From the sequence record OQ870555.1: a DNA stretch of 64,000 bases, one strand, 5' to 3'. Below are positions 1-64,000 of this stretch, one piece after another; the first letter of the stretch is position 1, and each line of letters begins with the position of its first letter. The position numbers were made by a program, and so were the translations under genes. A model generated the notes under the pieces. That model made no database searches, was not told the DNA's origin, and saw only the letters and a program-made list of their open reading frames with translations. This stretch comes from Escherichia phage PECP14.

Positions 1-9
1 AAAATTCAT

Positions 10-127
10 TGTCGGATTCGCACATATAAAAAATATTTCCCATCGGATTTGCACACTACCAAAAATTGTCGGATTCGCACATGCACGCTGGCACGTAATC
101 CGTGGGGGCAAATGTCGGATTTGCACA
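10..127. repeat. Four dispersed copies of a 15-bp motif TGTCGGATT(C/T)GCACA (10-24, 41-55, 67-81, 113-127)
   Basis: Read directly: near-identical 15-mers at four positions in non-coding DNA at the window start; candidate protein-binding sites. Confidence 0.8.
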
Positions 128-166
128 AAAGCGCAGGGCAAATAGAAAATGCCCTGCCTGCCGAAA

Positions 167-307
167 TGCGAATGATAATGAGATTGATTCGCATTTGAGA
201 AATTGAACGCGAATGAGAATGATTCGCGTTTAGAAAGCGGAATGAGAATGGTTATCATTTACAGAATTGAATGAGAGTGATTTGCATAATGAGAATGATC
301 TGCATTT
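167..307. repeat. Five tandem imperfect hairpin repeats, unit about GCGAATGAGAATGATTCGC(A/G)TTT
   Basis: Read directly: copies at 167-195, 208-230, 236-259, 268-286, 288-307; each contains the short palindrome GCGAAT...ATTCGC; not CRISPR-like (no uniform spacers). Confidence 0.8.
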
Positions 308-339
308 AGGAGGGGAAGTGAGAAACACTGTTATTTAAG

Positions 340-348
340 TTATCCACA
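340..348 (+). promoter_or_regulatory. DnaA box (TTATCCACA, perfect 9-mer consensus)
   Basis: Exact match to E. coli DnaA box consensus TTATNCACA; part of a 24-bp direct repeat GTTATCCACAGnnTTATnAACAG (339-362 and 400-423). Confidence 0.6.
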
Positions 349-400
349 GGTTTATTAACAGCACGATTTGACTTGACAAAATCCTAGCGATTTTGAGGCG

Positions 401-409
401 TTATCCACA
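401..409 (+). promoter_or_regulatory. DnaA box (TTATCCACA)
   Basis: Exact consensus 9-mer; lies inside the left arm of the 47-bp inverted repeat. Confidence 0.6.
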
Positions 410-447
410 GACTTATCAACAGGTTATTCTACTGTATAAATATACAG
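401..447. repeat. Left arm of a 47-bp inverted repeat (partner 4040-4086)
   Basis: Reverse complement of 4040-4086 equals 401-447 with 2 mismatches; each arm contains a DnaA box plus the LexA-like palindrome. Confidence 0.85.
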
Positions 448-449
448 TA
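430..449. promoter_or_regulatory. LexA (SOS) box-like palindrome TACTGTATAAATATACAGTA
   Basis: CTGT-N8-ACAG with an AT-only centre; 19/20 match to the ideal palindromic LexA operator TACTGTATATATATACAGTA. Function inferred, not demonstrated. Confidence 0.5.
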
Positions 450-561
450 TTCCTGCGTAGTGAATAACTCTAATATAGCTCTAAAACGCTCTATAACGCA
501 TTCTAACGCGTTTATTTTTGGGGGAGGTATTTTAATAAGGGGAAATTTGTTTGCAGGCAGA

Positions 562-590
562 AAAGGCGGGGCCGATAGTTGCGCCCCGTT
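562..590 (-). terminator. Rho-independent terminator-like hairpin (CGGGGC...GCCCCG) downstream of leftward gene 595-834
   Basis: GC-rich stem followed on the minus strand by CCTTTTCT; shares the motif CGCCCCGTTATTA with the hairpin at 1862-1885. Confidence 0.5.
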
Positions 591-594
591 ATTA

Positions 595-834
595 TTAGTC
601 TGCTATGTATTCCTTCTCGTAGTCGTCAAAGATCTGGACGGTTTCGGCTGGCGTATATCCATATGAATCAAAATGCGTACATGTTGAAACTGAATTGATC
701 CACGCCCCTAGCGCCGCCGTACTAGCTCCGCTTTTCTGCATTTCTAAAAATTGCGCATATTGCGCATCAGTTAAATGATGCTGCATAATATCGGTTTCTT
801 TACGTTCTACATATCGTAAAATTCTTACAGCCAT
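595..834 (-). CDS. hypothetical pre-early protein (79 aa)
   Basis: ORF in the leftward tandem array, followed by a terminator hairpin; no recognisable motif. Confidence 0.5.
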   Translation of the reverse strand: MAVRILRYVERKETDIMQHHLTDAQYAQFLEMQKSGASTAALGAWINSVSTCTHFDSYGYTPAETVQIFDDYEKEYIAD

Positions 835-961
835 GCCATTGCTCCTAGAATGAGAATGATTATCAATATCATTGTAAAGCCATTACCAAATCGTAAACGC
901 TGGGAATGTTTCCCAGCGGTATTATTAGATTTATGACTTTGTGTTTTTCGCCACCAGCTAT

Positions 962-1174
962 TCACGGTTTTAAATTCTCTATAGTTAATTTTGCGCGAAT
1001 AGTGATTCCATATAATTCGCCTCCCTTGTTTCTTACATCAGGTAGCCAGTCCCACAATTCAGAGTATCCGCTTAAAATTCCTAGCGATGCAAGATTAGCA
1101 ATAAAACCGGCTATAGTAACCGCTTCCAGTGAAATAGTTACACGATTATTAATAACTAAAGTAAACTTTTTCAT
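962..1174 (-). CDS. hypothetical protein (70 aa)
   Basis: ORF in the leftward array; 4-nt stop/start overlap with the upstream gene 1171-1515 suggests translational coupling. Confidence 0.45.
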   Translation of the reverse strand: MKKFTLVINNRVTISLEAVTIAGFIANLASLGILSGYSELWDWLPDVRNKGGELYGITIRAKLTIENLKP

Positions 1175-1515
1175 TGCGCTACCTTTCGAAACGCTGTTTC
1201 GATACTTTCAGCGGTTGATTGAATATATGCGCCTTTCATAATCAGGCGCTCCGTACATACTTTGCGGAAAATGTCAATAAATTCATTTTCATTTTCTGCT
1301 ACTAATGGCTCTCCCATAACCTGAATATCGCATGAGTTAAAAGTAAGAAACTGAAAGGCAAGCTCGCGAGCGACAACGGCATTAATCTTATAATGTGCTT
1401 TTCCTTCATAGATATTAACCACGCCTTTATAAACTGGTGAAAGCTGATTTAAATAGTTTGCTAATAATGCCGGACGGCAATTAGTAACAAAACGATTACC
1501 CTCGTAAATAACCAT
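1171..1515 (-). CDS. hypothetical protein (114 aa)
   Basis: ORF in the leftward array; coupled to 962-1174. Confidence 0.5.
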   Translation of the reverse strand: MVIYEGNRFVTNCRPALLANYLNQLSPVYKGVVNIYEGKAHYKINAVVARELAFQFLTFNSCDIQVMGEPLVAENENEFIDIFRKVCTERLIMKGAYIQSTAESIETAFRKVAQ

Positions 1516-1624
1516 TTGTCAAGCTCCTAAAGCTGGGAAAATATCAGGTACATTTTTAAAACAAATGCAGCGAATGAGCAAACAACGCCAACGGTAGCAA
1601 ACGCTAGAGCAATATATAAGGATC

Positions 1625-1843
1625 TCATAATACCCCACGAAAAGCAGCGTAAAAGGTGGCAAAGTGTTTAACCGTTTCGGCTACCAAATTTCCGCGCTTG
1701 TCAAATTTCTTTTCAGTAACACGAAACGCGTTTTTGTTGCGTGCTACATATTCGATTTTACAATCTGGACGCTCAAACGTGTTAACATCCACCAGCTTAA
1801 AACCTTTAGAACGGGCAAGGGAAACATTCTTTAACATTTGCAT
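1625..1843 (-). CDS. hypothetical protein (about 72 aa; start refined to internal ATG preceded by AGGAG)
   Basis: The listed ORF 1625-1930 runs through the hairpin at 1862-1885; the internal Met at 1843 has an AGGAG ribosome-binding site. Confidence 0.4.
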   Translation of the reverse strand: MQMLKNVSLARSKGFKLVDVNTFERPDCKIEYVARNKNAFRVTEKKFDKRGNLVAETVKHFATFYAAFRGVL

Positions 1844-1861
1844 GACTCCTAGTAAGGGAAT

Positions 1862-1885
1862 GAGGGGCGAAAGTAACGCCCCGTT
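1862..1885 (-). terminator. Hairpin GGGGCG-N7-CGCCCC between leftward genes
   Basis: GC stem read directly; the downstream T-run is weak, so this may be an attenuator or processing site. Confidence 0.35.
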
Positions 1886-1890
1886 ATTAA

Positions 1891-2121
1891 TTACATTAAA
1901 ACAATTTTCGCCGCTTGCTTTTTGGTGCAATGTTCTGATTTCAACGTGTCCAGCAAAAATCCGGCGGTTTGCTGGTCAATCTGATCATTATCATAAAGCG
2001 CCTGAATAGTAACATAAGTTTTACCTATCCCAAATTCCGAAACCATTTGATCAATGATCCAGCGATTAGATACCCAACCTTTACCAGTGAAAAGAGAGTC
2101 AGAAGAAGAGAAAGCAACCAT
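1891..2121 (-). CDS. hypothetical protein (about 76 aa)
   Basis: ORF with GGAGG 9 nt upstream of the ATG at 2121. Confidence 0.45.
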   Translation of the reverse strand: MVAFSSSDSLFTGKGWVSNRWIIDQMVSEFGIGKTYVTIQALYDNDQIDQQTAGFLLDTLKSEHCTKKQAAKIVLM

Positions 2122-2230
2122 TTTTAACGCCTCCAAAAAATTTTGGGAAAATTTTCAATCCACCGTTTCGGTGTAAAGGCATTATAACAAAAAAGGCCGC
2201 CGATTAAGGCGACCTTTACAAAACTTTACA

Positions 2231-2725
2231 TTAGACTATTTCTAATGCTTCAATGTTGAAACAGCGTTTTAATTCTTTCTGTAAAACGGCATATTCATCC
2301 CAACGGGAATTATCAGGAATATAAACAAGCTGTTTTAATCGATTTGCGTATAATAACGCCTTGTTACCAATTATTTCCGCGCCACCGTGTTTAATAATTA
2401 GTTTCATAACGGTATTAATAGGATCGCCGCCATTTACATAAGTACCAGACTTACTCAATTGATAATGATAAAGACTCGCATATACATTATCATTTTCAAT
2501 CCATTCCCCTGTTTCTTCATCTTCTTCCCCATCGCTACCGAAACGAGAAGCATTATCATATGCGTGTTCGTTTGCGAAAGCGTCCAGATCACAGCCAGCG
2601 GGAACAAAATGTTCCTCCGTCCAGCCCTCCCCGCAATAGCCAGTATGACAATCAACTAAAACGATCATATCGTGTTTAGCTTCATTCACACTTTCTAGCG
2701 AAAAGCCATATTTTTCTTCTGACAT
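2231..2725 (-). CDS. hypothetical acidic protein (164 aa) with Cys cluster (CHTGYCGEGW...GCD)
   Basis: ORF; acidic run SDGEEDEETGEW; function unknown. Confidence 0.55.
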   Translation of the reverse strand: MSEEKYGFSLESVNEAKHDMIVLVDCHTGYCGEGWTEEHFVPAGCDLDAFANEHAYDNASRFGSDGEEDEETGEWIENDNVYASLYHYQLSKSGTYVNGGDPINTVMKLIIKHGGAEIIGNKALLYANRLKQLVYIPDNSRWDEYAVLQKELKRCFNIEALEIV

Positions 2726-2761
2726 AATTAGTCTCCTAACAATTAACAGGGAAATAGTAAA

Positions 2762-2779
2762 GCGGGGAATAATCCCCGC
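2762..2779 (-). terminator. Hairpin GCGGGGA-ATAA-TCCCCGC (same hairpin as 6168-6185)
   Basis: Perfect 7-bp GC stem; on the minus strand followed by TTTACTATTT; sits between leftward genes 2789-3790 and 2231-2725. Confidence 0.5.
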
Positions 2780-2788
2780 TAGTAATTA

Positions 2789-3790
2789 TTATTCTGTTTC
2801 GGCGCTTTGAGTAAAGGTAGAAATGTCAATACCTTTTACCATTTCATCGATCATTTCAGCAATATTGAAACTCTGTACCATTTCCAACATTGCCGCTTCC
2901 ATTGCCGCGCCTGCTACCGCTTTCGCTTTCGCATTAGTCGGGGCGTACTGGTCAACCGCTACACTCAGCAGGTTAGCGATCACTACACGACCAATCGGCG
3001 TATCAATATAACCTTTAATCATAAACGGCGCTTTTTTCGCCGCTACTTTTGTGATTTGAGTCAGTGCAATTTTACCTGCTTCCAGTTTAGCAGCGTTAAC
3101 AACGGCGGATTTATTAGCGGCAACGATAGAAGATACTTTAGACATAATATTTCCTTTATTTTCAGTAGTTTGCGCATTTGCGCTTGAAGTTTGAGAGTTT
3201 ACAGCCTGTTTTGTTACGTTGTCAAGCGGTAAAAGTGTAAATCCAGCGTTTGCAACGTTTGATTCATTCCCATACTCTAAATAATCGTTAGGGATCAACA
3301 TGTTACCGCTAGCGCGTTCAAAACACAATACGCCAGTTGTTTCGATTGCGTCACTATCAGCACCTTTATAACTGGATGATAATTCACGCCAGATACTATT
3401 TAATAACGATCCGACACTATCAAGTCTGATACTATTTACTTTTGTTGCTGTTACCTGCTCTTTTTCTTGCACGTTATATAATCGCGCAATGTAACCATTA
3501 TGAGACTCACTATAACCAACAATGATAAAATCAATATCAGTTCCCCGACTATTACGGAAAATGTGATAATCACGGTTGAAAATTACTAGCGCCCTTGTCT
3601 GGTCTAGTAATAGCGTGAAATCATCAACTGAATAATGAGTATCATTATTGTCTAAAATTTCATCGTGAATCTTTTCTACAATAGTAGCGGTATGTTGTAC
3701 GCTTGCCGCACTACTACCATCTAGCAGGTTGCGCAAACTACCCTTAATAATAGTGGCGTTTGCTGGTACTGCAATTCTTACAGTAGACAT
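2789..3790 (-). CDS. hypothetical pre-early protein (333 aa)
   Basis: Long ORF with GAGGGAG upstream of the ATG; first gene of the leftward block; no motif recognised. Confidence 0.6.
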   Translation of the reverse strand: MSTVRIAVPANATIIKGSLRNLLDGSSAASVQHTATIVEKIHDEILDNNDTHYSVDDFTLLLDQTRALVIFNRDYHIFRNSRGTDIDFIIVGYSESHNGYIARLYNVQEKEQVTATKVNSIRLDSVGSLLNSIWRELSSSYKGADSDAIETTGVLCFERASGNMLIPNDYLEYGNESNVANAGFTLLPLDNVTKQAVNSQTSSANAQTTENKGNIMSKVSSIVAANKSAVVNAAKLEAGKIALTQITKVAAKKAPFMIKGYIDTPIGRVVIANLLSVAVDQYAPTNAKAKAVAGAAMEAAMLEMVQSFNIAEMIDEMVKGIDISTFTQSAETE

Positions 3791-4039
3791 TTCTTTGTCT
3801 CCCTCGTTAATCGGTGAGTGAATGATATAGATAATTGTTCGCTAGGGGCAAGAAAAAAGAAAAGGTTTTTTATTCCTTGCCTACTGCCTGTTTTTATGAT
3901 AGCCGCGCGTTTTCTATTTCTAGCTCTCTGTAAGCGTACACAAGGCTTTATTATAATAAGGGTAGCAGTGAGAAAACGCCGTGTAGCGCGTTCTAGGCCG
4001 CTTAAATTTGATTGCGGTTGTTACTGCTACCTATTTACC

Positions 4040-4055
4040 CTGTATATTTATACAG
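4040..4055. promoter_or_regulatory. LexA box-like palindrome CTGTATATTTATACAG
   Basis: CTGT-N8-ACAG with AT-only centre; mirror copy of the 430-449 element. Confidence 0.5.
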
Positions 4056-4077
4056 TAGAATAACCTGTATATAAGTC

Positions 4078-4086
4078 TGTGGATAA
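4078..4086 (-). promoter_or_regulatory. DnaA box (TGTGGATAA = TTATCCACA on the minus strand)
   Basis: Exact consensus 9-mer in inverted orientation. Confidence 0.6.
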
Positions 4087-4126
4087 GTCGCCAAAACGTC
4101 GCCTATTGCGTCAAGTTATTTTGTGC

Positions 4127-4135
4127 TGTGGATAA
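4127..4135 (-). promoter_or_regulatory. DnaA box (TGTGGATAA)
   Basis: Exact consensus 9-mer; a fifth 8/9 copy (AGTGGATAA) lies at 4411-4419. Confidence 0.55.
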
Positions 4136-4880
4136 CTTTGTGCATAACCTAAATGATAGTGGTTCTCACTTAGTCGATAGTTTCTTATAGTTATTATTTC
4201 TCTTTAATTTATAAGTATATTATATAATATGAAATAGTTAGTTGGCTAATAGGTTTTTAGAGTATTAATAGTCTGCTAACTGTTTCAGCTGTTACAATCC
4301 ACCAGCGTGATTATCCTCCTAGCGATTGTTAGTATGCTAATGGTCTGATACACGTCCAGACTTATTTGTCAATGAAAAATAACAGCAGAAAATACTTTTT
4401 TGAAAAATCAAGTGGATAACTCATTAAATTTCATTTTTGCTTTTTGTATAAGTTATTAACAGGGTCTAAAACGCTCTGTAAGCGATTCTAAGCGCCTCAA
4501 AGGAAAAGCTAGGCAAGTGCATTGCCTACTAGCCGTTATCGCCACTATGAGGATTTTAGATTTTGTCAAGTAGGGCAAAGCAAATATAAATGAAAAAATT
4601 ACTTGCTAAAATGGTTGTTTTGGTGTTATTCGCGCGCCCATTTCATTAAATTTAGTGCGCCGCTGGACGTTTGCGGGTAGTGGTTTTCTTTACGTTTCTT
4701 TACAAAAATACGCTTGCGCCATTTTCGGGAATAACCTATTATTTATCTCGTAGGACGGCGGGACGGAAACGAAACGCAAGATTACACGGCGGGGAAGTTT
4801 ACCGCCATGCTCTTTAAAAACTAGGGAACATCTTAAAGCCTATCGGCGGTAAACTTATATAATATAAGGAATCGACGATA

Positions 4881-5099
4881 ATGATCAAATCAAAAAACGC
4901 TTTAGTGATTAGTGCGAAACCTGCTAGCGCATTAGATAGCAGAACAAAAAATTTGTTGACAGTAGCGCAACGATCTGTAAAATACAGATTCAAGCAATAC
5001 AAGAAAGGTAAGCAGCAAGGTCTGGAAATGGTGTGGCGTAATATAATGATTGATTTATATAACTCCCATCAAATCGAAAAAAGTTTAAAAAACGCTTGA
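4881..5099 (+). CDS. hypothetical small basic protein (72 aa), doubtful
   Basis: ORF bracketed by a 23-bp inverted repeat; contains an internal TTGACA-N16-TAAAAT promoter-like sequence, so it may be non-coding. Confidence 0.25.
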   Translation: MIKSKNALVISAKPASALDSRTKNLLTVAQRSVKYRFKQYKKGKQQGLEMVWRNIMIDLYNSHQIEKSLKNA

Positions 5100-5263
5100 C
5101 ACGCTAGCCGATAGGTTTTAAGATGTTCCCCGTAGTAACTGCTCTTTAAAAATTTGGATAACGGTAATGTTTAGGCTAACTCCTAGCGGATTATAATCTA
5201 ATAGCGTTTCAAAGTATCGAGGCGCTATTGTGGAATAATCCCCAATAAACCGGAGTATTAAAA

Positions 5264-5515
5264 ATGCAAAACGTTATTACCGCGCCGAAAGTAGGTCAAT
5301 CTGTTTTCATTCCTTTTGTAACTAAAACTGATGAATTAACCGGAAAAGCCGAACGTATCAAAGGTGCGGCGCTTGATCCCTTTGATAAGATTGAAGCGGT
5401 CTATGCGGAAACGGAACGCAGTAACAACGGCAAGCCTATTTATAACGTCCGTGTTAAATCTGGCGACGTTGTAAAGGTCATTCAGAAAGATGATAAATGG
5501 CAAGCTATCGCCTAA
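5264..5515 (+). CDS. hypothetical protein (83 aa)
   Basis: ORF preceded by the conserved initiation region ACCGGAGTATTAAAAATG, which recurs at 6200-6218. Confidence 0.5.
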   Translation: MQNVITAPKVGQSVFIPFVTKTDELTGKAERIKGAALDPFDKIEAVYAETERSNNGKPIYNVRVKSGDVVKVIQKDDKWQAIA

Positions 5516-5740
5516 TAGCTTATTAATAACCCGCGCCTTTAATCGGCGTAAATAAATAAGGCTAGCGCCTCATGTTAGATTTTCGATATATTAACCATGT
5601 AGTGTGAACAATGTTATGGCACACAATTTAAACTTATATGATTAGTGTTACTTTTATATTCCCCTGAAATATGGGGAATATATGGATTAACATTAGTTAA
5701 TCATAATCCCTTAATTAATAATTGAATGGAGTATTAAATT

Positions 5741-6157
5741 ATGTCTAACGTTAAAACCGAAAAAACCGCAAAATTCTCTTGGAACGAAGAAAACACTGAA
5801 AAAGCTGTTTCTATGTATTCTGAAATGGTCGCTAAAAGCGGAATTGAATTTGCTAACAGTGACGGCTTGAAAGAAATCGCCGCCGCCGTTGGTGCTGCTA
5901 GTCCGGTGTCTGTACGTTCTAAATTGACCAGTGCAAAAGCCTACCAGAAAAGCGATAAACCGCGTAAAGTTGGCGGCGGGTCTAGTATCCGTAAAGCTCA
6001 CTATGTGCGCGTCATTGCTAAACATGCCATTGATAGCGGCATTGTAAAAGATGCCGATGATCTGGCAAGTCTGGAAAGTGCAAAACTTGAAACGCTGGAC
6101 GCCGTAGCGCAATTGTTAGGCGTAGCGGAGGAAGTAAAACAGGCCGCAGGTGAATAA
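5741..6157 (+). CDS. hypothetical protein (138 aa)
   Basis: ORF with AATGGAG upstream of the start and a terminator hairpin downstream. Confidence 0.55.
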   Translation: MSNVKTEKTAKFSWNEENTEKAVSMYSEMVAKSGIEFANSDGLKEIAAAVGAASPVSVRSKLTSAKAYQKSDKPRKVGGGSSIRKAHYVRVIAKHAIDSGIVKDADDLASLESAKLETLDAVAQLLGVAEEVKQAAGE

Positions 6158-6167
6158 ATTTTAATTA

Positions 6168-6185
6168 GCGGGGAATAATCCCCGC
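6168..6185 (+). terminator. Hairpin GCGGGGA-ATAA-TCCCCGC after gene 5741-6157
   Basis: Identical hairpin to 2762-2779; followed by TATAATTTCCCTTT. Confidence 0.5.
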
Positions 6186-6215
6186 TATAATTTCCCTTTG
6201 ACCGGAGTTATTAAA

Positions 6216-6443
6216 ATGATCTTCTTTCCTAGTGAAGCGTTTATTTTAGGTTTATTTATAGTTGCCGCTATATTTATATTTAATTACGGCAAATATATAA
6301 TCTCTATTATCGGCATTAATTCAGCTTATGCCGCTGATATGTTTAAACGTCAAGCTAATAAACAAAAATATCTAGCGATTATATTTTTAACGCTGGCTAT
6401 CAGTTGCGGTTTTAGTTCTAGTCTTATGCCAATTCTAGAATAA
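6216..6443 (+). CDS. small membrane protein (about 75 aa, two predicted transmembrane helices)
   Basis: Hydrophobic stretches FILGLFIVAAIFIF and LAIIFLTLAISCGF; start taken at the ATG preceded by ACCGGAGTTATTAAA. Confidence 0.5.
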   Translation: MIFFPSEAFILGLFIVAAIFIFNYGKYIISIIGINSAYAADMFKRQANKQKYLAIIFLTLAISCGFSSSLMPILE

Positions 6444-6551
6444 TATTGCAAATTATAACGCCTTTTAAATTGTCCTCACTTCAGGCAAGGCGTTATATTT
6501 GGCAATATTGCCAGTATTAATATTTATCCCTTTATAGGAGTTGATTTAGTT

Positions 6552-8216
6552 ATGAATATTTCCGCAGAAAAACAAGCTCAAATTCTGAAAATGGCCGCAG
6601 ATTTTAACTTCTACGGTAAGCGTTTACGCGCTACTAAATTGGAAGTTTGCGACGATATTTCAAAAGCTGTTTATGATACGCCGAAACATTCGACCGCAAT
6701 TTGTGACTGGTTAGAAGCAAATAAGCCAGCGAAACCGAAAGCGGCAAAAGCTGAAAAGGCGATTAAAAATGATGATCGCCCCGAAGCGGCGGGAATTGTT
6801 TCTAGTACCGTTGAACAATGGGAAGTTAAATCCGGTCGCCGTTTTATTCTAACGTCGATTCAAAATAATACTTTCCCGCATAAAAACTTTTTAGCAAGTC
6901 TGGAAAAATTCGCTGAATATTGCGGCGCTGAATTGCTGATTAGTAAATTCATTTATAATAAAAATGGATTCCAGAACGGGGAAGGGGCAAACGGTATTAA
7001 ATACGATCCCGCATTTGATAAATATGTTTGTGATAAAAACGTATTTTTAAATAATCGCCGCTTTGCTTTCATGGCTGAAATTAACGTTTTACCAACGGCA
7101 GATTATCCGCTTTCAGGATTCGCAGAAACCGCCACGGCTTTAAATATCGAAGGTCTGGCAATTGGTCACGCTAAAATCACCGCTGAAAGTGTGCCAGCGT
7201 TAAAAGGTGAAGTCGTGCGCCGTATGTATTCAACCGGAACGGCGACACTAAAAAACTATATCCAGCAAAAGGCGGGACAAAAAGCCGAGGCTTTACATAA
7301 TTTCGGCGCTTTGCTGGTAGAGTTTGACGACGACGGAGAATTTTATTGCCGCCAGCTTGAAACAATGGACGAAAGCGGAATGTTCTACGATTTGAACGTG
7401 TGCGCTACCGCTACCGGATGTTATGAAACATCGGGCCATGTTCTAGGCTTGCAATATGGCGATATTCACGCCGAAAAACTAGATGATGATTGCGCCGTCG
7501 CTTCATGGGCTAGTGAAAACAGCTTGCTTGATATTCTTAAACCGAAATATCAATTTATTCATGATGTGCATGATTTTACATCCCGCAATCACCATAACCG
7601 CGCAAGTGGTGTATTCCTTGCTAAACAGTACGCCGCAGGACGTGATAAAGTTATTGATGATTTGATTGATACCGGTCGCGTGTTGGAATCTATGGAGCGT
7701 GATTTCTCTCAAACAATCATTGTGGAATCTAACCATGATTTAGCTCTTTCACGCTGGCTAGATGATCGTAACGCTAACATTAAGGACGATCCCGCAAACG
7801 CGGAACTGTATCACCGTCTAAACGCTGCGATTTACGCCGCTATTGCTGAAAAGGATGATACCTTTAACGTGCTAGATTACGCCTTGCGGAACGTCGCAGG
7901 ATGCGAATTTAACGCCATTTTCTTGACTACTGACCAGTCATTTAAAATCGCTGGCATTGAATGCGGCGTACATGGTCACAACGGCATTAACGGCAGTCGG
8001 GGCAATCCTAAGCAGTTTAAAAAGTTGGGACGCCTTAACACTGGTCATACTCATACGGCTAGCATTTACGGCGGCGTTTATACCGCTGGCGTGGCGGGGT
8101 CGCTTGATATGGGCTACAACGTGGGCGCGTCAAGCTGGACGCAAACGCATTTAATTACCTATGCAAACGGTCAAAGAACATTGATTGACTTTAAGAATGG
8201 TAAATTCTTTGCATAA
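6552..8216 (+). CDS. A1: A1-like pre-early protein, calcineurin-type metallophosphoesterase (554 aa)
   Basis: Phosphoesterase motifs GDIHAE and ESNHDL in the translation; size and position next to A2-like and dmp genes match my recollection of T5 A1 (about 556 aa). Confidence 0.8.
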   Translation: MNISAEKQAQILKMAADFNFYGKRLRATKLEVCDDISKAVYDTPKHSTAICDWLEANKPAKPKAAKAEKAIKNDDRPEAAGIVSSTVEQWEVKSGRRFILTSIQNNTFPHKNFLASLEKFAEYCGAELLISKFIYNKNGFQNGEGANGIKYDPAFDKYVCDKNVFLNNRRFAFMAEINVLPTADYPLSGFAETATALNIEGLAIGHAKITAESVPALKGEVVRRMYSTGTATLKNYIQQKAGQKAEALHNFGALLVEFDDDGEFYCRQLETMDESGMFYDLNVCATATGCYETSGHVLGLQYGDIHAEKLDDDCAVASWASENSLLDILKPKYQFIHDVHDFTSRNHHNRASGVFLAKQYAAGRDKVIDDLIDTGRVLESMERDFSQTIIVESNHDLALSRWLDDRNANIKDDPANAELYHRLNAAIYAAIAEKDDTFNVLDYALRNVAGCEFNAIFLTTDQSFKIAGIECGVHGHNGINGSRGNPKQFKKLGRLNTGHTHTASIYGGVYTAGVAGSLDMGYNVGASSWTQTHLITYANGQRTLIDFKNGKFFA

Positions 8217-8268
8217 TTAAATTTAATCGGCGGTTGAAATATACCGCCATTAATAAAAGGTTTATTAA

Positions 8269-8526
8269 ATGAATATTGTATTACCTAAAACACTGGATAA
8301 AAAGCAGTATATAACGCCGGATGATATGGAATGCGGCAAGGTATACCAATTCGATTATATGTTGGCTAGTCCGACGAATACAGGTTGTATTATTGCAGTT
8401 GATACCCGTGATAATGACGTATTAACGTTTAATGATTATTCTGACTTTATGGAATGGTTAGATGATCAAAGTATTACTAATAACGGCGAATTAACGCCGT
8501 ATCAATTAACAATTGCAATTAAATAA
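8269..8526 (+). CDS. hypothetical protein (85 aa)
   Basis: ORF between the A1 and A2-like genes. Confidence 0.45.
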   Translation: MNIVLPKTLDKKQYITPDDMECGKVYQFDYMLASPTNTGCIIAVDTRDNDVLTFNDYSDFMEWLDDQSITNNGELTPYQLTIAIK

Positions 8527-8562
8527 ATTAATCCCGTAATTAAATAATCTGGAGTCATAAAC

Positions 8563-8955
8563 ATGAAACAACAAAATATTCCTTTTGATCGCGCTACTTC
8601 TTCCATCGTTCTAGTTTATTCTAATGGCGAACGTTATCACGTCGAGGCGGGGCAAGTTAATTTAGATTTGCTGAATTATAACGACGCTTTGCAGGTTACT
8701 ACCTTTGCTTATGATACCGGCAAAGTGGCAAGCCATACAAAAGCAAAAGGCGTTTACGCTGATACTTTGACAGTGCAAACAATTATTATTGATGCGCTTA
8801 AATCCGGTCTAGCGTTTGCAGTTGTTAAGCCGTGTCCGGTCTGCCATCCCGAAGCTAGCGCGATGGTTTACACTTGCGCGGGGATTCGCTCTAGTGTACA
8901 TGGTGAAGATCTTAGCTTTATCGCCGATGCTCTCGCTTTTGGTCTGGCGTTCTAA
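8563..8955 (+). CDS. A2-like pre-early protein (130 aa)
   Basis: Size and position after A1 are consistent with T5 A2 (about 14-15 kDa); assigned by synteny only. Confidence 0.5.
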   Translation: MKQQNIPFDRATSSIVLVYSNGERYHVEAGQVNLDLLNYNDALQVTTFAYDTGKVASHTKAKGVYADTLTVQTIIIDALKSGLAFAVVKPCPVCHPEASAMVYTCAGIRSSVHGEDLSFIADALAFGLAF

Positions 8956-8978
8956 TAGTTAATTGAACATTGCCAGCT

Positions 8979-9009
8979 AATCTAATATAATTAGCTGGCA
9001 AGATTGAAT
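8979..9009. other. Perfect 11-bp stem hairpin TGCCAGCTAAT-N7-ATTAGCTGGCA between A2-like gene and dmp
   Basis: Read directly; no T-run follows, so it may be a processing or regulatory structure rather than a terminator. Confidence 0.5.
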
Positions 9010-9042
9010 TAACCTAAATCCCTTAAATGGAGAATGTAACAA

Positions 9043-9777
9043 ATGAATCAAGTCAACATGAATATTACCCGCACTTTCCCGCATATTTCCCGCGTTATGA
9101 TTTGGGATTTAGACGGAACGATTATAAATTCTTTCCATCGTGTAGCGCCTTGCTTTGACGATAACGGGAATTTAGATTTAGTTAAGTATTCCCGCGAAGC
9201 CTGCAAACATGAATTAATTATGCAGGATTCCTTATTACCATTGGTTGAATATATGCGCCAATGTATGAATGATCCCAATACCTTAAACCTTATTTGTACC
9301 GCTCGCTTAATGGGTAAATCTGATTATTATTTCTTGCGTAAACAAAGTCTAAGAGGGCGCGGAAATAGTAATATTCGCGTATTTTCCCGCGATACATTAC
9401 ATAAATACTTTGATGCAAATAAGGTTAGCGAAATATACCACAGTAAAGACGCTGTATATAAATCTTATTACTTTGAACTGTTTAAACAGCTATACCCTAA
9501 CGCTGATTTTACGATGATTGATGATCATAAAGGTGTATTATCGGCGGCGGCAAGTGCTGGATTTAAAACGCTGGACGCTCAAGCCGTTAATGATATCCTA
9601 TCAATCGGGGTAACATTGATCGGTGAAACCTTTATTGATGAATCGTTAGATGATGATAACGATTATCAATTCCTAGCCGAACGTTTAAAAATGTGTTGGG
9701 AAGGTATGACCGAGGAAGAACGCGCGGAATATAGTACCACACCGCAACAATTCATTGATAAATTAAAAGTTGCCTAA
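9043..9777 (+). CDS. dmp: 5'-deoxyribonucleotidase, HAD superfamily (244 aa)
   Basis: HAD motif I (IWDLDGTII) near the N-terminus; length matches my recollection of T5 Dmp. Confidence 0.75.
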   Translation: MNQVNMNITRTFPHISRVMIWDLDGTIINSFHRVAPCFDDNGNLDLVKYSREACKHELIMQDSLLPLVEYMRQCMNDPNTLNLICTARLMGKSDYYFLRKQSLRGRGNSNIRVFSRDTLHKYFDANKVSEIYHSKDAVYKSYYFELFKQLYPNADFTMIDDHKGVLSAAASAGFKTLDAQAVNDILSIGVTLIGETFIDESLDDDNDYQFLAERLKMCWEGMTEEERAEYSTTPQQFIDKLKVA

Positions 9778-9795
9778 CAATTAAAAATAAAATAG

Positions 9796-9830
9796 TCACG
9801 GTGTGTAACGATAACATGCCGTGACTATTA
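9796..9830 (-). terminator. Rho-independent terminator (stem TAGTCACGG / CCGTGACTA, then TTTTATTTTT on minus strand)
   Basis: 9-bp stem plus T-run; closes the leftward small-gene operon and lies just after the dmp stop. Confidence 0.55.
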
Positions 9831-9935
9831 GCTTGCTAAGTACCGGGGCGGTAATGAGACTCATTCTCATCTAGGGAACCTCTGGGCACACCTTCATGTG
9901 TAATCTTAGGAGATTTGGCAAAAGTCAAATTAGCG

Positions 9936-10151
9936 CTATTTACGGACTGACTGCTTGAGAATGGACTGCCATAGAGGGTCAGTCTTAACAAGATTATTGA
10001 TGTACTCAATAGCTTCATCAAATCTCATAAATCCTTCTGGAATTTCCGAAGACTTAGGAAGAACCTGTAGTAACTCCTGAGTGATGCCCATCTTTTCAAG
10101 TTCTTCTTGGGTTATCTCAAACTCCCCGAAAAACTTCCCGAATTCTTTCAT
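9936..10151 (-). CDS. hypothetical small soluble protein (about 71 aa)
   Basis: ATG at 10151 overlaps the TGA of the upstream gene (ATGA) and is preceded by AGGAGAAG; the longer listed ORF (to 10232) is probably an upstream extension. Confidence 0.4.
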   Translation of the reverse strand: MKEFGKFFGEFEITQEELEKMGITQELLQVLPKSSEIPEGFMRFDEAIEYINNLVKTDPLWQSILKQSVRK

Positions 10152-10393
10152 GAGCTTCTCCTGTCTACTGGCTTGTCTCCCGATTCTGACATACGAAATC
10201 TCCTCCGCGACGCCCGAGATCCATCCGACCACTCTCGCTCAAACTCCTCCCGTTTCTCCGCAAACCTCCGCTCCCTTTCCGAAAGCTCCCGCGATACTCC
10301 CGCAACATATTCACGATGCTTGTTAATAGCCCCGAGTGTTCCGAAGATTCCCGCAAGTACCCCGATAATGAAGATAGCTACAAAGCTAAACAT
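10148..10393 (-). CDS. small membrane protein (81 aa; N-terminal transmembrane helix, charged Arg/Glu-rich tail)
   Basis: N-terminus MFSFVAIFIIGVLAGIFGTLGA is hydrophobic; start overlaps the stop of the 34-aa ORF (TAATG). Confidence 0.45.
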   Translation of the reverse strand: MFSFVAIFIIGVLAGIFGTLGAINKHREYVAGVSRELSERERRFAEKREEFEREWSDGSRASRRRFRMSESGDKPVDRRSS

Positions 10394-10497
10394 TATTTAT
10401 CTCCCCGCAGCTTACGTTCGATACGAGCTAAATGGTTATCTAGAATGCACTGCCCGATAATTACCACAACTAGTAAAGCAATAATCACTACTTCCAT
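10393..10497 (-). CDS. very small transmembrane peptide (34 aa, MEVVIIALLVVVIIGQCILDNHLARIERKLRGDK)
   Basis: Hand-translated (below the 60-aa ORF cutoff); start and stop both overlap neighbouring genes by TAATG. Confidence 0.3.
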   Translation of the reverse strand: MEVVIIALLVVVIIGQCILDNHLARIERKLRGDK

Positions 10498-10682
10498 TAT
10501 AACCACCCCGCCATAGCTGCTAACCAAAAGAGTACAAAGATAAAGAATAATACAGTTCCGAATCCGAAACTATTTATCCAACTTTCGTATACTTCTCCGC
10601 GTCTGTTCTTTCTTCTGTTGTCGTTTGACATCTCTTTGCTTCTCCTGTAAGCCTGGTATTTGGAAGATTCTAGCAATTGCAC
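10497..10682 (-). CDS. small tail-anchored membrane protein (61 aa or shorter; C-terminal transmembrane helix)
   Basis: C-terminus FGFGTVLFFIFVLFWLAAMAGWL is hydrophobic; overlaps the upstream 104-aa ORF, so the exact start is uncertain. Confidence 0.4.
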   Translation of the reverse strand: MQLLESSKYQAYRRSKEMSNDNRRKNRRGEVYESWINSFGFGTVLFFIFVLFWLAAMAGWL

Positions 10683-10884
10683 GAACCATTACGACTGTCC
10701 CGATAAGATCCATTACTTCGTCGAAGCCGGATTCTTCTAGTAAGAAGGATGTTCCCATCACGTCTTCCATTGTATCTTCTATGACGTCTTGAATGATTTC
10801 GTTAATTGCATCATGTATTGCTTTAGTCCTGGGATCTATTTCAAAGTTAACAGGTTCCTGAAAGGACTTTTCTTCATCTTGCAT
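10570..10884 (-). CDS. hypothetical acidic protein (104 aa)
   Basis: ORF immediately downstream of llp on the same strand; acidic N-terminal half. Confidence 0.4.
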   Translation of the reverse strand: MQDEEKSFQEPVNFEIDPRTKAIHDAINEIIQDVIEDTMEDVMGTSFLLEESGFDEVMDLIGTVVMVRAIARIFQIPGLQEKQRDVKRQQKKEQTRRSIRKLDK

Positions 10885-10958
10885 TGTGTTTGCTACCTGT
10901 ACCTCATCCCAGAAATAAAAATTTTTGTTTACTTCGAGATCTTTTTACTTTATACTAA

Positions 10959-11225
10959 TTACAAGTGACCAGATTGTTCTAGTTTAAATTTGCAATCGCC
11001 ATATTTGAGGTCAAACTGTGACAAATCCCACCACCCAAACTTAGTGCGTAACTGAGTTTTAGGGAATCGGTAGCCCACAGTACGTGCTTCTCGAATATCT
11101 AAAGCATAGTGTTCTTCACCAACATGACCATAAGACTTCACGTATGCCTTACAGAATGGCTCGGGAGCCGGTACACAACCCGTCAACACTGCTGCTGCAA
11201 CTACGATGGCTAGTAACTTTTTCAT
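10959..11225 (-). CDS. llp: Llp-like lipoprotein (receptor-blocking superinfection-exclusion protein, 88 aa)
   Basis: Signal peptide plus lipobox (AAAVLTGC); divergently placed next to the receptor-binding-protein gene, as I recall for T5 llp/oad. Confidence 0.75.
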   Translation of the reverse strand: MKKLLAIVVAAAVLTGCVPAPEPFCKAYVKSYGHVGEEHYALDIREARTVGYRFPKTQLRTKFGWWDLSQFDLKYGDCKFKLEQSGHL

Positions 11226-11254
11226 AATCGTTCCTCTGTTTAATTTATAAATAT

Positions 11255-11283
11255 ATTATAGCAAAATAGAGGGATCTAAGCAA
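11255..11283 (-). promoter_or_regulatory. Early sigma70-type promoter for llp (TTGCTT-N17-TATAAT)
   Basis: Minus-strand -35 TTGCTT at 11278-11283 and -10 TATAAT at 11255-11260 with a 17-nt spacer and AT-rich downstream region. Confidence 0.6.
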
Positions 11284-11308
11284 ATACATTTTTAAAGAAG
11301 GAGATTGT

Positions 11309-13090
11309 ATGAGTTTTTTCGCAGGAAAATTTAGTGATGGTAAAACTGTATTATCTCTAAACGCTGCTAATGGTGGTGATATAAATCAGCACTACTCTCC
11401 AAATACTAATAGTATCTTCCACTCAGATATGCCCTTCGTCCTAGTTGATGGGACTTATGAGGCTGCCCTAGGTGATGCAGGTAATGGGTACTTTGTTACT
11501 CAGATGCCTTGGGATATTATAAACATTAAATCCAATGATCCTGGTAGAGTTATATTAACTGCTATTGAGATAAATGGTACTCATAGGGGTTTCCTTAATG
11601 GTACACAATCTCAGGTTGGCCAGTTCTTATCATTCTTTGAAGACCAACCACGTGCTGGTGCTGAACTGGCTATAACATCTGCTTTTGCAATCGGTGATAG
11701 TTTAGCTCACGGTACTTATATATATAATGGTGGTCTTGGTCATGAGGAATCTATTGCTAGGCAAGGAACTGGTGGTACTTTACTACAATCTTCCGGTTTC
11801 CAGATCTTTAGACCTGGTGGTGTTTCCGCAGGTGAAGCTATTTCCAGAGCCTGGGGATTAATGGGCTTTCCTACTGGTGTTTCTACTGTTCCTATAGATG
11901 GTGGTAACGCCGATTATTGGGAACCTAACTGGCAAGCGCCTGTTGGTTCTGCTGGTAGAGGCCATGATTGGTTTTATGTTTGTAATTCTAATATTCGTGG
12001 CTTCGCAGGTAAGAAAGGTGTACTACCAGATAACGTAAACGTTCTTTACCAATCTCCTGCATATCCAGAAAAAATATATGTTTGTAGAGGTTCTACTTCT
12101 AATATGGCTGCTCAGTCTGCTAGAAAGGTATATGTACAGGACTGGTATAACGTTACGCCAACTAAGGTTATTTGGTATGTGCTAAATCTGCGCTATTCTA
12201 ATGGTAGTATGGGGGTTTCTGGTAATCCATTTACCGGTTCAGATATCCTAATATCTCCATCTAACTTTACTATTAAAGGTGTTAGCCTACCAAATACAGG
12301 CTATAAATTTATTAACCAGAATGCTTTCGGAAACTTAGGCTATCGCCCTGATATGGAGTATGTTGGTAATAACGCCGCGTATACCGGAGTTTTTGGTGAT
12401 AATACTGCACGATGTGAATTTATTGGCTCTAGTAACGGTGGGTTGTGGTCACCCGTTAACTATGGGGGTGCAGCTTCTCAAATTAGCCTATATAAATTTG
12501 GTGTAGGTAAACAATGGTATGTAGATACTAATACCAACTCCATTGGTAATGAACATGGACCTGTCTGGAGTCCTAGTACTGTACCCCTCAGGTTATTCCC
12601 AGGCAACGTTGCAAGTACTTATGTAGGGGATGATATAACTCCATCCTACCCTGGTGCTGGTGACTTCTACACACCTTTGGCCACAGTTTGGTTGGGATTA
12701 CCAAATGCTCACTCTACTGTTATATTAACTACTGAAGTTATTATGGGTAATCTTAATACTGCTGGAATGCCTGTGCGTACTTATGGTGGTAGTGCTTGGC
12801 AGGTACAAGGTAGACGTCAACAAAGTTATACAGCTGGTGATGGTGTATTCCATCAGATTCTTACTCTGCCACCTGGCTATCTAGTACCTTATCACAGTAC
12901 AACTTCCTATAGTTATACACAAACTTGGGCTAGTAGGCCAGATGAGTTTGCTTTCCGTAGGAACGGATATATTTATACTATTAAAAACCTTGGTAATGGC
13001 AACGTTGAGTTGGGTGTTATCATTCACGCTGCAGAAGCGGCAGCTGTTTTCTTGCCAAGACTACGTGTAACAGTTCAACGCCTAACCTAA
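11309..13090 (+). CDS. receptor-binding tail protein (pb5-like, 593 aa)
   Basis: Large Gly/Asn/Thr-rich protein divergent from llp and just upstream of the terminase genes; assigned by synteny. Receptor specificity cannot be read from sequence. Confidence 0.7.
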
Positions 13091-13100
13091 AGGAGGATAT

Positions 13101-13583
13101 ATGGCAAATGATGTATTAGTTCCCGATCTCATGTCTCCCGAAGGCATGGATGTTATTGAAGCCTATTTACAATGCGGTAGTGATGTTCCTGCCGCTGCTC
13201 GTAGTCTTGGGATGTCCGAGATTGCATTCCGTGATATAATGAATCGTGGGGAAGTTAAAAACTATCTTAACGATATCTTTATGGAAAGCGGCTTCCGTAA
13301 TCGTGACCGTTTGTTTGGGGTTCTTGATGAAGTTATCAAGCGTAAGCTAGAAGAACTTGAAGAAACTGGCATGGGTTCTGACCAGGATATCATGGATATT
13401 CTCTGGAAGGCGCACAAGATGAAAATGGAAGAAATGAAAATGATGGTAGAACTGGAGAAAGTGAAGGCAGCAGCCCGTACTCCGGCTAACCAGACTAACA
13501 TTCAGAATAATATTATTGCTGGAAGTGGTGACGAAAACTATATGAATCTTATTACCGCTCTAGCAGGAGGAGGTAAGAGATAA
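13101..13583 (+). CDS. terminase small subunit (160 aa)
   Basis: Immediately upstream of and overlapping the large terminase (ATGA); helix-turn-helix-like N-terminus and coiled-coil C-terminus. Confidence 0.6.
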
Positions 13584-14899
13584 TGAAAGTCTCTAGAGAC
13601 TATATTAACACCACAGATGTTATTGACTTTGGTATTGACAAACGATTCTTTCGTCTACCAGTCTCTAGCATCCTAGCACAAGAGGGAATTACACCTAATG
13701 CCCCTCAAATTGCAATTATTAATGCGTTGGAAGACCCAAGACACCGTTTCGTGACCGCATGTGTATCACGTCGTGTAGGTAAGTCATTCATCGCATATAC
13801 ACTTGGGTTCCTGAAGCTTCTGGAGCCTAATGTGAAGGTGCTAGTAGTTGCACCTAACTACTCACTGGCTAACATCGGTTGGTCTCAGATTCGTGGTCTT
13901 ATTAAGAAATATGGGCTACAGACTGAACGTGAGAACGCCAAAGATAAGGAGATTGAACTAGCGAATGGTTCTCTCTTTAAGCTGGCTTCTGCGGCACAGG
14001 CTGACTCCGCGGTTGGTCGTTCGTATGACTTCATCATCTTTGACGAAGCAGCTATTTCCGATGTTGGTGGTGCAGCTTTCGATATTCAGTTACGTCCTAC
14101 CCTAGATAAACCAAACTCTAAAGCTCTATTTATTTCTACACCTCGTGGTGGTAACTGGTTCAAAGAGTTCTACGAGAAAGGATTTAATGAAACGTTACCT
14201 AACTGGGTATCTATTCATGGTACATATCGTGATAACCCACGTGCTGACCTGAACGATATCGAGGAAGCGCGTCGTACTGTTAGTAAAAATTACTTCCGTC
14301 AAGAATACGAGGCTGACTTCTCCGTATTCGAAGGTCAGATCTTTGATACCTTCAATGCTATCGAGCATGTTAAAGACCTCAAAGGTATGCGTCACTTCTT
14401 TAAAGATGATGAGGCTTTCGAAACATTACTTGGTATCGACGTTGGTTATCGTGACCCTACAGCAGTTCTTACTATCAAGTATCACTACGATGAAGATGTT
14501 TATTACGTACTGGAAGAATATCAGCAAGCTGAAAAGACTACAGCTCAACACGCTGCTTACATACAGCACTGTATAGATCGTTATAACGTTGATCGTATAT
14601 TTGTAGACTCCGCTGCTGCTCAGTTCCGTCAGGACTTGGCATATGAACATGAAATCGCTTCTGCTCCTGCTAAGAAATCTGTCCTAGATGGTCTGGCATG
14701 CCTACAAGCACTGTTCCAGCAAGGTAAGATCATCGTAGATGCTTCATGTACCTCATTGATCCACGCCCTAGCGAACTACAAGTGGGACTTCCAGGAGGGC
14801 GAAGAGAAATTATCACGTGAAAAACCACGTCATGATGCGAACTCTCACCTTTGTGACGCACTGCGTTATGGAATTTACTCAATTTCCCGTGGGAAATAA
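13583..14899 (+). CDS. terminase large subunit (438 aa)
   Basis: Walker A-like CVSRRVGKS and Walker B DFIIFDEAA; length matches my recollection of T5 TerL. Confidence 0.9.
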   Translation: MKVSRDYINTTDVIDFGIDKRFFRLPVSSILAQEGITPNAPQIAIINALEDPRHRFVTACVSRRVGKSFIAYTLGFLKLLEPNVKVLVVAPNYSLANIGWSQIRGLIKKYGLQTERENAKDKEIELANGSLFKLASAAQADSAVGRSYDFIIFDEAAISDVGGAAFDIQLRPTLDKPNSKALFISTPRGGNWFKEFYEKGFNETLPNWVSIHGTYRDNPRADLNDIEEARRTVSKNYFRQEYEADFSVFEGQIFDTFNAIEHVKDLKGMRHFFKDDEAFETLLGIDVGYRDPTAVLTIKYHYDEDVYYVLEEYQQAEKTTAQHAAYIQHCIDRYNVDRIFVDSAAAQFRQDLAYEHEIASAPAKKSVLDGLACLQALFQQGKIIVDASCTSLIHALANYKWDFQEGEEKLSREKPRHDANSHLCDALRYGIYSISRGK

Positions 14900-14910
14900 A
14901 TAAGTATAGG

Positions 14911-14939
14911 ATGGGATACTACTCAGTTGGTATCCCATT
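14911..14939 (+). terminator. Hairpin ATGGGATAC-N10-GTATCCCAT after the large terminase gene
   Basis: Perfect 9-bp stem followed by TCCTGCATTTT. Confidence 0.45.
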
Positions 14940-15013
14940 CCTGCATTTTAAAATCCCCTTTACAAATTCGACATGATTATGTATACTATATTCATACAGT
15001 TGAGGAGAATACT

Positions 15014-15451
15014 GTGGCAGGAAATGTAAAATATAAACGTGATGCTATATCACTCATGCGAGACGGTATAAAAAGTCAATATAAAAAAGCCGATCGCTGC
15101 GAAATCTGTGGTTGTGGTGAAGAATTAGAGCTTCATCATTACCATACAGTGTCTCTACTAGTTAAAAAATTTGCTAAAGAACTCCAATTGGATTTCACTG
15201 ACGAAGAAACAGTCCTCTCAAATAGGACGGCATTCTATGAAAGATATAGGCATGAGCTAGTAGATGACACTGTTACCCTTTGTGTCCACCATCACCAACT
15301 ATTACATAAGGTGTACACTAAAGAACCTCCCCTTTTCTCTGCTAATAAGCAGAAGGTATGGGTTCTTAAACAAAAGGAAAAGCTACAGAATCCTCAAGAA
15401 AAGACACAAGTCAAGACTGAAATTAAATCAGGATTCGCAAGGTTCTTATAA
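15014..15451 (+). CDS. HNH-family endonuclease-like protein (about 145 aa; start uncertain)
   Basis: Cys/His-rich motifs CEICGCGEELELHHYH and CVHHHQLLH; GTG at 15014 is preceded by GAGGAG, whereas the listed ORF begins upstream at a TTG inside the hairpin. Confidence 0.55.
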   Translation: MAGNVKYKRDAISLMRDGIKSQYKKADRCEICGCGEELELHHYHTVSLLVKKFAKELQLDFTDEETVLSNRTAFYERYRHELVDDTVTLCVHHHQLLHKVYTKEPPLFSANKQKVWVLKQKEKLQNPQEKTQVKTEIKSGFARFL

Positions 15452-16668
15452 TGGGTTTAAAAAGCTGGATTACTGAAAAGCTAAATCCGGGTCAACGTAT
15501 TATAAGAGACATGGAACCCGTTAGTCATCGCACTAACCGTAAGCCATTTACCACTGGACAAGCCTACAGTAAGATTGAGATTCTCAACCGAACTGCTAAC
15601 ATGGTTATCGATAGTGCGGCTGAGTGTTCTTATACTGTCGGAGATAAATATAATATTGTCACGTACGCTAATGGCGTCAAGGCAAAGACTCTAGACACTC
15701 TCTTAAATGTACGACCTAATCCATTCATGGATATAAGCACATTCCGTAGACTTGTAGTCACTGACCTACTTTTTGAGGGTTGTGCATACATCTATTGGGA
15801 TGGCACAGCACTTTACCATGTCCCTGCTGCACTAATGCAAGTAGAGGCAGATGCCAATAAGTTTATCAAAAAATTCATATTTAATAACCAGATAGACTAT
15901 CGCGTAGATGAGATTATCTTTATAAAGGATAACAGTTACGTGTGTGGCACAAACTCCCAAATTTCTGGACAATCTCGTGTTGCTACAGTTATTGACTCTC
16001 TTGAGAAGCGTTCTAAAATGCTTAACTTTAAAGAGAAGTTCCTCGATAACGGCACAGTGATTGGTCTTATTCTTGAGACGGATGAAATCCTGAACAAGAA
16101 ATTGCGTGAGCGTAAACAAGAAGAATTACAACTCGATTATAATCCTAGTACTGGTCAGTCTACTGTCCTGATTCTAGATGGTGGTATGAAAGCAAAACCG
16201 TACTCCCAAATATCCTCTTTTAAAGATCTAGACTTCAAGGAAGATATCGAAGGATTTAATAAATCCATCTGTCTTGCCTTTGGTGTTCCGCAAGTGTTAC
16301 TTGATGGTGGTAATAATGCTAACATTCGACCAAACATCGAATTGTTCTATTACATGACTATCATTCCTATGCTGAACAAGCTGACTAGTTCTCTTACTTT
16401 CTTCTTTGGCTACAAGGTTACTCCTAATACTAAGGAAGTAGCTGCACTGACGCCAGATAAAGAAGCTGAGGCTAAACATTTAACCTCTTTGGTTAATAAC
16501 GGTATCATGACTGGTAACGAAGCTCGTGAAGAGCTTAACCTTGAACCTTTAGATGATGAGCAGATGAATAAGATTCGTATTCCTGCTAACGTTGCTGGTT
16601 CTGCAACAGGTGTATCTGGTCAAGAAGGTGGTAGACCGCAAGGCACTGCCGATGGGGATAAAGAATGA
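15451..16668 (+). CDS. portal protein (405 aa)
   Basis: Position after terminase and before protease/capsid; size typical of T5-like portals. Confidence 0.8.
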   Translation: MGLKSWITEKLNPGQRIIRDMEPVSHRTNRKPFTTGQAYSKIEILNRTANMVIDSAAECSYTVGDKYNIVTYANGVKAKTLDTLLNVRPNPFMDISTFRRLVVTDLLFEGCAYIYWDGTALYHVPAALMQVEADANKFIKKFIFNNQIDYRVDEIIFIKDNSYVCGTNSQISGQSRVATVIDSLEKRSKMLNFKEKFLDNGTVIGLILETDEILNKKLRERKQEELQLDYNPSTGQSTVLILDGGMKAKPYSQISSFKDLDFKEDIEGFNKSICLAFGVPQVLLDGGNNANIRPNIELFYYMTIIPMLNKLTSSLTFFFGYKVTPNTKEVAALTPDKEAEAKHLTSLVNNGIMTGNEAREELNLEPLDDEQMNKIRIPANVAGSATGVSGQEGGRPQGTADGDKE

Positions 16669-17147
16669 TTGATTATGATGGTCTAAAGGCCATTTTTGGT
16701 GAAAAGCTGCCAGAATCTCATATCTTCTTTGCTACGGTTGCAGCACACAAGTTCGTTCCAAACTACGCTACTCTACGTAAAGAGTTTGGAATGACCACTG
16801 CACATACCAACCGCAAGGTTTGGAATAAGTTCAAAGAAGTATACGAAGTTACTGCTCCGGTTGTTCCGGCTCTAGCTTTCACGAAGAATCTGGCTAAAAC
16901 TCTAGCTGTTGATACTGGTGCAGCAATTAATCTGGGCGTAACAGTTACTGGTGGTACTGCACCATATACTTATGCTTGGACTAAAGACGGTTCTCCACTT
17001 AGTGGTGTTACTGGCCCTAATTTCAACAAAGCTACAGCTGCTGCAGAAGATGCTGGTACTTACAAAGTTGTTGTAACGGATAGTAAATCTACTTCTATTA
17101 CTTCTAACGAGTGCGTAACAACTATCAACCCTGCGCCGGAGGCTTAA
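16665..17147 (+). CDS. capsid decoration protein with C-terminal Ig-like domain (pb10-like, 160 aa)
   Basis: C-terminal half (TGGTAPYTYAWTKDGSPLSG...GTYKVVVTD) matches an Ig-like fold pattern. Confidence 0.6.
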   Translation: MIDYDGLKAIFGEKLPESHIFFATVAAHKFVPNYATLRKEFGMTTAHTNRKVWNKFKEVYEVTAPVVPALAFTKNLAKTLAVDTGAAINLGVTVTGGTAPYTYAWTKDGSPLSGVTGPNFNKATAAAEDAGTYKVVVTDSKSTSITSNECVTTINPAPEA

Positions 17148-17150
17148 TAA

Positions 17151-17783
17151 ATGACAAATGCTGCTATTGACTATAACAAGTTAAAATCAGCACCGGTTCA
17201 TTTAGACGCTTACATTAAGTCTATTGATAGCGAATCCAAAGAGGGTGTTATAAAAATCCGTGGATTCGCTAATACAATTAGTAAAGATCGCGCTGGTGAC
17301 GTAATTCCTGCTTCGGCATGGAAAACGTCTAATGCACTTGCTAACTACATGAAAAACCCGATTATTCTTTTCGGCCACGACCATCGTCGTCCAATCGGCA
17401 AGTGTATTGATCTTAACCCTACTGAAATGGGTCTCGAAATTGAATGCGAGATTTATGAAAGTTCTGATCCAGCTATCTTCTCACTAATTAAAAACGGTGT
17501 ACTGAAAACCTTCAGTATCGGATTCCGCTGCCTAGACGCAGAATGGGATGAAGCTACTGACATATTTATTATTAAAGATTTAGAACTATACGAAGTTTCG
17601 GTAGTTTCTGTACCTTGTAATCAGGACTCAACGTTCAACCTCGCTAAGAGTATGAATGGCCACGATTACACTGAATGGCGCAAATCTTTTACTGCAACAA
17701 GTTCTAAGGCTGTCCCAGCTCAAGAACGTAATCTTTCTGAACTAGAAAAACTTGCGATAGCTTTAGGCTACGTTAAAGAATAA
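17151..17783 (+). CDS. prohead maturation protease (210 aa)
   Basis: Immediately upstream of the major capsid gene; size matches the T5 head protease. Confidence 0.7.
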   Translation: MTNAAIDYNKLKSAPVHLDAYIKSIDSESKEGVIKIRGFANTISKDRAGDVIPASAWKTSNALANYMKNPIILFGHDHRRPIGKCIDLNPTEMGLEIECEIYESSDPAIFSLIKNGVLKTFSIGFRCLDAEWDEATDIFIIKDLELYEVSVVSVPCNQDSTFNLAKSMNGHDYTEWRKSFTATSSKAVPAQERNLSELEKLAIALGYVKE

Positions 17784-17800
17784 CGGAGAATTATTTAAAA

Positions 17801-19177
17801 ATGACTATTGATATTAATAAGCTGAAGGAAGAACTTGGTCTGGGTGATCTGGCTAAATCTCTGGAAGGTCTGACTGCTGCTCAGAAAGCTGCGGAAGCTA
17901 AGCGTCTGCGTGAAGAGCAGGAAGAAAAAGAACTGGCTCGTATGAACGACCTAGTATCTAAAGCTGTTGGTGAAGACCGTAAGCGTCTGGAAGAAGCTCT
18001 GGATCTGGTTAAGAACCTGGACGAGAAGTCTAAGAAGAGCGCAGAATTGTTTGCACAGACTGTAGAAAAGCAACAGGAAACCATCGTTGGTCTTCAGGAC
18101 GAAATCAAGTCTCTGTTGGCAGCTCGTGAAGGTCGTTCCTTCGTTGGTGATAGCGTAGCTAAAGCTCTTTATGGCACTCAGGATGCTTTCGAGGATGAAG
18201 TTGAGAAACTGGTTCTTCTGTCTTATATGATGGAGAAGGACGTATTCGAAACTGAACATGGTAAGGCTCACGTTAAAGCTGTAAACGGTTCTTCTTCCGT
18301 TTCCATGTCTAGCGAAGCATACGAAACTATCTTCTCTACCCGTATTATCCGTGACCTGCAGAAGGAACTGGTAGTTGGTGCACTGTTCGATGAACTGCCA
18401 ATGTCCAGCAAAATCCTTACTATGCTCGTTGAACCAGAAGCTGGTCGCGCTACTTGGGTAGATGCTTCCAAATTCGGTACTGACGAAACTGTTGGTGACG
18501 AAGTTAAAGGTCAACTGACTGAAATCAGCTTCAAAACTTACAAGCTGGCTGCTAAGTCCTTCATCACTGATGAAACTGAAGAAGATGCAATCTTCTCCCT
18601 GCTGCCTCTGCTGCGTAAGCGTCTGATCGAAGCACACGCTGTTTCTATCGAAGAAGCTTTCATGTCCGGTAATGGTACTGGTCAGCCTAAGGGTCTGCTG
18701 AAACTGGCTGCTGATGATGGTGCTAAGGTTGTTACCGAAGCTAAAGCTGACGGTTCTGTTCTGGTAACTGCTAAGACTATCTCCAAGCTGCGTCGTAAAC
18801 TGGGCCGTCACGGTCTGAAACTGAGCAAACTGGTACTGATCGTATCTATGGATGCTTACTACGATCTGCTGGAAGATGAAGAATGGCAGGATGTTGCCCA
18901 GGTTGGTAACGATGCTGTTAAACTGCAGGGTCAGGTTGGTCGTATTTACGGTCTGCCGGTTGTAGTTTCTGAGTACTTCCCAGCTAAAGCTGCTTCCGCT
19001 GAATTCGCAGTTATTGTTTATAAAGATAACTTCGTAATGCCGCGTCAGCGTGCCGTTACTGTTGAACGTGAGCGCCAAGCTGGCAAACAGCGTGATGCAT
19101 ACTACGTTACCCAGCGTGTTAACCTGCAACGTTACTTCGAAAACGGCGTTGTATCTGGTGCTTACGCTGCATCTTAA
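17801..19177 (+). CDS. major capsid protein with N-terminal scaffolding (delta) domain (458 aa)
   Basis: Coiled-coil N-terminal about 150 aa followed by an HK97-like body; length matches T5 pb8; strong terminator downstream. Confidence 0.9.
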   Translation: MTIDINKLKEELGLGDLAKSLEGLTAAQKAAEAKRLREEQEEKELARMNDLVSKAVGEDRKRLEEALDLVKNLDEKSKKSAELFAQTVEKQQETIVGLQDEIKSLLAAREGRSFVGDSVAKALYGTQDAFEDEVEKLVLLSYMMEKDVFETEHGKAHVKAVNGSSSVSMSSEAYETIFSTRIIRDLQKELVVGALFDELPMSSKILTMLVEPEAGRATWVDASKFGTDETVGDEVKGQLTEISFKTYKLAAKSFITDETEEDAIFSLLPLLRKRLIEAHAVSIEEAFMSGNGTGQPKGLLKLAADDGAKVVTEAKADGSVLVTAKTISKLRRKLGRHGLKLSKLVLIVSMDAYYDLLEDEEWQDVAQVGNDAVKLQGQVGRIYGLPVVVSEYFPAKAASAEFAVIVYKDNFVMPRQRAVTVERERQAGKQRDAYYVTQRVNLQRYFENGVVSGAYAAS

Positions 19178-19195
19178 TACAGGCTTTTCAGCCGA

Positions 19196-19224
19196 CAAGG
19201 AGAGCTTCGGCTCTCCTTTTTTAT
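19196..19224 (+). terminator. Rho-independent terminator after the capsid gene (GGAGAGC-TTCG-GCTCTCC-TTTTTT)
   Basis: Perfect stem-loop plus T-run, followed by the conserved junction TTATTGGGAAAAATAAATG. Confidence 0.8.
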
Positions 19225-19236
19225 TGGGAAAAATAA

Positions 19237-19749
19237 ATGCAAATCATCACTGTTGAAGATTATAAACTATATGGGAATTTAAAACGTCCTGATATGGAAA
19301 CTCAGGTTGAGATGATGATTAAAGCTGCCAATACGCTGATTACAAGCCTTCTAGGTATGGATGATGCAGATGCGGTAGATCAATTAATTACCACAAAACC
19401 TAGCCGTAGGAAATATTTCCTGAGTTCTCCTTCAGCCACATCTATTACAAAGATGACTATTAACGAGAATGAAATAGACCCGGAACAGTTTAAACTGTAT
19501 CCTGATGGTGTTATTCTCCTTAAGTTTAATCCTCCTGAAGGATATATGGATGTAGAGTATACTCAAGGTGGTTTCAATCCAATGCCTGAAGATCTTAAAC
19601 TGGCAGCATGTCTGTTAGTAGATCACTGGCATAAGCAAGATTATCGTCAAGCCAAGACTATTGGTGGTGAGACAGTTACGTTTAACAATACTAAGTCTGG
19701 TATTCCAGAGCATATTCGTACAATCATCGAAGTCTACAGGAGAGTATAA
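19237..19749 (+). CDS. head completion / head-tail adaptor protein (170 aa)
   Basis: Position between capsid and tail genes; synteny only. Confidence 0.5.
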   Translation: MQIITVEDYKLYGNLKRPDMETQVEMMIKAANTLITSLLGMDDADAVDQLITTKPSRRKYFLSSPSATSITKMTINENEIDPEQFKLYPDGVILLKFNPPEGYMDVEYTQGGFNPMPEDLKLAACLLVDHWHKQDYRQAKTIGGETVTFNNTKSGIPEHIRTIIEVYRRV

Positions 19750-20516
19750 TGGCTCTTTCTGATCTAGCTAGACAAATTATTAAAGAGCAGCTAGATACTG
19801 CAGGACGATCTGAGAATAATAAGAATACTGTTGTGTATACAGTTGAGACAGGTTTGAAAGATCCTACAAGAGATGGTACAGTTGCACAGGTATCTTTCAA
19901 ATTCTCGAAACCAGTATCACAAGACTTATTAAATGTTAGGACAGCATCTATACTGAAGGCTGTTTCTTCTAACTTAGATCTTTCTGGTGATTTAGGTGCT
20001 CTAGAGAATCTAATTCAAGCAACCGCAGGTAAACGTTCCGCCGTTGGTAAAAAACGTTCTACCGGTAGAGTTCAGGTAAACTTTGGAGATCCTAGAGATA
20101 CTGAAGATGGCTATTCTGGTGCAGTAACAGGTGCTTCCGGTCGTTTCGTATCGAATAGTAACATGCGTGCTATTCTTGAGATAGTAGCTAAGGAATACTT
20201 AATCAAGGATATGAAAAAAGCAGGGGCACCATTGAAGTTCAGAACTGGTCGCTTTGCTAACTCCTTAAAGATTAAAGACGTTATGCTACGTGATGCAGAA
20301 ACTAGTAAAGGTGCTCCAGAGCTGAATGTGACATATAATTATATGGTTCGTCCTTACTCTGTATTCAACCCCGCAGTTTCTACATATCGAAGACTTTCTC
20401 TACGACCTTACCCTGGCGCTCGAAACCCTCAAAAACTTATTGGGGAAGCAATCGCAAAAGCTGCAAGAGACCTGATTCACTCTAGATATAAAATCAAGGT
20501 TAATCAAGGAACCTAG
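19749..20516 (+). CDS. putative neck / head-tail joining protein (255 aa)
   Basis: Synteny only; start overlaps the upstream stop (TAATG). Confidence 0.45.
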   Translation: MALSDLARQIIKEQLDTAGRSENNKNTVVYTVETGLKDPTRDGTVAQVSFKFSKPVSQDLLNVRTASILKAVSSNLDLSGDLGALENLIQATAGKRSAVGKKRSTGRVQVNFGDPRDTEDGYSGAVTGASGRFVSNSNMRAILEIVAKEYLIKDMKKAGAPLKFRTGRFANSLKIKDVMLRDAETSKGAPELNVTYNYMVRPYSVFNPAVSTYRRLSLRPYPGARNPQKLIGEAIAKAARDLIHSRYKIKVNQGT

Positions 20517-20519
20517 TAA

Positions 20520-21005
20520 ATGGATCACAGAACAAGTATTGCACAAGCAGTGGTTGACCGAATCGCCACACAAATGGATGGTTCACAACCTGACGAGTAT
20601 TTCAATAACCTTTATGGAAACGTTTCTCGTCAAACTTATAAATTCGAGGAAATCCGAGAATTTCCTTATGTGGCAGTCCATATCGGAACTGAAACTGGGC
20701 AGTATCTTCCTTCAGGCCAACAGTGGATATTTTTAGAACTTCCAATCCTCGTGTATGACAAAGAGAAAACAGATATTCAAGAGCAACTTGAAAAACTCGT
20801 AGCTGACATAAAAACCGTCATTGACACAGGTGGAAATTTAGAATATACTGTTAGTAAACCTAATGGATCGACCTTCCCATGTGAGGCAACTGATATGAGC
20901 ATCACCTCAGTAGCTACAGATGAGGGTCTACTGGCCCCATATGGTTTAGCGGAAATAAATGTAACAGTGAAGTATCAGCCACCTCGTAGGGCACTTCGCA
21001 GATAA
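20520..21005 (+). CDS. putative tail terminator / tail completion protein (161 aa)
   Basis: Directly upstream of the tail tube gene; synteny only. Confidence 0.5.
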   Translation: MDHRTSIAQAVVDRIATQMDGSQPDEYFNNLYGNVSRQTYKFEEIREFPYVAVHIGTETGQYLPSGQQWIFLELPILVYDKEKTDIQEQLEKLVADIKTVIDTGGNLEYTVSKPNGSTFPCEATDMSITSVATDEGLLAPYGLAEINVTVKYQPPRRALRR

Positions 21006-21031
21006 GTTACAGATTAGGAGAATATAAATAA

Positions 21032-22441
21032 ATGTCTTTACAACTATTACGTAATACTCGAATCTTCGTGTCTACGGTTAAGACTGGTCACGATAAGACC
21101 AACACGCAAGAGATTCTAGTTCAAGATGATATTTCTTGGGGTCAGGACAGTAACTCAACTGATATTACTGTTAACGAAGCTGGTCCGCGTCCAACTCGTG
21201 GTTCAAAACGTTTCAACGACTCCCTGAACGCAGCTGAGTGGAGTTTCTCTACTTACATCCTGCCTTACTTAGATAAGACTACTAGTAAGCAGATCGTTCC
21301 GGACTACATGCTGTGGCATGCTCTTTCTAGTGGTAAGCCTATCAACCTAGATGGTGATACAGGTGCACACACTAACGAAACTAACTTCATGGTTAACTTT
21401 AAGGATAACGCATACCACGAACTGGCAATGCTGCACATTTACATCCTTACCGATAAAGCATGGAGCTACATCGATTCCTGCCAGATCAACCAGGCTGAAG
21501 TAAACGTTGATATCGAAGATATCGGTCGTGTAACTTGGTCAGGTAATGGTAACCAGCTGATCCCTCTGGATGCTGCTCCATTTGATCCTGATACTGTAGG
21601 TATTGATGATGAAACTTACATGACCATCCAGGGTTCTTACATCAAGAACAAACTGACTATCCTCAAAATTAAGGATATGGATACTGGTAAGGCATATGAC
21701 ATTCCGATCACTGGTGGTAGCTTTACAATCAACAACAACATCACCTATCTGACCCCGAACGTCATGTCCCGCGTTAACATCCCAATCGGTTCATTTACTG
21801 GTGCATTCGAGTTAACTGGTTCTCTAACTGCTTATCTTAACGATAAAGCTCTAGGTTCTATGGATCTGTACAAAGATCTGATTAAGACTCTTAAAGTAGT
21901 TAACCGTTTCGAAATCGCCCTAGTACTTGGTGGTGAATATGATGATGAGCGCCCAGCTGCTGTTCTAGTTGCTAAGCAAGCTCATGTAAACATCCCAACT
22001 ATTGAGACTGACGATGTACTTGGTACTTCTGTAGAGTTCAAAGCAATTCCTACTGATCTGGATACTGGTGATGAAGGTTATCTTGGTTTCTCTAATAAGT
22101 ACACCAAAGCTACTATTGCAAATCTGATTGCAACTGGTGACGGTGGTAAAGCAGCTCCAGTAAAAGTAACAGGTATTACTGTTAAATCTGCGGGTGATGC
22201 AACTTCCGTCGAGAATAGTGCAACTCTTCAGATGACTGTAGATATTTTGCCTGCTGAAGCTACTAATAAGGAAGTAACTTGGTCTATTTCCTCCGGTACT
22301 GCTGCTACTATTGATGCAACTTCTGGTTTACTGACCGCTGATGCTTCTAAGACTGGTGCAGTTACTGTGAAAGCCGTAGCTAAAGATGGTTCTGGTGTAG
22401 AAGGTACTAAGAGCATTACAGTTACTGCTTCTGGTGGCTAA
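21032..22441 (+). CDS. major tail tube protein with C-terminal Ig-like (Big_2-type) domain (pb6-like, 469 aa)
   Basis: C-terminal about 90 aa (VKVTGITVKSAGDATSV...VTVKAVAKDGSG) has a bacterial Ig-like pattern; size and position match T5 pb6. Confidence 0.85.
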   Translation: MSLQLLRNTRIFVSTVKTGHDKTNTQEILVQDDISWGQDSNSTDITVNEAGPRPTRGSKRFNDSLNAAEWSFSTYILPYLDKTTSKQIVPDYMLWHALSSGKPINLDGDTGAHTNETNFMVNFKDNAYHELAMLHIYILTDKAWSYIDSCQINQAEVNVDIEDIGRVTWSGNGNQLIPLDAAPFDPDTVGIDDETYMTIQGSYIKNKLTILKIKDMDTGKAYDIPITGGSFTINNNITYLTPNVMSRVNIPIGSFTGAFELTGSLTAYLNDKALGSMDLYKDLIKTLKVVNRFEIALVLGGEYDDERPAAVLVAKQAHVNIPTIETDDVLGTSVEFKAIPTDLDTGDEGYLGFSNKYTKATIANLIATGDGGKAAPVKVTGITVKSAGDATSVENSATLQMTVDILPAEATNKEVTWSISSGTAATIDATSGLLTADASKTGAVTVKAVAKDGSGVEGTKSITVTASGG

Positions 22442-22445
22442 TTAA

Positions 22446-23345
22446 ATGTACTACTCTCTAATGAGGGAGTCAAAAGTTATAGTTGAGTATGATGGCAGGG
22501 CTTATCATTTTGATGCCCTGTCAAATTACGATATCAATACGTCCTATGAGGAATTTAAAACTCTTCGTAGGACTATCCATCGTAGAACCAACTATGCTGA
22601 CTCTATTATTAATGCACAAACTCCATCTTCAATATCGCTGGCTATAAATTTTAGTAATACCCTTACTGAAGCTAACTTCTTTGAATGGATGGGCTTTGAC
22701 CGAGAGGGTAACACATTCCTACTACCACTTTATAGTACAAATATTGAGCCAACAATGTTTAATATATACATAGTTAATAAAGATAATAACTGTGTGTATT
22801 TTGAGAATTGCTATGTATCTACTGTAGACTTTTCTCTAGATAAAAGCGTTCCTATTCTAAACGTAGGAATTGAATCTGGTAAGTTCTCTGAGGTGTCTAC
22901 TTTTACTCCTGCTGGTTCTATTGTTCAGGGTGAAGTTATGTCATATAGTCCTCCTAGAGTATCTACTAACAGTAACGTTTTACCGGCTCTTTTATCCGCT
23001 TCTATGTCATTCCAGCAACAATGTTCTTGGAGAGAAGATAAAAGCGTATTTGACATAAACAAAATATATAATAATAAGAGAGCTTATGTTAATGAGATGA
23101 ATGCTTCGGCAACAATTGCATTTTACTACACTAAGCGATTTGCTGGTGATATGTTTTATAATATTGAACCCGAAACTGACATACCATTAACCATCCGAAA
23201 TGAACATATTTCGATTGACTTTCCTTCAGCACGTATAACAAAACGCCTACAATTCTCGGATATATACAGAGTTGAATGGGATGTAATCCCTACTGCAGAC
23301 TCTGATCCGGTAAGAATCGACTTCTTTGGAGAAATAAAGAAATGA
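22446..23345 (+). CDS. tail protein (p140-like, 299 aa)
   Basis: Position between tail tube and chaperone/tape-measure genes. Confidence 0.45.
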   Translation: MYYSLMRESKVIVEYDGRAYHFDALSNYDINTSYEEFKTLRRTIHRRTNYADSIINAQTPSSISLAINFSNTLTEANFFEWMGFDREGNTFLLPLYSTNIEPTMFNIYIVNKDNNCVYFENCYVSTVDFSLDKSVPILNVGIESGKFSEVSTFTPAGSIVQGEVMSYSPPRVSTNSNVLPALLSASMSFQQQCSWREDKSVFDINKIYNNKRAYVNEMNASATIAFYYTKRFAGDMFYNIEPETDIPLTIRNEHISIDFPSARITKRLQFSDIYRVEWDVIPTADSDPVRIDFFGEIKK

Positions 23346-23746
23346 TCAATTTAAAAGATATTACCCTTGAAACTCGTACTATTGAGCTGGCTTACCCAGG
23401 TATGCCTAACTTCAAGCTACAACTGAACTACATGTCTCGTGCTGCATCTAAGCGTGTTATCTCTTCCGCTAAGCGTGATGAGTGGGTTAACGGTACTATG
23501 ATTCAGGTTCAGGATGATGATAAGTTTATTGAAGCTTTCGTTGATACTGCAATTGCTGGCTGGACTGGCTTGACGATTGGAGATGTTGAGAAGCTGATGC
23601 TTATCGAAACTGAGGCTGATCCTACTACTGAAGTTCCATTTAGTCGCGATAACGCTATCATGCTTATGCAGAACTCTGCTGCGTTTGATTCTTGGATCAA
23701 CCAGACAGTGTTCCACTTAGACACTTTTCGTAGCTCAAAAGCGTAA
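23342..23746 (+). CDS. putative tail assembly chaperone (134 aa)
   Basis: Small acidic protein upstream of the tape measure gene. Confidence 0.45.
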   Translation: MINLKDITLETRTIELAYPGMPNFKLQLNYMSRAASKRVISSAKRDEWVNGTMIQVQDDDKFIEAFVDTAIAGWTGLTIGDVEKLMLIETEADPTTEVPFSRDNAIMLMQNSAAFDSWINQTVFHLDTFRSSKA

Positions 23747-23807
23747 GCAGTTACTAGATGCTGTTGCCGATTTTGCAGATAAATGCATTAAATCCTCAGC
23801 ATCTAAA

Positions 23808-24176
23808 ATGACAAAACAACAATATTTAATGCTTTGTGAGTCTCTAGGTATTGAACCTGATCCTAAGGCAATGCCTGTTGAACTCGAAGATTTTCCACCT
23901 ATTGTATCTACTAGTATGAATATTTATAACAGTCTTATTGACTGTTTCATACCAGGTGACTTTCCTATCTTTATAGGAAAAGACAAAAGTGCATTAGGTG
24001 TTTTATTTGATATCTATGGGATTACTGATCCTATAGAGAAAGAGTTTGTTCTACACATCATCAATATATTTGATTCGAAAGCTGTAGATGCAGCTCGTAA
24101 GAGAGCCGAGAAGCATAGTAAACCTAATGGTCGTACCCCGAACATTAAGCCACATGCTAGATCTCGAGCTCAGTAA
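23808..24176 (+). CDS. hypothetical protein, possible second tail assembly chaperone (122 aa)
   Basis: Position only. Confidence 0.4.
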   Translation: MTKQQYLMLCESLGIEPDPKAMPVELEDFPPIVSTSMNIYNSLIDCFIPGDFPIFIGKDKSALGVLFDIYGITDPIEKEFVLHIINIFDSKAVDAARKRAEKHSKPNGRTPNIKPHARSRAQ

Positions 24177-24210
24177 AAAGTTTCCTCCAATGGGCGTTCC
24201 ACGATGAGGC

Positions 24211-24246
24211 TTGGCTCTGGGTGATTTGCCCAGAGCCTTTTTTATT
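24211..24246 (+). terminator. Terminator hairpin GGCTCTGGG-N7-CCCAGAGCC-TTTTTTATT upstream of the tape measure gene
   Basis: Perfect 9-bp stem plus T-run, followed by the same TTATTGGGAAAAATAAATG junction seen after the capsid gene. Confidence 0.7.
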
Positions 24247-24257
24247 GGGAAAAATAA

Positions 24258-27200
24258 ATGACTGATAAGCTAATACGAGAACTACTTATAGATGTAAAGC
24301 AGAAAGGGGCAACCCGTACTGCAAAATCTATTGAGAACGTTTCCGATGCGTTAGAAAATGCTGCTGCCGCTTCCGAACTGACTAATGAACAGTTAGGAAA
24401 AATGCCCAAAACTCTTTACTCCATTGAGAGGGCGGCGGATAGAGCAGCTAAAAGTCTAACTAAAATGCAGGCTAGCAGAGGTATGATGGGCATCACCAAA
24501 TCTATGGATAGTATTGGTGCTAAGTTAGATGACCTTGCTATTGCTATGATCGAGGTATCTGATAAGCTAGAGTCTGGATTTACACATGTTGGTAAATCTG
24601 TTAAGGCTATGGGTAACGATGTAGCTGCTGCAACTGAAAAAGTTCAAGATAGATTATATGATACTAACCGAGCACTAGGTAATACTGCTAGAGGCTTTAA
24701 TGATACAACTACCGCTGCAGGACGTGCTAGTCGTGCAATTGGTAATACTTCTGGTTCAGCACGTGGTGCAACTCGTGACTTCGCAGCTATGGCTAAAGTG
24801 GGTGGTGGTTTACCTCTTATGTACGCTGCTATCGCATCTAACGTGTTCGTTCTACAATCTGCATTCGAACAGCTTAAGATGGGTGACCAGTTAAACCGTC
24901 TTGAGAAGTTTGGTACTATTGTTGGTACTCAAACAGGTACTCCGGTACAAACGCTAGCTAGATCTCTACAAGAGGCTGCTGGTTATGCAATTTCCTTCGA
25001 AGAAGCAATGAGACAGGCATCCTCTGCTTCTGCATATGGATTCGATGCTGAACAACTTAATAAATTTGGTCTAGTAGCTCGTCGTGCTGCTGCTGTTCTT
25101 GGTGTTGATATGACTGATGCACTTAATCGTGTAATCAAGGGTGTATCTAAACAAGAAATCGAACTTCTGGACGAACTTGGTGTTACTATTCGTCTTAATG
25201 ATGCTTACGCTGACTATGTTAAACAGTTAAATGCTGCTAACACAGGTATCACATATAACGTCAATAGTCTTTCAACTTTCCAGAAACAACAAGCATATGC
25301 TAACGCAGTAATCGCTGAATCTACTAAACGTTTCGGCTACCTGGATGATGTACTTCGTGCAACCCCATGGGAACAGTTTGCTGCTAATGCTGATGCTGCA
25401 CTGAGAAAGGTTCAACAGGCTGCTGCTAAGTATTTAGGGCCAGTAATTGATTCTATCAACGCAGTATTCTATACTTCTCAAGCATCTATTTCAGCTTCTG
25501 CTGCTAGAGCACAGGAAGAAACTAACCGTCAGATTGACCCCACTAACGTTGGTGCTGTAGCTTTAAGTCTTTCCGCTTCTGAGGAAGGATATAATAAAGC
25601 TCTTGATATGTATAAAGAATCTCTAGAAAAGCGTAATAAGTTAAAAGCTGATCTAGATAAGCGTATGGAACAGGCTGACTTCTTTACTGCAGGTGCAATT
25701 CGTTCTGTGGCTCAAGGTGTTCCGGTAAGTGCTGCGGCTCTTGGTGCTTCGGAGGAAAACAAGAAGTTCGTAGCTGAAACTGCGGCTATGGCACTCCAAG
25801 TAGAACGTTTGGATAAGGAAGTTACTGATTCAACTGATAACTTAGGTGCATGGAAGTCTGCATATCAAGCTGCTGGTGCTGCGGCTGCTAAGGCTAATCC
25901 AGAATTCCAGAAGCAGATTAATCTGCAGAAGGATATGAATGACCCTGATGCGGTTTATGACTTTAACTCTGCAACCCTAAAAGGACTGACAGAGCAGCAG
26001 AAAGCATATGATCAAGCTAAGAAAACTGCTAGTGACTTAGCTAACGATATCCAGAACATCGCTCAGAACACTAACACTGCGGCTAAAACTAGTGCATCCC
26101 TATCAGATACGATTAAGACTATTGAGTCTCTATCTGCGGGTACTGGTAAAAATGCTGATGAGTATGTTAAGAGCCTGAACTTAGGGTATAATACTCTTAG
26201 TGAGATGAAGACTGCTTCACAAGCTCTTGCTGGTTACGTAAAATTAACTGGTAATGAGACTAAGAATCAGTTAGAAGTTCAGCAGAAGATTGCCGAAGTG
26301 TACAACCAGACTAAGGACAAAGAGAAAGCTCAGGAAGCTGGTAGACGTCTGGAAATTCAACAGTTAGAAGAACAGGAAGCAGCTCTTAAGCGTGTCCTAG
26401 AAACTAACAAAGGTAACAAAGCAATCGAAGGTGAAATAGCTAAGATTCAGTTAGAACGTATCAAGATTACTAACCAGGGTATGGAAGCTCAGAAGAAGGT
26501 TAAGGACTATACCGATAAGATTCTTGGTGTTGATCGTGAAATTGCTCTCCTGAATAACCGTACTATGACAGATACTCAATATCGTTTAGCTCAGTTGAAC
26601 CTTGAACTGACTGTCGAGAAAGAAAAGTATGAATGGTACTCCAAACAGGTTGATAAGCATAAGGAAGCTGAACAATCAAGACGTGCTCAGGCACAAATTG
26701 AACGTGAAATCTGGAAATTCCGTCAGGATCAGCAAAAGGAAATGGCTGCTGGCAGGGAAGAGGAGCAACAAAGAAAATTTACTGCAAATCCTTTAATGGG
26801 AGCTGCGGAACGTATCAAGGAGCAAATCCAGCTATTCGAAGACCTTAAGCAAAAAACTTTAGGGAATGCTGCTGCTCAGCTAGAATATAACAAAAAGCTA
26901 GCGGAAACTAGGGCACAGTTAGCAGCTCTAAGAGTACAACGTGATGCAGAGATGCAATCTTCTGTAGGTGCAGCTGTAGGGGCTACTTATACTCCTACTA
27001 CTGGATTAACTGGAGAAGATAAAAACTTCGCAGATATGCAGAATAGAATGGCATCCTATGACCAGGCTATTTCTAAGCTATCTGAACTGAACTCCGAAGC
27101 AACTGCCGTAGCACAAAGCATGGGTAACCTAACTAATGCTATGATCCAGTTCTCTCAAGGATCTCTGGATACTACCTCTCTAGTAGCGGCTGGTATGCAA

Positions 27201-27938
27201 ACTGTGTCTTCAATGATTCAGTATAGTGTTGGTCAACAGGTAAGTGCTATTGATGCAGCTATTGCAGCAGAACAGAAACGTGATGGTAAATCTGAGCAAT
27301 CTAAAGCTAAGATCAAGAAGTTAGAGGCTGAAAAGCTCAAGATCCAGCAAGATGCGGCTAAGAAGCAAATCATTATCCAGACGGCAGTAGCGGTGATGCA
27401 GGCAGCAACAGCTGTTCCGTATCCATTCTCTATTCCTCTGATGGTTGCGGCTGGTTTAGCAGGTGCTATGGCTCTTGCTCAAGCATCCTCTGCATCTGGT
27501 ATGTCTTCTATTGGGGACTCTGGTGCTGAGACAGCTGGTTACTTAACTCTTGGAGAGCGCCAGAAGAACGTAGACGTTTCTATGTCGGCTAACGCAGGAG
27601 AACTTTCTTATATTCGAGGTGATCAAGGGATTGGTAATGCTAACTCTTTCGTACCTCGTGCAGAAGGTGGTAATATGTATCCTGGAGTTAGTTACCAGAT
27701 GGGTGAGCATGGTACCGAAGTAATCACTCCTATGGTTCCGATGAAGGCTACTCCTACTGATGAACTCAAAGGATCTTCAAAGGGTACATCGGGTAGACCT
27801 ATTGTGCTGAACATCAGTACGATGGATGCGGCTAGCTTCCGAGACTTTGCTTCGAGCAACAGTGCTGCTTTCAGGGATGCCGTGGAACAGGCTCTTAATG
27901 AGAATGGAACCACCCTGAAATCACTTGGTAATTCTTAA
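24258..27938 (+). CDS. tail tape measure protein (pb2-like, 1226 aa)
   Basis: Very long, Ala/Gln/Lys-rich coiled-coil protein with a hydrophobic segment near the C-terminus; longest gene in the tail module. Confidence 0.9.
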   Translation: MTDKLIRELLIDVKQKGATRTAKSIENVSDALENAAAASELTNEQLGKMPKTLYSIERAADRAAKSLTKMQASRGMMGITKSMDSIGAKLDDLAIAMIEVSDKLESGFTHVGKSVKAMGNDVAAATEKVQDRLYDTNRALGNTARGFNDTTTAAGRASRAIGNTSGSARGATRDFAAMAKVGGGLPLMYAAIASNVFVLQSAFEQLKMGDQLNRLEKFGTIVGTQTGTPVQTLARSLQEAAGYAISFEEAMRQASSASAYGFDAEQLNKFGLVARRAAAVLGVDMTDALNRVIKGVSKQEIELLDELGVTIRLNDAYADYVKQLNAANTGITYNVNSLSTFQKQQAYANAVIAESTKRFGYLDDVLRATPWEQFAANADAALRKVQQAAAKYLGPVIDSINAVFYTSQASISASAARAQEETNRQIDPTNVGAVALSLSASEEGYNKALDMYKESLEKRNKLKADLDKRMEQADFFTAGAIRSVAQGVPVSAAALGASEENKKFVAETAAMALQVERLDKEVTDSTDNLGAWKSAYQAAGAAAAKANPEFQKQINLQKDMNDPDAVYDFNSATLKGLTEQQKAYDQAKKTASDLANDIQNIAQNTNTAAKTSASLSDTIKTIESLSAGTGKNADEYVKSLNLGYNTLSEMKTASQALAGYVKLTGNETKNQLEVQQKIAEVYNQTKDKEKAQEAGRRLEIQQLEEQEAALKRVLETNKGNKAIEGEIAKIQLERIKITNQGMEAQKKVKDYTDKILGVDREIALLNNRTMTDTQYRLAQLNLELTVEKEKYEWYSKQVDKHKEAEQSRRAQAQIEREIWKFRQDQQKEMAAGREEEQQRKFTANPLMGAAERIKEQIQLFEDLKQKTLGNAAAQLEYNKKLAETRAQLAALRVQRDAEMQSSVGAAVGATYTPTTGLTGEDKNFADMQNRMASYDQAISKLSELNSEATAVAQSMGNLTNAMIQFSQGSLDTTSLVAAGMQTVSSMIQYSVGQQVSAIDAAIAAEQKRDGKSEQSKAKIKKLEAEKLKIQQDAAKKQIIIQTAVAVMQAATAVPYPFSIPLMVAAGLAGAMALAQASSASGMSSIGDSGAETAGYLTLGERQKNVDVSMSANAGELSYIRGDQGIGNANSFVPRAEGGNMYPGVSYQMGEHGTEVITPMVPMKATPTDELKGSSKGTSGRPIVLNISTMDAASFRDFASSNSAAFRDAVEQALNENGTTLKSLGNS

Positions 27939-27942
27939 TACT

Positions 27943-27970
27943 GGAGGAGGACTTTATGTCCTCCTTTTCT
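27943..27970 (+). terminator. Terminator hairpin GGAGGAC-TTTAT-GTCCTCC-TTTTCTTT after the tape measure gene
   Basis: Stem-loop plus T-rich tail read directly. Confidence 0.65.
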
Positions 27971-27981
27971 TTATGGAAAAA

Positions 27982-28010
27982 TAAAAATTTCTTGATAAAA
28001 TTTTCCAATC
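27982..28010 (+). promoter_or_regulatory. sigma70-like promoter TTGATA-N17-TATAAT upstream of the Dit/baseplate genes
   Basis: -35 TTGATA at 27982-27987, 17-nt spacer, -10 TATAAT at 28005-28010; the gene start follows at 28047. Confidence 0.5.
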
Positions 28011-28046
28011 CTATTATAATATTGTTATTAAGAGGAGAAATTAACT

Positions 28047-28661
28047 ATGAGACTACCAGACCCATACACGAACCCAGAGCTATCAGGGTTAGGTTTTGAA
28101 AGCGTTAACTTAGTAGACAATGACCCTATGATTCGTGATGAATTACCTAATGGTAAAGTTAGGGAGGTTAAGGTGTCTGCTCAATATTGGGGTATTAATA
28201 TCTCTTATCCAGAATTATTCCCAGATGAATTTGCTAAATTAGACTCATTCATTCTAGATTATAAAAGAACAGGTAGCTATATTGATGTGTTATTACCACA
28301 ATATGAAGCTTTCCGAGTTCGTGGTGATACTAGTGTTGTAAATATTCCTGCTGGACAAAAAGGTTCAACAGTTATTATGGACACTAAAGGTACACTTCGT
28401 GGACTGCCTAAACCAGGCGATTTATTTAAGTTGTCCAATCATCCAAAAGTGTATAAAATCACTTCTATCAATACAGCAGGAAATACTTGGAATATAAGTG
28501 TTTACCCTGACCTATTCATTACTACTACGGGTAGTGAGAAACCGGTATTTAATGGTATTCTGTTTAGAACTAAATTAATGAACGGAGACAGTTTTGGCTC
28601 TACGTTAAATAGTAATGGTACATATACTGGTATTTCACTTTCCTTGAGGGAAAGTCTATGA
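28047..28661 (+). CDS. distal tail protein (Dit, pb9-like, 204 aa)
   Basis: Position directly after the tape measure gene; length matches T5 pb9. Confidence 0.7.
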   Translation: MRLPDPYTNPELSGLGFESVNLVDNDPMIRDELPNGKVREVKVSAQYWGINISYPELFPDEFAKLDSFILDYKRTGSYIDVLLPQYEAFRVRGDTSVVNIPAGQKGSTVIMDTKGTLRGLPKPGDLFKLSNHPKVYKITSINTAGNTWNISVYPDLFITTTGSEKPVFNGILFRTKLMNGDSFGSTLNSNGTYTGISLSLRESL

Positions 28662-31507
28662 AGAAAATTCTTGACAGTGCAAGAGAGTATTTAAGAACCA
28701 ATAATAAAATAAAAACTGCATGCCTTATTACTCTTGAATTGCCAAGCTCTACCGGATCAAGTTCTGCGTACATTTATCTTACAGACTATTTTAGGGATGT
28801 AATTTATAATGGTATTCTTTACACATCCGGTAAAGTTAAGTCTATAACAACACATAAACAAAATAGAAAACTTTCCATTGGTAGCCTTTCTTTTACTATC
28901 ACAGGTACTGCTGAGGATGAAGTATTAAAACTAGTCCAAAATGGTGTATCCTTCCTAGATAGATCCATCTCAATCCATCAAGCGGTTATTGATGAAGAAG
29001 GTAACATTCTTCCTGTAGATCCAGACACCAATGGTCCTTTACTTTACTTCCGTGGTAAAATCACTGGTGGTGGTATTAAGGATAACATTGGTACTTCTGG
29101 AGTTAGTACATCTGTTATTACATGGAACTGTTCAAACCAATTCTATGACTTTGATAGAGTAAACGGACGTTTCACAGATGATGCTGACCATAGAGGACTT
29201 GAGATTGTTGCTGGCCAATTAGTTCCATCTAATGGTGCTAAACGACCTGAATATCAAGAGGACTACGGATTCTTTCATGCTAACAAGAGTATTTCTATTC
29301 TTGCTAAGTATCAGGTTCAGGAAGAACGTTATAAGTTACAATCTAAGAAAAAGTTATTTGGTCTTTCTAGAAGCTATAGCCTAAAGAAATACTATGAGAC
29401 TGTAACTAAGGAAGTCGATCTTGATTTTAACTTAGCAGCTAAATTCCTTCCAGTAGTATACGGAGTTCAGAAAATTCCTGGAATCCCAGTATTTGCAGAT
29501 ACTGAACTACATAACCCTAATATTGTATATGTAGTATACGCTTTCTGTGAGGGTGAGATTGATGGATTTCTAGATTTCTACTTTGGTGATGTACCAATGA
29601 TCTGTATTGATCCTAATGATAGTAAGTCTCGTACTTGCTTTGGTACTAAGAAAGTAGCTGGTGATACCATGCAACGTATTGCTTCTGGTCAACCAAGCTC
29701 TGAACCTTCTGTTCATGGGCAGGAATATAAGTATAATGATGGTAATGGTGATATCCGTATCTGGACTTATCATGGTAAGGCTGATCAATCTGCTGCTGAT
29801 GTTCTAGTTAACATTGCAAAAGAGAAAGGTTTCTATTTACAGAACATGAATGAGAATGGACCGGAATACTGGGACTCTCGTTATAAACTGTTAGATACTG
29901 CTTATGCTATAGTTCGCTTTACTATTAATGAAAACAGAACAGAAATTCCAGAAGTTAGTGCAGAAGTTCAAGGTAAGAAGATTAAGATCTATCATTCAGA
30001 TGGTAGAGTAACTGCTGATAAGACTAGCTTAAATGGTATCTGGCAAACTCTGGACTACCTAACCTCTGATCGCTATGGTGCTAATATCACTATCGATCAG
30101 TTCCCGCTCCAGCAACTTATTCAAGAAGCAGCTATTTTGGATATCATTGATGAATCCTATCAGGTTTCTTGGCAACCCTATTGGAGATACGTTGGATGGA
30201 CTGATGCTGTAGGAGAGAATAGACAAATAGTCCAAATGAACACTATTCTGGATACCTCTGAGTCAGTATTTAAAAATGTTCAGGGATTAATAGAGTCTTA
30301 TGGTGGTGCTATCAACAACTTATCGGGACAGTATAGGATAACTGTTGAGAAGTTCTCAAATACTCCACTAGAGATTGACTTCTTAGATACCTACGGTGAT
30401 TTGGAGCTATCAGATACCACAGGTAGAAATAAGTTCAACTCAGTACAAGCCTCCATATTAGATCCTGCATTAAGCTGGAAGACTAACTCCATTACATTCT
30501 TTAACTCTATATTTAAGGAACAAGATAAAGGATTAGATAAAAAACTTCAGCTTTCTTTTGCAAATATCACTAACTACTATACTGCACGTAGCTTTGCAGA
30601 TAGAGAACTGAAAAAGTCTCGTTACTCACGAACTCTCACATTCTCATTACCATACCATTTCATAGGCATTGAGCCTAACGATCCGATTGCTTTTACATAT
30701 GGTCGTTATGGTTGGGACAAGAAATACTTCCTAGTTGATGAAGTTGAAAACTCTAGAGAAGGTAAGATTAATATTACACTGCAAGAGTACGGTGAGGATG
30801 TATTCATTAACTCCGAGCAGGTTGATAATAGTGGTAACGATATCCCTGATGTTAGTAATAACGTACTGCCTCCTAGAGACTTTATGTATACACCAACACC
30901 GGGGGGACAAGTAGGATCTATTGGTAAGAATGGTGAGCTATCTTGGCTTCCTAGCTTAACTAATAACGTTGTTTATTACTCCATCGTTCACTCTGGGCAT
31001 GCTGATCCTTATATAGTACAGCAACTAGAAACTAATCCAAATCTACGAATGATCCAAGAAATTATTGGAGAACCTGCTGGTTTAGCAGTCTTTGAGATTA
31101 GAGCTGTAGATATTAATGGTAGACGAAGTTCTCCTGTAACATTATCGGTAGAACTTAACTCTGCTAAAAACTTAAGCGTCGTTAGTAATTTCAGGGTTAC
31201 TAACACAGCTTCAGGAGATGCATCGGAGTTTGTAGGACCAGACGTTAAGTTGGCCTGGGATAGAATTCCAGAAGAAGATATCATTGATGGAATCTTCTAC
31301 ACTCTCGAAATCTACGATAACCTAGATCGTTTATTAAGAAGTGTACGAATTGAAGATCAGTATGTCTACGATTATCTACTGATATACAATAAGGCAGACT
31401 ATGCTCTTCATAACGAGGATGCTCTAGGTATTAATAGGAAGTTACGCTTCCGTATAAGAGCAGAAGGTGATAATGGCGAGCAATCTGTGGATTGGGCATC
31501 TATTTAA
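28658..31507 (+). CDS. baseplate hub protein (pb3-like, 949 aa)
   Basis: Large protein after Dit; length matches T5 pb3. Confidence 0.75.
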   Translation: MKKILDSAREYLRTNNKIKTACLITLELPSSTGSSSAYIYLTDYFRDVIYNGILYTSGKVKSITTHKQNRKLSIGSLSFTITGTAEDEVLKLVQNGVSFLDRSISIHQAVIDEEGNILPVDPDTNGPLLYFRGKITGGGIKDNIGTSGVSTSVITWNCSNQFYDFDRVNGRFTDDADHRGLEIVAGQLVPSNGAKRPEYQEDYGFFHANKSISILAKYQVQEERYKLQSKKKLFGLSRSYSLKKYYETVTKEVDLDFNLAAKFLPVVYGVQKIPGIPVFADTELHNPNIVYVVYAFCEGEIDGFLDFYFGDVPMICIDPNDSKSRTCFGTKKVAGDTMQRIASGQPSSEPSVHGQEYKYNDGNGDIRIWTYHGKADQSAADVLVNIAKEKGFYLQNMNENGPEYWDSRYKLLDTAYAIVRFTINENRTEIPEVSAEVQGKKIKIYHSDGRVTADKTSLNGIWQTLDYLTSDRYGANITIDQFPLQQLIQEAAILDIIDESYQVSWQPYWRYVGWTDAVGENRQIVQMNTILDTSESVFKNVQGLIESYGGAINNLSGQYRITVEKFSNTPLEIDFLDTYGDLELSDTTGRNKFNSVQASILDPALSWKTNSITFFNSIFKEQDKGLDKKLQLSFANITNYYTARSFADRELKKSRYSRTLTFSLPYHFIGIEPNDPIAFTYGRYGWDKKYFLVDEVENSREGKINITLQEYGEDVFINSEQVDNSGNDIPDVSNNVLPPRDFMYTPTPGGQVGSIGKNGELSWLPSLTNNVVYYSIVHSGHADPYIVQQLETNPNLRMIQEIIGEPAGLAVFEIRAVDINGRRSSPVTLSVELNSAKNLSVVSNFRVTNTASGDASEFVGPDVKLAWDRIPEEDIIDGIFYTLEIYDNLDRLLRSVRIEDQYVYDYLLIYNKADYALHNEDALGINRKLRFRIRAEGDNGEQSVDWASI

Positions 31508-33565
31508 ATGATTTCGAATAATGCACCAGCCAAGATGGTCTTAAATAGTATTATGACTGGATATACTATGGCGTATATCCAGCATTCTATCTATACCGAC
31601 TACGATGTTATCGGTAGATCATTCTGGCTTAAACTTGGCGAAGAAGTGGATAGAAGAGATTTCACTGGAATCGACACTTTCTTTGTTATGATCAATAACT
31701 TAACTCCCTCAACTACCTATCAGGTTCAGGGAGCTTTTTATGACTCAATTATTGACTCAGAACTTTTAAATGCAAAAATTGGTATTAACCTCTCTAATGA
31801 AACTAACTTTAAAACAAAAGAGAAGCCAATAATTGTTACAGCAAGGTCTGAGTCAGAACCAGTGGATGTTGGGGTGGGCGCACCGATAGTTGTTGTGGAA
31901 ACTACTGGTGAAGCAAGTTACTGTACTATTGAGTTAAAAAGTACAGCCACGGAAGATAGTCCTTGGACTAAGTATTACATTGGGGCTTTAGGTTCTACTA
32001 TTAAATTTGGTGGAGTTCCTATCGGAGATTATAAGATCAGAATATCTGGTCAAGTAACTATGCCTGATGGTGTTACAGTTGATTCTTCTGGTTACTATGA
32101 GTTCCCTAGTATTCTAACTGTAGCTTATAATTTTGTTCCTCCTACTGCACCTATCGATATTGTTTTTAAAGCTGCACGAATTGCTGATGGTAAAGAACGA
32201 TATGATGTTAGAATTGAGTGGGATTGGGAACGCGGTGCTGGTGCTAATGTTCGTGAGTTCTTGGTTACTTATATAAACTCCGAAGAATACGCTAAGACTG
32301 GCTGGGCTAAAGCTCAAAAGATAAACGTGGGGGCTGCTAGAGCTGCAACGATTATATCATTCCCATGGAAAGTTGAACATACCTTTAAGGTTTCATCAAT
32401 TGCCTGGGGACCAAATAAGCAAGATATAACAGAATCAGCTCCTGTAACATTTATTCTGAATGAGGATACTCCTCTAGATAACAGTTTTGTCAATGAGACG
32501 GGTATTGATGTTAACTATGCCTTTATTAAGGGTAGTATGAAAGATGGGGAAATCTGGAGACAGACATTCTTAATTGATGCAGCTACTGGTGCTATTAACA
32601 TTGGTCTGCTCGATGAAGAAGGAAAAGCACCTATTTCTTTCGACCCTATAAATCGTGTTGTTAACGTTGATGGTAAAGTAATTACTAGAGATATTAATGC
32701 TGCGAACTTTATCATGACTAACTTGTCTGGTAAAGATAATCCAGCAATTTACACTCAAGGTAAATCTTGGGGAGATAATAACTCTGGTATTTGGATGGGT
32801 ATGGATAATACCTCTGCCAAAGCGAAACTAGACATTGGTAATGCTACACAATGGATACGTTATGATGGTACTACTCTGCGCATCTCTAGTGGTGTAGTAA
32901 TTGGAACGCCAAATGGTGACGTAGATATTGGAACTGGTTTACAAGGTAAGCAAACAGTATTTGTTTATAAGTTAGCAACATCTTTACCGGCCAAACCGCT
33001 AGAACAAGATTATCCGCCTCCTGGTTGGTCAAAAACTCCACCTAACCGTACAGATATGACACAAAATATCTATGCGACTACAGGTACACTTGATCCAGTT
33101 ACTAACAAACTTCTTGAAGGTACTAGCTGGTCTGATGTAGTTCAGTGGAGTGGTACTGAAGGTACTATAGGACATGATGGACAGCGTGGTCCTGGGATGT
33201 ACTCCATGGGTATTCCTGGACTAGGTGGTTGGGATGATGGACAAGCTAACGCATTCTTCCAAAATAACTTTGGAAAACCTCCGGTTAAGTATGATGTTCT
33301 AACACAATTTAACAGTAATGCTCCGCAAACAGCATTTACCCGTCAATGGAACGGAGCTGGATGGATTAACCCTGCAATGGTTCTTCATGGCAATATGATT
33401 GTTAATGGGACTGTTACTGCGGATAAGATTGTGGCAGGAAATGCCTTCTTATCGCAAATCGGTGTTAATATAATCTACGATAGAAATGCTGCATTATCAG
33501 GGAACCCTGAAGCATACTACAAGATGAAGATAGACCTAAATAGTGGGTATATCCATATAAGGTAA
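31508..33565 (+). CDS. tail tip / central fibre protein (pb4-like, 685 aa)
   Basis: Position after the hub gene; synteny with T5 pb4. Confidence 0.65.
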
Positions 33566-33570
33566 TTATA

Positions 33571-33993
33571 ATGAGTACAGAAAACCGAGTTATTGATATT
33601 GTTGTTGATGAAAAAGTACCTTATGGTCTTATCATGCAATTTATGGATGTTGATGATAGTGTATATCCACCAACAGAAGTTCCTGTTAACTTGACGGGGT
33701 ATTCTCTCCGAGGGACTATTAAGTCTAGTTTAGATGAGAACGCCGAGGTTCTAGCTAATTTTAAAGCTCGTGTTATTGATGCTGCTCAAGGTGCTGCTGC
33801 AATTAGTCTTTCTGTTGCAGACGTTACAAATATTGGTGAAAAAGCATCTAAAGAACGTGATAAGTACAACCCAAGACAACGTTTTGCAGGTTATTATGAT
33901 ATCCTAATGACTCGTGATGTGATTGGCTCTGAAGTCAGTTCTTTCCGTATTATGGAAGGTAAAGTATACATCAGCGATGGAGTAACTCAATAA
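33571..33993 (+). CDS. tail collar protein (p132-like, 140 aa)
   Basis: Small protein immediately upstream of the tail-fibre gene; size matches T5 p132. Confidence 0.5.
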
Positions 33994-36900
33994 TGGCACT
34001 TAAAACTAAAATTATTGTACAGCAGATTCTGAACATAGATGACACTACAACTACTGCTAGTAAGTATCCTAAATATACAGTAGTTTTAGGTAATTCTATT
34101 AGTTCTATTACTGCTGGTGAATTAACTGCTGCTGTAGAAGCCTCTGCTGCTTCTGCTGCGGCAGCAAAAGATTCTGAAATAGCAGCTAAGGAATCTGAAA
34201 CAAATGCTAAGGACTCGGAGAACCTAGCTGCAATTTATGCTACTTCTTCTGAAACATCTGCAACTCAATCTGCGGCATCTGCCGCGGAAGCTGAGAGACA
34301 AGCTGGTCTGTCACAAAAGAGTGCTGAAGCATCCGCTACATCGGCGGAAGAATCTAAAGGATTCAGGAATTCTGCTGAATTAGCTGCTCAAAATGCGGAG
34401 ACCAGTCGTAGACTTGCCGAACAAGCTAAAACTGCGGCTCAACAAGCTCAGACAGCTGCAGAAACTGCTAAGACTGGTGCTGAAACAGCAAAAGCAGGTG
34501 CAGAAGCTGCTGCTACAACTGCTGGAGAACATGCTGCTTCCGCTAAACAATCAGAATTAAATGCTAAAGAATCAGAAACTAATGCGGCTGGTTCTGCTGT
34601 AGAAGCAGGAGATAAGGCTGTAGATGCTACTACTGAGGCAAATCGTGCTAAGGCTGAAGCCGATCGCGCAGCTCAGATTGTAGATAGCAAGCTGGATAAA
34701 GAAGATATATCTGGTTTCATCAAAGTTTATAAGACAAAAGCAGAAGCTGATGCAGATGTTGCAAATCGTGTTCTGGGTGAAAAGATTCTAGTCTGGAACC
34801 AAACTGATTCAAAATATGGTTGGTATAAGGTTGCTGGTACTGCTGAGGCTCCTGTCCTAGAATTAGTAGAAATTGAACAGAAACTCGTATCAATCAATAA
34901 CGTTCATGCAGATGATGCTGGTAACGTACAGATCACTCTTCCAGGAGGTAACCCTTCTTTATGGTTAGGTGAAGTTACTTGGTTCCCTTACGATAAAGAT
35001 TCGGGTGTTGGATACCCTGGTGTTCTGCCAGCTGATGGTCGTGAAGTACTTCGTGTTGACTATCCTGATACTTGGGAAGCCATCGAAGCTGGTCTAATTC
35101 CTTCTGTTTCAGAAGCTGAATGGCAGGCCGGTGCAACTCTCTACTTCTCCACTGGTGATGGTTCCACAACCTTCCGTTTACCAGATATGATGCAAGGGCA
35201 GGCTTTTCGTGCACCTACTAAGGGAGAAGAAGACGGCGGTGCTATTAAGGAACAGATTCCTTATATCACTACTGTGAATGGAATTGGTCCTGCTGATGAT
35301 ACTGGAGCTATTAAGCTTCCTTACGTGGCAATGGTCAATGGAACTATTCGTCCAGATGAGAACGGAAATCTAGCACTAGGTAACGTAGTAACCAAAAACG
35401 TTTGGAACGGTACTGATGGAGAAGTCTTACTAAGGGGTGCATTTGGTTTAGGTGGTGCTGGTATAATTCTTAATGAACCAGATCTAGTATCCTTCTTTAA
35501 AGCAATGCGTGCTTTCGGTTCAGGGTATTATAGAAATGATAACGAGAGTAACTTAGTAATCCCTAAGTATTCTGCTGGATTCTACTCTAAAGTTGGAGAT
35601 ACCCATACCTTTATTTGTTCTGCCTATAGCAATGGTGTTGCTTTTGTAGCTTCTGCTTCTGATAGAGATTTAGATGAAGAATCTACAGTACATACTAATA
35701 TTCTTTATGGTACTGCAAATAAGCCTGATTTAAATAATGATACTCAAGGTGTCTTAGGTCTCGATAAAGGAGGAACAGGAGCTTCTACAGTTAGTTCTGC
35801 CAAAACTAACCTAGAAGTGGATAGAATAAAGCAGCTAGTAGGAGGAACACATATAACCTCTCAGGATCAAAATATAGTGTTTATGGTTCAGGACACTAAA
35901 ACCTGGGGGGTATACGACCATTCTGAAAACAAGTGGATATCTTTACCTGTTGAACATGGGGGTACTGGAGCTACTGAGCCAGTTCAAGCTAGAAAAAATT
36001 TAGGGGCTGCAAGTGCCGGTATTAACTCCGATATTACTCAGCTACGTAATATGGAGGGTTGGCCTCTTAGCATTAAGAACGGTGGTATTATTACTCGTAA
36101 ATACCACGCAGTTCCTTCGGATGGGTTTTACTTAGGATCGGAAGTTTTTTCTGCTCAGGTCCAACTGGATAATTCAGAGGATCCAGATACCCCTCGTTTA
36201 GAGGCATTATTTTACGCTGAAGGTAACTATGCCCAATCTCGTACTGAAAGGGCTACAGTAGCTGCTTATAGGCGTACTGCAGATGGTTCGTTAACTGCTA
36301 CTAAATATGCTAACCTGTACATGGATTCAGGGGCTTGGAATGCAGAACGTATGCAAGCTCTAGGGTATTCTAAAGGTTGGGACGATGATTCCTTTGGTTT
36401 CCTCGCTCCTTTTCAAGCTTCTGATGTAACGGGCAATGATCATGGATTCGTACCTATTATTAGTGCTATGACTCAATCCACAGGTGGCTACCCAATGAGG
36501 GCTACTACTGGATTAATATCTCGAGGTACTAGTACTTGGCCTGCCTATGCATTTAGACTTCGTGGAGATTCTAATTGGGGATGTACCTATCAGTTCCACA
36601 TGACAGGGGATATTGACGGATGGGGGTCAGACTATAATAACGTTGTCTTTAACTTTACTTACACAAAAAATGCGGTGTCGGATATCAATCTAAAAGATAA
36701 TATTCAAGACGTATCGGGTGAAGAATCTCTTGAAAACATTGAAAAAATGGAGTTCAAGAAATTCACCTATAAGTTTGATAAGAAAAAGAGTATTAGACGT
36801 GGTGTTATTGCACAACAAATAGAGTTGATTGATCCTCAATATGTTAAAGCTATTGGCAATCCTGAAACCGACGATATTACTTTAACCCTAGATACCAATC

Positions 36901-37076
36901 CATTGTTAATGGATGCTTTAGCTGCTATTAAGGTATTATCTGAAAGAAATAAGTCTCTTGAGACTAAACTACAAGAGATGTCTACTGTTATTGAAAACAT
37001 TAACGAAAAGCTTAATTTGATGACTAGATTATCAAATATAGAAGCAGAGTTAGATAAAATGAAAGGTACTAGTTAA
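33993..37076 (+). CDS. L-shaped tail fibre protein A with C-terminal intramolecular chaperone (auto-cleaving) domain (1027 aa)
   Basis: N-terminal Ala/Glu/Ser-rich repetitive helical region; C-terminal about 130 aa (SDINLKDNIQDVSGEE...GVIAQQIELIDPQYV...) fits the peptidase-S74-type chaperone pattern. Confidence 0.8.
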   Translation: MALKTKIIVQQILNIDDTTTTASKYPKYTVVLGNSISSITAGELTAAVEASAASAAAAKDSEIAAKESETNAKDSENLAAIYATSSETSATQSAASAAEAERQAGLSQKSAEASATSAEESKGFRNSAELAAQNAETSRRLAEQAKTAAQQAQTAAETAKTGAETAKAGAEAAATTAGEHAASAKQSELNAKESETNAAGSAVEAGDKAVDATTEANRAKAEADRAAQIVDSKLDKEDISGFIKVYKTKAEADADVANRVLGEKILVWNQTDSKYGWYKVAGTAEAPVLELVEIEQKLVSINNVHADDAGNVQITLPGGNPSLWLGEVTWFPYDKDSGVGYPGVLPADGREVLRVDYPDTWEAIEAGLIPSVSEAEWQAGATLYFSTGDGSTTFRLPDMMQGQAFRAPTKGEEDGGAIKEQIPYITTVNGIGPADDTGAIKLPYVAMVNGTIRPDENGNLALGNVVTKNVWNGTDGEVLLRGAFGLGGAGIILNEPDLVSFFKAMRAFGSGYYRNDNESNLVIPKYSAGFYSKVGDTHTFICSAYSNGVAFVASASDRDLDEESTVHTNILYGTANKPDLNNDTQGVLGLDKGGTGASTVSSAKTNLEVDRIKQLVGGTHITSQDQNIVFMVQDTKTWGVYDHSENKWISLPVEHGGTGATEPVQARKNLGAASAGINSDITQLRNMEGWPLSIKNGGIITRKYHAVPSDGFYLGSEVFSAQVQLDNSEDPDTPRLEALFYAEGNYAQSRTERATVAAYRRTADGSLTATKYANLYMDSGAWNAERMQALGYSKGWDDDSFGFLAPFQASDVTGNDHGFVPIISAMTQSTGGYPMRATTGLISRGTSTWPAYAFRLRGDSNWGCTYQFHMTGDIDGWGSDYNNVVFNFTYTKNAVSDINLKDNIQDVSGEESLENIEKMEFKKFTYKFDKKKSIRRGVIAQQIELIDPQYVKAIGNPETDDITLTLDTNPLLMDALAAIKVLSERNKSLETKLQEMSTVIENINEKLNLMTRLSNIEAELDKMKGTS

Positions 37077-39061
37077 TGTCACGTAATTTAATGCCAAAAA
37101 GTGGGGCTATGGCCCCATATGTTGTAGTTAATAGAGACGCCGCAGTTGCCGGCGTTTTCTCTGTTGATGGAGAAGCTGGTGCTGTTGTGCTAACTTCCAA
37201 ATACCTGCAAATCTCTAAGTATACTACTGATAAAGCTGCTACTGATGCAGCTATCAATAATATTAACGAGTCGATTGGTAATATTAATACTGCATTAGGA
37301 GGTGTTAATACTACTTTAGATACTAAAGCTGCTAAAGGTGCCAATAACGATATTACAGAATTAAATGCACTTACTAAAGCTATTAAAATTTCTCAAGGTG
37401 GTACTGGGGCAGTAACGCTAGAAAATGCTAGAGCAAATCTACAAGTAGAACGCCTACGTCAGCAAGATAACGGAACTTTTATTACCTCTCCTGACGGTAA
37501 ATATTCTTTATTTATCTATAATAGTGGAGATTTTGGTTTAATTAATAGTGCTAGTACAGCAGTTAGTGCTATGAAAGTTGCTTTCGGTGGTACGGGTGGA
37601 ACTACTCCTAAAACTGCAAGAAAAGGCCTTAATGTCCCTGTTGGTGCCTTGGCTGAGATAGTACCTGATGGAGATAACGTATTGAACTATGTAGCTGTTG
37701 CTGGCCAGAGTGGGTATTATTCCTCTGGTGACGCAATAGTTAACGGGCCTCCCAAGCAAGAGGGTTGGTGGACGTATAACTTCCACTGTCATGGAGTAGA
37801 CATAAATGGTGTGGCACAATACGGTATACTTCGTGCAGTTGGATTGTCTGGTAGTTCCTGGGTTAACGTTCTTGATGGTACTGATAACTGGAGAGGATGG
37901 CAGGAACAATTTAATGTTCAAACTACTGTTCAAATCTCTAATGGGGGTACTGGTGCTCAGAGTGTAGGACAAGCAAGAAGTAATCTTGGAATTGGTGAAA
38001 CTGATATTCCTGTTTTTAGGGGTGTGAATCTTATTGAAAAGAATGGTGCTAATTCCGGCATTCTTTACCTAATAAACAAGAACGCAGAAGGTGTGCAACT
38101 TTCATATTCCAGGATCTACAATGAAATTCAAGGAGCGACCGCTAAAGCAACAATACAAGTAACAAGAGAAGGTGGTGATAATAACTATTATCAATTTGAC
38201 GAGCATGGTAATGCACTAAACTATAACTCTATAACAGTAGGTCGTGGTATTGGTAACGCTCTTGGTGATAATTCATTGGTTATTGGTGATACTGACACTG
38301 GCTTTAAATGGGGTGGTGATGGTATTATTCAAATTCATTGCAATGGTAGTAATATTGCATCTTATGAAGCGCACAATATGCATATTAATGGATTACTTAC
38401 AATATGGCCTACTGAGAATAACGCAAATGGGGTTAGAGTTTCAGGCGCTAGAACTGGTGGCGGTAATGCGTTAATTGGGGGTCAAATTGCTGGCGGCGGC
38501 TGGGATGGTTGGCGAGATCGCGCATCTGGTCTACTTGTTGAACTACCAGGTGATGATGCCGCATCAAACATATTCAAGGCTGTTAGGTGGGGCGGTGATT
38601 GGGCTGCTGGTCTTGATGTTGTAAGATATGGTGCTGGAGGTTGTGAGGCGCACCTTAATATAAGAGGTGCAACTTACACATTTAATGATGCTGGGTATGC
38701 GTCTGCTGTTCAGTGGGTTAACACATCCGATATTCGCCTGAAAGCAAATCTAAAAGAGATTGAAAGCGCTAAAGAAAAAGTGAAATCGATTAAGGGTTAT
38801 ACTTATTTTAAGCGTAATAATCTTGATGAAGATGAACACTCTATTTATTCTGAGGAAGCGGGTGTAATAGCTCAGGATGTGCAGGCTGTTTTGCCGGAGG
38901 CTGTTTATAAAATCTCTAACAGTGAGTATTTAGGTGTAAGTTATAGTGGTATTACCGCTCTCCTAGTTAACGCTTTTAATGAACTTAATGAAGTTGTTGA
39001 AAAGCAGCAGCAAGAAATTGATGAACTTAAGAAATTGGTAAAACAATTACTTGATAAGTAA
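37076..39061 (+). CDS. L-shaped tail fibre protein B with C-terminal intramolecular chaperone domain (661 aa)
   Basis: Gly-rich body; C-terminal SDIRLKANLKEIESAKEK...GVIAQDVQAVLPEAVYK chaperone-type domain paralogous to the C-terminus of the preceding gene. Confidence 0.75.
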   Translation: MSRNLMPKSGAMAPYVVVNRDAAVAGVFSVDGEAGAVVLTSKYLQISKYTTDKAATDAAINNINESIGNINTALGGVNTTLDTKAAKGANNDITELNALTKAIKISQGGTGAVTLENARANLQVERLRQQDNGTFITSPDGKYSLFIYNSGDFGLINSASTAVSAMKVAFGGTGGTTPKTARKGLNVPVGALAEIVPDGDNVLNYVAVAGQSGYYSSGDAIVNGPPKQEGWWTYNFHCHGVDINGVAQYGILRAVGLSGSSWVNVLDGTDNWRGWQEQFNVQTTVQISNGGTGAQSVGQARSNLGIGETDIPVFRGVNLIEKNGANSGILYLINKNAEGVQLSYSRIYNEIQGATAKATIQVTREGGDNNYYQFDEHGNALNYNSITVGRGIGNALGDNSLVIGDTDTGFKWGGDGIIQIHCNGSNIASYEAHNMHINGLLTIWPTENNANGVRVSGARTGGGNALIGGQIAGGGWDGWRDRASGLLVELPGDDAASNIFKAVRWGGDWAAGLDVVRYGAGGCEAHLNIRGATYTFNDAGYASAVQWVNTSDIRLKANLKEIESAKEKVKSIKGYTYFKRNNLDEDEHSIYSEEAGVIAQDVQAVLPEAVYKISNSEYLGVSYSGITALLVNAFNELNEVVEKQQQEIDELKKLVKQLLDK

Positions 39062-39068
39062 AAGAAAA

Positions 39069-39090
39069 CCCCAGTGGATTTCCACTGGGG
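39069..39090. terminator. Bidirectional terminator CCCCAGTGGA-TT-TCCACTGGGG between convergent late and early units
   Basis: Perfect 10-bp stem flanked by A-run upstream and TTTATTATTAT downstream. Confidence 0.8.
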
Positions 39091-39097
39091 TTTATTA

Positions 39098-39364
39098 TTA
39101 TCTGCTGCCAGCAATAACACCTAAGTTAAACACTGCTAACATAGCTCTAAGAGTAGGATCTTCTGAATTGCTACATAGTTCGACAAAAGCCTCTTCATCC
39201 CACTGGATTACATTGCCTTCACGATCTACCTTAAGAACTACGTTATTCACATCCGGTTCTGCTACCATAACATGATGATACGTAGCGGGATGTTCAAATG
39301 ATCCTATCATATTAGGATCAGCAAAATTATTTACTTCCTGAGCTTCCAAAGCCGCCTTCTCCAC
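39098..39364 (-). CDS. hypothetical protein (88 aa, GTG start)
   Basis: ORF with AGGAG upstream of the GTG; overlaps the dUTPase 3' end. Confidence 0.4.
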   Translation of the reverse strand: MEKAALEAQEVNNFADPNMIGSFEHPATYHHVMVAEPDVNNVVLKVDREGNVIQWDEEAFVELCSNSEDPTLRAMLAVFNLGVIAGSR

Positions 39365-39773
39365 GATCAGTCTCCTCTAGTTCGTCAACGATTTCAAAAT
39401 GATGAGTTGAGTAGTGTGGTAGTACTACTAGCTGACAAAGTCTCTCGAAATTCTCCAGAGTTTGCATTTCAGAACCGTAGTTAAACAGGTTCATCTTAAT
39501 AGTACCACGGTAGTCTGAGTCGATCACTCCTGCGGTATTTGCGATCATTAGTTTACGCTTACCTAAAGAGCTGCGAGGAACTACCAAACCAAACCAACCT
39601 CGCGGAATTTCCACCGCGACACCGGTGTCAATCATAAGGGATTTGCCTGGTGCAATAGCACGTAAATCTGCCGCAAGGTTAGTACCAAAGAATGCACGCA
39701 GATCCATACCTGCGGCATCATCAGAACCAATCCTCGGCATGCAATCTGGATGAGTTAGTTTAATTTTAATCAT
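39327..39773 (-). CDS. dut: dUTP diphosphatase (148 aa)
   Basis: dUTPase-type motifs AAGMDLRA, RSSLG and DSDYRG in the translation. Confidence 0.85.
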   Translation of the reverse strand: MIKIKLTHPDCMPRIGSDDAAGMDLRAFFGTNLAADLRAIAPGKSLMIDTGVAVEIPRGWFGLVVPRSSLGKRKLMIANTAGVIDSDYRGTIKMNLFNYGSEMQTLENFERLCQLVVLPHYSTHHFEIVDELEETDRGEGGFGSSGSK

Positions 39774-40645
39774 TGTCCTGCGATCTCCAAAATATCTTTC
39801 GTAAACTTATCTAATACGTCTTGACCCACAGCAGCAATAGCATCTACACAATAGGTCGGTAAATCAACCAGAATCAGATTTCGGAAAAGCAACTCCTCCG
39901 ATGCGTTCAGATTCTGTATATATTTCTGTTTCCCAGGCAGAGGGAGTTGATCAATAATATCCAGAACATTACCAAATTCACGGATAATATTATAACCACG
40001 TTTTGCACCGATGCCTTCAACACCACGGATGTTATCACCAAGATCTCCCATAATTGCTTTCAGAGAGATAAACTGATCTACATCGTCAACGTTATGATGT
40101 TCATACATATCACGAAGATGGTACTCACGACGTGTGGTGAAGGAGAAGCGAGAAACTCGATCAGTTAATAGAGTATCCCAGTCACCATCAGTAGAGATCA
40201 GCCAAACGTGATCATATAAATGACCAATGAGCTTAACAATATAAGCTGCCATATCGTCTGCTTCTACACCACGAATAGTGAAAGTTGGGAATGTGGTTTC
40301 ACACAACTCGAAAGCATCACGAAGATACTCGAAGAACTGTTCATCTAGTGCTTTCTCTTCTTCTGTACGTTGAGCATACTTTTCATCACGGTTGCCCTTA
40401 TAATCAGGAAGGTGCTCTAAACGGAATACAGACTTTCCTTTATCACCGAGAACGATTGTAGTTCTAGCTGAGTAGGATTTTGCGAGAGATTGAATTGTAG
40501 AAACATAACTTGAAGCGAAGGGTTTCTTACTATTATTATGTTTGAAGCGGAAGCCTAAGTTAGTTCCATCAACAATCATTAGGTTGCGACGAGAAGCCAG
40601 CTCAGCTTCTTCCTCTTCAATAAATTTTCCCCAGGATTTACTCAT
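39770..40645 (-). CDS. D15: flap endonuclease / 5'-3' exonuclease (D15-like, 291 aa)
   Basis: N-terminus MSKSWGKFIEEEEAE...MIVDGTNLGFRF and acidic metal-binding residues match my recollection of the T5 D15 exonuclease. Confidence 0.9.
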   Translation of the reverse strand: MSKSWGKFIEEEEAELASRRNLMIVDGTNLGFRFKHNNSKKPFASSYVSTIQSLAKSYSARTTIVLGDKGKSVFRLEHLPDYKGNRDEKYAQRTEEEKALDEQFFEYLRDAFELCETTFPTFTIRGVEADDMAAYIVKLIGHLYDHVWLISTDGDWDTLLTDRVSRFSFTTRREYHLRDMYEHHNVDDVDQFISLKAIMGDLGDNIRGVEGIGAKRGYNIIREFGNVLDIIDQLPLPGKQKYIQNLNASEELLFRNLILVDLPTYCVDAIAAVGQDVLDKFTKDILEIAGQ

Positions 40646-41127
40646 TATTTAATTAAGTCCTCAACAGATGCGTGATGTAACCACGGTTCGAATAACCCGA
40701 TTACGATTTCCATGTCTTTCTTATTTAACACCATATGGGTACGACTCATTAAGTTGTCGACCATAGGGTCTGAGCTATCCAAAGCAATTAACCACTGTCC
40801 TCTGTCTTTCTTGAATATTAAGGCTGGTTTGGAGTTCATCTGTTCACCTTCACGGGAACACTGCTGCCACCACTTCTCTAGAGTGGATTCACCAACGTTA
40901 AATAAATTACTTGATATGTTATCATCTTTATACCACTTAACTTCGAAGCAGTATTTACTAATGTGTCCGCTTTGTGGTGGAAGGTAGATGTCACCCTTCA
41001 GTCCATGGCTCTGGCCAAAAGCACCAGAACCTGGAACACGTTCCCACTCAAGACCTGTACGTTCACGTAGTATATCTCTTACCTGATATTCACCACGTTT
41101 ACCTTTCTCTCTACTATCTACGGCCAT
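40645..41127 (-). CDS. hypothetical protein (D14-like, 160 aa)
   Basis: Position between the D13 and D15 homologues. Confidence 0.5.
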   Translation of the reverse strand: MAVDSREKGKRGEYQVRDILRERTGLEWERVPGSGAFGQSHGLKGDIYLPPQSGHISKYCFEVKWYKDDNISSNLFNVGESTLEKWWQQCSREGEQMNSKPALIFKKDRGQWLIALDSSDPMVDNLMSRTHMVLNKKDMEIVIGLFEPWLHHASVEDLIK

Positions 41128-41130
41128 GTT

Positions 41131-42969
41131 TTATTCTAAGTAGGAAAATCCTTCTGCATCTTTTTTGACAGTAATCTTATGGGCTACTGGATGCGTATGC
41201 CCATGAGAAACAATGATAGAATTCAGACTATCTTCCTCATTTAATAATTCAACGAGAGTATCAAGTCCTTTCGTATCAATAAAGCTAATAACTTCGTCAA
41301 GGAACAGAAGATTAATATTAACTTTACTAATAGATGTTAACAGCATTCGAATAGCTAACAGAGTTGCTAGGTTAATTCTACTCTGCTGACCAGTAGAGCA
41401 GTTCTCCATACTGGTGCGGTTTCCATCATTGAAGATTACTACTTGTAATTTAGTTTCATCAAGTTCAAATCCAAGTGCGAACTTACCACCAGTCATAATA
41501 GAAAGATATTTATTAATCAATTCCTCAAATACTTTCACACTATGCTCTAATTTATATCCTACCAGATTTTTCAATGCAGTGATCAGAATATCAAGATCAG
41601 CAACAGCTTCTGATACTCCATCCAGTTTGGACGTTATCTCAGACATTTCTGCCTCAGCTTTCTCAATCTGTTCTAGTTTCGCTTTATATTTTGCATTGGC
41701 TAACTCGACATTTGCATTATGCTCTTTGGCAATTGCAACTTTAGAACGTCCATCTGCGATTTCCTGTTCTAATTGTCGGATTTGCACCTGTAGGATTTGC
41801 ACATTGAGTTCTTCAAAAGAAGCATCACTCATTGAATTTTTGAACTCGTCCCTAGCTGCTATTGCCTTATCCAAAGCATCCTTAGCTCTAGTATATGCAG
41901 TGTACTCGACTTGTTCTTTCTTCAACTGCTCCAATGTAGCTTCAAGAGATTGTTTCTCTTTAAACAGAGGATCATATTCTGTTCTAGCCATATCCATTGC
42001 TTTTTGAGCAGCAGTTGTATCAAGATGCGTACCACAAGTAGGACATTCAGTATTTGAAGCCTCTTGCTTAAACTTCTGATAACGTTTCTTGACTTCTCCC
42101 GCACGTGAGGTAACAATCGTTAAGTCACGCGTAACACTTGAGATCTCTTCAGATTGGTCAGTGGGCGCAGGGAAATTTTTGAAAGGCTCGAAAGATTGTT
42201 CGGCAACTTGTACAGCTTTGTCCAAATTACGGAGTTTAGTAATATTAGCCTCTTGTGACTTGGCTAATGCCGCCTTAATTTTCGATTCAGTAAGTTCTTG
42301 TGCTAATGGTTCTTCATCAAACTCTGGAACTTCAACTGGCTCTTGTAAACTTCCGAGATTGCCTTTTCCGTTGAGGATCTTCGTAATTACGGCCATCTGG
42401 CCTTGCAAGTTACTTAACGTACTTGCCACTTCTTTACGATCAGCCTTAATAGTTTCTGACATCTCTTTATACTGTTCCTGATTGAACAGATTAACAAGAA
42501 AAGCTTTACGTGTCGCATCAGTTGCTTTGAGGAAGTCTAGATTGGAACCTACAGATTGATAGATCAGTTTAGTGAATGTTTGGAAGTCACCACCCATAAT
42601 CTCTTCAATCATCTTATACGTTTGAGTTGCTGTGTGTCCACTGATATCTTCTCCATTCTTAATCAGTGTAACCTTAGCAGTTGATTTAACTACTTTATGC
42701 AATTCATACTCATCTTCATCTTTCGAGAAGTAAGCATGCATATCATACTCTTTCTTCGGAGAACCCCAAGAGAATAGGGCGTCCTTCTTGATACCACGTG
42801 AGTTCTTGTTATAAAACAATTCCTCAATAACAGTAGCAATAGTGGACTTCCCTAGACCGTTTCCTCCGATTAACTGAGTAACTGGATTCTTATCGAAATG
42901 AATTACGATATCCTTACCGTAAGACATAACGTTGCTGAATTTTAGTGTCTTAATTATAATCTTTGACAT
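41131..42969 (-). CDS. D13: SbcC/Rad50-like ATPase (D13-like)
   Basis: Walker A GGNGLGKST, long central coiled coil, C-terminal signature/D-loop region (LFLDEVISFID); start taken at an internal Met, the listed ORF extends to 43044. Confidence 0.8.
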   Translation of the reverse strand: MSKIIIKTLKFSNVMSYGKDIVIHFDKNPVTQLIGGNGLGKSTIATVIEELFYNKNSRGIKKDALFSWGSPKKEYDMHAYFSKDEDEYELHKVVKSTAKVTLIKNGEDISGHTATQTYKMIEEIMGGDFQTFTKLIYQSVGSNLDFLKATDATRKAFLVNLFNQEQYKEMSETIKADRKEVASTLSNLQGQMAVITKILNGKGNLGSLQEPVEVPEFDEEPLAQELTESKIKAALAKSQEANITKLRNLDKAVQVAEQSFEPFKNFPAPTDQSEEISSVTRDLTIVTSRAGEVKKRYQKFKQEASNTECPTCGTHLDTTAAQKAMDMARTEYDPLFKEKQSLEATLEQLKKEQVEYTAYTRAKDALDKAIAARDEFKNSMSDASFEELNVQILQVQIRQLEQEIADGRSKVAIAKEHNANVELANAKYKAKLEQIEKAEAEMSEITSKLDGVSEAVADLDILITALKNLVGYKLEHSVKVFEELINKYLSIMTGGKFALGFELDETKLQVVIFNDGNRTSMENCSTGQQSRINLATLLAIRMLLTSISKVNINLLFLDEVISFIDTKGLDTLVELLNEEDSLNSIIVSHGHTHPVAHKITVKKDAEGFSYLE

Positions 42970-43927
42970 ATTTAGCAGCTCTAGCCAAGATTCTATCAAT
43001 GTCGTCTTGAGACAGCTTTTCAACTTCACGGAAGTAAAGCTCAAGCTCGCCTAACATATCAAGATCAACAAGATTTAACTTAGCATCTTTAGTAACTCGA
43101 TGGTTAATCTTTTTATCTAAGAGATCGGAATCTTTAATAGACTTTAACTGAACGACGTCACCAGTGACTTCATAAATTACACGGTCATAGTCACTAGGCT
43201 CCATTTCCTCACCAACTCCGATTGTTTTACGAATCAGTTGTGGTAAGTCACCAAGTTCAATCCATTCTACTTTTAATGTGTCGGTATCAATGATAAAACA
43301 ACCATTTGTACCTTTTGTTCGTTCTCTATGGAACGATGTAGTTAATGGAGATCCTGGATAAAGAAGTCTAGTAGAACCAACAGTTTGACTATTAGTATAA
43401 GAATGTAAATCGCCAGCAATTACAGTGTCATAACAGTTATACCTCGTTAGATCAATCTCTGGTTTTACATGTGGAGGGATTTCACCACGAACATGCGTGA
43501 AACATAGTTTTGATTCAGATGGTTTCCACTTTGGTTTGTGGATTTCATCATAAGGGATAATATCAAATTCAGGAGAACGATATGGTTTAGTAATGACTTC
43601 CCAATTTCCGTTTGTTACTTTATTAATAACTCCTGCATAATGATACAGACATGAAATAGTTTTAGTTAACATTTCATGGTTCCCAGTGAAGATCTTGCCT
43701 GAATGGTCAAGTCTTGACATGAACTGTTCAAGAAGTTCTATTTCTTCCGACGATGGGTCGGCAACATCAAGAATATCACCACCAGCAATATGCAGATCAC
43801 AGTTATGATTATGGAATATGTCATTTAACCGTTCTCCTAGCATCAGGAAGCGACGCTTCTGCCATTCCTTTGGAACTTTATCTTGTCCTAATTTGATATG
43901 ATGATCAGCACTAAATAGTATTCTCAT
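42950..43927 (-). CDS. D12: SbcD/Mre11-like metallophosphoesterase nuclease (D12-like, 325 aa)
   Basis: Phosphoesterase motifs ADHH, GDILD, GNHE and GDLH; paired with the Rad50-like ATPase. Confidence 0.8.
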   Translation of the reverse strand: MRILFSADHHIKLGQDKVPKEWQKRRFLMLGERLNDIFHNHNCDLHIAGGDILDVADPSSEEIELLEQFMSRLDHSGKIFTGNHEMLTKTISCLYHYAGVINKVTNGNWEVITKPYRSPEFDIIPYDEIHKPKWKPSESKLCFTHVRGEIPPHVKPEIDLTRYNCYDTVIAGDLHSYTNSQTVGSTRLLYPGSPLTTSFHRERTKGTNGCFIIDTDTLKVEWIELGDLPQLIRKTIGVGEEMEPSDYDRVIYEVTGDVVQLKSIKDSDLLDKKINHRVTKDAKLNLVDLDMLGELELYFREVEKLSQDDIDRILARAAKYVKDYN

Positions 43928-43966
43928 AAGTTAAAAAGAAAGGGAGCCGTAGCTCCCCTTGGTTTA

Positions 43967-44740
43967 TTAGTCGTCCAGATCGCTAGCAGCTTCAGCGTCG
44001 ATGCCTTTCTGAGAACCAGCATCACCACCAGACTTAGTGTCACCGCCGTCTTGCTTCTCACGACCTTCCATGAAGGCGAGAATAGCTTCTTTCTGCTCTT
44101 CGTAGGACGGAACCGGGTAGGTTTCTTCCAGAGAAGGAACTTTTTCAAACTTGATGAACTCACCAGTATCATCACACATAGCTTCACCGAGAATATCGGC
44201 ATCTGCGGCGTGCAGTTTAGCTTCTGCGCTAGTAGGATCTTTCAGAGCCATCTGGAACTGCATTGCTGCGATCTGCTGTACATCGTACTCAGTATCGAAG
44301 CCTTTACCTTTCTTCTCGATAGAAATATCGATATCGAACGGGTCGGACAGTTTCAGCTGCTTCATGATAGACTGGATGCCTTTCAGGATAGTAGCTTTAA
44401 CTTCCATAACTTTCAGTTTGTTATCAGAACGGTCGATAACGAAAGCGATGTAGTTTTTCTTCGGTTTCAGCGGAACACGATTACCATCTTTGTCCAGCTC
44501 TTTCTCGAAGAAGCCCATTTCGTGAATCGGGTCAGCTTTACCGCGAACGAAGCTCTCTTTAGTACGGTTGAAACGCAGGCACTCAAACGGAGCTGCATTA
44601 CCATCTTTGTTAGTCAGCCAGTAGACATAACGTGGAAGAACACCAGAAACGATACGAACACGAGTTACACCGTTGTTGAATTTCAGGAAGTCGATTTTAT
44701 CGTTAGAACCGCCAGTAGTTTCGCCCCAAGACTTAGCCAT
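43967..44740 (-). CDS. hypothetical DNA-metabolism protein with acidic C-terminal tail (257 aa); possible single-stranded DNA-binding protein
   Basis: Position inside the replication cluster; acidic C-terminus ...AASDLDD is reminiscent of SSB tails. Speculative. Confidence 0.45.
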   Translation of the reverse strand: MAKSWGETTGGSNDKIDFLKFNNGVTRVRIVSGVLPRYVYWLTNKDGNAAPFECLRFNRTKESFVRGKADPIHEMGFFEKELDKDGNRVPLKPKKNYIAFVIDRSDNKLKVMEVKATILKGIQSIMKQLKLSDPFDIDISIEKKGKGFDTEYDVQQIAAMQFQMALKDPTSAEAKLHAADADILGEAMCDDTGEFIKFEKVPSLEETYPVPSYEEQKEAILAFMEGREKQDGGDTKSGGDAGSQKGIDAEAASDLDD

Positions 44741-45095
44741 ATTTTATTTCCTCTTTAAAGATTATCTTCGATTTATTGATTGCAATTAGTGGGTTAGTGT
44801 CGATTACAGAACGTGGTATCCATATGGGAACATATTGCATGTCCAAACTCGGATCGTTTGTAAACTTATATTCGGCATAATTTCGTAGACTTAGAATTCC
44901 TAGATATTCTGCCAGTTGTCTATTAGACAATTTGTAAGGGTTATCAACAATAGTTGATTCATTCAAGATGAATGAAGAACCGACCAGTAACTGGTGAGCA
45001 TCAGGCTCTGCAAGCATTCTATTAAATAGCTTGACAATCAGGTCGGAGTTTCCTCTAGCTAAGAGGTAAATTCTCTCGTAATCAAAGAATTTCAT
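44733..45095 (-). CDS. hypothetical protein (120 aa)
   Basis: ORF directly downstream of two tandem early promoters; GAGAGA ribosome-binding site. Confidence 0.5.
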   Translation of the reverse strand: MKFFDYERIYLLARGNSDLIVKLFNRMLAEPDAHQLLVGSSFILNESTIVDNPYKLSNRQLAEYLGILSLRNYAEYKFTNDPSLDMQYVPIWIPRSVIDTNPLIAINKSKIIFKEEIKYG

Positions 45096-45122
45096 TTTTG
45101 TCTCTCATCAATTTATGTATAT

Positions 45123-45152
45123 ATTATACATTAAATCGGGAGGATTTGACAA
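45123..45152 (-). promoter_or_regulatory. Early promoter (TTGTCA-N18-TATAAT)
   Basis: Minus-strand -35 at 45147-45152, -10 at 45123-45128; conserved downstream leader ATATACATAAATTGATGAGAGA carrying the ribosome-binding site. Confidence 0.55.
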
Positions 45153-45223
45153 GTACAATTTTTATTTTTCTGCTTCGGACTTTCTTATCAATCCGAAACT
45201 TTCTCTCTCAAATTTATGAGTAT

Positions 45224-45252
45224 ATTATACAATAATTATGAGCAGTTGCCAA
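45224..45252 (-). promoter_or_regulatory. Early promoter (TTGGCA-N17-TATAAT), tandem with the promoter at 45123-45152
   Basis: Minus-strand -35 at 45247-45252, -10 at 45224-45229; overlaps the 3' end of the D10 helicase gene. Confidence 0.55.
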
Positions 45253-46588
45253 ATGCAATTTTAGCTAATTGTACTGCTTTCTCCGGAGTCATAGTAATAG
45301 TTTTCCATGCATTATTGCGATACACGGCCATACGTCCAGAAGCCTGTCTTAAACCAGTACCTCCTTTCATAATTAAATCTACAACAATCGGATCTAGCTT
45401 TCCGTCAACAATACGTTGAACGCGGCCTGCTAACTGTTCTATGAGAGATTCATTATTAATGAGACTTCCCATTATTAAACAAGACAGCTCGTTAAGAGAA
45501 ATACCTTCTGAGAAGATACTCTGAGCTGCTGCAAGCACACAGGGTCCGCCCTCCGCTACATCTTTCTGGATTCTCAATCGGTCATCCAAAGGAGTTGCAC
45601 CTATAATCTCATAGGTTGTAACACCACGTTGTGCGAGAGCTTCTAATATTGTTTGGATTAGTTCCGTCCTATCACTTACAAAGAGAACCTTATGCCCCAT
45701 AGACACATATAAATGTGCTAGGTTTATAATAGTTTCCCGATATTCAGGATGATTATATACATCATTAGCACGTAGTGCCCACGGTACGTTCTGGTTTCCT
45801 GATAACTCGACAGGTACGGAGTACCTATGGATTGTGGGTGGAACAGTGTTATTAACAGGGGGACTAAAGATCTTATATCCAAAGAAATCTTTGAACATAA
45901 CTTGTAGCCCATCTTTACGTTTTAATGTACCTGATAGACCGATCTTGTAGCGAGCACATGAGATCTCTAGGAAATTAGTGAAAGTTGTAGCTACACAGTG
46001 GTGAACTTCATCAACTATAACAGTACCGAATACCTTAGAAAGATTATTCGCATGTTTGTTCACTGTTTGTATATTACTGACCACGATTGGTGGATCAATG
46101 TTATACTTTCCAGAACCTATAATACCCGGCTCGAATCCAAACCATTTACGAACTTCTGCAGCCCACATTTCACGAATGGATGTGTTAGTGCAGATTACCA
46201 GAGTTTTCTGGCCAAACTTATATGCAAGAGCTAGAGCTAGGATAGTTTTACCAAATCCAGGCTTACCATTAATAATACAGGTATCATCGCACTCTTCATA
46301 TATAGGAAGCTGATCTTCTTCACGTAGCTTGAACTGAGGTTCTGGTATTTCTACCGGAGCTAATGTGCGTTTATCAACTAATTCGTATTTTACTCCCTTA
46401 GCATCTAGTAAATCCAGACGCGTAATGGGAATCCACTTAATCTCTTTAGCAACAACACCACTATTCTTATACATAATAGGGTATTTACTAGTCATTGTCT
46501 CGATGTGATAAGTGGTTTGCTTACTACAATAATCCCAGAGTTCATCATCGGGCTTGAAATAGGCTTTATTAGATATAACAACCTTCAT
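45236..46588 (-). CDS. D10: SF2 DNA helicase (D10-like, 450 aa)
   Basis: Walker A GKPGFGKT and DEAH-type box VIVDEVHH; helicase motif VI region QLAGRVQR. Confidence 0.85.
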   Translation of the reverse strand: MKVVISNKAYFKPDDELWDYCSKQTTYHIETMTSKYPIMYKNSGVVAKEIKWIPITRLDLLDAKGVKYELVDKRTLAPVEIPEPQFKLREEDQLPIYEECDDTCIINGKPGFGKTILALALAYKFGQKTLVICTNTSIREMWAAEVRKWFGFEPGIIGSGKYNIDPPIVVSNIQTVNKHANNLSKVFGTVIVDEVHHCVATTFTNFLEISCARYKIGLSGTLKRKDGLQVMFKDFFGYKIFSPPVNNTVPPTIHRYSVPVELSGNQNVPWALRANDVYNHPEYRETIINLAHLYVSMGHKVLFVSDRTELIQTILEALAQRGVTTYEIIGATPLDDRLRIQKDVAEGGPCVLAAAQSIFSEGISLNELSCLIMGSLINNESLIEQLAGRVQRIVDGKLDPIVVDLIMKGGTGLRQASGRMAVYRNNAWKTITMTPEKAVQLAKIAFGNCS

Positions 46589-47082
46589 AATTTTATTCTA
46601 AGTCTAGGAATTTCAGGCTCCTCTTGATGGACTTGATAAATAACAGGGCTATTATTTACCAGAATATAGCTTATATAAGCTGGAACATAGGATAGCACGA
46701 ATGGATACGGGACTTTAGCCACATAGCATTGATACTTTCCATTATAAATTCTTGCAGAATGCAGAACTTTAGATGTGATAACATCATAGAACGTAGTTTT
46801 CTTCCAGTTAATGAGATTTCCATCAGAATCTATGAACTGGCTACGCTTTGACCCAACTAATTGGGACAACATTGATATTCTACCACGAATAGGATAGAGC
46901 TTATAAGGTAATTCTTTCCGCTTCTCAAATAAGGCTAACCTACGTTGAGAGAATGTGCCAGGCAACTCCCTGTTATCCAGCACATATTTATTATATCTTG
47001 TTGTAATTACGGAATAATCACCTTCCTGCTCAATTGATACAAACGCCCGTAAAGCATATACGGGCAATTTGAAATCAAGCAC
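46585..47082 (-). CDS. hypothetical protein (165 aa)
   Basis: ORF between the DNA polymerase and helicase genes, overlapping both by a few nucleotides. Confidence 0.5.
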   Translation of the reverse strand: MLDFKLPVYALRAFVSIEQEGDYSVITTRYNKYVLDNRELPGTFSQRRLALFEKRKELPYKLYPIRGRISMLSQLVGSKRSQFIDSDGNLINWKKTTFYDVITSKVLHSARIYNGKYQCYVAKVPYPFVLSYVPAYISYILVNNSPVIYQVHQEEPEIPRLRIKL

Positions 47083-49642
47083 CTAAAATCCTTTTCACAT
47101 TATCCAGATCTTTACATACAGCAATAAACTTATCATCCTTGTACTTGCTGTGGTCTGGATGCTCTTTATCCATTGCAGCTAACTTCTTATACTCGAAATC
47201 TGCATCGAGTAATACACCCTTAACATAACGAGTATACTCATCATCATCAATACAAGCGATTGATGGGTGCTGTTTCTTCATCTTACCACAAGAGTAGTCA
47301 CGAGAACCACCTTTCTCAGAATCAGAATCAATACCGATTGGGCAGCCAGGGATACTAATACCACGATCCTTCTGGATGTTACGAATCAGAATCTCGTTAT
47401 ATTGATCAATCAGATCTTCACGTACAATAGCAACCACGGAGTCGTGAACCAACATGACGATCTTCATCTCTTTTCCTAGACCCAGGGACAGGATTTCCTC
47501 ATCCGCATCAATAGCACCTAACAACAGGCTATCAGAAGATGCAGACTGAATGATTGCGTTAAATCCAGAACGGATTTCTTCACCCTGAACACCGCGATCT
47601 TCGGAGTGGATATTGTGCAGACGACGCTTACGACCAAAGTGACTATAGATGAATCCAAAGTTCTTGATCTGATCGTGGCACTTATCAATCCAACGCTTAA
47701 GCTGAGGGAACTGACCGAAGTAAGTTTCGATATAGTCCTTCGCATCTGCAACGGTACATTCAACAAACGGTTCGCCTGTCTTAGCAGCCTGTTCCAGAAG
47801 AGCTTCGTTAACAGAATGAGCTACTTTAGCTGGGCCAGAACCATACAGAATACCGAAGGTAATTGCCTTAGCAGCCTGACGCAGAGCTGGGAACAGCTTC
47901 TTAACATCACGTGGTTCACAGGTCAGTTTAAATACCATGTGTGCGATGTTTGAGTGGAAGTCAGGGTATTTATCAGGCTCATTCTTCATGTTGATAAATA
48001 CTTGTTGCATGTTTCTGTCACCAGACAGTACAGCAGCGTAATAAACTTCCGCAGTTGTTAAGTCCCATGCGATTACACGATATCCAGGGGGAGCTACTAC
48101 ACAACCCTTAATAATAGATTCATCACGTGGTAACTGTTGCAGGTTTAGCTTACCAGAAGAACTCAGACGACCAGAAGTAGTCATGTGTTCGTGGAAACCG
48201 GTACGAATGCAACCATCTGCATCGATGCTCAGAAGAATCTTCTCAACATAAGTAGAGATCAGCTTAGTCAGCTTACGAATCTCTAGCAGAGTTTTCGCAA
48301 TCGGGTGCTGAGTAGCCAATTCATTCAGAGCTTCTGCGTTTGTAGAATCTGCACCTGTATCTGTCAGTTTACCAGTTGGAGTCAGACCAACATAATCAAA
48401 CAGAAGAACACGAAGTTGCTTAACAGAGTTCGGGTTAAATGCTTCGTTCTGATCTTTCTCTAGCTGAACGACTTCTGGATAAGTATACAGCTTTTCACGA
48501 GCCTTGTTCAGGTTGTGAGTTAACTGATACTGAGCTTCTTTCAAGCGATCAACAGAAATTGGTACACCACGATCTTCAACACGTTGCAGGAATACGCAAC
48601 CAGGCATCAGAACATCATAGTATAGACTGCGAAGTTTTTCATTCTTCTCAATTTTCGGTAAGAAGAAGTTATGCAGACGCAGAGTAGCATCGGTATCTTT
48701 TGCAGCATATGGCCACATAATATCAAATGGAATCAGATCATAGCTGAAATCCTCTTTTTTGATCTTATGTGCCTTGCAATAATCATCCTTGAACTTATCC
48801 AGTTCAAAGTCGTAATCGCCCATGTCAGTATACTTCATAGCCAGAGATTTCAGGCCGTGGGTACCACGACGTTCATCGAGAACATAGTGTTGTAACATGG
48901 TATCATGAAGTCTACGCTCTTTATGTGCTTTCTCAAAGGAAAGTCCTAAATGATAGGAATAAAAGTGCATATCGAACTTCAAGTTATGAAAAACGATCTG
49001 ATGATTCTTGCTATCCAGAATTTTCTGGAGATAATGTACAGCTACTTCGGTGATGCTGTCAGAGTCAATATAAACACCCTGATACTCTTGGTGAGACATA
49101 GAAACACCAAGCAGATAACCATCACGAGCGTACAAAGCTGAGGTTTCGGAGTCGAATGCGACAGGTCCGATAACCATGTTATACACCATCTTAATGTATT
49201 CTTCAGCTTCGTCTGGATCAGTAATAGGACGATAATCACCAGCTTTTGCAATCTTCTCACGACCATTAATAATGTCATGAATACTTTCTACAGTTGCATC
49301 GAAAACTGGTTTCATTTCAGGTTTAAAGTGTAGCTGAGCTGGACTAATACTTGCAATCCAGTTGGCATAGCCGCCATGCTCTACACGTTTACCAGTATAA
49401 TCACCGATACCTTTCTTACCTGCGAAATACAGGAAAGGTTCAGCACCAACTAGTACAACAAAATCGTAATCGTTCGGATCGAACGGGTTAACTGGAGTTC
49501 CGATTGTAATATGCTTTTTCAGCAAACGGCCAGATAACTTCTCGTTACACATATGGAATACATCAACTTCCTCACCGTAAAGCTGGAAGTGTTTATCATA
49601 ACGAGTGTTATTTAGAGCTTTATCAACTACTGCAATTTTCAA
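47075..49642 (-). CDS. family A DNA polymerase with 3'-5' exonuclease domain (855 aa)
   Basis: Pol I-type motifs (DYxxAE-like region, RxxAKxxxFGxxYG motif B, VHDS motif C); length matches my recollection of the T5 polymerase. Confidence 0.95.
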   Translation of the reverse strand: MKIAVVDKALNNTRYDKHFQLYGEEVDVFHMCNEKLSGRLLKKHITIGTPVNPFDPNDYDFVVLVGAEPFLYFAGKKGIGDYTGKRVEHGGYANWIASISPAQLHFKPEMKPVFDATVESIHDIINGREKIAKAGDYRPITDPDEAEEYIKMVYNMVIGPVAFDSETSALYARDGYLLGVSMSHQEYQGVYIDSDSITEVAVHYLQKILDSKNHQIVFHNLKFDMHFYSYHLGLSFEKAHKERRLHDTMLQHYVLDERRGTHGLKSLAMKYTDMGDYDFELDKFKDDYCKAHKIKKEDFSYDLIPFDIMWPYAAKDTDATLRLHNFFLPKIEKNEKLRSLYYDVLMPGCVFLQRVEDRGVPISVDRLKEAQYQLTHNLNKAREKLYTYPEVVQLEKDQNEAFNPNSVKQLRVLLFDYVGLTPTGKLTDTGADSTNAEALNELATQHPIAKTLLEIRKLTKLISTYVEKILLSIDADGCIRTGFHEHMTTSGRLSSSGKLNLQQLPRDESIIKGCVVAPPGYRVIAWDLTTAEVYYAAVLSGDRNMQQVFINMKNEPDKYPDFHSNIAHMVFKLTCEPRDVKKLFPALRQAAKAITFGILYGSGPAKVAHSVNEALLEQAAKTGEPFVECTVADAKDYIETYFGQFPQLKRWIDKCHDQIKNFGFIYSHFGRKRRLHNIHSEDRGVQGEEIRSGFNAIIQSASSDSLLLGAIDADEEILSLGLGKEMKIVMLVHDSVVAIVREDLIDQYNEILIRNIQKDRGISIPGCPIGIDSDSEKGGSRDYSCGKMKKQHPSIACIDDDEYTRYVKGVLLDADFEYKKLAAMDKEHPDHSKYKDDKFIAVCKDLDNVKRILGA

Positions 49643-49703
49643 ATTTAGTCTCCTTTTGGTAAGTAAGTATAACTTCAGTGTTTCTTCTCTAACTTACCAA
49701 TAT

Positions 49704-49732
49704 ATTATACCAAATCTTTGAGCGATTCGGCA
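49704..49732 (-). promoter_or_regulatory. Candidate promoter with extended -10 (TGGTATAAT) upstream of the DNA polymerase gene
   Basis: Minus-strand TATAAT at 49704-49709 preceded by TGG; the -35 is weak; lies inside the 3' end of the primase gene. Confidence 0.35.
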
Positions 49733-50595
49733 ACTAAAATTTCAATACGTTGAGCCAACATATCGATCTCTTCTTTATTTAAATCACCTGGGTCTTTGCC
49801 TTCTGGAAGAAGGAAGTTACCAACTACAGGTGTTAAACGTGTTTTTGTACGAATTAGCTTCGCTAGTGCTTGAGCAGCTTTATTACCAGAGGCATCATTA
49901 TCTAATAGGATAACTACTACTCTTACTCCAGCAATAATGTAAGGACTGAACTTATCAGCAATGTTATCAGATGTAAACTGATGTGTACCAAAGCAGCAAG
50001 AAGCATAATCCACACCGTTATCTTCTAGATTTAACATATCAAAGATACCTTCAACTAGAACAAGAACTGGTGTATTATATCGTACAGGGAAAATCGGTGG
50101 TGAAACTTGTTTTGGTTTTACTAAGTATTTAGGAGGGGCAGAACCGTTTATAGAACGTCCCAGAAATAGGATATTGCGTCCAACAGCATCTGTTATTGGG
50201 AATACAATTCTGCCTTCCCAGTCTGCTTGATGTTGGAAAGCAAAATATTTCTTCAAGGTCTTAGAACTGATACCTCGGAAATCACCTTCGAAAAGGTAAG
50301 CAGATTCAGGAATTGCAAGATTCGTAGATCCATTCCTAATCTCTGAAATCTTTTTACGTACTTGTGACAATCTTGGTGACTGTCTGTACTGAGTCTCATT
50401 AAAATAATGGTAAATGCTCGGTATTCCTCTACCGAAGCCACAACTCAAGCAGTGCATAATACCTGATTCAGGATCAATACGCAAACTTGGGTGTTTATCA
50501 TCATGATCTGGATTGAGACAACAGATGAGGATGTCCCCACCTGTGTCTTTGTATTCAATGCCTTTCAGATCAAGTAGTTCTGTTATTCTACTCAT
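49705..50595 (-). CDS. DnaG-like DNA primase (zinc-binding domain plus Toprim, 296 aa)
   Basis: CHC2-type zinc motif CLNPDHDDKHPSL...HCLSCG; Toprim-like VLVEG and LLDNDASGNKAA. Confidence 0.8.
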   Translation of the reverse strand: MSRITELLDLKGIEYKDTGGDILICCLNPDHDDKHPSLRIDPESGIMHCLSCGFGRGIPSIYHYFNETQYRQSPRLSQVRKKISEIRNGSTNLAIPESAYLFEGDFRGISSKTLKKYFAFQHQADWEGRIVFPITDAVGRNILFLGRSINGSAPPKYLVKPKQVSPPIFPVRYNTPVLVLVEGIFDMLNLEDNGVDYASCCFGTHQFTSDNIADKFSPYIIAGVRVVVILLDNDASGNKAAQALAKLIRTKTRLTPVVGNFLLPEGKDPGDLNKEEIDMLAQRIEILVAESLKDLV

Positions 50596-52064
50596 ATATC
50601 GCTGGCCTGTTCACCTGTTGAATTTTCAGCTTTGTCTTTCTTAGCACGTTTAGGTTGAGCTGGTTTATCCTTTTCAATAGGAATAACGAACTCAGCTTCC
50701 ATTTGCGCAATATCTTCCATTGCTAGGTTGGTAGTATTATCCATTCGCAGAGTTTCCCAGTTCATCTTAGGCATAAACTTCACACTATCAGAGGAACGAG
50801 TCTTAACGAAGTCAAACATAATAGCACCTTGACCGTTATCAGCTTTTGCAGCATTAAGATTAGCAGCCATATCTGCGGAATCAAGAATCCCTTTAGACAT
50901 ACGCGTTCTACCATCTTGGTCAATCTGGTAAGGGGCAACACCAGCCACGTTATGTTTCTGGCAGATAGATTTGAAAGATGAACTAACAACCATCTGTTCT
51001 TTCCAGTCATACATATCAATGGTCTTTGAATCTGGAAGTCTTGTTTGGTTAATATAGTCTAGAAGAGCTACAGTAACCTTATCACCATACTTAGCAACTA
51101 GTTTATTTAATTCTACGTCAACCGTCGTAATAGACAGTTCAGGATCGTAAACGATGATCATAGGAGTGTGAAGCTCATAGCCTTCAAGGAGTTTACTTTC
51201 CATATCATAGAAGTCACTCATTTTAGCCATAGTGTATTGCTTAACGAAGTTATCGAAAAGCTCTTCACCACCATTAAACATCCTAGCCCTAGTTCTGGCT
51301 AATCTCAACAGAGCAGCACCTTCAAGAGTGTTATTACGCATTGCTAATGCAGATACTCCAGCTAACATAGCCAGATTACGTCTAAACACTTCGTGCTCTT
51401 TCATCTCAATTGAGAAGTATGGAGCAATGTCTCCATTCAAATATTGCTGAACCTGTATGTTTGAACAGATAATGGATTTACCAGTACCACGCCAACCACC
51501 AAGCAGTAACGTTTCTGTGCGAGCTAAACCAATTTGAGCGTCGAACTCATTACAAATACCAAGAGCGATCAAGTTCAGTTTGGTATCTTCTTCTCTCTGG
51601 AAAATACGCATTGTGTCTGCGTTGAATACCTTTCCAGTATTCGTTACTTTCTCTTCTAATTTTAAGTGAAGGGAGGCAACTCGGTTGAGAATTTCTCCCT
51701 GATCCAGCATTGTTAAATCTTGAAGCACGTCTGTTTCTAGAAGTTTCAGGAATAGATCCTGTGTATATTCGGCTTCTAGGACTTCAAGCGCCTGTTCCAT
51801 GCTCACTTCTGGAATTTGAGTGTTAGCTAAGACGACAAGAGCTTGAGAAAGGCGGGCGTTCCTATTGGCCTCAAGCATCAGTGCGTCAATGGACGGCATT
51901 GCGTTATATTTCTTATAATAATTCTGGACGGCTTGGTAAATTGAGGAGAAAGCGTCATTAAAATGATCTTTATGCAGTTTTGAGAATGTTTCCAATGCTA
52001 TTTGCTTCTGTTCAGAAGCGAGAAGCATCTTCAACACTACAGCTTGCACGTTAAACAAGGTCAT
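50592..52064 (-). CDS. DnaB-like replicative helicase (about 490 aa)
   Basis: Walker A GGWRGTGKS with RecA-like core; start set at the ATG preceded by AGGAG (the listed ORF extends to 52115). Confidence 0.75.
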   Translation of the reverse strand: MTLFNVQAVVLKMLLASEQKQIALETFSKLHKDHFNDAFSSIYQAVQNYYKKYNAMPSIDALMLEANRNARLSQALVVLANTQIPEVSMEQALEVLEAEYTQDLFLKLLETDVLQDLTMLDQGEILNRVASLHLKLEEKVTNTGKVFNADTMRIFQREEDTKLNLIALGICNEFDAQIGLARTETLLLGGWRGTGKSIICSNIQVQQYLNGDIAPYFSIEMKEHEVFRRNLAMLAGVSALAMRNNTLEGAALLRLARTRARMFNGGEELFDNFVKQYTMAKMSDFYDMESKLLEGYELHTPMIIVYDPELSITTVDVELNKLVAKYGDKVTVALLDYINQTRLPDSKTIDMYDWKEQMVVSSSFKSICQKHNVAGVAPYQIDQDGRTRMSKGILDSADMAANLNAAKADNGQGAIMFDFVKTRSSDSVKFMPKMNWETLRMDNTTNLAMEDIAQMEAEFVIPIEKDKPAQPKRAKKDKAENSTGEQASDI

Positions 52065-52107
52065 TCTCCTTTGCACGCTTTCGTGCCTTCTAAATGCAAA
52101 AAGGGGA

Positions 52108-52140
52108 AGGAGCATAGCCCCCTCCCCTTAGGTTTAATTT
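52108..52140 (-). terminator. Terminator hairpin (AAGGGGAGG / CCTTCCCCTT) followed by TTTTGCATTT on the minus strand
   Basis: GC-rich stem with one bulge plus T-run, directly downstream of gene 52147-52914. Confidence 0.55.
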
Positions 52141-52146
52141 ACCAGA

Positions 52147-52914
52147 TTATTCAGCAGCCGCAGCTTTTGCATCCAGTTTAGCACGCTTAGCGGCACCATC
52201 ATAGTCCTTAGCAACCAGACCACGACGAGACAGCATAGATTTAACACCGCGCTCAGACTTACCAGTTTTCTCAGCGATCTCAGCAACAGTCATGTTAGCC
52301 AGATCCAGACCTTCTAACAGATCTTCACGAGTTTTAGCACTTGAAGTTTCCTGTACCGGCATAGCAGCGATACGACCTTCACGAAGCAGACTCAGAGCTT
52401 TACCACGGATCTGCTTAATATTGCGACCGAAGTGAGCAGCGATAGCTTCAATAGTAGCACCAGCAACAACCTGATTAACGAAATCAGTTTCTTCGTCAGG
52501 AGTGAAGGAACGAACAGCAGCAGCTTTTTCGGTTGGCTTAACAGAAGCAGTCATTTCCAGACTCAGGATCTTACCCTGTACCTGCTTAGCACCGAACTGA
52601 CCACCAGCTACAGCAGCAGCGATTTCAGCGTAAGTATACTGACCAGCATGAGCGTTCAGGAAATCAACCAGTTCAGCTTCCTGCTCAGGAGTCCACGGGG
52701 ATTTCTGTACTTCGTTTGCTTTCTGTACTTCGAAACCTTCTTTACGCAGCTTAGAGCCAACAGAGCGAGCGGTAACGTCTTTGCCAGTCTCGGTAGCCAA
52801 TTCAGCAGCGATAGCAGCTACTTGTTCTTGAGAGATTACAGCAACACCCAGAGCAGTGGCTTTTGCTTTCAGAGACTCGGTTACACCTTCTACGTTCCAG
52901 TTCAGTTTAGACAT
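52147..52914 (-). CDS. DNA-binding protein with four tandem helix-turn-helix-like repeats (255 aa; possibly D5-like)
   Basis: Four repeats of the pattern (V/I)AxIAxx(T/F)G(K/R)...(K/R)xLxxxG; position next to the replication genes. Assignment to D5 is tentative. Confidence 0.55.
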   Translation of the reverse strand: MSKLNWNVEGVTESLKAKATALGVAVISQEQVAAIAAELATETGKDVTARSVGSKLRKEGFEVQKANEVQKSPWTPEQEAELVDFLNAHAGQYTYAEIAAAVAGGQFGAKQVQGKILSLEMTASVKPTEKAAAVRSFTPDEETDFVNQVVAGATIEAIAAHFGRNIKQIRGKALSLLREGRIAAMPVQETSSAKTREDLLEGLDLANMTVAEIAEKTGKSERGVKSMLSRRGLVAKDYDGAAKRAKLDAKAAAAE

Positions 52915-53689
52915 TATTATTTTTCTCCAATAGTTCTTTAATCGACAGGATTTCTATCCCATTCGTTTCGGCTTTCTTATAAGATGAGGAAGAACGTTTT
53001 GATTCATCCTCACAGATTAGGTATTTGACGTCTTTGGTAACGGACTTCTTAACCGTATATCCTAGACTTTCTAAATAGTTTGTTGCATCCGTTCGATTTG
53101 CAAAATCTTGCAAAGATCCGGTAATACAGACCGTGATTCCATTTGGCTGGGTAACTAAATCATCTGTAATGATGATATCCGCTTTAGCACCTCGAATACC
53201 TGTTGAGAATTTCCACGGTAATTCAATAACATCCTTGCCTTGTGGGGAATTTAGCCAGGTTTTGTAATTTTCTCCAGCCTTGCCGTCAGCCTTCACATCG
53301 TGGAAGCTAGTGCAATTTTGGGACAGTTTCTTTGCTGCAACCTCTCCAATAAGAGGAATTCCTAAAGAACCGAGAACTGAACCAAAGTCAGTGTCTCCGC
53401 GAACCTTAGTATTTAACTCGCTAATCAATTTAGCGGCAACCTTGCTACCCACAGCTCCGACCAAATCTTCTTCGGTCAGGTAAAACAGTTCTGAGATCTT
53501 AGTCAGCTCCAGCTTCTCAATAGTTTTCGGGCCAAAGCCCTTTAACTTCATTTTTGTGCAGAAGTTCTCGATTAACTTACTTGATTGCGCTGGACAGTTG
53601 GACTTATTCCTACAGAATAATTGCCCGTTGACAAGATCTAGCTTAGAACCACAAGAGGGACATTGTGTTGGAATTTCGATTTTCATCAA
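52907..53689 (-). CDS. NAD-dependent DNA ligase, C-terminal part (zinc finger, HhH and BRCT region; 260 aa)
   Basis: Four-Cys zinc finger CPSCGSKL...CRNKSNCPAQ, helix-hairpin-helix GFGPKT and a BRCT-like tail; separate ORF from the adenylation-domain gene. Confidence 0.75.
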   Translation of the reverse strand: MMKIEIPTQCPSCGSKLDLVNGQLFCRNKSNCPAQSSKLIENFCTKMKLKGFGPKTIEKLELTKISELFYLTEEDLVGAVGSKVAAKLISELNTKVRGDTDFGSVLGSLGIPLIGEVAAKKLSQNCTSFHDVKADGKAGENYKTWLNSPQGKDVIELPWKFSTGIRGAKADIIITDDLVTQPNGITVCITGSLQDFANRTDATNYLESLGYTVKKSVTKDVKYLICEDESKRSSSSYKKAETNGIEILSIKELLEKNNNV

Positions 53690-53717
53690 ATTTCTTCCTT
53701 ATCAATTTATATAAATA

Positions 53718-53746
53718 TTATAACAAGTATTTAAGCATTTAGCAAC
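53718..53746 (-). promoter_or_regulatory. Early promoter TTGCTA-N17-TATAAT in the gap between the two ligase ORFs
   Basis: Minus-strand -35 at 53741-53746, -10 at 53718-53723, TG immediately upstream of the -10. Confidence 0.6.
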
Positions 53747-53888
53747 TACAATTTTAACTAACTTTGCTTACCCTCGCCATAACTTTCTATCCCTCAACTG
53801 AATGATAATAGTATATACCTAAGCGGCGAAAATGTCAATAACCACTTTATAATTCCGACATGGTAAACGGGTAGCAAAGGGTTACGAA

Positions 53889-54860
53889 TTAGTCGTATAC
53901 TCGCTCTACTATACAAGGGATTACACCACCAGCACGAATCACTCGAATCTGGCAACCGATCTCTAAATCGAGAGCGTTAATATAATCAACGTTATTAAGA
54001 GTTGCTTTAACGATTGTGGCATCATCAATAATCACCGGCTCGAAATAACCAACTGGAGTTACTTTACCAGAAGCCCCTACTTGCCATTCAACTTTAACAA
54101 GTGTGGTAATTTCGCCTTCTTCATCCTCTTTAATAGCAAATGCGCCACGAGGAAATTTATTAGTCCAACCTTCACGGAAGAATTTGTTGTTATCATTAAT
54201 ACGAACAACTTTACCATCTGTCGGAATCCATTTAAAGAAGGAACGAACATTAACAACTGTCAAGAAGTTCTCATTCTCTAGCCAAAGCATATCTTTTAAA
54301 TAGGCTTCTGTAATACCGACTGTTTCCGCTGAACACTGGATACCATATGCAACGAAGATTAAACCACCTTCACCAATACGTTGGATGAAATCATCGCTGT
54401 CTTTCAGGTTAATAGCACCTGAAGCGTAGTTACGTTTGTTCTCTACTTCTTTAGTAATGAGAACTTCACCAGTGATTTGAGTTGGAACTTTTTGGGAAAT
54501 AGTTTTAGGGATGTTCAGCATTTTAACATTATGCGTTACATCATTCCCTAGAATACCGTTACCACGAGTTAACGCTTGAACAAATTCACCATTAATATAT
54601 AATAGAGAAATCGCACAACCATCTAACTTATCAGTTTCAACCTGACCTAATGGATTGAATGGAGCTTTATCACCGCGACCGTAATAGACTTTCTGCAAAG
54701 AATACATACGATACAAATGAGGAATATCACCTTTCGGTCCGATTTCTTCCTCCAGTGGGAATCTTTTAATCAGACGATCATATTCTTCATCGGAAATAAG
54801 ACTCATTCCCTGGTAGTACGCTTCTTGACAACGTTTGATAAAGTCTTTTACATTATTCAT
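53889..54860 (-). CDS. NAD-dependent DNA ligase, N-terminal adenylation domain part (323 aa)
   Basis: Adenylation motif I KLDG (ETDKLDGCAIS) and following nucleotidyltransferase/OB region; ends 200 bp upstream of the C-terminal-part ORF. Confidence 0.75.
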   Translation of the reverse strand: MNNVKDFIKRCQEAYYQGMSLISDEEYDRLIKRFPLEEEIGPKGDIPHLYRMYSLQKVYYGRGDKAPFNPLGQVETDKLDGCAISLLYINGEFVQALTRGNGILGNDVTHNVKMLNIPKTISQKVPTQITGEVLITKEVENKRNYASGAINLKDSDDFIQRIGEGGLIFVAYGIQCSAETVGITEAYLKDMLWLENENFLTVVNVRSFFKWIPTDGKVVRINDNNKFFREGWTNKFPRGAFAIKEDEEGEITTLVKVEWQVGASGKVTPVGYFEPVIIDDATIVKATLNNVDYINALDLEIGCQIRVIRAGGVIPCIVERVYD

Positions 54861-55053
54861 CGTCTGCGATTTCCATTTTGAGTTCTTTGTTATACTGAGC
54901 AGCCATACCAGCTAAATCAGCAGCTTCTTTCAACCACGCATCTTTGTACGCTTTCTGGTTTGGAGTGCCGATACTATCCTGGTAATTGATTCTTGCTATG
55001 GAGAGCAAATTAAGTTTTGCTTGAATCTTTGGAAGTGTTATTGTCATTGCCAT
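54853..55053 (-). CDS. hypothetical small protein (about 66 aa)
   Basis: ORF directly downstream of an early promoter; start set at the ATG 6 nt after GAGAGGA. Confidence 0.4.
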   Translation of the reverse strand: MAMTITLPKIQAKLNLLSIARINYQDSIGTPNQKAYKDAWLKEAADLAGMAAQYNKELKMEIADDE

Positions 55054-55082
55054 AATTGATCCTCTCATCAATTTATATAAAT

Positions 55083-55111
55083 ATTATATATGAAAACTGA
55101 GTCGAAAGCAA
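55083..55111 (-). promoter_or_regulatory. Early promoter TTGCTT-N17-TATAAT
   Basis: Minus-strand -35 at 55106-55111 and -10 at 55083-55088; conserved downstream leader. Confidence 0.6.
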
Positions 55112-55127
55112 GTACATTTATAAAGAA

Positions 55128-55150
55128 AAAGCCAAGAACTAGGCATTCTT
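55128..55150 (-). terminator. Terminator hairpin GCCAAGAA-N7-TTCTTGGC followed by TTTTTCTTTAT on the minus strand
   Basis: 8-bp stem plus T-run at the 3' end of gene 55139-55447. Confidence 0.5.
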
Positions 55151-55447
55151 GGCTTTGAGTTCTTCAGCTCGTTTCTGTACTTCATGCAAGACCTCGGATT
55201 CACTGAGGATTTGCGTAAAAGCGTAGAATAGCTGTGATGTAGTTTCTAGGGTATAAGGAAAAGAGAAGCCGGATTTCGTTGGAAACCACTCTCCAGTAAT
55301 ATCTTGGAGCCAGTAACGAATTCCCATGTATAGATTCCCACGAAATTCAGATACGGTTAGTCTTACTTGTTCCCCCTCCTTCTCCCAAAGCATGATGGAC
55401 TGGTCGTCAACGTGTCCTTCATAGTTTTGATTTACCTGATCGCTCAT
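55139..55447 (-). CDS. hypothetical protein (102 aa)
   Basis: ORF with terminator hairpins at both flanks. Confidence 0.5.
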   Translation of the reverse strand: MSDQVNQNYEGHVDDQSIMLWEKEGEQVRLTVSEFRGNLYMGIRYWLQDITGEWFPTKSGFSFPYTLETTSQLFYAFTQILSESEVLHEVQKRAEELKAKNA

Positions 55448-55469
55448 TTACATATCCCAAATACACAAA

Positions 55470-55490
55470 AAGCCCCATATAGGGGCTAAT
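55470..55490 (-). terminator. Terminator hairpin AGCCCC-N5-GGGGCT followed by TTTTTGTGTATTT on the minus strand
   Basis: Stem plus T-run downstream of gene 55498-55794. Confidence 0.5.
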
Positions 55491-55497
55491 TGGTTTC

Positions 55498-55794
55498 TTA
55501 TCGGCCTACTGGAGAAGCACGATCTAACTCTGACTGGAGGCTCGTCACACGGCGAACTTTCGCAACAGGAATGAAACGGAAGCTATCGTTAGTACGAGAG
55601 AAAACGAGGATTTCATCTTCTTTCGGCTTACGGATGCGCTCACGTTTAATACGCTCAGCCAGGTATTTATCCTGAGCTGGATCAAATTCCATTGTACCCT
55701 GAAGGTACGTGGTTCCTTTCTGACGAAGTTTTTCGTAATGAAGATAAAACTCACCAAATTTTTCGCATTGAGCAATAATTTCAGCTTTATTCAT
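55498..55794 (-). CDS. hypothetical protein (98 aa)
   Basis: ORF in the early leftward array. Confidence 0.5.
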   Translation of the reverse strand: MNKAEIIAQCEKFGEFYLHYEKLRQKGTTYLQGTMEFDPAQDKYLAERIKRERIRKPKEDEILVFSRTNDSFRFIPVAKVRRVTSLQSELDRASPVGR

Positions 55795-55830
55795 AACTGT
55801 ATTCCTTGTGTTGGTGGATTTATCTAAGAA

Positions 55831-56241
55831 TTACTTAGTGATAGCTCGGATAGCTTCTGCCAGATGAGCAGCTGCTTTACCGGTCAGCTTGTCGATGATT
55901 GCGTCGTCCAGGAAGTCCGGTGCTAAGCCAGCATCAGAGAATGCAGAGCGAAGATCGGAGTGAGCCTGAGCTTTGGAAGTACGAGAACCACCAGAAGCTT
56001 TTTCTCCAGTAGATGCGCTTGATTTAGAAGTAGAGCCAGCAGCTTTCTTGATATACAGACCTGCTTTGGTCAGCTTCATACGGAAACCGTTCGGAGTTAC
56101 ACCATTTTCCTGAGCAATTTCGCTAACAATTTCCATGCTAACGCCCGGACGCTCATCTTCTGGGAATTGCTCCATACGAGCAACGTAGTCGGAAGACATT
56201 TTTTCGAACAGTTCATCAGTCCACTGAGTTGGAGTAGTCAT
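55831..56241 (-). CDS. hypothetical protein (136 aa) carrying one HTH-like repeat related to those in 52147-52914
   Basis: Motif EIVSEIAQENGVTPNGFRMKLTKAGL resembles the repeat unit of the 255-aa protein; possible paralogue. Confidence 0.5.
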   Translation of the reverse strand: MTTPTQWTDELFEKMSSDYVARMEQFPEDERPGVSMEIVSEIAQENGVTPNGFRMKLTKAGLYIKKAAGSTSKSSASTGEKASGGSRTSKAQAHSDLRSAFSDAGLAPDFLDDAIIDKLTGKAAAHLAEAIRAITK

Positions 56242-56299
56242 ATTTTTCGATTTCCTTAATTAAGAATTAAACAGAATAGTTCTTTCAAACTATGAGAAT

Positions 56300-56328
56300 A
56301 TTATATCAAGAATTACAGGATTAAGCAA
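56300..56328 (-). promoter_or_regulatory. Early promoter TTGCTT-N17-TATAAT
   Basis: Minus-strand -35 at 56323-56328 and -10 at 56300-56305. Confidence 0.55.
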
Positions 56329-56348
56329 CTGAAATTTTTCAGTAACTG

Positions 56349-56603
56349 CTACACATCTAGTTCAACGATCTCCCAATCGTTGGCCAGAGCTTCGTCTAGA
56401 GTTAGCTCAGTGGTTTTCCACGATGCATCGTCTAGCGTGAGTTTAGTGCGTCCATCTTTAGACCACCACCATGTAAATTCTACGATGTCATTATTATCAA
56501 CATCTACTTTGATAATAGTAGTAGAATAAGTATTGTTTTCCCAGCTATCTCGCTGGAGATATTTTACATCTCCAGCTTTTAACAGATCAGTTAGTTTACT
56601 CAC
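56349..56603 (-). CDS. hypothetical protein (84 aa)
   Basis: ORF; start overlaps the upstream gene by 8 nt. Confidence 0.45.
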   Translation of the reverse strand: MSKLTDLLKAGDVKYLQRDSWENNTYSTTIIKVDVDNNDIVEFTWWWSKDGRTKLTLDDASWKTTELTLDEALANDWEIVELDV

Positions 56604-57300
56604 GGCGTTTTCCTTTCTCTTTATCGAGTTTCAGGGCAGCTTTAACAGCTTCATTAACCAACGTGATAACTTCTTCACGACTCCACTTAAAGCCTAGAGC
56701 TTTAACGTCAACACCCAGCTTTTCCAGATGTTTAACAGAAGCTAATTCGTAGTGCATATAGTGCACGTTCTGTTGTTTACCTTCTGATAACAACCAAACA
56801 CGATAACAACCAACTGGATTAGTCATTGCTTTCTTGATCTCACCAATACACTGATAGCCAGGAACCCAAACAAGTTCACCAACTTCAAACTCTTCTGCCA
56901 TTGCATCATCAGGAATCAGCGGAGGATTCAATGGATCAACAATATCGTTTAAACGAAGCAGAGCACCATAACGTTCCAGAACAGATTTAATCATCGCTAC
57001 AGAACGATAGTTACGATCAGCAATTTCTTCAAAAGAATCACCAGAAAGATACTGTTCAATTACGTTTGCAAGCTCAACACCCTCAATCAGTGTTCCGCGC
57101 TTCTTCTTTTTCATTTCCGCAACTTGAACCTGACGATCTCTCCATTCTTCGATCATTCGTTCCATAGTTGGGTTAGAAGAAACACCGAGCATTTCACATG
57201 CTGCTTTCTTAGTACCACCATTCTCCAGATGTTCAATAACCTTTTTAAAGGTTTCATCAGGGATTTCATGGATAAGTTTCTTTCTACGAGAACCAGCCAT
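56596..57300 (-). CDS. putative DNA-binding protein with N-terminal helix-turn-helix (234 aa)
   Basis: HTH-like segment KKAACEMLGVSSNPTMERM; first gene after an early promoter. Confidence 0.5.
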   Translation of the reverse strand: MAGSRRKKLIHEIPDETFKKVIEHLENGGTKKAACEMLGVSSNPTMERMIEEWRDRQVQVAEMKKKKRGTLIEGVELANVIEQYLSGDSFEEIADRNYRSVAMIKSVLERYGALLRLNDIVDPLNPPLIPDDAMAEEFEVGELVWVPGYQCIGEIKKAMTNPVGCYRVWLLSEGKQQNVHYMHYELASVKHLEKLGVDVKALGFKWSREEVITLVNEAVKAALKLDKEKGKRRE

Positions 57301-57331
57301 ATTTAAACTCCTCTCTCAAATTTATGAATCT

Positions 57332-57360
57332 ATTATACAGAAAATTTTTCCTGAAAGCAA
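57332..57360 (-). promoter_or_regulatory. Early promoter TTGCTT-N17-TATAAT
   Basis: Minus-strand -35 at 57355-57360 and -10 at 57332-57337; leader with GAGAGGAG ribosome-binding site. Confidence 0.6.
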
Positions 57361-57369
57361 ATAAAATTT

Positions 57370-57603
57370 TTATGATTCTTTGAGCAAAGAAGCAAGTTCA
57401 GCATAGACTTTATCTAACTCAAAGCCAATGCGAAGAGACACACGAGTCTTCCGTTGTTTAAGTAACCATATGGAGACATTAGGGATGCCAGCGAGACGAG
57501 GTGGTACAACCCTACATAGTTTCTCCGCAGTATCGTAAACAGAAGTTTTACGTTCTTTTATGGGAAACTTCCTTGTTTCCCACTTTTTATTCTTCACTGT
57601 CAT
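57370..57603 (-). CDS. hypothetical basic protein (about 77 aa)
   Basis: ORF with GGGAG upstream of an internal ATG; the listed longer form overlaps the upstream gene. Confidence 0.4.
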   Translation of the reverse strand: MTVKNKKWETRKFPIKERKTSVYDTAEKLCRVVPPRLAGIPNVSIWLLKQRKTRVSLRIGFELDKVYAELASLLKES

Positions 57604-60376
57604 TTCTAGCTCCCAATTCAGCAAGAGCTTCCTCATGCATCTGACGTTCTTCATCTGTCATAAACTTAACTGGAATCGGCATACATTCGATCTTACAGTA
57701 AGTTCTGTACCAGTCCACAATCTTTTCCGTATCCAGATCTTTACCGATACCCATCATGCCAAGATACATACGAGCATATTTTGGGTTAGCGCTCTGACCT
57801 GTCTTAAGGAAGAAATCCTTCTTCTTATTCTTAAGAGCTTCGATAAACGGTTTGATTGTTACGTTTGAACACTTTTTAATATCTTCCCAGAACATCTCGT
57901 GCATCTTATGGAAAAATGCAGCTCGATCATTCGGTTTATCCTTGATATACTGTTCAACGTGTTCCACTGTTACATCTTTAATAGAATCCAGATGATAATA
58001 GCGAACCAGAAGTAACTTGGCTTCATAGGCATCTGCATGACGTGGTGCGCAATATTCAGGAGTTGAGTGCAGAATAGCTTTGATTCGCTCTTCTGTATAC
58101 TCTTTGCCTGCACCTTCGATAGTCCCCCAGCTTTCACTGAAGATATCAATAGTTGCACCTTGATCGAGAAGATAATAACGCAAAGTACTGGTATAGTTTC
58201 TAGATTCCAGCTCACGACGGCGTGCGTACAGTTGCTGAGCTAACTCAATCCAACCCTCGTCAATATTATATTGCTCGGAACCCGCAGAGAATCCACTCGT
58301 AGATTTATCAATAAAATAATAAATGTTCTGAGCACCACGGTCGCGCCTGATTGCTTGAAAACGCATGTTTGGCGCTTGGTTTGAGGTTCTAGTGATTACG
58401 AATACGTTATCAAAATAGTTAAAGTCAACACCACTCGTTACAGATGGACTACATAATAAACAATCAATCTGTTGATCAATTAGCTCATTAGTTGTATAAT
58501 CCAGAATACGTCGGATATCTACATCAGACGTAGAGTTTGAGTGAATTTCTTTAACTAACGCACCAGTATTACGACGTAATGCCATTCCCTTCTCATTCAG
58601 TTCATCCGGGCCACAGTCAGATACTAGGATTGATTTCTCCCCCATCTCTAAAGATGTTTGAAGTGCAACCCAAATACTGGATTCATCAGGGAATTCATAA
58701 GCATGAGCTTTCGCCAGCATTTTACGGTGGTGATTATAAAATGCGACTGGTTTATCAAAATCAATCAAAGAACCATAGGCTTCAATCGTTTCTGCACTGA
58801 TATCACCATCGGATAAGATAACAGTTTTAGCAGTAATAAGGATATCACGAAGAACCTGAATACATTCACGACGGTTTTTAACAACCGGAGCGAATAACAG
58901 ATCATTCATTACTGCGTCACATTCATCAATAAAGATCGTATCAATCTGACCCACAAAGCTCTTGAACTTATGGATAGAGTGAATAGTTGAAGACATACGA
59001 TCAATGGCACCACGTTTGAAGTTCAGCATATCAACTGACTTATCATACTGACCAGCACCGAATTTCTTCGCGTTAGAAGATACAAGTGCCCTAGTATTTG
59101 TGATTGCAATAAAGTTTCCTGGAAGAACACCTGCATCTAGCCACTTAGTTACTGCTGTAGTTTTACCCGTACCAAGACTTGCCTTAACAAATGTTAAATG
59201 TCCTTTTGGGGGTACAATGTTAATTTTCAGGTACGGAACTTCTGGTGGAGAATCTGTGTCTAGACGTTTTAATGGTACACCTTTTAAGTTTGGTGGAATC
59301 TCACGTTTGGAGTTATTTACAAAGGCTTTGAGAGCCTGCTTACGACCGTTATTAAAGTAATCTTGAATATTACGACTATTATCTTTAGTCGCAATATACT
59401 CAGATAAAGCTGGTTTAATCTCACGTTCTAACCACGTAAAGTCAACACCATCTTCTAACGCTCTGTGATAAAGTTTTGGGATAATACGCAGGTACACTCC
59501 ATCCTCAGCTTCTTCTAGTTCGCTGATGGTTTCTTCCACTTTATCAGATGCAGCCTTCTTGCCTTTAATTTGATCAAGTAAGGAGTAGAACTCTTCTTTA
59601 AACTCACCTCTAGTTGTTTCAAAGTCAACTAGGTTATTAGGTAGATTCACCTTCGAACCCTTAACATATACAAGACGTGGTTTATTCTCCGCTTTAAACG
59701 GATCGACTATACCATCATCAAATAAGGGATCTGCAAAATAGTGAAGCTGAACAGAAGAATAATAAGCTAAGTCAGCAATATCAAAGCCATACTTTTGCTT
59801 ACTACTGTCATTGATAGATGTAAATAAGAACTTTAACTGTCCCTGCGTTACCTTGACATTAGATTCTAGCATTAAGTGCATTCGGATACCTGGTTTTAAT
59901 CCAGCCGAAGACGATGCATGGGCAATAAACCCTGCATCAAGAGGAAACATATCCTCACTAATACTATTCAACATCTTAATAATATGACGTGCCATGCCAA
60001 CAAGATTAAACTTGTCATAGCCACCAGTATCTACAATACCATCCACGTCCATAGCAATAATATGACTAGGATTGGATACGTTAAAGTTTCCCCTGGTACG
60101 ACGCACATTATCTTTTGGAGCTAAACATTTACCACGAATAGCTACAATATGCGGGTCTTTGGTAAGACGACGCATGATAGGTAACATTTCAGCAAGGTTT
60201 TGCGGGTCAAGTTCTTCAAGTACATCAAATTTGAAGGGCATGGAAGCTGGTTTACCTTCTGGATGCTCTTTAGAGAATCGCTTTGCAAAGGTGTAATCTT
60301 CCACTTTGATCTCTTTCCAGATGCCAGTGGCTTTATCTCTGGAAAATCCTGCGTGACCTTGTAGGATTGAGAACAC
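57587..60376 (-). CDS. putative replication-origin-binding / SF2 helicase-like protein (about 930 aa; start uncertain)
   Basis: Walker A ASLGTGKTTAV and DExD-like IFIDECDAV; GTG at 60376 is preceded by AGGAG, while the listed ATG at 60499 adds a Cys-rich, non-protein-like 41-aa extension. Confidence 0.65.
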   Translation of the reverse strand: MFSILQGHAGFSRDKATGIWKEIKVEDYTFAKRFSKEHPEGKPASMPFKFDVLEELDPQNLAEMLPIMRRLTKDPHIVAIRGKCLAPKDNVRRTRGNFNVSNPSHIIAMDVDGIVDTGGYDKFNLVGMARHIIKMLNSISEDMFPLDAGFIAHASSSAGLKPGIRMHLMLESNVKVTQGQLKFLFTSINDSSKQKYGFDIADLAYYSSVQLHYFADPLFDDGIVDPFKAENKPRLVYVKGSKVNLPNNLVDFETTRGEFKEEFYSLLDQIKGKKAASDKVEETISELEEAEDGVYLRIIPKLYHRALEDGVDFTWLEREIKPALSEYIATKDNSRNIQDYFNNGRKQALKAFVNNSKREIPPNLKGVPLKRLDTDSPPEVPYLKINIVPPKGHLTFVKASLGTGKTTAVTKWLDAGVLPGNFIAITNTRALVSSNAKKFGAGQYDKSVDMLNFKRGAIDRMSSTIHSIHKFKSFVGQIDTIFIDECDAVMNDLLFAPVVKNRRECIQVLRDILITAKTVILSDGDISAETIEAYGSLIDFDKPVAFYNHHRKMLAKAHAYEFPDESSIWVALQTSLEMGEKSILVSDCGPDELNEKGMALRRNTGALVKEIHSNSTSDVDIRRILDYTTNELIDQQIDCLLCSPSVTSGVDFNYFDNVFVITRTSNQAPNMRFQAIRRDRGAQNIYYFIDKSTSGFSAGSEQYNIDEGWIELAQQLYARRRELESRNYTSTLRYYLLDQGATIDIFSESWGTIEGAGKEYTEERIKAILHSTPEYCAPRHADAYEAKLLLVRYYHLDSIKDVTVEHVEQYIKDKPNDRAAFFHKMHEMFWEDIKKCSNVTIKPFIEALKNKKKDFFLKTGQSANPKYARMYLGMMGIGKDLDTEKIVDWYRTYCKIECMPIPVKFMTDEERQMHEEALAELGARNDSEE

Positions 60377-60872
60377 AACAATACTCCTATGTTGGTTATT
60401 CGGATATCTTTCTTTAGGACTATTCAAAAGAATAGAACAACTATTACTACCATTTACACAAACATTAATCATCATCAAGCAGTATGAATAAGTTATCATA
60501 CCTCAGTGCTGCGCTCTCTTAACTCTTATCCAGATCAGAACCTAGGTCATTGGCCGCTAAGCCGATTCTGATTGCCCTCACTATCCTATTGGTAGGTGGC
60601 TACTGGACGTGTCACCATTCGCTGCTCTTTTCGTTCGCACCCCCATATAAAGCTCTGCCTATATAACGAGCTAAATATGCACGGTTTGGATTTACCTTTC
60701 CGAATTCAGGGTACGCAGATCACTTAATTGATAATTAACTAATGCAGTATAAACACTAGTAATAGTTAAAACAACCCTTAATGGGGCAGCCTAACTGTTC
60801 CGTATTGCGGATTGTAAACAAGAAAAATTAGCAAAATCAATTTTTACTAATGTCTCTCAATTCAATATAAAT

Positions 60873-60901
60873 ATTATATCAAGATTTTGAGCATCCTGCA
60901 A
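60873..60901 (-). promoter_or_regulatory. Early promoter TTGCAG-N17-TATAAT
   Basis: Minus-strand -35 at 60896-60901 and -10 at 60873-60878; unusually far (about 500 nt) upstream of the next gene start. Confidence 0.55.
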
Positions 60902-60948
60902 GTAAAATTTTTCCGAAGGTGCTATCAGTGTCTTTGAGCACAGAGAAA

Positions 60949-60969
60949 ACCGAGTCAAAACGACTCGGT
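60949..60969 (-). terminator. Terminator ACCGAGTC-GTTTT-GACTCGGT followed by TTTCTCTG on the minus strand
   Basis: Perfect 8-bp stem plus T-rich tail downstream of gene 60993-61388. Confidence 0.6.
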
Positions 60970-60992
60970 AATCAGGATTGAGCTAATGAAAA

Positions 60993-61388
60993 TCAATCAT
61001 CATTTAGGCCTGGGACATAGATTCCAATGCGATTTAATCGACCTTTAGCTTCTTCGAGAATATCTTCGGTGTACTCCCAAATATCATCTTCTACTTGCAA
61101 AAGATAAGGGGATTCACCAGTTTCGGGGTCACGTGTAATGGCTAAACCACGTGGATGGAATATAGAGAAGTTGAGGGCAACAATCAAGCCCATGCTGGAC
61201 AATTCATTCCAGTCAGCTTCCCAACCATCATCTTCATCTTCGTCCACAAAGACACCTACACTAGGGTCTGTTACAGAAGTAAACGGAAATGTTACACTAA
61301 CCTTGTCAACCCCCAACCAACGTGCAAGGAGCCCCTCAGCACGCTCTACCAAACTAGGATCTATCTGACGCCAAAATACTTGTTCCAT
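60993..61388 (-). CDS. hypothetical protein (131 aa), paralogue of 61398-61826
   Basis: Shares the pattern W..EL..MGL..ALN...F.P...TGE.P...QV...PGL with its neighbour. Confidence 0.5.
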   Translation of the reverse strand: MEQVFWRQIDPSLVERAEGLLARWLGVDKVSVTFPFTSVTDPSVGVFVDEDEDDGWEADWNELSSMGLIVALNFSIFHPRGLAITRDPETGESPYLLQVEDDIWEYTEDILEEAKGRLNRIGIYVPGLNDD

Positions 61389-61397
61389 TCTGCCTCC

Positions 61398-61826
61398 TTA
61401 AGCAGTTAAACCTGGGATCATATACCCGAAACGACGAAGTTTCTGAATCCCCTCATTTACTTCTTCGGGCGAGTATGACCAGCCCTCACGTTCATTTACC
61501 TGGAAAGCAGGAGCTTCACCAGTGCGATAATTTACAATAAGACGGTGATTTGCAGGCATAAACAGCTTATGGTTCAAGGCAAAAACCAGACCCATTTCAT
61601 CAAGTTCTTTCCAGTCTACAATCTCTTCTACTCCCTCGCCTAAATCCACACTAACTCCAATACACGGAGCTTCCTCTAGCGGGCCTTTAAAGGATAAGAA
61701 GATATCGTTATTCTCACACCAAATCTTGAGCAGATTGATGGTTTCATTATACATACCATTAGGGAGAGAGCGCCAGAAGTTGAGAAGCATAGGATTTACC
61801 TCTTTCATGAAAATATTATTGAACAT
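61398..61826 (-). CDS. hypothetical protein (142 aa), paralogue of 60993-61388
   Basis: See 60993-61388; tandem duplication. Confidence 0.5.
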   Translation of the reverse strand: MFNNIFMKEVNPMLLNFWRSLPNGMYNETINLLKIWCENNDIFLSFKGPLEEAPCIGVSVDLGEGVEEIVDWKELDEMGLVFALNHKLFMPANHRLIVNYRTGEAPAFQVNEREGWSYSPEEVNEGIQKLRRFGYMIPGLTA

Positions 61827-61828
61827 GC

Positions 61829-62368
61829 TTATACCTTAAGTTTCTGAAGAGCCTTACACATTTCAAGATCTGGACTAAATTCCAGCATATAGCTGATAGC
61901 ATTTAAATCTTGAAGGTTTATTCCAGTCCTGCCATTTACAATAACAGTAGGAAATTGGTACATCATAGCACCAGCATCATCTAGGACGCACCAATGCTTG
62001 AGCTTATGTTTTTCTACGAAACGTAAGACAGAATTACCCCGAGATAAACCACCTCCAGTAAAATCTGTTGTACCAAGAAAACGATCGATCAAACCGAGTC
62101 CGGTCATAATCTGAACGTTCTCCATTTCATTTCGTACAGAAAACCATGAAGATACCCCAACAATCATTATTGGGGATGGCTTAAGAAAGTTCTGAAAAGC
62201 CTGGAGTAATGGCTTGTAAACCCAATCACCACCAAAGAATAGCTTCTCACTATCTGGAGCATGATGGTGAGAGATGCTCGAATTGAGCACCCCATCAATA
62301 TCCAGGAAAATCACAGGAGTATTACTTATTTCCACCAGTAGCATCCCACGTCCAGACTTTAACTTCAT
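61829..62368 (-). CDS. HAD-superfamily phosphatase-like protein (179 aa)
   Basis: HAD motif I FLDIDGVL and a C-terminal VLDD motif; second HAD-type enzyme in the window besides dmp. Confidence 0.55.
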   Translation of the reverse strand: MKLKSGRGMLLVEISNTPVIFLDIDGVLNSSISHHHAPDSEKLFFGGDWVYKPLLQAFQNFLKPSPIMIVGVSSWFSVRNEMENVQIMTGLGLIDRFLGTTDFTGGGLSRGNSVLRFVEKHKLKHWCVLDDAGAMMYQFPTVIVNGRTGINLQDLNAISYMLEFSPDLEMCKALQKLKV

Positions 62369-62507
62369 CAGTAAAAGGAACTGGAACCTTCAATTCACCT
62401 TTACCCCACATAACAGATAGGAACAGAGAATAAATGGTAATCATACCGATTAGGTTGACAAACCATACTAGACCTTTCCAGATACCCTTAAAAATCTTCT
62501 TCACCAT
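62322..62507 (-). CDS. small membrane protein (about 61 aa)
   Basis: Hydrophobic helix GLVWFVNLIGMITIYSLFLSV; AGGAGGGAG ribosome-binding site before the internal ATG. Confidence 0.4.
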   Translation of the reverse strand: MVKKIFKGIWKGLVWFVNLIGMITIYSLFLSVMWGKGELKVPVPFTDEVKVWTWDATGGNK

Positions 62508-62670
62508 ATTCTCCCTCCTTAATAAGGAACTCTTTCCATTCTGCTGTATCCTCATAGATAACGCAGAAATCATCACTCTTCCATGAGAAGTCATCAGTAG
62601 CAAATTCGAAACGGTAGCACCAACTACCGTCTGGCCATACTAAAAGATCACACATGCTTTTCTGGGACAT
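62488..62670 (-). CDS. hypothetical small acidic protein (about 60 aa)
   Basis: GGAGGGA upstream of the internal ATG; the longer listed form overlaps the Sir2-like gene. Confidence 0.35.
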   Translation of the reverse strand: MSQKSMCDLLVWPDGSWCYRFEFATDDFSWKSDDFCVIYEDTAEWKEFLIKEGEYGEEDF

Positions 62671-63499
62671 AAATATTTCCCTCCATAAAAGCTTCAACTT
62701 GATCAATAAAGTGTTTATTACCAAAAACTTCGGCAGCTCCAGCACGCCATACAGTAACACCACGTTTCTCATACTCAAGCTGTTCGTCATAACGAACTTG
62801 TGGGTTAACAACCATCATCTTAGTTCCACGACATACAGCAGGAAATAGCTCCCAGTTGAAGTCGATTACTTGGTTGCTACAACCTACTACAATAACCATA
62901 TCATTGCTAGTAAGTGTATCAAACAGGTTAATCTGACCCATATACCACGGAGCCGTCTCACCAAAGAATGTTACGTTTGGTTTTACCCATTCGTAATCCT
63001 CAGGGGCAATCGCAGTATACCCAACATCTTCGATGATTTGGTTGCGACCCTGACGATAGATCACCTCTTTCAAGTACCCGTGAGCGTGAATGATTTCATC
63101 ACGAGGGATACCAGCACGTTCCAGAAGGTCATCAACGTTAGTAGTGAAGTTCTTCACGCTATCCTCACCATAACGCTGGAACCATTCTGCAATTCGCAGA
63201 TGGGCAATGTTAGGCTCAACAGTCTGTAATTCCTGACGACGCATGTTGTAGAACTCATGAGTCTTGAGATACAGATCGTTACCATCTTTATCAATGCCAG
63301 GGAAACGAGCACTGAAGTAGTTAGGATCATCTTCACCACAGAAGCGACGGAAGCCAGCTTCAAAGTTAGGCAAGCTACATACTTCCTCTAGATCGTACTC
63401 ATCCCACAAGGATTTCCCACTAGCAGTATCAGTACGGAAAGCACGAACACCACTATCTACACTCAAACCTGCACCACTAACAACGATTAGTCTACGCAT
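62648..63499 (-). CDS. Sir2-family (sirtuin-like) NAD-dependent protein, no zinc-ribbon module (283 aa)
   Basis: Sirtuin signature motifs in order: GAGLSVDSGVRAFR, TTNVDDLLERAG, HAHG, PNVTFFGE, VVVGCSNQV; no CxxC zinc-binding pairs. Confidence 0.7.
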   Translation of the reverse strand: MRRLIVVSGAGLSVDSGVRAFRTDTASGKSLWDEYDLEEVCSLPNFEAGFRRFCGEDDPNYFSARFPGIDKDGNDLYLKTHEFYNMRRQELQTVEPNIAHLRIAEWFQRYGEDSVKNFTTNVDDLLERAGIPRDEIIHAHGYLKEVIYRQGRNQIIEDVGYTAIAPEDYEWVKPNVTFFGETAPWYMGQINLFDTLTSNDMVIVVGCSNQVIDFNWELFPAVCRGTKMMVVNPQVRYDEQLEYEKRGVTVWRAGAAEVFGNKHFIDQVEAFMEGNIYVPEKHV

Positions 63500-63693
63500 T
63501 ATACGATTCCTTGCTTGAATCCTTCGATGATATTTTGGAGCAGAATTGCTTCTTCTGGGCGAACCTTCTCTTGCTTAATAAGCATATCCAAACCAGCAAT
63601 ACAGGTAGCTACTCCAGCATTATACCCAGCATTCCACTGCTCCATGAGCATATTTTCTAAATTACTTTTTAGATTCTGATTCAAGAAGTCCAT
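63499..63693 (-). CDS. hypothetical small protein (about 64 aa)
   Basis: GGAGGAAAAA upstream of the internal ATG; immediately upstream of the Sir2-like gene. Confidence 0.4.
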   Translation of the reverse strand: MDFLNQNLKSNLENMLMEQWNAGYNAGVATCIAGLDMLIKQEKVRPEEAILLQNIIEGFKQGIV

Positions 63694-63865
63694 AAAGTTT
63701 TTCCTCCAATTCCATAATACGATTTTCGTAAGAAGCACGCAGCTTCTCGATGGACAAAGCACGAACTGTAACTTCATCTGAATTGATCGCTAGCTGAGCT
63801 AGATCTTCTGTTTCCATACGTCCGTTGTAAATTAAGCGATATTTAAGATGTTTTACGTTTTTCAT
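63662..63865 (-). CDS. hypothetical protein (67 aa)
   Basis: ORF with coiled-coil-like C-terminus; part of the overlapping small-gene chain. Confidence 0.4.
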   Translation of the reverse strand: MKNVKHLKYRLIYNGRMETEDLAQLAINSDEVTVRALSIEKLRASYENRIMELEEKLYGLLESESKK

Positions 63866-63874
63866 TCTTGTTCC

Positions 63875-64000
63875 TTAGTTCTGTACTGTAAATTCATTCT
63901 TATCACAGTGAGCATAATAATACCCATACATACGATAAATTTTCACAGCCTTAGTAGACCCCTTCGATTCTTCATAATCAATCCAGAGCCACTTGTCTTT
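63875..64000 (-). CDS. partial CDS (3' end only; gene continues beyond the window)
   Basis: Open frame running off the right edge and ending at TAA 63875-63877 (...HCDKNEFTVQN*). Confidence 0.35.
   Translation of the reverse strand, partial: KDKWLWIDYEESKGSTKAVKIYRMYGYYYAHCDKNEFTVQN

Follow-up and report, generated by a model that had tools for sequence, protein, structure and literature searches.

The first 9887 nucleotides of the window, by which we mean the whole 64-kb stretch of Escherichia phage PECP14 DNA analyzed here (record OQ870555.1), very probably constitute one copy of a direct terminal repeat, ~10.2 kb long, belonging to an Epseptimavirus and short by ~340 nt on its terminus-proximal side. 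The phage itself belongs to Epseptimavirus (T5-like, Demerecviridae). The full repeat is predicted to span ~10.23 kb, of which ~96.7% lies inside the window (1-9887), with the ~340 nt upstream of position 1 absent. The initial annotation had described a complete T5-type terminal-repeat and first-step-transfer region; the assignment to the T5-type long direct terminal repeats of Demerecviridae (Markadamsvirinae) is upheld by collinearity with T5 and by the annotated repeats of relatives, while the missing ~340 nt speak against completeness. That a terminal repeat should carry pre-early, first-step-transfer genes is already known biology.

The identification is supported by a broad set of relatives. 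A megablast search matched 549 phage records, the best of which are 95-96% identical across 93-99% of window positions 1-12000. Exact queries were less productive: the 60-mer of window 1-60 had 0 hits in IMG/VR, and no record matched the A1 protein exactly. A protein identical to that of ORF 595-834 occurs in 24 contigs, among which the 10 loci compared reach no more than 96.4% nucleotide identity to the window. The repeat segment is found in two places per record in Stitch, SIY1lw, EscoHU1 and 100268_sal2, and, among the records listed, each one that exceeds 119 kb and was deposited with both ends has it in two places. Window 1-9887 is collinear, at 92-96% nucleotide identity overall and 95-96% for Stitch and SIY1lw, with the annotated repeats of four Salmonella phages of Epseptimavirus, namely Stitch (KM236244; 113494-123475, noted in the record as having identical copies at left and right), SIY1lw (PP105779; 1-10101), EscoHU1 (1-9914) and vB_SenS-3 (1-9455). 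All four resemble the window in gene order, iss architecture, the boundary at window 9887/9888 and the conserved distal end; they differ from it by small indels and by possessing the last 340 nt that the window lacks. Stitch has other sequence in place of part of window 595-1184, and SIY1lw fails to align over two short parts of the window, 5516-5640 and 8272-8525.

T5 itself (AY543070) carries annotated repeats at 1-10219 and 111532-121750, stated in its record to comprise FST DNA. This repeat has been defined experimentally, and window 1-9796 is collinear with T5 LTR positions 9878 to 105, read in descending order. The likeness extends over the whole length of the repeat, with both termini predicted at homologous positions, although nucleotide identity is only ~71-88% and protein identities across the repeat range from 45 to 93%. 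The same kind of repeat is seen in BF23 (OR083247), a phage of another genus (Tequintavirus), where it is shorter at 9743 bp (1-9743, PhageTerm). When T5-type ends are assumed, repeat lengths in relatives run from ~9.8 to 10.6 kb; the ~9.8 kb initially proposed, ending at a post-dmp terminator, was roughly right as a length, with its boundary misplaced relative to 9887/9888.

Evidence for the position of the dmp-side boundary comes from four independent annotations (Stitch, SIY1lw, the end of the Seabear record and the start of the KKP_3831 record), all of which place it at window 9887/9888, and from T5, which places it at 9888/9889. This mapped boundary is 52-90 nt further out than the ~9800-9835 given earlier. 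Among deposited records that differ, that of EH3 begins at window ~9904. The terminator reported after dmp corresponds to a strong hairpin, which folds at 9791-9829 on the plus strand with -22.9 kcal/mol (z = -6.0) and is internal to the repeat, 58-96 nt short of its end. An equally strong hairpin of other sequence occupies the same place in T5 (-30.8 kcal/mol, z = -7.9). Because it has no T-run, the window hairpin is not listed by a consensus terminator scan, and the designation "terminator" is therefore not established.

At the other end, it had been suggested that position 1 may be near a physical terminus. It falls instead in the middle of an array of conserved TCGGATTYGCAC repeats, and the homology of every relative runs unbroken through it for another 340-341 nt. 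The terminus motif GAGCCACAGRAATTTTCAC, which starts the ends of T5, SIY1lw and EscoHU1 and has a close variant in BF23, precedes the counterpart of window position 1 by 340-341 nt at 16 of 16 loci (14 distinct genomes or contigs). The distal end of the BF23 repeat as determined by PhageTerm falls at this same conserved motif, cut as GATCCACAAGAATTTTCAC/TAAAAACTCAGGCA. This right-terminus motif is not in the window, which starts inside the repeat. The distal terminus of the virion DNA is predicted to carry the motif GAGCCACAG... Just inside position 1, a motif search with the consensus of the T5 major nicks, R/GCGCRGG (PMC3517423), locates a match at 130-137 on the plus strand, with the nick expected between 130 and 131; by sequence mapping, this site is homologous to the T5 '7.9% / 99.5%' single-chain interruption, annotated in T5 at complement(9748..9749).

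These two ends bear directly on other ways of delimiting the repeat. Were it complete in the window, with a physical terminus at or beside position 1 and its other end at the post-dmp hairpin (~9800-9835), its length would be roughly right, a strong hairpin would end at 9829, and there would be a precedent of sorts in the differing boundary deposited for pork27, whose annotated right repeat starts at window ~9793, ~16 nt away from the stop codon of dmp. We nevertheless regard this as very improbable, given that the relatives' homology continues for 340-341 nt to an end common to T5, BF23, SIY1lw and EscoHU1, that position 1 is inside a repeat array, and that the other boundary falls at 9887-9889 in five independent annotations. 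A shorter repeat of ~9.76 kb ending at the nick motif (window ~131-9887), and hence lying wholly in the window, would accord with the deposited boundary of Seafire, whose PhageTerm-predicted terminal repeat (1-9592) has its end at the site corresponding to window 131/132. The Seafire end, however, is just 1 nt away from the site of the major single-chain interruption in T5 (A/GCGCAGG), and the minus-strand nick of T5 makes a 5' end that would mimic a right terminus for a read-start method. Moreover, the duplicated sequence is ~470 nt longer in T5, Stitch, SIY1lw, EscoHU1 and vB_SenS-3, and PhageTerm applied to BF23 returned the T5-type end and not the nick, so that there seems scant chance of the repeat stopping at this motif. 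The general proposition that PhageTerm repeats end at the nick was tried and dropped, being true for Seafire and not for BF23.

It might also be asked whether the segment is duplicated at all, since a sequence homologous to the T5 repeat could be single-copy in a genome that is not terminally redundant in the T5 manner. Many deposited relatives of 106-115 kb do hold one copy only, and no second copy of the segment is present within the 64-kb window. The latter is to be expected because the other copy would be more than 100 kb away, and the one-copy records come from assemblies that were collapsed or opened at an arbitrary point; OSY-STA, for example, is labelled 'partial genome' and has the repeat between late genes and early genes. 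T5 and BF23, whose termini were determined from read starts or by sequencing at each end, have the repeat, and the window contains or adjoins the two conserved end motifs or their surroundings. A single-copy segment is thus barely credible. Under the preferred reading of a direct terminal repeat, a second copy is presumably present in the virion DNA of this phage, with termini at the same places as those of its relatives. The copy in the window adjoins llp, pb5 and terminase and would therefore occupy the right repeat position, or else represent the collapsed single copy of a short-read assembly; it would not be the left copy that is injected first.

The gene content of the segment is that of a T5 pre-early region. 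Inward from 9887 one meets dmp (9043-9777, plus strand), then A1 (6552-8216) and then A2 (5741-6157), and the presence of dmp, A1 and A2 in this order from the left terminus is Davison's criterion for true T5-like phages. The three proteins are 88-90% identical to those of T5: Dmp, a deoxynucleoside-5'-monophosphatase, shares 88% amino acid identity, with PF26880 on its homologues; A1, a DNA transfer and host DNA degradation protein encoded on the plus strand (phrog_1745), shares 90% over 556 aa; and A2, the DNA-binding protein required for second-step transfer, also on the plus strand (phrog_1725), shares 89%, with PF26822 Phage_T5_A2 on its homologues. The earlier naming of A1, dmp and small pre-early genes was correct, as was the expectation of an A2 gene, which resides at 5741-6157 and not at 8563-8955. 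The latter interval instead encodes a T5.002 homologue (73%, plus strand).

The remaining plus-strand genes are a homologue of T5.008 at 4881-5099 (DUF7416), lying between the arms of a 24-nt inverted repeat (4824-4847 and 5107-5130) and probably identifiable from gene order as the host division inhibitor hdi; a T5.007 homologue at 5264-5515 (DUF7177); a T5.005-like small membrane protein gene at 6198-6443; and a small pre-early gene at 8269-8526. On the minus strand, ORFs and homologues define a second pre-early operon at 595-3790, comprising ORFs at 595-834 and 962-1174, homologues of T5.015 (1171-1515, 89%), T5.014 (1625-1837, 93%) and T5.012 (1891-2136, 90%), a 164-aa ORF without T5 counterpart (2231-2725), and a T5.011 homologue (2789-3790, DUF7566, 56%). 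Relative to T5, then, the window repeat has this one extra gene; it is without the hegG HNH endonuclease and has no detectable homologue of T5.003, 009, 013, 016 or 017.

The dense repeats noted at the outset resolve into two non-coding regions, 1-594 and 3791-4880. In the first of these, a motif search finds four copies of the direct repeat TCGGATTYGCAC at 8-128 on the plus strand, corresponding to what Davison (bioRxiv 10.1101/866236) names the 'DRD' array in Repeat Region 3 of T5. This motif has five matches in 64 kb versus 0 expected, four of them at 12-126, and relatives have more copies within the 340 nt upstream of the window. An adjacent plus-strand array of direct repeats containing AATGAGAATGAT (family D1, units of ~30-50 nt) occupies 165-337, with seven copies at 165-299 having at most two mismatches (two exact, four with one and one with two).

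Davison describes the iss as a large untranslated inner-end region with an IRD'-spacer-IRC' arrangement, a distant inverted partner and paired DnaA boxes (10.1101/866236). Here, too, an injection-stop core of this IRD'-spacer-IRC' form is seen at 316-447, with DnaA-box pairs at 340-348 and 352-360 and at 401-409 and 413-421. Its inverted partner, an IRC-spacer-IRD arm of 132 nt and 78% complementary, lies at 4040-4171 and bears minus-strand box pairs at 4066-4074 and 4078-4086 and at 4127-4135 and 4139-4147. Across the two arms there are eight DnaA or DnaA-like boxes in four pairs, each pair 3 bp apart, and the arms hold five of the seven consensus DnaA boxes of the whole 64 kb. The 132-nt inverted repeat and the 3-bp spacing of the paired boxes agree with Davison's description, and T5, which annotates its iss at 9140-10149, shares the pair of arms, the DnaA boxes and, at the same place, the major nick motif. 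The central non-coding region, 3791-4880, in which the second arm is embedded, corresponds to a fusion of Repeat Regions 1 and 2 of T5, without the hegG HNH insertion, an insert that is absent from most T5-like phages (Davison, 10.1101/866236). It contains promoter-like sites for both of the divergent operons.

Beyond 9887 the structural module had been expected to start immediately, yet llp is reached only after ~1.07 kb in which four small ORFs lie on the minus strand (9936-10884). Those at 9936-10151, 10148-10393 and 10570-10884 correspond to annotated homologues in Stitch and SIY1lw; that at 10497-10682 is an ORF call only. There follow an llp-type lipoprotein gene (10959-11225, minus strand), pb5, encoding the receptor-binding protein (11309-13090, plus strand), and a T5-type large terminase gene (13583-14899), with the late module continuing in the same window from terminase through portal, major head/capsid, tail tube and tape measure. 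Compared with T5, llp is non-homologous and pb5 just 29% identical, and this sequence divergence suggests that the receptor differs from that of T5.

Immediately outside the repeat, and not part of it, is a conserved unstructured element, ACACCTTCATGTGTAATCTTAGGAGATTTGGCAAAAGTCAAATTAGCGC, at 9888-9936. These ~49 nt are kept in T5, pork27, DaisyDussoix and HildyBeyeler, in which the flanks do not align; between Epseptimavirus and Tequintavirus, that is, the element persists where its surroundings have diverged or been replaced. Neither strand has a significant fold (z = -1.1 and +1.1), and a hairpin or terminator role is therefore unsupported. A column-conservation profile across the boundary was discarded as evidence for the element, being circular in that the loci had been chosen by that same motif. 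One might speculate that the element and the conserved distal end motif together form a candidate cis signal directing a T5-type terminase to the left-end cut, although we consider this rather doubtful; the literature searched yielded no description of such a terminase site. If the idea were true, the element and the distal end motif would set the repeat boundary.

The terminal-repeat biology of T5 has been known since the work of the 1960s to 2000s. By extension from T5, the virion DNA of this phage would carry the repeat at both ends, and the left copy would enter the cell first, halting at the injection-stop region (~1-594), which includes the DnaA-box inverted repeat at 316-447. The two divergent pre-early operons would then be read out of 3791-4880 by host RNA polymerase, A1 and A2 would let the remaining genome in, and Dmp and the other pre-early genes would take over the host. 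The cis elements and genes for such a two-step injection are present, and by analogy with T5 the phage probably uses it.

With this biology long known for T5 and already annotated in its close relatives, the value of the result lies chiefly in annotation. The repeat boundary in the window sequence is fixed at 9887/9888, and the window, possibly along with its source record, opens 340 nt inside the repeat and not at a terminus. For the T5-like phages more generally, there is a note of caution here, in that collapsed assemblies and read-start methods may misplace their ends.

The beginning of the window is collinear with the left terminal repeat of phage T5 (record AY543070), from T5 9878 down to 105, and according to that record the left repeat comprises the first-step-transfer (FST) DNA, with the right copy annotated at 111532-121750. 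When window 1-12000 was compared by megablast with 50,697 phage records, 549 matched, none of them identical, the top matches being Epseptimavirus phages (Demerecviridae, Markadamsvirinae) of Salmonella and Escherichia, including OSY-STA, STK8t, Stitch, SIY1lw and EscoHU1; the best relatives show 95-96% identity across 93-99% of the query. In records of close relatives that include both genome ends, the segment occurs in two places and is annotated as a terminal repeat, of 9982 bp in Stitch (left and right copies noted as identical), 10101 bp in SIY1lw, 9914 bp in EscoHU1, 9455 bp in vB_SenS-3 and 9743 bp in BF23 (PhageTerm). Together with a matching injection-stop (iss) architecture, this upholds the identification of the segment in the initial annotation as a T5-type terminal-repeat/first-step-transfer region. 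The feature is a textbook one, already known for T5 and annotated in related phages at 95-96% identity; it had been recognized correctly, but with two boundary errors.

The gene content claimed for the segment (A1, A2, dmp and small pre-early genes) is confirmed by T5 homologues at 45-93% amino-acid identity per window ORF, and assignments by T5 homology agree with PHROG and Pfam matches. On the plus strand lie the homologues of T5.008 (4881-5099, 68%; the name hdi follows from gene order), T5.007 (5264-5515, 82%), A2 (5741-6157, 89%), T5.005 (6198-6443, 45%), A1 (6552-8216, 90%), T5.002 (8563-8955, 73%; a 130-aa ORF adjoining dmp) and dmp itself (9043-9777, 88%). On the minus strand are those of T5.015 (1171-1515, 89%; 114 aa), T5.014 (1625-1837, 93%; 70 aa), T5.012 (1891-2136, 90%) and T5.011 (2789-3790, 56%). 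A reading of the T5.002 homologue as A2 was rejected. For four ORFs (595-834, 962-1174, 2231-2725 and 8269-8526) a T5 counterpart was not detected; all are found in Epseptimavirus relatives. Two labels deserve comment. The family phrog_4227 ("endonuclease nicking abasic sites generated by host Ung") matches the T5.014 homologue, in conflict with Pfam PF26847 (Phage_T5_AP_Endonuclease) and the literature (gene 015), which favour the neighbouring T5.015 homologue. SIY1lw labels its T5.011 homologue "DNA N-6-adenine methyltransferase", which looks unsupported: the only Pfam and PHROG matches of the window protein are to DUF7566 and to PHROGs without a known function.

The dense repeats and hairpins that had been claimed are also real, and well above chance: four copies of TCGGATTYGCAC at 12-126 (five in the whole 64 kb versus zero expected), a AATGAGAATGAT-type array at 165-337, a 132-nt inverted repeat in which 316-447 pairs with 4040-4171 at 78% complementarity, and a strong hairpin at 9791-9829 (-22.9 kcal/mol, z = -6.0). 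In T5-like phages, the iss region is described as having a 131-bp IRD'-spacer-IRC' element toward the inner repeat end and, at a distance of several kb, its inverted partner IRC-spacer-IRD; the two jointly hold eight DnaA or DnaA-like boxes paired with 3-bp gaps (Davison, bioRxiv 10.1101/866236). The non-coding architecture of the window fits this description. DnaA-box pairs occupy the plus strand of the first arm (340-348 with 352-360; 401-409 with 413-421) and the minus strand of the partner arm (4066-4074 with 4078-4086; 4127-4135 with 4139-4147), the distance from pair to pair being 61 bp, start to start, in both; of the seven TTWTNCACA consensus boxes that the entire window contains, five lie in these arms. 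Unlike T5, the window has no hegG HNH endonuclease, which separates T5 Repeat Regions 1 and 2, and its central non-coding region (3791-4880) is therefore a single block, unsplit as in most T5-like phages (Davison, bioRxiv 10.1101/866236).

The T5 major-nick consensus R/GCGCRGG (quoted in PMC3517423) has only two plus-strand matches in the window. Both stand where major single-chain interruptions are annotated in T5: one, at 130-137 (A|GCGCAGG, break at 130|131), at the place of the 7.9%/99.5% nick in the iss region, the other, at 42164-42171, at that of the nick within D13, an SbcC-like gene. This suggests that the site-specific nicks are conserved in PECP14. The iss-type repeat TCGGATTTGCAC recurs once, in isolation, within the D13 homologue (41776-41787), 388 nt away from the nick motif there. 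The G+C-rich palindrome AGCGGGGAATAATCCCCGCTA (21 nt) is found in identical form at 2761-2781, 3' of the T5.011 homologue (minus strand), and at 6167-6187, 3' of A2 (plus strand); one terminator-like hairpin appears to be used twice, once in each of the divergent pre-early operons. Terminators are annotated at the counterpart of the post-A2 site in Stitch and downstream of gene 011 in T5.

Where the repeat ends on the dmp side was determined by aligning the window to the repeat/unique junctions of three annotated genomes, which place the last repeat base at 9887 (Stitch, SIY1lw) or 9888 (T5, by left terminus and right-repeat junction alike). Two further, independent depositions concur: Seabear stops at the base homologous to 9888, and KKP_3831 starts at the one homologous to 9887; the annotated boundaries of pork27 (~9793) and EH3 (~9904) deviate. 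The presumed terminator after dmp (~9800-9835), at which the repeat had been thought to end, is instead a hairpin inside it. In T5 (about 70-110) a hairpin of different sequence has the same position and comparable strength (-30.8 versus -22.9 kcal/mol; z = -7.9 versus -6.0), which points to selection acting on structure; a T-run is absent from the window hairpin.

Directly outside this boundary, a stretch of ~49 nt at 9888-9936, ACACCTTCATGTGTAATCTTAGGAGATTTGGCAAAAGTCAAATTAGCGC, is kept in the Tequintavirus phages T5, pork27, DaisyDussoix, HildyBeyeler and a BF23 fragment, in which the flanking sequence is unalignable or swapped for an HNH gene. A significant fold was not found in this element, a candidate cis-acting signal in packaging or the formation of ends and the only part of the analysis with some novelty. 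The structural module had been expected immediately beyond the repeat; four small minus-strand ORFs intervene, three with homologues annotated in Stitch and SIY1lw and the fourth (10497-10682) an ORF call only, before llp (10959-11225, minus strand) and pb5 (start at 11309), so that the module lies ~1.1-1.4 kb off. The window llp and pb5 are nearly identical to the Stitch and SIY1lw versions, while T5 llp has no detectable similarity to its window counterpart and the two pb5 proteins are only 29% identical, a divergence that suggests a receptor other than FhuA.

At the other boundary, window position 1 aligns to T5 9878, and the T5 repeat ends 341 nt further on, at 10219. In a multiple alignment of repeat ends (T5, SIY1lw, EscoHU1, Stitch, vB_SenS-3), GAGCCACAGRAATTTTCACTTGTCAAGC is the common starting point of the right end of T5, the end of SIY1lw and the junction of repeat and unique DNA in EscoHU1; the Stitch and vB_SenS-3 ends lie 4-5 nt further out, and the PhageTerm-derived BF23 end falls at a variant form of the motif. 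The motif stands 340 or 341 nt upstream of the position-1 homologue in 16/16 loci having both landmarks; these come from 14 different genomes or contigs, among which are metagenome and Logan assemblies with a collapsed repeat. Homology is unbroken across position 1, which falls within the TCGGATTYGCAC array, and the relatives' equivalent of the missing stretch holds at least three further copies. Judged from these comparisons, position 1 is an arbitrary cut 340 nt within the repeat and no terminus. With T5-type ends, the full repeat is predicted at ~10,228 bp, of which 9,887 (96.7%) would be present in the window. The shear-defined FST segment of T5, about 9618 bp from the left end (Davison, bioRxiv 10.1101/866236), maps approximately to 160-9887, still within the window.

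The literal initial reading, a complete repeat with its terminus at position 1 and its end at the post-dmp hairpin, is thus contradicted by the junction alignments, the end alignment and the invariably upstream GAGCCACAGRAATTTTCACTTGTCAAGC. A shorter repeat, ending at window ~131, would follow the annotation of Salmonella phage Seafire (MK050846), whose "terminal repeat predicted with PhageTerm" ends at 1632 of that locus (window ~131/132), about 470 nt short of the end common to T5, BF23, SIY1lw and EscoHU1. This is unlikely, in that ~131 sits 1 nt from the place of the T5 major single-chain interruption (window 130|131), the duplicated sequence in five other genomes goes on for about another 470 nt, and the BF23 PhageTerm end is the T5-type end. 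A nick in Seafire was probably taken for a terminus, not as a general artefact of PhageTerm, since the BF23 end so derived is the true one. That the segment is single-copy in PECP14 is likewise improbable, because T5 and BF23, T5-like phages with experimentally or read-determined ends, carry the repeat.

Past the repeat region, genes for large terminase, portal, major head, tail tube, tape measure and tail fibre follow in order on the plus strand, succeeded on the minus strand by early genes that include those for DNA polymerase and helicase; relative to the T5 map, the window is the right arm in reverse, and its plus strand is therefore the T5 minus strand. The window copy, which adjoins llp, pb5 and terminase, is by analogy the one standing where T5 has its right repeat, "not essential until DNA replication begins" (T5 record). 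In the collapsed OSY-STA assembly and metagenome contigs, a single copy is flanked by late genes on its dmp side and, at its opposite end, by early genes starting with the T5.018 homologue.

Promoter-like sites occur in and around 3791-5130, for example TTGACA-16-TAAAAT at 4956-4983 within the hdi homologue, the place corresponding to T5 promoter P-H22. A family of ~60-nt elements with TATATTATA and A/T-rich flanks, on the minus strand, looks like T5-type strong early promoters, with one member within the repeat's central non-coding block (4198-4257), one directly upstream of llp (11234-11293) and eight between 45102 and 60911. The sequence itself shows only that the cis elements and genes are there and how they are arranged; the injection steps established for T5 are inferred for PECP14. 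On that scheme, the left repeat copy would enter the cell first, transfer would halt temporarily at the iss region, and host RNA polymerase would transcribe the two divergent pre-early operons. Host DNA degradation would require A1, with the released dNMPs dephosphorylated by Dmp; the gene 015 product would serve as the Ung-dependent nicking nuclease, hdi would block cell division, and second-step transfer would require both A1 and A2.

Follow-up and report, generated by a model that had tools for sequence, protein, structure and literature searches.

The two families of short repeats at positions 10–307 of the window, i.e., the whole stretch of 64,000 nucleotides of Escherichia phage PECP14 DNA analysed here (OQ870555.1), are best read as part of a conserved zone of protein-binding sites that probably marks the place where DNA transfer pauses and that also represents the probable first-packaged end. 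Three parts of this zone can be envisaged: DRD sites bound by a probably phage-encoded protein, Fur operators and a group of DnaA, IHF and LexA sites, all within ~700 bp on which a protein–DNA complex could assemble. In the left copy of the terminal repeat (TR) the zone would be located in the DNA that spans the envelope when the first-step transfer pauses, and in the right copy it would constitute the outermost 0.5–1 kb, which would be packaged first.

Homology of the repeat block to the T5 injection stop signal

The window consists of T5-like (Epseptimavirus-type) phage DNA, reverse-complemented relative to T5 (NC_005859), and its positions 1–571 correspond to T5 9878–9287 with 74% identity over 571 bp in the alignment to that record. 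Since the aligned segment falls within T5 9140–10149, annotated as the non-coding “injection stop signal (iss)” (NC_005859), the repeats at 10–307 sit in the homologue of the T5 iss. The same T5 region was named “Repeat Region 3” by Davison, who listed for it nine DRD, DRC copies, two 66-bp DRE and several palindromes (including palE, palG, palH, palI and palJ), as well as an IRD'-spacer-IRC' element and paired DnaA boxes 3 bp apart whose arrangement was compared with that of oriC. In published terms, family A (TGTCGGATTYGCACA) is the DRD repeat and family B the DRC/DRE/palindrome array. By homology, the stretch 10–307 represents the inner portion of the T5-type Repeat Region 3 or iss locus, a conserved non-coding block, and its repeat arrays are real, ordinary for T5-like phages and already described as sequence. 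Earlier descriptions of the T5 iss or Repeat Region 3 are reportedly those of Heusterspreute (1987), Wang (2005) and Davison (2015 and 2020).

The resemblance to the T5 iss concerns the order of the elements (DRD, nick, palindromic DRC/DRE units, then IRC'-spacer-IRD' with paired DnaA boxes), the presence of an inverted partner repeat in mid-repeat and the DRD spacings of 31, 26 and 46 bp. On the other hand, the B units have other sequences and are present in another number (five in the window), the window phage has a longer hairpin loop at the nick and its lineage has a Fur-like palindrome by the other TR end that T5 does not have. The first-pass annotation had taken the arrays for multimeric protein-binding sites or packaging/injection pause signals and had proposed a comparison with the T5 injection-stop sequence; the direct homologue thereby found indicates that it was looking at the right place, even if its hairpin reading was over-stated.

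The order of the genes in the window is small ORFs, A2 (5741–6157), A1 (6552–8216) and dmp (9043–9777), all of which are pre-early genes of the terminal repeat, followed by llp and pb5. The repeat block is non-coding and is located at the dmp-distal end of the TR, downstream of the second pre-early operon and ~340–650 bp inside one end of a direct repeat of ~10.2 kb; this end is predicted ~340 bp upstream of the window start and the other end, by homology, at ~9888. The earlier statement that the arrays are not coding is consistent with the non-coding annotation of the T5 iss, and the statement that they are not CRISPR-like agrees with the irregular spacing of both families (as given above for A; 35, 29, 29 and 18 bp from start to start for the B units) and with the conservation of the spacers between phages.

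The first 600 bases of the window are matched by 446 phage records, nearly all of them T5-like phages of Salmonella and Escherichia, the closest being 95.8% identical. In many GenBank relatives “hypothetical protein” calls cover the block. A comparison with Rfam yielded no family matching the region, the only matches being sub-threshold and due to chance, and PHROGs and Pfam assign the neighbouring small ORFs to families of unknown function only.

Co-oriented DRD repeats around the nick and the end of the terminal repeat

Family A is present in the window as exact copies at 10–24 and 67–81 (TGTCGGATTCGCACA in both cases) and at 113–127 (TGTCGGATTTGCACA) and as a two-mismatch copy with a degenerate 5' end at 41–55 (CATCGGATTTGCACA), all on the + strand and occupying slots −121, −64, −18 and −90 from the nick motif, respectively; the sequence at slot −18 is identical in 36 out of 36 tallied occurrences. 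With up to three mismatches, seven matches were found in the window against 2.25 expected, a number reached in 0/100 shuffles. The array is cut by the start of the window, which contains the inner four of ~9 copies; in relatives, two further copies are found within the TR and at least three beyond its end. In T5 the nine copies at 9752–10491 are all on the minus strand, corresponding to the + strand of the window, and a further DRD sequence is found at 12153, with two abutting ones within the D13 gene.

The same polarity is found throughout the 43 IMG/VR T5-like stretches, in which all DRD copies (3–11 per stretch; 5–11 per complete stretch) lie on one strand and, moreover, at fixed offsets from the nick motif, namely −18, −64, −90, −121, −192/−202, −227, −570, −605 and −742. 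This strict co-orientation and the fixed register around the nick and the TR end are added by the present analysis to what had been described. The DRD logo consists of a nearly invariant, asymmetric 13-bp core (TCGGATTYGCACA) with flanks of ~0 bits and a short A-tract 4–6 bp upstream of the core. Among close relatives the DRD columns are barely more conserved than the rest of the block (0.886 vs 0.849) and, because the entire block is conserved, footprinting is uninformative at this distance and requires diverged relatives; in three of these (L061, L076 and L041) the DRD core is kept while spacers and copy positions have changed, as would be expected if the DRD copies were discrete protein sites. 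We infer that DRD is the binding site of a sequence-specific and probably phage-encoded protein.

The DRD sequence was not found in the literature searched, which assigns no function to either DRD or the palindromic units and does not mention Fur or LexA in the context of the T5 iss; to our knowledge, none of the CRP, DeoR, FadR, marbox, sigma-54 and PhoB motifs fits DRD. The A2 protein was considered as a binder of the repeats and rejected, no link being found to either DRD or the family B motif; its predicted structure is all-helical (mean pLDDT 84.3) and without significant PDB match (best E-value 1.0). Likewise, the abutting DRD pair at 41774–41803 in the D13 (SbcC-like) gene is not supported as a selected DNA site, its synonymous diversity ranking no lower than the 9th percentile within the gene; the pair varies in 9 of 28 distinct genes and D13 genes of 46% identity lack it.

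The reference point of the DRD register is a bipartite nick motif, GTAAY-N28–32-RGCGCRGG, found at 95–137 on the + strand and homologous to T5 9748/9749, annotated as a major single-strand interruption (7.9%/99.5% nick; NC_005859). The four annotated T5 nicks share RGCGCRGG and, ~35 nt to its 5' side, CAYNYGTAAY; a search for GTAAY-N28–32-RGCGCRGG finds in the window only the matches at 95–137 and 42131–42171, both on the + strand. The extended form of the motif is another element added by this analysis. With the core (5'-Pu|GCGC) conserved at 130|131, a single-strand interruption of the + strand, on which all DRD copies lie, is predicted between positions 130 and 131, i.e., between the two repeat families, directly followed on the 3' side by a GC-rich palindrome (GCAGGGCA-N9-TGCCCTGC, 133–157) whose arms are conserved and whose loop varies between phages. 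A second interruption is predicted at ~42165. A function of DRD as determinant of the T5 nicks was rejected because the repeat is absent from the vicinity of the 18.5% and 32.6% nicks.

The contig ends of several relatives are located 469–471 bp from the nick motif and in T5 the corresponding distance from the repeat end is 471 bp (10219 minus 9748), so that the physical end of the TR falls between the DRD clusters at −227 and −570 and is flanked by DRD copies, 99–271 bp outside and 244–453 bp inside. No DRD copy was found at the other TR boundary in the window.

Such a geometry could also be that of a packaging signal, in which the DRD copies would be recognition sites for the small subunit of the terminase, marking where the TR end is generated by cutting and where packaging starts, and the Fur-like boxes and the IHF core would serve to bend the DNA. 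This reading, which we regard as a serious rival though rather doubtful, has in its favor the location of the DRD copies on both sides of the cut, their co-orientation, expected for a directional translocase, and the Fur-like palindrome found 17–35 bp from the other TR end in the contig ends of 5 of 13 relatives (L152, L154, L155, L126 and L134). Furthermore, the left end of T5 enters the cell first, and the array-bearing right end should consequently be packaged first. IHF bends DNA at lambda cosB, and the lambda cosB R sites with IHF and the pacL/pacR sites of SPP1 are similar combinations of repeated short sites near a DNA end with host-factor sites; in the present case, unlike in these systems, the repeats are found on both sides of one end only and over ~750 bp. 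Against a packaging signal stand the lack of DRD at the other TR boundary, the lack of the palindrome near the left end of T5 and the poor fit of the extra DRD ~2.4–3.4 kb away (within a gene in T5) and of the D13 pair; in addition, the literature searched defines no T5 packaging or cos site. The preferred reading, a zone at which transfer pauses, retains one element of this scheme: since the left end enters the cell first and assuming that what is first out was last in, the block is probably packaged first.

Sequence match of the palindromic units to Fur boxes

The repeated core of family B is AATGAGAATGAT, which occurs with no more than one mismatch at 165, 177, 212, 241, 270 and 288, thereby defining five units, and a seventh time at 849; altogether eight matches were counted in the window compared with 0.81 expected, and 0/100 shuffles reached eight. 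Both families noticed in the first-pass annotation are real and non-random, but the 19-mer that it quoted for family B (GCGAATGAGAATGATTCGC) occurs only once (209–227) and its family A was the inner part of a longer array. The five units are found at 164–196 (unit 1, with 10-bp arms AAATGCGAAT/ATTCGCATTT), 207–230 (unit 2, which contains the single-copy 19-mer), 238–259 (unit 3, AATGAGAATGGTTATCATT), 268–286 (unit 4, a degenerate copy, AATGAGAGTGATTTGCA) and 286–306 (unit 5, AATGAGAATGATCTGCATT). When folded as single-stranded DNA, units 1 and 2 yield −8.2 (z −4.2) and −9.0 kcal/mol (z −5.0), respectively, and unit 3 only −2.5 kcal/mol (z −3.3), whereas units 4 and 5 fold no better than shuffles, so that the claim of a hairpin in each tandem unit holds for the first two, weakly for the third and fails for the last two.

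These properties bear on an explanation that dispenses with sequence-specific proteins, in which hairpins or cruciforms, or the nick combined with hairpins, would represent a structural obstacle stalling the DNA in the tail or in the portal. In favor of it, folding is significantly better than in shuffles for units 1 and 2 as well as for the GC palindrome adjoining the nick, the nick itself separates the two arrays, a compensatory change of the last-unit stem (ACGAAT/ATTCGT) is found in one lineage, and stepwise ejection of T5 DNA has reportedly been seen in vitro. The compensatory change is, however, confined to that one lineage, the orthologous last-unit stems are often mismatched (as is the commonest variant, GCAAAT/ATTCGC), the number of units varies while the Fur-like consensus is kept (3–7 scoring boxes per array) and ejection goes to completion in vitro with FhuA proteoliposomes, all of which leaves the obstacle a very small probability. 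Given the many mismatched stems and the failure of units 4 and 5 to fold, a protein site with dyad symmetry is a better fit than a hairpin, and reading both repeat families as arrays of protein-binding sites rather than structural hairpins is, as part of the whole explanation favored here, the probable interpretation. The array length between nick and IRC' varies from 200 to 335 bp across relatives.

Judged by their sequence, the palindromic units are operators of Fur, the iron regulator of the host. A matrix was constructed with 19-mers from 23 distinct phage arrays picked by self-symmetry alone, and its consensus (AATGATAATCATTATCATT) contains the core of the E. coli Fur box, corresponding to positions 4–19 of the 19-bp box (GATAATGATAATCATTATC) plus the motif of the 7-1-7 model (TGATAATnATTATCA) (PMC11353095). 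When this matrix was run blind on positions 605–630 kb of E. coli K-12, the top six matches were all in the fepB|entC, fepD|entS and fepA|fes intergenic regions, which together account for 726 of the 25,001 bp scanned; among column-permuted palindromic matrices only 1 in 1000 equalled this result. These are classical Fur-controlled promoter regions. In a second scan, of positions 145–190 kb, the best match was the fhuA promoter (TATAATAATCATTCTCGTT), a result obtained also with 3.9% of the permuted matrices. The phage units score 16–20 bits, with the exception of unit 4 (8.7 bits), compared with 13–21 bits for the top matches in the four host promoter regions; unit 1 reaches 18.1 bits at 177 (and matches the Fur consensus in 14 of 19 positions at 174), unit 2 has 18.9 bits at 212, unit 3 represents the top Fur-like box of the window with 20.0 bits and unit 5 has 16.0 bits.

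A direct comparison with the Fur consensus gives 13–15 identities out of 19 for the units of the array and 17 out of 19 for the copy at 852. At a threshold of at least 15/19 all seven matches of the window are concentrated in its first 10 kb, as against 0.37 expected per 64 kb. In T5 six such matches are found in the left repeat, two dmp matches recurring in the right-repeat copy, and none in the ~61 kb of unique sequence scanned; the arrays of relatives have 3–7 Fur-like boxes. Outside the array, two overlapping boxes are found at 849–873, just upstream of the minus-strand ORF 595–834 (17/19 at 852; an exact TGAKAATNATTMTCA at 851–865), and another palindrome (AATGAGACTCATTCTCATC, 17.9 bits) at 9853–9871, ~17–35 bp inside the other TR end. 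The latter includes the palindrome that the first-pass annotation had reported at 9857–9873 (ATGAGACTCATTCTCAT), which is real and of the same motif family and does lie next to the repeat boundary, its actual position, 9854–9870, being 3 nt away. T5 carries a different sequence in this place. The presence of a Fur-like box beside the other TR end, as judged by its match to the matrix, is added by this analysis.

Host Fur-Fe2+ dimers would load on family B, with 3–7 boxes available per phage. The phage units resemble the E. coli Fur boxes to the extent that a matrix derived from the former ranks Fur-operator intergenic regions first in two blind scans. They differ from them in being tandem, in frequently having G for T in the half-site (TGAGAAT) and in their location in a gene-less region at the end of a repeat; indeed, classical Fur operators overlap the −35/−10 elements of an iron-repressed promoter, whereas the array at 164–306 has no downstream gene and only weak promoter-like matches, which speaks against Fur being required. 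The boxes at 849–873, on the other hand, may overlap the promoter of ORF 595–834. In the literature searched no link was found between Fur boxes and T5-like phages, even if earlier mention of Fur or LexA sites in older T5 papers is possible; the Fur-box identity of family B is offered here as an added point and as a testable lead.

As to their distribution, relatives whose A1 is 66–68% identical have kept a DRD variant together with 3–6 clustered Fur-like boxes, whereas phages with A1 identity of 49% or less have neither DRD nor Fur-like clusters, some of them having other co-oriented arrays. If these phages also make use of a two-step transfer, such transfer does not require DRD or Fur-like sequences.

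Neighbouring candidate host-protein sites and a possible control of DNA transfer

The arrays are followed by an IRC'-spacer-IRD' element (316–447) that is an inverted repeat of 4040–4171 (79% identity, ~134 bp). It includes two DnaA boxes (TTATCCACA; 340–348 and 401–409), each with a variant box 3 bp further on (352–360 and 413–421), an IHF core (TATCAACAGGTTA, 414–426) and a LexA (SOS) box-like palindrome (TACTGTATAAATATACAGTA, 430–449) having the structure CTGT-N8-ACAG and a single mismatch to the ideal 20-mer TACTGTATATATATACAGTA, a level of match for which 0 occurrences are expected by chance; by its sequence this palindrome qualifies as a LexA box. All these sites are within the element that is inverted at 4040–4171.

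A combination of Fur, LexA, DnaA and IHF sites might serve transcription rather than DNA transfer, acting as roadblocks or operators that shield the pre-early operon at its end or regulate short transcripts, possibly including a LexA-controlled small RNA and a Fur-controlled small ORF. The block closely follows the terminator of the pre-early operon on the minus strand (homologous to T5 9275–9296), the LexA-like box overlaps a promoter-like sequence (TTATCA-N16-TATAAA) and has a terminator-like hairpin after it at 495–512, the Fur-like boxes at 849–873 are between −35-like and −10-like hexamers upstream of ORF 595–834, and weak promoter-like matches are present within the B array. These matches, however, do not exceed 9 of 12 positions and their number (eight vs a shuffle mean of 4.1, sd 2.1) is only ~1.9 sd above chance; the B array lacks a downstream gene and the nine co-oriented DRD copies straddling the TR end are left unexplained. 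A transcriptional module is accordingly an unlikely account of the block.

The element make-up and order recall those of the plasmid origins P1 oriR, F ori2 and pSC101, which, like the window, combine DnaA boxes and an IHF site with an AT-rich block (the B array in the window) and with direct repeats of one orientation, so that the DRD copies could be the iterons of a replication origin on which an initiator is loaded. Consistent with this are the arrangement of the paired DnaA boxes, likened to oriC, the orientation of DRD, which is that of the main DnaA boxes, and the finding that, in the more frequent DRD variant, the nine bases at the 3' end (ATTTGCACA) agree with the relaxed DnaA box TTWTNCACA in 8 of 9 positions. 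Unlike the plasmids, the window has irregular repeat spacing and no adjacent initiator gene, no replication-initiator match being found among the ORFs adjoining the array; furthermore, mapping placed the T5 origins around mid-genome, the first-step DNA does not include the replication genes and DnaA binding does not explain the invariant 5' half of DRD (TCGGA). An iteron-type origin at this site is therefore most improbable.

In the case of the pause zone that we favor, Davison's shear estimate of 9618 for the T5 stop falls in the stretch mapped here as the B array (~9530–9735); as a point against this reading, shear experiments place the stop of T5 transfer only to within a few hundred bp. 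In the proposal of the same author, the DnaA boxes are sites for membrane-bound DnaA and the DNA is cut by A1/A2, the other repeats being left unexplained, and a 2026 preprint describes the iss only as repeat-rich. That proteins occupy the sites mapped here and that they participate in stopping and restarting the transfer is what we infer from their identity, conservation and position.

A more specific version, in which host Fur, along with LexA, DnaA and IHF on the last few hundred bp of the first-step DNA, is part of the switch that stops and restarts transfer, is unlikely as it stands. Two points speak, in the favored reading as well, against Fur being required. The titration of Fur off host genes would offer no obvious benefit, since T5 degrades host DNA early. 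The receptors of these phages, FhuA and in some relatives FepA, are most abundant in iron-starved cells. In such cells Fur is inactive as a repressor (PMC11353095). In a variant of this switch, Fur may be a host cofactor in the formation of the repeat ends.

The stop of T5 DNA entry at 8% and its later restart are a question standing since the 1960s. The Fur, LexA, IHF and DnaA sites, the DRD register and the box at the other TR end turn a catalogue of repeats into specific experiments and, should none of these sites matter, the search would narrow towards virion or envelope factors. If, on the other hand, the host regulators do form part of the switch, the two-step transfer of DNA in T5-like phages would be sensitive to both the iron and the SOS state of the host.

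The nick-site motif and a repeat pair within D13

The nick sites, i.e., the single-strand interruptions of T5-type DNA, have in common a bipartite motif consisting of CAYNYGTAAY and, after approximately 35 nt, RGCGCRGG, the annotated nick consensus (5'-NPu|GCGCN) being shorter. Within the 64 kb this motif is matched only at 95-137 and 42131-42171, both on the plus strand, and it also agrees with all four T5 nick annotations examined. Directly 3' of the nick predicted at 130|131 lies a GC-rich palindrome (133-157; GCAGGGCA...TGCCCTGC), the arms of which are kept from phage to phage around a loop of variable length (2 to 11 nt).

Two abutting 15-mers resembling DRD, the co-oriented repeat of the T5-type injection stop signal region, are found on the plus strand at 41774-41803 (TGTCGGATTTGCACC TGTAGGATTTGCACA), within the D13/SbcC-like ORF (41131-43044, minus strand), the opposite strand of the pair providing the codons for VQILQVQIRQ. 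Comparison with T5 indicates that the pair is kept there (78935-78964) and that the 64.8% nick is located ~360 nt 3' of it, on the nicked strand; synonymous conservation of the pair is not significant, and distant D13 genes are devoid of it.

LexA-like and Fur-like boxes

Both copies of the 134-bp inverted repeat contain a near-perfect palindrome resembling the LexA (SOS) box (430-449 and 4038-4057). Since the first of these overlaps a promoter-like sequence (TTATCA-N16-TATAAA, 413-449) and is followed downstream by a terminator-like hairpin (495-512), a short transcript originating from this region under LexA control is conceivable.

Upstream of the minus-strand ORF 595-834 (79 aa, phrog_12351), which has no DNA match in T5, two overlapping strong matches to the 19-bp E. 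coli Fur box consensus (17/19 positions; 849-873) are placed between a -35-like and a -10-like hexamer. The ORF may represent a pre-early gene under Fur control. A sub-threshold Rfam match to the Fur-regulated Pseudomonas sRNA PrrF was also obtained at 839-993 (E-value 0.69; 21 bits, the gathering score being 90) and is almost certainly due to chance.

A further Fur-like palindrome occurs at 9853-9871 and, in the relatives L152, L154, L155, L126 and L134, within the last 35 bp, at a distance of 17-35 bp from the physical left end. In T5 and certain other phages, this position is occupied by a different allele, GGTTAGCAGACTAAGTATTTTC. Inside the dmp coding region, a Fur-like sequence (16/19 positions; 9652-9670) is shared with T5 (228-252), a conservation that may be due to no more than the DDDNDY peptide encoded there.

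A strand-asymmetric tract and other repeat arrays

Upstream of the window, a strongly strand-asymmetric, pyrimidine-rich tract of ~200 bp (bastian L001, 1-535; T5, 9980-10150) separates the repeat end from the inner DRD cluster, and this tract is kept in relatives. In phages whose A1 homologues are distant (42-49% identity), neither DRD nor Fur-like clusters are present; these phages carry other co-oriented arrays (L165 and L166, ~14040-14215; L160, ~5278-5530), in which TGCACCACGAAGGTC is repeated 5-8 times and ATATTAGC ~20 times with an 8-bp period, and these may represent analogous elements.

Follow-up and report, generated by a model that had tools for sequence, protein, structure and literature searches.

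Results

Architecture of the locus

The window, a 64,000-nucleotide stretch of Escherichia phage PECP14 (OQ870555.1), contains a minus-strand pre-early cassette that is bracketed, inside a T5-like terminal repeat, by the two arms of an inverted repeat (Table 1). The 47-bp inverted repeat proposed in the earlier note (401–447 and 4040–4086) is present as stated, with precisely 2 mismatches (TTATCAACA versus TTATATACA), and it is the core of a larger element that a repeat search extended to 132 nt (316–447 and 4040–4171; 78% complementary, separated by 3592 nt). Both arms have the same fixed layout: two DnaA-box pairs 61 bp apart and, 8 bp past the inner pair, a palindrome, which invariably forms the end of the arm that faces the cassette.

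Between the arms, where seven leftward genes had been placed, 7–9 minus-strand ORFs were found. A Pfam search of nine cassette and flanking proteins returned DUF7566 only and no recombinase or invertase domain. The cassette is self-contained and non-essential, with its own promoter and terminator; its T5 equivalent is dispensable, a deletion being viable. The promoter region (3791–3908) is homologous to T5 6377–6494, which includes an annotated feature at 6411–6489, and the T5 gene-011 promoter is stated to be experimentally characterised. The terminator is strong and lies ~112–117 bp from the palindrome in the window, T5, Proteus phage Stubb and Vibrio phi3, and the T5 annotation has a terminator at the equivalent place. 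The phased repeats near this end of the cassette carry a CTAAAACG motif ~31 bp from the palindrome. They have a second copy at 4463–4493 and 86–90% matches in 38 mobilizable plasmids.

Table 1. Coordinates of the inverted repeat, its sites and the enclosed cassette in the window
Feature	Position	Strand	Remarks
DRD-type direct repeats (AATGAGAATGATTCGC...)	165–337	+	flank outer end of arm; homologous to T5 9534–9878; described by Davison
Injection-stop-side arm with terminal palindrome	316–449	+	T5 IRD'-spacer-IRC'; ~90% identity to T5 NC_005859 9409–9542
Outer DnaA pair, TTATCCACA-ggt-TTATTAACA	340–360	+	second box 352–360; 3-bp spacing as Davison describes
Inner DnaA pair, TTATCCACA-gac-TTATCAACA	401–421	+	second box 413–421; 61 bp start-to-start from outer pair
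LexA-type palindrome, TACTGTATAAATATACAGTA	430–449		26.1 bits; heterology index ~0.5; 8 bp from inner DnaA pair
Three phased ~10-bp repeats, TCTAAAACGC / TCTATAACGC / ATTCTAACGC	478–521	+	end in weak hairpin and T-run
Bidirectional intrinsic terminator	566–594		cassette 3' end; ~117 bp from palindrome; dG -12.7 and -16.7 kcal/mol
Pre-early cassette (T5.011–017 equivalent)	595–3790	-	7–9 ORFs: 333-aa DUF7566 protein, T5.015-like 114-aa protein, small ORFs
Cassette promoter, TTGCCC-18-TATCAT	3822–3851	-	homologous to T5 promoter upstream of gene 011
Inner-arm LexA-type palindrome, TACTGTATAAATATACAGGG (read from DnaA side)	4038–4057		22.8 bits
Inner arm	4038–4171	-	T5 IRC-spacer-IRD; boxes 4066–4074*, 4078–4086, 4127–4135, 4139–4147
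Inner-arm partner boxes, TTATGCACA and TTATATACA	4139–4147; 4066–4074	-	beside 4127 and 4078 boxes
Promoter-like sequence, TAGCCA-18-TATAAT	4219–4248	-	outside inner arm, reads through arm to cassette; conserved at T5 6052–6085; consensus match only

By its 132-nt arms, their orthology to T5 9409–9542 and T5 6098–6230, and the DRD repeats at 165–337, which adjoin the injection-stop-side arm as in T5, the element is the T5 IRD'/IRC'–IRC/IRD inverted repeat. In T5, IRD'-spacer-IRC' is Repeat Region 3, the injection stop signal, and IRC-spacer-IRD, which stands between the promoters on the A2 side and the gene-011 block, is Repeat Region 2. The architecture, with eight DnaA boxes, has already been published (Wang 2005; Davison 2015; Davison 2020, bioRxiv 10.1101/866236). 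Nothing structural differs from the T5 repeats (Heusterspreute 1987; Wang 2005; Davison 2015; Davison 2020): the length of 131–132 bp, the location in the terminal repeat, the DnaA pairs 3 bp apart and the position of one arm beside DRD are shared, and the enclosed distance is 1.7–4.2 kb here versus 1.85–4.26 kb in Davison (bioRxiv 10.1101/866236). The mirrored DnaA-box repeat architecture is known, not new, and the earlier note had correctly assigned it to the T5 injection-stop and pre-early region, where both DnaA boxes and repeats had been described before (bioRxiv 10.1101/866236).

DnaA boxes

All four perfect DnaA boxes lie where they had been claimed, in and outside each arm of the 47-bp core. 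The box TTATCCACA occurs four times in the 64 kb (340 and 401 on the plus strand, 4078 and 4127 on the minus strand), each time within an arm of the full repeat; 0.71 copies are expected in shuffled sequence, and 1 of 100 shuffles reached 4. An extra consensus or one-off box stands 3 bp from every perfect box in both arms, which gives each arm four DnaA/DnaA* boxes in two 3-bp-spaced pairs (340/352 and 401/413, plus strand; 4078/4066* and 4139/4127, minus strand). Boxes matching the consensus TTATNCACA are clustered, and boxes accompany the palindrome in every lineage sampled. The arm boxes are, by sequence, predicted DnaA sites. A membrane-DnaA model has been offered for them by Davison as a hypothesis only (bioRxiv 10.1101/866236).

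A LexA-type palindrome at the end of each arm

The motif CTGT-N8-ACAG is present three times in the 64 kb against 0.8 expected, and two of these copies, at 432–447 and 4040–4055, are the arm palindromes. Their description in the earlier note as near-ideal LexA operators is borne out by the weight-matrix scoring suggested there (26.1 and 22.8 bits). The matrix rests on a provisional set of 30 E. coli SOS boxes, which themselves score 12.4–24.5 bits; when it was checked against SOS/LexA papers, the 20-bp consensus string TACTGTATATATATACAGTA alone was found there. On this scale the better palindrome exceeds the best E. coli SOS box in the matrix (24.5 bits), the next best match in the window reaches 16.8 bits and is intragenic, and the heterology index of the palindromes, on the same provisional matrix, is ~0.5–4. 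The palindrome matches the LexA consensus at 19 of 20 positions, and it combines the CTGT-N8-ACAG frame and AT-rich centre of gammaproteobacterial LexA operators with a score in the range of proven sites. Judged by sequence, the 20-bp palindrome is an operator of consensus grade for LexA, the SOS repressor of the host, and host LexA probably occupies it.

Literature searches of accessible papers found no LexA or SOS reading of the T5-like palindrome, in agreement with the earlier note, which could attribute paired LexA sites to no prior description. LexA and SOS are nowhere mentioned in bioRxiv 10.1101/866236, where the terminal palindrome is handled only as a palindrome. The new element is the LexA-type reading of the palindrome; the structure around it is known.

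Conservation and variation of the palindrome

The earlier note had looked to absence of the motifs from related phages as evidence against it; the motifs persist across the phage family. Both arms were found in 38 of 38 close loci, and the palindrome is identical or near-identical across 31 distinct arm sequences and in distant genera. In Klebsiella, Pantoea, Proteus and three Vibrio phage lineages it adjoins TTATCCACA boxes and scores 19–26 bits, where shuffles yield at most 0.01 palindrome-plus-box matches per locus. In those distant phages A1 identity is only 32–42% and A2 identity only 34%. The motif types that stay constant are the two that match conserved host proteins, the sampled hosts all being Gammaproteobacteria that share one LexA motif.

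Variation within the palindrome follows a LexA-like tolerance profile under this family-wide conservation. The information profile along the site correlates with the E. coli SOS-box profile (Spearman 0.76, p=0.01), CTG and CAG are invariant in intact copies, and 42 of 45 substitutions have a frequency of 5% or more at the same position among E. coli sites. The AA and TT variants of the centre are reverse complements of each other and would therefore be neutral for a symmetric dimer. Interior positions 6–9 vary less than their counterparts in E. coli SOS boxes, which fits selection for extreme affinity and, equally, a different or additional binding protein. The ...ACAGGG ending of the inner palindrome is arm-specific and conserved, and has decayed to ACAA in 5 of 38 loci. 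The same 18-mer is also found at 72 further sites in viral contigs, there without DnaA boxes; 53 of the 72 are intergenic, and two sampled sites precede a DinI-family gene (by 20 nt) and an SOS-response-associated-peptidase (SRAP) gene (by 51 nt).

The mirrored arrangement

As a functional unit, the mirrored arrangement is not supported. The inner arm is missing from a published T5 deletion mutant that is viable, with a small-plaque phenotype only, and that from a much larger deletion; only one arm exists in Vibrio phage phi3; and the ACAA decay affects 5 of 38 loci. In the Sugarlandvirus-like lineage the cassette is inverted en bloc with the outer markers unmoved, whereas its orientation is identical in all 38 close loci. 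Given the viable deletion, the single arm of phi3 and the flipped cassette, the mirror itself is not essential. The injection-stop-side arm is the ancestral, universal copy, and the inner arm a dispensable paralogue. Davison 2020 noted opposite-strand transcription in Type 2/3 phages, but not the inversion between the arms.

Discussion

Alternative readings of the palindrome

The A1/A2 complex is needed for second-step transfer, and the palindrome could be a binding or cleavage site of such a phage protein, its LexA match being coincidence or mimicry. Davison suggests A1/A2 cleavage at one palindrome of the region, as part of a restriction-site hypothesis (bioRxiv 10.1101/866236), the interior is more conserved than LexA alone demands, and A2 is a DNA-binding protein kept in every module-bearing lineage. 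Its predicted structure has a three-helix DNA-binding domain; the model, however, resembles a GcrA/Myb-like fold rather than the winged helix of LexA. A 19/20 consensus palindrome whose variation tracks the LexA profile is very unlikely to arise by chance, the palindrome barely changes between phages whose A2 and A1 are down to 34% and 32% identity, and in unrelated phage contigs the identical 18-mer stands ahead of DinI and SRAP genes. Cleavage at both inverted copies of such a site would excise the cassette. We consider a phage-protein site rather unlikely. Quite unlikely, too, is a classical SOS operator at which LexA represses an adjacent promoter and couples part of pre-early expression to SOS, as LexA operators of mobile elements normally act, for example in GIL01 (PMC4551915). 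Candidates for the repressed transcription are read-through from the outer promoter-like sequence (TAGCCA-18-TATAAT, 4248 to 4219), which has a conserved counterpart in T5 and would read through the inner arm; a weak TTTACC-16-TAGAAT promoter with the LexA core as its spacer (TTTACC-CTGTATATTTATACAG-TAGAAT, 4034–4061); and a short transcript ending at the 495–521 hairpin, where hairpin and T-run follow the injection-stop-side palindrome by ~50–70 nt. These candidate promoters are nevertheless weak (9–10 of 12 matches), and neither the Klebsiella lineage nor the Vibrio phages conserve them. The injection-stop-side arm has no acceptable -35/-10 around its palindrome, and an Rfam search finds no small RNA there. 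The flipping of the AA/TT centre speaks against any directional element. The three pre-early promoters that have been characterised experimentally lie elsewhere, that of gene 011 ~200 bp from the palindrome. Since no characterised or conserved promoter overlaps it, with weak, non-conserved consensus matches the only candidates, the palindrome does not fit a classical operator, and SOS control of pre-early transcription as envisaged in the earlier note is disfavoured. Titration of host DnaA and LexA, also raised there, seems unlikely because two LexA sites per terminal repeat would hardly suffice and the DNA of the host is in any case being degraded.

The repeat might instead serve mainly as a recombination substrate or structural element, inverting the cassette or forming cruciforms that stall DNA entry, with the protein-site matches secondary. 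The en bloc inversion in the Sugarlandvirus-like lineage is in keeping with this, and the recurrent AA/TT centre flips resemble hairpin-mediated loop inversion. The invertible, inverted-repeat-flanked G segment of Mu and C segment of P1, served by the Gin and Cin invertases, likewise hold a gene block with both orientations known. Unlike them, this cassette has arms of 132 bp at 78% identity instead of short crossover sites, and the Pfam search of nine proteins found no invertase gene of the Gin/Hin type, nor any recombinase domain in the cassette. The inversion is a fixed difference between lineages, with one orientation in 38 of 38 close loci, which points to an evolutionary event, not a switch. 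The arms are ~90% identical to their orthologues and 78% to each other, with arm-specific conserved endings, and so are not undergoing exchange. The palindrome hairpins are weak (-4.6 and -2.9 kcal/mol), and neither the host-factor consensus identity of the conserved blocks nor the single-arm lineages would be explained. This account is highly improbable.

Comparison with other LexA sites

In the promoter region of E. coli uvrB, which LexA and DnaA co-regulate, boxes for both proteins are similarly clustered in a short non-coding stretch (PMC6015884). The uvrB sites overlap three defined promoters and regulate the gene, whereas the phage sites overlap no characterised promoter and lie, in a virulent phage, at the boundary of cassette and first-step DNA in a rigid geometry (8 bp, 61 bp). 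LexA operators of mobile elements, at promoter P1 of the temperate phage GIL01 (PMC4551915) and in SOS-controlled integron integrases (PMC3108266), are likewise host-consensus SOS boxes, through which such an element reads the LexA state of its host. Those sites lie in promoters of temperate or integrative elements, for which SOS is the signal of a dying host; the present site, by contrast, belongs to a strictly virulent phage, is no promoter site, is paired with DnaA boxes and stands at the injection-stop boundary.

A possible host-factor boundary

The best explanation overall, to which we give roughly an even chance, is a known repeat with LexA-type operators, for which a host-factor boundary is proposed. 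As first-step DNA enters, host LexA dimers and DnaA would occupy the arm sites and, with the adjacent terminators, would establish a nucleoprotein boundary at the end of that DNA. Transcription leaving the cassette would meet the terminator, then LexA, then DnaA. Such a boundary may prevent RNA polymerase from reaching the injection-stop repeats and the DNA that is still passing through the envelope, and this exclusion would help to hold the first-step state. Site quality, conservation throughout the family and the anatomy are established by sequence. The boundary role for LexA and DnaA is put forward tentatively, as possible rather than probable; efficient roadblocking of elongation is not an established property of LexA. 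T5 grows on recA1 laboratory strains, and RecA-dependent cleavage of LexA therefore cannot be an obligatory step.

That the host factor long sought for the T5 injection stop is LexA on the injection-stop-side arm, together with DnaA, is distinctly improbable. If true, arrest at ~8% of the genome, or its upkeep against transcription-driven pulling, would require LexA, and second-step DNA would leak without A1/A2 from a CTG>CAT phage or into a lexA(Def) host. The LexA-type site may offer a testable host factor for the two-step injection of T5 DNA.

Architecture of the Inverted Repeat and Its DnaA Boxes

The segment from 1 to 9.8 kb of the window belongs to a T5-like phage and represents its terminal repeat with the pre-early (first-step-transfer) genes, shown in the reverse of the T5 convention; it matches T5-like phages of Salmonella and Escherichia at 93-96% identity. 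The terminal repeat ends beyond dmp, at ~9780-9900, where minus-strand genes begin. The source record evidently holds one collapsed terminal-repeat copy or is circularly permuted, which places the right-end copy of both arms outside the window. Three A2 proteins (P0006, P0058, and P0001) that are 96-99% identical to that of the window were deposited as hypothetical proteins of 'Brucella melitensis', 'Enterococcus faecalis', and 'Salmonella enterica' on contigs of ~51-123 kb, which suggests that T5-like phage genomes contaminate bacterial assemblies.

Coordinates of the features in the window and in related loci
Feature	Location	Strand	Remarks
A2	5741-6157	+	
A1	6552-8216	+	
dmp	~9044-9778		
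T5.011-017-type genes (cassette)	595-3790	-	
DnaA-box/LexA arms	316-447 / 4040-4171		132-nt inverted repeat, 78% complementary
Cassette terminator	566-594		3' flank of cassette
Cassette terminator equivalents	window 566-594; T5 (L001) ~9275-9296; Proteus phage Stubb (L044) ~4690; Vibrio phage phi3 (L045) ~7750		
Inverted cassette loci	L039 4111-8258; Klebsiella phage B01 (L048) 935-4790		compare window 316-4171
Phased-repeat element	window 478-521, 4463-4493; L049 2500-2545; L050 2505-2545		
18-bp direct repeat	ATTGTCGGATTCGCACAT at 8-25 and 65-82; AATGTCGGATTTGCACAA at 111-128		

All elements that an earlier note had described around the cassette are present in the window, including the 47-bp core of the inverted repeat with its 2 mismatches; the full repeat is longer than this core. 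All four perfect TTATCCACA boxes in 64 kb fall within the arms (0.71 expected), and each has, 3 bp off, a partner that is either a consensus or a one-off box, so that every arm carries four. CTGT-N8-ACAG occurs three times in the window, and the arm palindromes account for two of these sites. The 18-bp direct repeat, present three times beyond the DRD repeats, belongs to the repeat jungle already published for the injection-stop region. As RNA, the arms could pair as a 132-nt long-range duplex around the whole operon mRNA; this duplex, which would be an RNase III-type substrate, requires transcription from the outer promoter-like element (4248->4219) through the cassette and beyond its terminator.

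The mirror-symmetric DnaA-box architecture is already known from the work of Davison, who compared 25 T5-like phages and described a 131-bp inverted repeat, eight DnaA or DnaA* boxes paired at 3 bp, an inter-arm distance that varies among these phages, and a model of DNA retention by membrane-bound DnaA (bioRxiv 10.1101/866236). [quoted passage not shown] LexA and SOS are not mentioned in that paper (bioRxiv 10.1101/866236), and outside Davison 2015, Wang 2005, and Heusterspreute 1987, a literature search returned no paper tying T5 or its relatives to LexA sites. The LexA reading of the palindrome thus appears to be new; the structure is known, and the function attached to this reading is an unproven proposal.

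The Palindrome as a LexA-Type Site

The palindromes at the cassette-facing ends of the arms were scored with a LexA weight matrix assembled for this analysis from a set of 30 E. coli SOS boxes. Their description as near-ideal LexA operators is borne out by this matrix, on which site 430-449 (TACTGTATAAATATACAGTA) reaches 26.1 bits (heterology index ~0.5), compared with 24.5 bits for the best training site, and site 4038-4057 reaches 22.8 bits. The 20-bp LexA consensus string is found in published SOS/LexA papers. The third-ranked LexA-type site in 64 kb, which is intragenic, reaches 16.8 bits; a broader use of LexA by the phage was rejected because the remaining matches in the window are weak and intragenic.

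Natural variation of the site follows the same specificity. The information content of its variants, position by position, is correlated with the E. coli profile (Spearman 0.76, p=0.01), 42 of 45 substitutions across distinct variants are tolerated by LexA, CTG and CAG are unchanged in every intact copy, and the interior is conserved beyond the level of E. coli sites. The palindrome is statistically and phylogenetically solid as a LexA-type sequence feature. The same 18-mer occurs without DnaA boxes at at least 72 other viral-contig sites, 53 of them intergenic; two sampled sites lie directly upstream of a DinI-family gene and an SOS-response-associated-peptidase gene, which points to ordinary SOS operator use elsewhere. 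Judged from sequence, the 18-mer is coupled to DnaA boxes in T5-like phages only.

Conservation in Close and Distant Relatives

Of the 40 loci recovered via A2, 38 are from close relatives, and every one of these has both arms. Among 40 copies assigned to the injection-stop-side arm, 32 have a site that reads TACTGTATA[AA/TT]TATACAGTA, and the rare variants (CTGG, TAC, ACAC, and a leading C) all occur in genuine SOS boxes. On the inner arm, the ending ...ACAGGG is constant, with decay to ACAA in 5 loci. At the palindrome centre (438-441 and equivalents in loci L002-L041), 2 bp alternate between AA and TT, with 21 AA and 11 TT copies on the injection-stop side and the same alternation on inner arms. 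This change turns the site into its own reverse complement, a pattern that suggests hairpin-mediated loop inversion and that is neutral for a symmetric dimer.

Since the whole arm is conserved in close relatives, discriminating power rests with the distant ones, namely Klebsiella phage B01 (A1 74% identical), Pantoea phage AAS21 (65%), Proteus phage Stubb (42%), and the Vibrio phages phi3, Noelle, and 70E34-5 (32-34%). In all six, a palindrome of 19-26 bits adjoins TTATCCACA boxes, and the distance from box start to site start (~28-29 bp) is equal in the window, phi3, and Noelle. Shuffles gave at most 0.01 box-plus-palindrome matches per locus; the chance rate of the 4+4-bp motif alone is ~0.6 per 20 kb. 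In phi3 (L045 7539-7637) and Noelle (L047 427-524), the unit of TTATCCACA and palindrome stands in tandem, ~50 bp apart, and the upstream palindrome is decayed (…TATACAT; 15.9 bits in Noelle). A1 is also encoded by phages of Alphaproteobacteria, Bacteroidota, and cyanobacteria, which are not T5-like.

A Fixed Module on the Injection-Stop Side

The mirrored arrangement emphasized in the earlier note is not essential as a functional unit, as T5 DLDR is viable and phi3 has a single arm. According to a 2026 preprint, DLDR is a hegG-to-017 deletion with smaller plaques. Its primers map the deletion to ~5390-9160 of NC_005859, which takes out the inner arm (6098-6228) together with the promoter of gene 011 and retains the injection-stop-side arm (9388-9544). 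The single arm of phi3, ~520 bp inside the inner end of the terminal repeat, fits Davison's single-arm 'Type 4' class (bioRxiv 10.1101/866236). Because paralogous arms are 78% identical and orthologous arms ~90%, each with arm-specific endings, concerted evolution was rejected; by these identities, the arms are old duplicates that evolve separately.

The cassette itself is invertible. In the Sugarlandvirus-like lineage (L039-L041 and Klebsiella phage B01), whose gp011-like gene shows 61% protein identity, it reads from the injection-stop-side arm to the inner arm, opposite to its direction in the window, T5, Pantoea, Stubb, and phi3. Of the outer markers, neither the DRD repeats at one end nor the A2-side region at the other has moved. 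The 3' flank of the cassette, comprising the terminator 112-117 bp from the palindrome and a CTAAAACG motif at ~31 bp, lies on the injection-stop-side arm in the T5 type and on the inner arm in the Sugarlandvirus type, as expected for inversion with breakpoints in the arms. Davison's account describes these genes merely as 'transcribed from the opposite strand' (bioRxiv 10.1101/866236), whereas inversion en bloc emerges from the present analysis. No recombinase domain was found in the cassette, whose orientation is fixed within each lineage, and we read the inversion as an evolutionary event, not a switch.

The terminator-palindrome distance is near constant in T5, Stubb, and phi3, so that the stretch from terminator to DnaA boxes behaves as a single module of fixed length. 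Its order is invariant: cassette end, terminator, ~115 bp with CTAAAACGC repeats, LexA site, 8 bp, and DnaA pair, followed by a second pair at 61 bp (start to start) and direct repeats. Given a dispensable inner arm and an invertible cassette, attention should focus on this injection-stop-side module of terminator, CTAAAACGC repeats, LexA site, and DnaA pairs.

The phased-repeat element, ~30 nt from the palindrome, consists of three ~10-bp repeats (TCTAAAACGC / TCTATAACGC / ATTCTAACGC) followed by a hairpin and T-run. The CTAAAACGC motif also adjoins the palindrome in T5, phi3, and Noelle, and the Klebsiella lineage has a CTAGAACG variant of it. In 38 mobilizable plasmids, the non-coding interval from mob genes to the rep/iteron origin contains sequences that match the element at 86-90% (E 3e-4 to 4e-3). 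A search of Rfam gave no family for the element, whose possible roles are those of a bidirectional terminator common to both, a protein site, and a small transcript. Rfam likewise returned no match at the arms or in the plasmid elements, and a known RNA family was rejected there. A host or plasmid origin of the arm was rejected, as it has no match in 5,426 E. coli genomes and the plasmid matches are limited to the CTAAAACGC element outside the arm.

Candidate Ligands and Function

The constancy of precisely the two motif types that fit conserved host proteins argues for host-factor binding, an inference limited by the CTGT-N8-ACAG specificity of gammaproteobacterial LexA being common to all hosts sampled. 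LexA probably occupies the palindrome. Alternatively, a phage protein might bind there and the likeness to LexA sites be coincidental; this is unlikely, given that A2, the phage's own DNA-binding candidate, is 34% identical between the window and phi3 and is predicted to form a three-helix domain of GcrA/Myb-like type in place of the winged helix of LexA. A recombination or structural element has very little probability, since the ssDNA hairpins of the palindromes (-4.6 and -2.9 kcal/mol) are too weak for a cruciform or hairpin role.

SOS-coupled control, one of the roles first suggested, would make the palindrome a classical operator of an unmapped promoter or small transcript. This is decidedly unlikely: no characterised promoter coincides with the palindrome, that of gene 011 lies ~200 bp off, and the sole overlapping candidates (TTTACC-16-TAGAAT and TCAACA / TATAAA-type) are weak and not conserved outside close relatives. 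Titration of LexA or DnaA was rejected, with just two LexA sites per terminal repeat and a host genome that is presumably being destroyed. We instead propose that host LexA and DnaA would form a nucleoprotein boundary that reinforces the terminator, bars transcription from the injection-stop repeats, and keeps transcription off DNA still threaded through the envelope. This boundary role is tentative, with the balance against it, and direct involvement of LexA in arresting DNA entry is highly unlikely. T5 grows on recA1 strains, so RecA-dependent LexA cleavage is non-obligatory; in A2 mutants, host DNA is degraded and transfer fails. Both points led us to reject LexA cleavage as an obligatory trigger of the second step.

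For over 50 years, the stop of T5 DNA entry at 8% of the genome has lacked an explanation, and a 2026 paper still describes second-step transfer as poorly understood. The sole molecular proposal for the stop is a hypothesis, membrane-bound DnaA at the DnaA boxes. The LexA reading would add a second host protein with a consensus-grade, family-wide conserved predicted site 8 bp from those boxes, and through it an old question becomes experimentally approachable, simply and cheaply. If true, it would represent an unusual use of an SOS box, by a strictly virulent phage and at a site away from a promoter.

Follow-up and report, generated by a model that had tools for sequence, protein, structure and literature searches.

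[quoted passage not shown]

The seven leftward open reading frames (ORFs) at 595-3790 in the DNA of Escherichia phage PECP14 very probably make up the accessory 'right-arm' operon that T5-like phages, here an Epseptimavirus, carry in their first-step-transfer (pre-early) DNA. This is a catalogued operon and the finding is largely already described, as accounts of the region, of the repeats that flank it and of its dispensability have all been published. Three of the products have characterized counterparts in T5, therefore leaving four of the seven uncharacterized. The window, as the term is used here, is the whole stretch of 64,000 nt that was analysed (OQ870555.1). The functions given are predictions carried over from T5 orthologues that are 56-93% identical.

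By nucleotide identity the phage is an Epseptimavirus, being ~94-96% identical to many Epseptimavirus genomes. The Salmonella phages Stitch, STK8t, SIY1lw, OSY-STA and bastian and the E. coli phage IrmaTschudi/Bas28 are 93-96% identical over positions 1-6000 of the window, identity to STK8t, Stitch and SIY1lw is ~95%, and the exact sequences of several of the block's proteins are already in public records. Position 1 of the window already lies within the terminal repeat, i.e. in first-step-transfer DNA, and the window aligns with the long terminal repeats annotated in Stitch, SIY1lw and EscoHU1, while A2, A1 and dmp lie in synteny on the strand opposite to the block. This alignment, together with a promoter and flanking repeats as in T5, bears out the T5-type pre-early location that an earlier, sequence-only reading of this DNA had proposed. 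Expression before second-step transfer has been shown in T5 and Bas33 relatives. Searches for Rfam families in positions 1-12000 and for tRNAs across the whole window returned no match.

Table 1. Features in and around the leftward block (window coordinates)
Feature	Position	Strand	Basis or remark
Distal arm of 132-nt inverted repeat	316..447	.	Adjoins injection-stop repeats; Davison's IRD'-spacer-IRC'
DnaA-box-like 9-mer pairs, distal arm	340-360 and 401-421	.	Motif search
Candidate operon terminator: G+C-rich hairpin, then T-rich (CCTTTTCT) tract	569..589	-	3' of last gene; repeat family D3
79-aa acidic protein (pI 4.8); phrog_12351	595..834	-	dN/dS 0.06
Possible 46-aa ORF, GTG start	825..965	-	Overlaps stop of upstream gene; putative coding
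70-aa protein, one predicted membrane helix (residues 16-34)	962..1174	-	dN/dS 0.20
114-aa orthologue of T5.015 (Ung-dependent abasic-site nickase)	1171..1515	-	Sequence homology
33-aa hydrophobic single-helix peptide	1527..1628	-	ATG overlaps stop of 70-aa gene (1625-1837)
70-aa basic protein (pI 10.1), orthologue of T5.014	1625..1837	-	dN/dS 0.02
76-aa orthologue of T5.012 (~90% identical)	1891..2121	-	Sequence homology
Candidate internal promoter TGTTATAAT, extended -10-like	2181..2189	-	Just past terminator of 164-aa gene; T5 'P5' position; putative
Terminator-like hairpin and T-run	2192..2217	-	3' of 164-aa gene; terminator scan
164-aa acidic protein; phrog_6741	2231..2725	-	Without T5 counterpart
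Hairpin	2761..2780	-	3' of 333-aa gene, where T5 has an annotated terminator following T5.011
333-aa orthologue of T5.011 (DUF7566)	2789..3790	-	Pfam
Promoter-like TTGACA-N18-TAAACT	3196..3225	-	Within 333-aa gene; hypothetical
Operon promoter TTGCCC-N18-TATCAT	3822..3851	-	Conserved with T5 promoter annotated upstream of T5.011
Proximal arm of 132-nt inverted repeat	4040..4171	.	Davison's IRC-spacer-IRD
DnaA-box-like 9-mer pairs, proximal arm	4066-4086 and 4127-4147	.	Motif search
orf008 (T5.007), partner gene of T5 ORF015	5264-5515	+	Found within window
A2	5741-6157	+	Divergent from block; A1 and dmp homologues farther on

The count of seven leftward ORFs given by the sequence-only reading holds, in that all seven occupy the minus strand of 595-3790 and all are under purifying selection; since their dN/dS against phage bastian is 0.02-0.20 throughout, they are genes rather than chance ORFs. 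The size range of 79-333 aa had to be revised. An ORF first taken as 101 aa has its most probable start in the ATG at 1837, which stands 8 nt past AGGAG and gives 70 aa, the length of its PHROG and T5 homologues, and an '81-aa' ORF has its corrected start at the ATG at 2121 and encodes 76 aa; through these two corrections the products therefore span 70-333 aa. The block additionally contains two small ORFs for membrane peptides, of 33 and 46 aa, each of which is annotated in some relatives, and the membrane peptides have Kyte-Doolittle maxima of 1.77-2.47. Searches with all products against Pfam (a model set that preceded PF26847), PHROGs, NCBIfam and PADLOC matched DUF7566, function-less PHROGs and the mislabelled phrog_4227, and nothing else.

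The closest counterpart of the block is the rightward first-step-transfer operon T5.011-T5.017 of T5 (NC_005859, 6495-9157). Common to both phages are the position in the terminal repeat, the inverted repeats on either side with their paired DnaA boxes, the promoter and the backbone order 011-012-014-015, with amino-acid identities of 56%, 90%, 93% and 89%, respectively (tblastn). Unlike T5, this phage lacks T5.013 (a toxic two-helix membrane protein), T5.016, T5.017 and the upstream hegG homing endonuclease, whereas it adds the 164-aa gene in the 011/012 slot and the 33-aa membrane peptide in the 014/015 slot; its 3' tail (70, 46 and 79 aa) likewise differs from that of T5. Differences from the Epseptimavirus relatives are small and mosaic: Stitch and SIY1lw lack the 70-aa tail gene, which 66 other phage records have, and in bastian a further 102-aa gene is present and the 012 homologue is missing. 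Based on a presence/absence matrix over 30 loci and on the bastian locus, the operon is a mosaic: its backbone is conserved, and phages exchange the insertion slots in it and the 3' tail, which is variable. The promoter-deleting suppressors of Kibby et al. (bioRxiv 10.1101/2022.07.19.500537), in which ORF009-012 are deleted, fit a single operon driven from upstream of 011. In T5, a deletion from hegG to 017 is viable, and 011, 013 and 015 are toxic (Annor 2026, bioRxiv 10.64898/2026.04.02.716235); by analogy, the whole block would be dispensable in laboratory hosts.

The operon promoter has the form of a sigma-70 promoter and, together with its leader, aligns with the promoter annotated in T5 at 6411-6489. 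At the other end of the block, a consensus terminator scan made no call at the candidate operon terminator. Read-through of the partial terminators, perhaps with a second promoter near 2185, would result in a string of small host-manipulating proteins.

The inverted repeat that brackets the block has arms that are 78% complementary. The 64 kb contain four copies of a paired motif, TTATNNACA-N3-TTATNNACA (eight 9-mers), and all four pairs fall within the arms; the expected number was 0.13, and none of 100 shuffles reached four. Judging from these DnaA-box-like motifs, the arms are putative DnaA sites. The proposal that host-factor sites enclose the block thus stands as regards the paired DnaA-box-like motifs but not as regards IHF, the consensus for which is not enriched (6 found vs 5.9 expected). 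The repeat structure with its DnaA boxes has already been published by Davison, whose definition for T5-like phages (~131-bp IRC-spacer-IRD and IRD'-spacer-IRC', with DnaA boxes, eight in all, paired at a spacing of 3 nt) applies to both arms. That the block is instead a mobile or invertible cassette whose repeats serve as recombination ends and not as host-factor sites is highly improbable. Although the repeats do flank a segment of varying gene content, and the arms lie anywhere from 1.85 to 4.26 kb apart in Davison's account, detected homologues keep one order downstream of the 011 homologue across the 30 related loci and T5, the block has no recombinase or transposase gene, the variation takes the form of single-gene insertions and replacements in a fixed backbone as opposed to movement of a whole unit, and the paired DnaA-box motifs in the arms are conserved.

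Two of the backbone products have T5 orthologues with reported activities, and their names have been confused in the databases. The 114-aa product is identical to T5.015 at 101 of 114 positions (89%) over its full length and keeps six of six lysines. T5.015 is an Ung-dependent AP-site nickase (Mahata 2021, PMC8201957); UniRef names it an AP endonuclease, and PF26847 'Phage_T5_AP_Endonuclease' matches products of 113-115 aa encoded at this place in the operon in related contigs. By orthology, the 114-aa protein would bind host uracil-DNA glycosylase and nick the resulting abasic sites, which would damage dUMP-containing host DNA. The basic 70-aa product is identical at 65 of 70 positions (93%) to AAX11952.1 (ORF015 of AY587007), itself identical to T5.014. 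T5 orf015 weakens bNACHT (bacterial NLR-like) defence (Kibby et al.), and its orthologue here may similarly dampen bNACHT immune signalling. In RefSeq NC_005859, many phage records and PHROG 4227, it is the 70-aa protein and not the 114-aa one that bears the name of Ung-dependent AP endonuclease, an assignment to which its very basic, lysine-rich composition, as would suit an AP lyase, and the three lysine substitutions in Mahata's non-toxic mutant lend some appeal. It is nonetheless very unlikely to be correct: the genes skipped in Mahata's list (001, 004, 006 and 010) are exactly the functionally named genes in NC_005859 numbering, that numbering makes T5.015 the 114-aa protein, Annor et al. 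cloned by it and reproduced toxicity for 015 and not for 014, and both UniRef and PF26847 give the activity to the 114-aa family. The mislabel exists because the 70-aa protein is 'ORF015' in AY587007 numbering only. The nickase orthologue is accordingly taken to be the 114-aa protein.

The 333-aa product matches DUF7566 (PF24450) over residues 1-333 of 333 (E 2.3e-141; 471.7 bits vs a cut-off of 27). Its N-terminal alpha/beta domain (1-190) is variable and is joined by a linker to a helical C-terminal module (216-333) that is highly conserved. The toxicity of T5.011, which disorganizes the nucleoid, has been demonstrated twice (Mahata 2021; Annor 2026), and by orthology the 333-aa protein would be toxic and disturb nucleoid organization; its N-terminal domain is ~40% identical to that of T5.011, and therefore its activity may differ. 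The likely seat of effector or targeting activity is the conserved C-terminal module. A search with the isolated module returned fragments of the same family alone, and stand-alone 118-aa versions are positioned at contig ends, which makes them uninformative. Downstream of the promoter-like sequence inside the gene lies AAAGGA-N7-ATG at Met216, and this promoter and ribosome-binding site may give the 118-aa C-terminal module as a separate product. UniRef and some GenBank records name the protein a DNA N6-adenine methyltransferase, a label that sits on many UniRef homologues, SIY1lw_00008 and STG2. The label has next to no chance of being right and was rejected, as against it stand a full-length DUF7566 match with no methyltransferase family in Pfam at E <= 1, nothing relevant in NCBIfam, no match in the PDB by profile search of sequences or by fold, and reports that T5-like phage DNA is unmethylated at Dam and Dcm sites.

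Of 30 related loci, 13 have the 164-aa gene, invariably between the 011 and 012 homologues. Its product had been described as an acidic Cys-cluster protein; it is indeed acidic (pI 4.55; 30 D/E vs 13 K/R), but its cysteines are not conserved save C31, which is invariant in the family, while C26 and C45 vary. Distant relatives have a CPxC...CxxC zinc-ribbon insert that is missing from the protein in the window. Two identities were rejected: a Cys-cluster metal-binding protein, which would need three or four conserved cysteines that the family does not have, and an Ocr/ArdA-like DNA mimic, for which the strongly negative net charge is present but similarity to a known DNA mimic in sequence or structure is not. 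The structure model is confident and matched no fold in the PDB, and profile searches of PDB sequences found nothing either. Foldseek against BFVD retrieved uncharacterized phage proteins alone, the named ones being from Salmonella, Pectobacterium, Klebsiella and Pantoea phages; the family is very small, as an exhaustive HMMER search found 33 representatives among 1.84 billion sequences, all of them phage records or metagenomic sequences, with no informative extra domain besides the zinc-ribbon inserts, and a scan of viral contigs yielded close relatives alone. A tentative suggestion, somewhat doubtful at present, is that either the 164-aa protein is a novel type of inhibitor, directed at a host factor in defence or DNA handling, or the 333-aa gene yields two products. 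The 164-aa gene occupies its insertion slot in ~40% of T5-like genomes.

The sequence-only reading held that no product could be assigned and that all seven are novel anti-defence or host-shutoff candidates. This is unlikely as a whole, given that three of the seven (the 114-aa, basic 70-aa and 333-aa products) have T5 orthologues studied experimentally; it survives for the 164-, 76- and 79-aa products and the 70-aa tail product (four of seven), which belong to no family of known function, and a literature search for T5.011/012/014/016/017 and DUF7566 found nothing past the two screens. The homology and structure searches that had been advised placed the 333-aa protein in DUF7566 and made the 114- and basic 70-aa proteins T5 orthologues, leaving the 164-aa protein without a PDB fold match, and the products did not all turn out to be housekeeping proteins by homology. 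The general class of function proposed, host takeover or anti-defence, is apt, and the recommended cloning and toxicity screens had already been performed for the T5 orthologues (Mahata 2021; Annor 2026). Two annotation errors are spreading in phage records, namely the Ung-nickase name on the wrong neighbour and the unsupported methyltransferase name on DUF7566.

What remains is a shortlist of the 164-, 76-, 70- and 79-aa products plus the small membrane peptides. These four products have no match in Pfam, NCBIfam or PADLOC. T5.012, the orthologue of the 76-aa protein, was not toxic in the T5 screens (Mahata 2021; Annor 2026). The 70-aa tail gene, the ATG of which overlaps the stop of the 114-aa gene, is confined to Epseptimavirus-type phages, the 79-aa gene occurs in a minority of relatives and is absent from T5, and the 46-aa ORF product has a basic N-terminus and a hydrophobic C-terminal tail. 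Going by their sequences only, the 33-, 46- and 70-aa hydrophobic peptides would insert into the inner membrane and the soluble 164-, 76- and 79-aa proteins would bind host factors; the most likely role of the variable products is counter-defence, as guessed from context. Several pre-early activities of T5-like phages are still without a gene, among them those by which host Dam/Dcm methylation is suppressed, the phage is shielded from RecBCD and, in Tequintavirus, restriction is evaded; gene 012 and the variable genes form a short, testable set of candidates for them. Reports describe Epseptimaviruses as sensitive to restriction-modification systems and Tequintaviruses as not, and therefore the genus-specific genes clearly give no general anti-restriction. 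At the position of the 33-aa ORF, bastian encodes an unrelated hydrophobic peptide.

The seven minus-strand ORFs at 595-3790 of PECP14 make up an operon already known from T5-like phages, their accessory pre-early operon, and the genome differs very little from many that have been sequenced. Phage records matching positions 1-6000 of the window number 533; closest, at 93-96 % identity, are the Epseptimavirus phages STK8t, OSY-STA, Stitch and SIY1lw (Salmonella) and IrmaTschudi (E. coli). Among relatives whose records retain the genome ends, the aligned part falls within what is annotated as the long terminal repeat, which in the T5 record is the first-step-transfer (FST) DNA that bears the pre-early genes. 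The window is oriented in reverse of the standard T5 map, with the block running leftward from a divergent, ~1-kb non-coding region. The sequence-only reading had placed the region correctly as T5-type pre-early DNA, and had also guessed the right class of function, namely anti-defence or host shutoff.

That seven ORFs occupy this segment was borne out, and because dN/dS, assessed against the diverged Epseptimavirus bastian, is 0.02-0.20 for all seven, they are genes rather than chance ORFs. Two starts were corrected by reading the strand directly and by comparing lengths with those of PHROG and T5 homologs. Additionally, there are ORFs of 33 and 46 aa, each with a hydrophobic helix, uncounted in the sequence-only reading and annotated in some relatives. 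Kyte-Doolittle maxima exceed the membrane threshold for the 33-aa (2.47), 46-aa (2.21) and 70-aa (962-1174) (1.77) products, and these small peptides may insert into membranes. In bastian, the place of the 33-aa ORF is taken by an unrelated hydrophobic peptide of 41 aa, as if the slot needed 'a small membrane peptide' and not a specific sequence. Hairpins lie 3' of the 333-, 164-, 76- and 79-aa genes. Within the T-tract of the terminator 3' of the 164-aa gene, there is an extended -10-like element, TGTTATAAT (2181-2189, minus strand), at the position where AY587007 annotates the 'T5P5' promoter; from this element, transcription may start anew for the 76-aa and downstream genes.

Coordinates of features in and around the pre-early block of PECP14
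Feature	Position	Strand	Remark
18-nt direct-repeat unit	8-25, 65-82, 111-128		three copies
AATGAGAATGAT-type direct repeat	177-337		4-5 copies
46-aa ORF	825-965	-	GTG overlaps stop of 962-1174 gene
114-aa gene	1171-1515	-	T5 counterpart at 8300-8644
33-aa ORF	1527-1628	-	ATG overlaps stop of 70-aa gene 1625-1837
70-aa gene	1625-1837	-	formerly '101-aa' ORF; AGGAG 8 nt before ATG; T5 counterpart at 8086-8298
76-aa gene	1891-2121	-	formerly '81-aa' ORF; start corrected
Promoter-like TTGACA-N18-TAAACT	3225-3196	-	inside 333-aa gene
A2	5741-6157	+	rightward, like genes past A2

In comparison with T5, the 333-aa protein corresponds to T5.011 (56 % identity), the 76-aa protein to T5.012 (about 90 %), the 70-aa protein of 1625-1837 to T5.014 (93 %) and the 114-aa protein to T5.015 (89 %). 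The same comparison gave no T5 counterpart for the 164-aa, 70-aa (962-1174) and 79-aa proteins, and none in the block for T5.013, T5.016, T5.017 or hegG. Across 30 related loci, the 011-012-014-015 backbone is near-constant, 13 of the loci carry the 164-aa gene, which in each of them sits between 011 and 012, and the 3' tail of the operon varies; the bastian locus has a further, different arrangement. The layout of the operon is a mosaic of backbone plus slots.

The claim that none of the seven products could be assigned does not hold, as three of them have experimentally studied T5 orthologs, and the screens that had been proposed have already been run, on the T5 orthologs. Thirteen T5 pre-early genes were cloned by Mahata et al. 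(2021, PMC8201957), who found T5.008, T5.011 and T5.015 to be toxic and T5.015 to bind Ung and nick the abasic sites that Ung makes. After cloning all 17 T5 genes, Annor et al. (2026, bioRxiv 10.64898/2026.04.02.716235) likewise found 011 (uneven nucleoid staining) and 015 to be toxic, reported lysis by 013, and showed that T5 without hegG through 017 is viable; in older annotation, T5.011 is an 'unessential' 37-kDa pre-early protein of the del1 region. T5 escapers of bNACHT01, a bacterial NLR-like protein, were mutated in 'orf008' (AAX11945.1) and 'orf015' (AAX11952.1), and expression of orf015 lessened protection by several bNACHT proteins (Kibby, bioRxiv 10.1101/2022.07.19.500537). Under the AY587007 annotation, AAX11952.1 is a 70-aa protein identical to T5.014 of NC_005859, and AAX11945.1 is T5.007. 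By orthology with T5, in which each was demonstrated, the PECP14 operon would be transcribed from the promoter upstream of 011, its 011 homolog would be toxic, its 014 homolog would modulate bNACHT proteins, its 015 homolog would nick DNA in an Ung-dependent manner, and the block as a whole would be dispensable. The 164-, 76-, 70- (962-1174) and 79-aa proteins may have counter-defence roles. What the analysis usefully yields is a short set of genes still truly open, a pair of annotation errors and the testable idea of an internal start for 011.

One such error concerns which protein is the Ung-dependent nickase. It is the 70-aa protein that carries the name 'endonuclease nicking abasic sites generated by host uracil glycosylase Ung' in RefSeq, in PHROG 4227 and in numerous phage records. 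This is very probably a mix-up between 'ORF015' of AY587007 (70 aa) and 'T5.015' of NC_005859 (114 aa), since the genes omitted by Mahata et al. are exactly 001, 004, 006 and 010, those named in NC_005859 numbering; Annor et al., who used that numbering, reproduced toxicity for 015 and not 014; UniRef names the 114-aa protein AP endonuclease; and Pfam PF26847, 'Phage_T5_AP_Endonuclease', matches 113-115-aa products at the same position. All six lysines of T5.015 are kept in the 114-aa protein of PECP14.

The 333-aa protein (2789-3790, minus strand) matches DUF7566 over its full length. In the other annotation error, many of its homologs in UniRef and GenBank are named 'DNA N-6-adenine methyltransferase', an identity for which Pfam, NCBIfam, PDB sequences and fold comparison gave no support. 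AlphaFold2 predicts a confident alpha/beta domain at residues 1-190 (pLDDT 75-95) and a low-confidence helical C-terminus. In alignments of homologs, the N-terminal part is variable and the C-terminal part nearly invariant, identity to T5 being 40 % over residues 1-200 and 90 % over residues 206-333. Where residues are the same as in T5, however, their codons differ at about the same rate in either part (0.40 and 0.34), and therefore the C-terminal conservation reflects selection on the protein, acting in a domain-specific manner, rather than recent exchange. Downstream of the promoter-like TTGACA-N18-TAAACT within the gene is an AAAGGA-N7-ATG at Met216 (near 3145), and both elements are also kept in T5 and Stitch. 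Among 24 distinct homologs, synonymous diversity is 0.06-0.11 at codons 184-213 versus 0.2-0.45 in most other windows, a trough that is not unique, as codons 101-116 and 231-248 show comparable lows (0.06-0.14). In T5, 011 could be cloned only as a recoded copy (Annor et al. 2026). Together, the internal elements, the trough and the recoded-only cloning suggest an internal start that might express the conserved 118-aa C-terminal module separately.

The 164-aa protein (2231-2725) is acidic (pI 4.55), as had been noted; the 'Cys-cluster' ascribed to it is not a conserved site, C31 being the only invariant Cys, and the zinc-ribbon insert is absent. A word-indexed search returned 19 clusters; when 1.84 billion representatives were searched exhaustively with a profile, the yield was 33 proteins, all of 45-261 aa, in which no informative extra domain was found, zinc-ribbon inserts in an acidic loop excepted. 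These CPxC...CxxC inserts occur in nine distant members, and the same loop in PECP14 is simply acidic and reads DGEEDEETGE; the ancestral form of the family may have been zinc-binding. Its BFVD neighbours are all phage proteins that are uncharacterised, and those that are named belong to phages of Salmonella, Pectobacterium, Klebsiella and Pantoea. Based on position, charge and patchy distribution, our best guess is an inhibitor of a host factor or defence.

The block is bracketed by a 132-nt inverted repeat (arms 316-447 and 4040-4171, 78 % complementary). TTWTNCACA matches at seven sites in the whole 64 kb, five of which fall within the 264 nt of the two arms, and the paired motif TTATNNACA-N3-TTATNNACA occurs four times in 64 kb, in the arms only, against 0.13 expected. 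Davison described an IRC-spacer-IRD / IRD'-spacer-IRC' structure with eight paired DnaA boxes in 25 T5-like phages, and by its sequence the PECP14 repeat is that structure, with paired motifs that DnaA would be predicted to bind. Enclosure by host-factor binding sites, as proposed in the sequence-only reading, is borne out for DnaA-box-like motifs; the consensus of IHF is not enriched in the 64-kb window. Adjoining the distal arm, window positions 1-340 are crowded with short direct repeats, the counterpart of the injection-stop-signal repeat region of T5.

On the plus strand, 4881-5099 encodes a 72-aa protein orthologous to Hdi (T5.008), which inhibits host division by targeting FtsZ. Its gene is bracketed by a 24-nt inverted repeat (4824-4847 and 5107-5130, 96 % complementary) resembling the A/A' repeat of T5, and is overlapped or followed by strong promoter-like sites (TTGACA-16-TAAAAT, 4956-4983; TTGACA-17-TAAGAT, 5096-5124). 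At 5264-5515, also on the plus strand, lies the T5.007 ortholog, an 83-aa DUF7177 protein; its T5 counterpart, AAX11945.1, is the partner of the 70-aa orf015 protein in bNACHT escape, and growth is inhibited when it is co-expressed with bNACHT proteins (Kibby).
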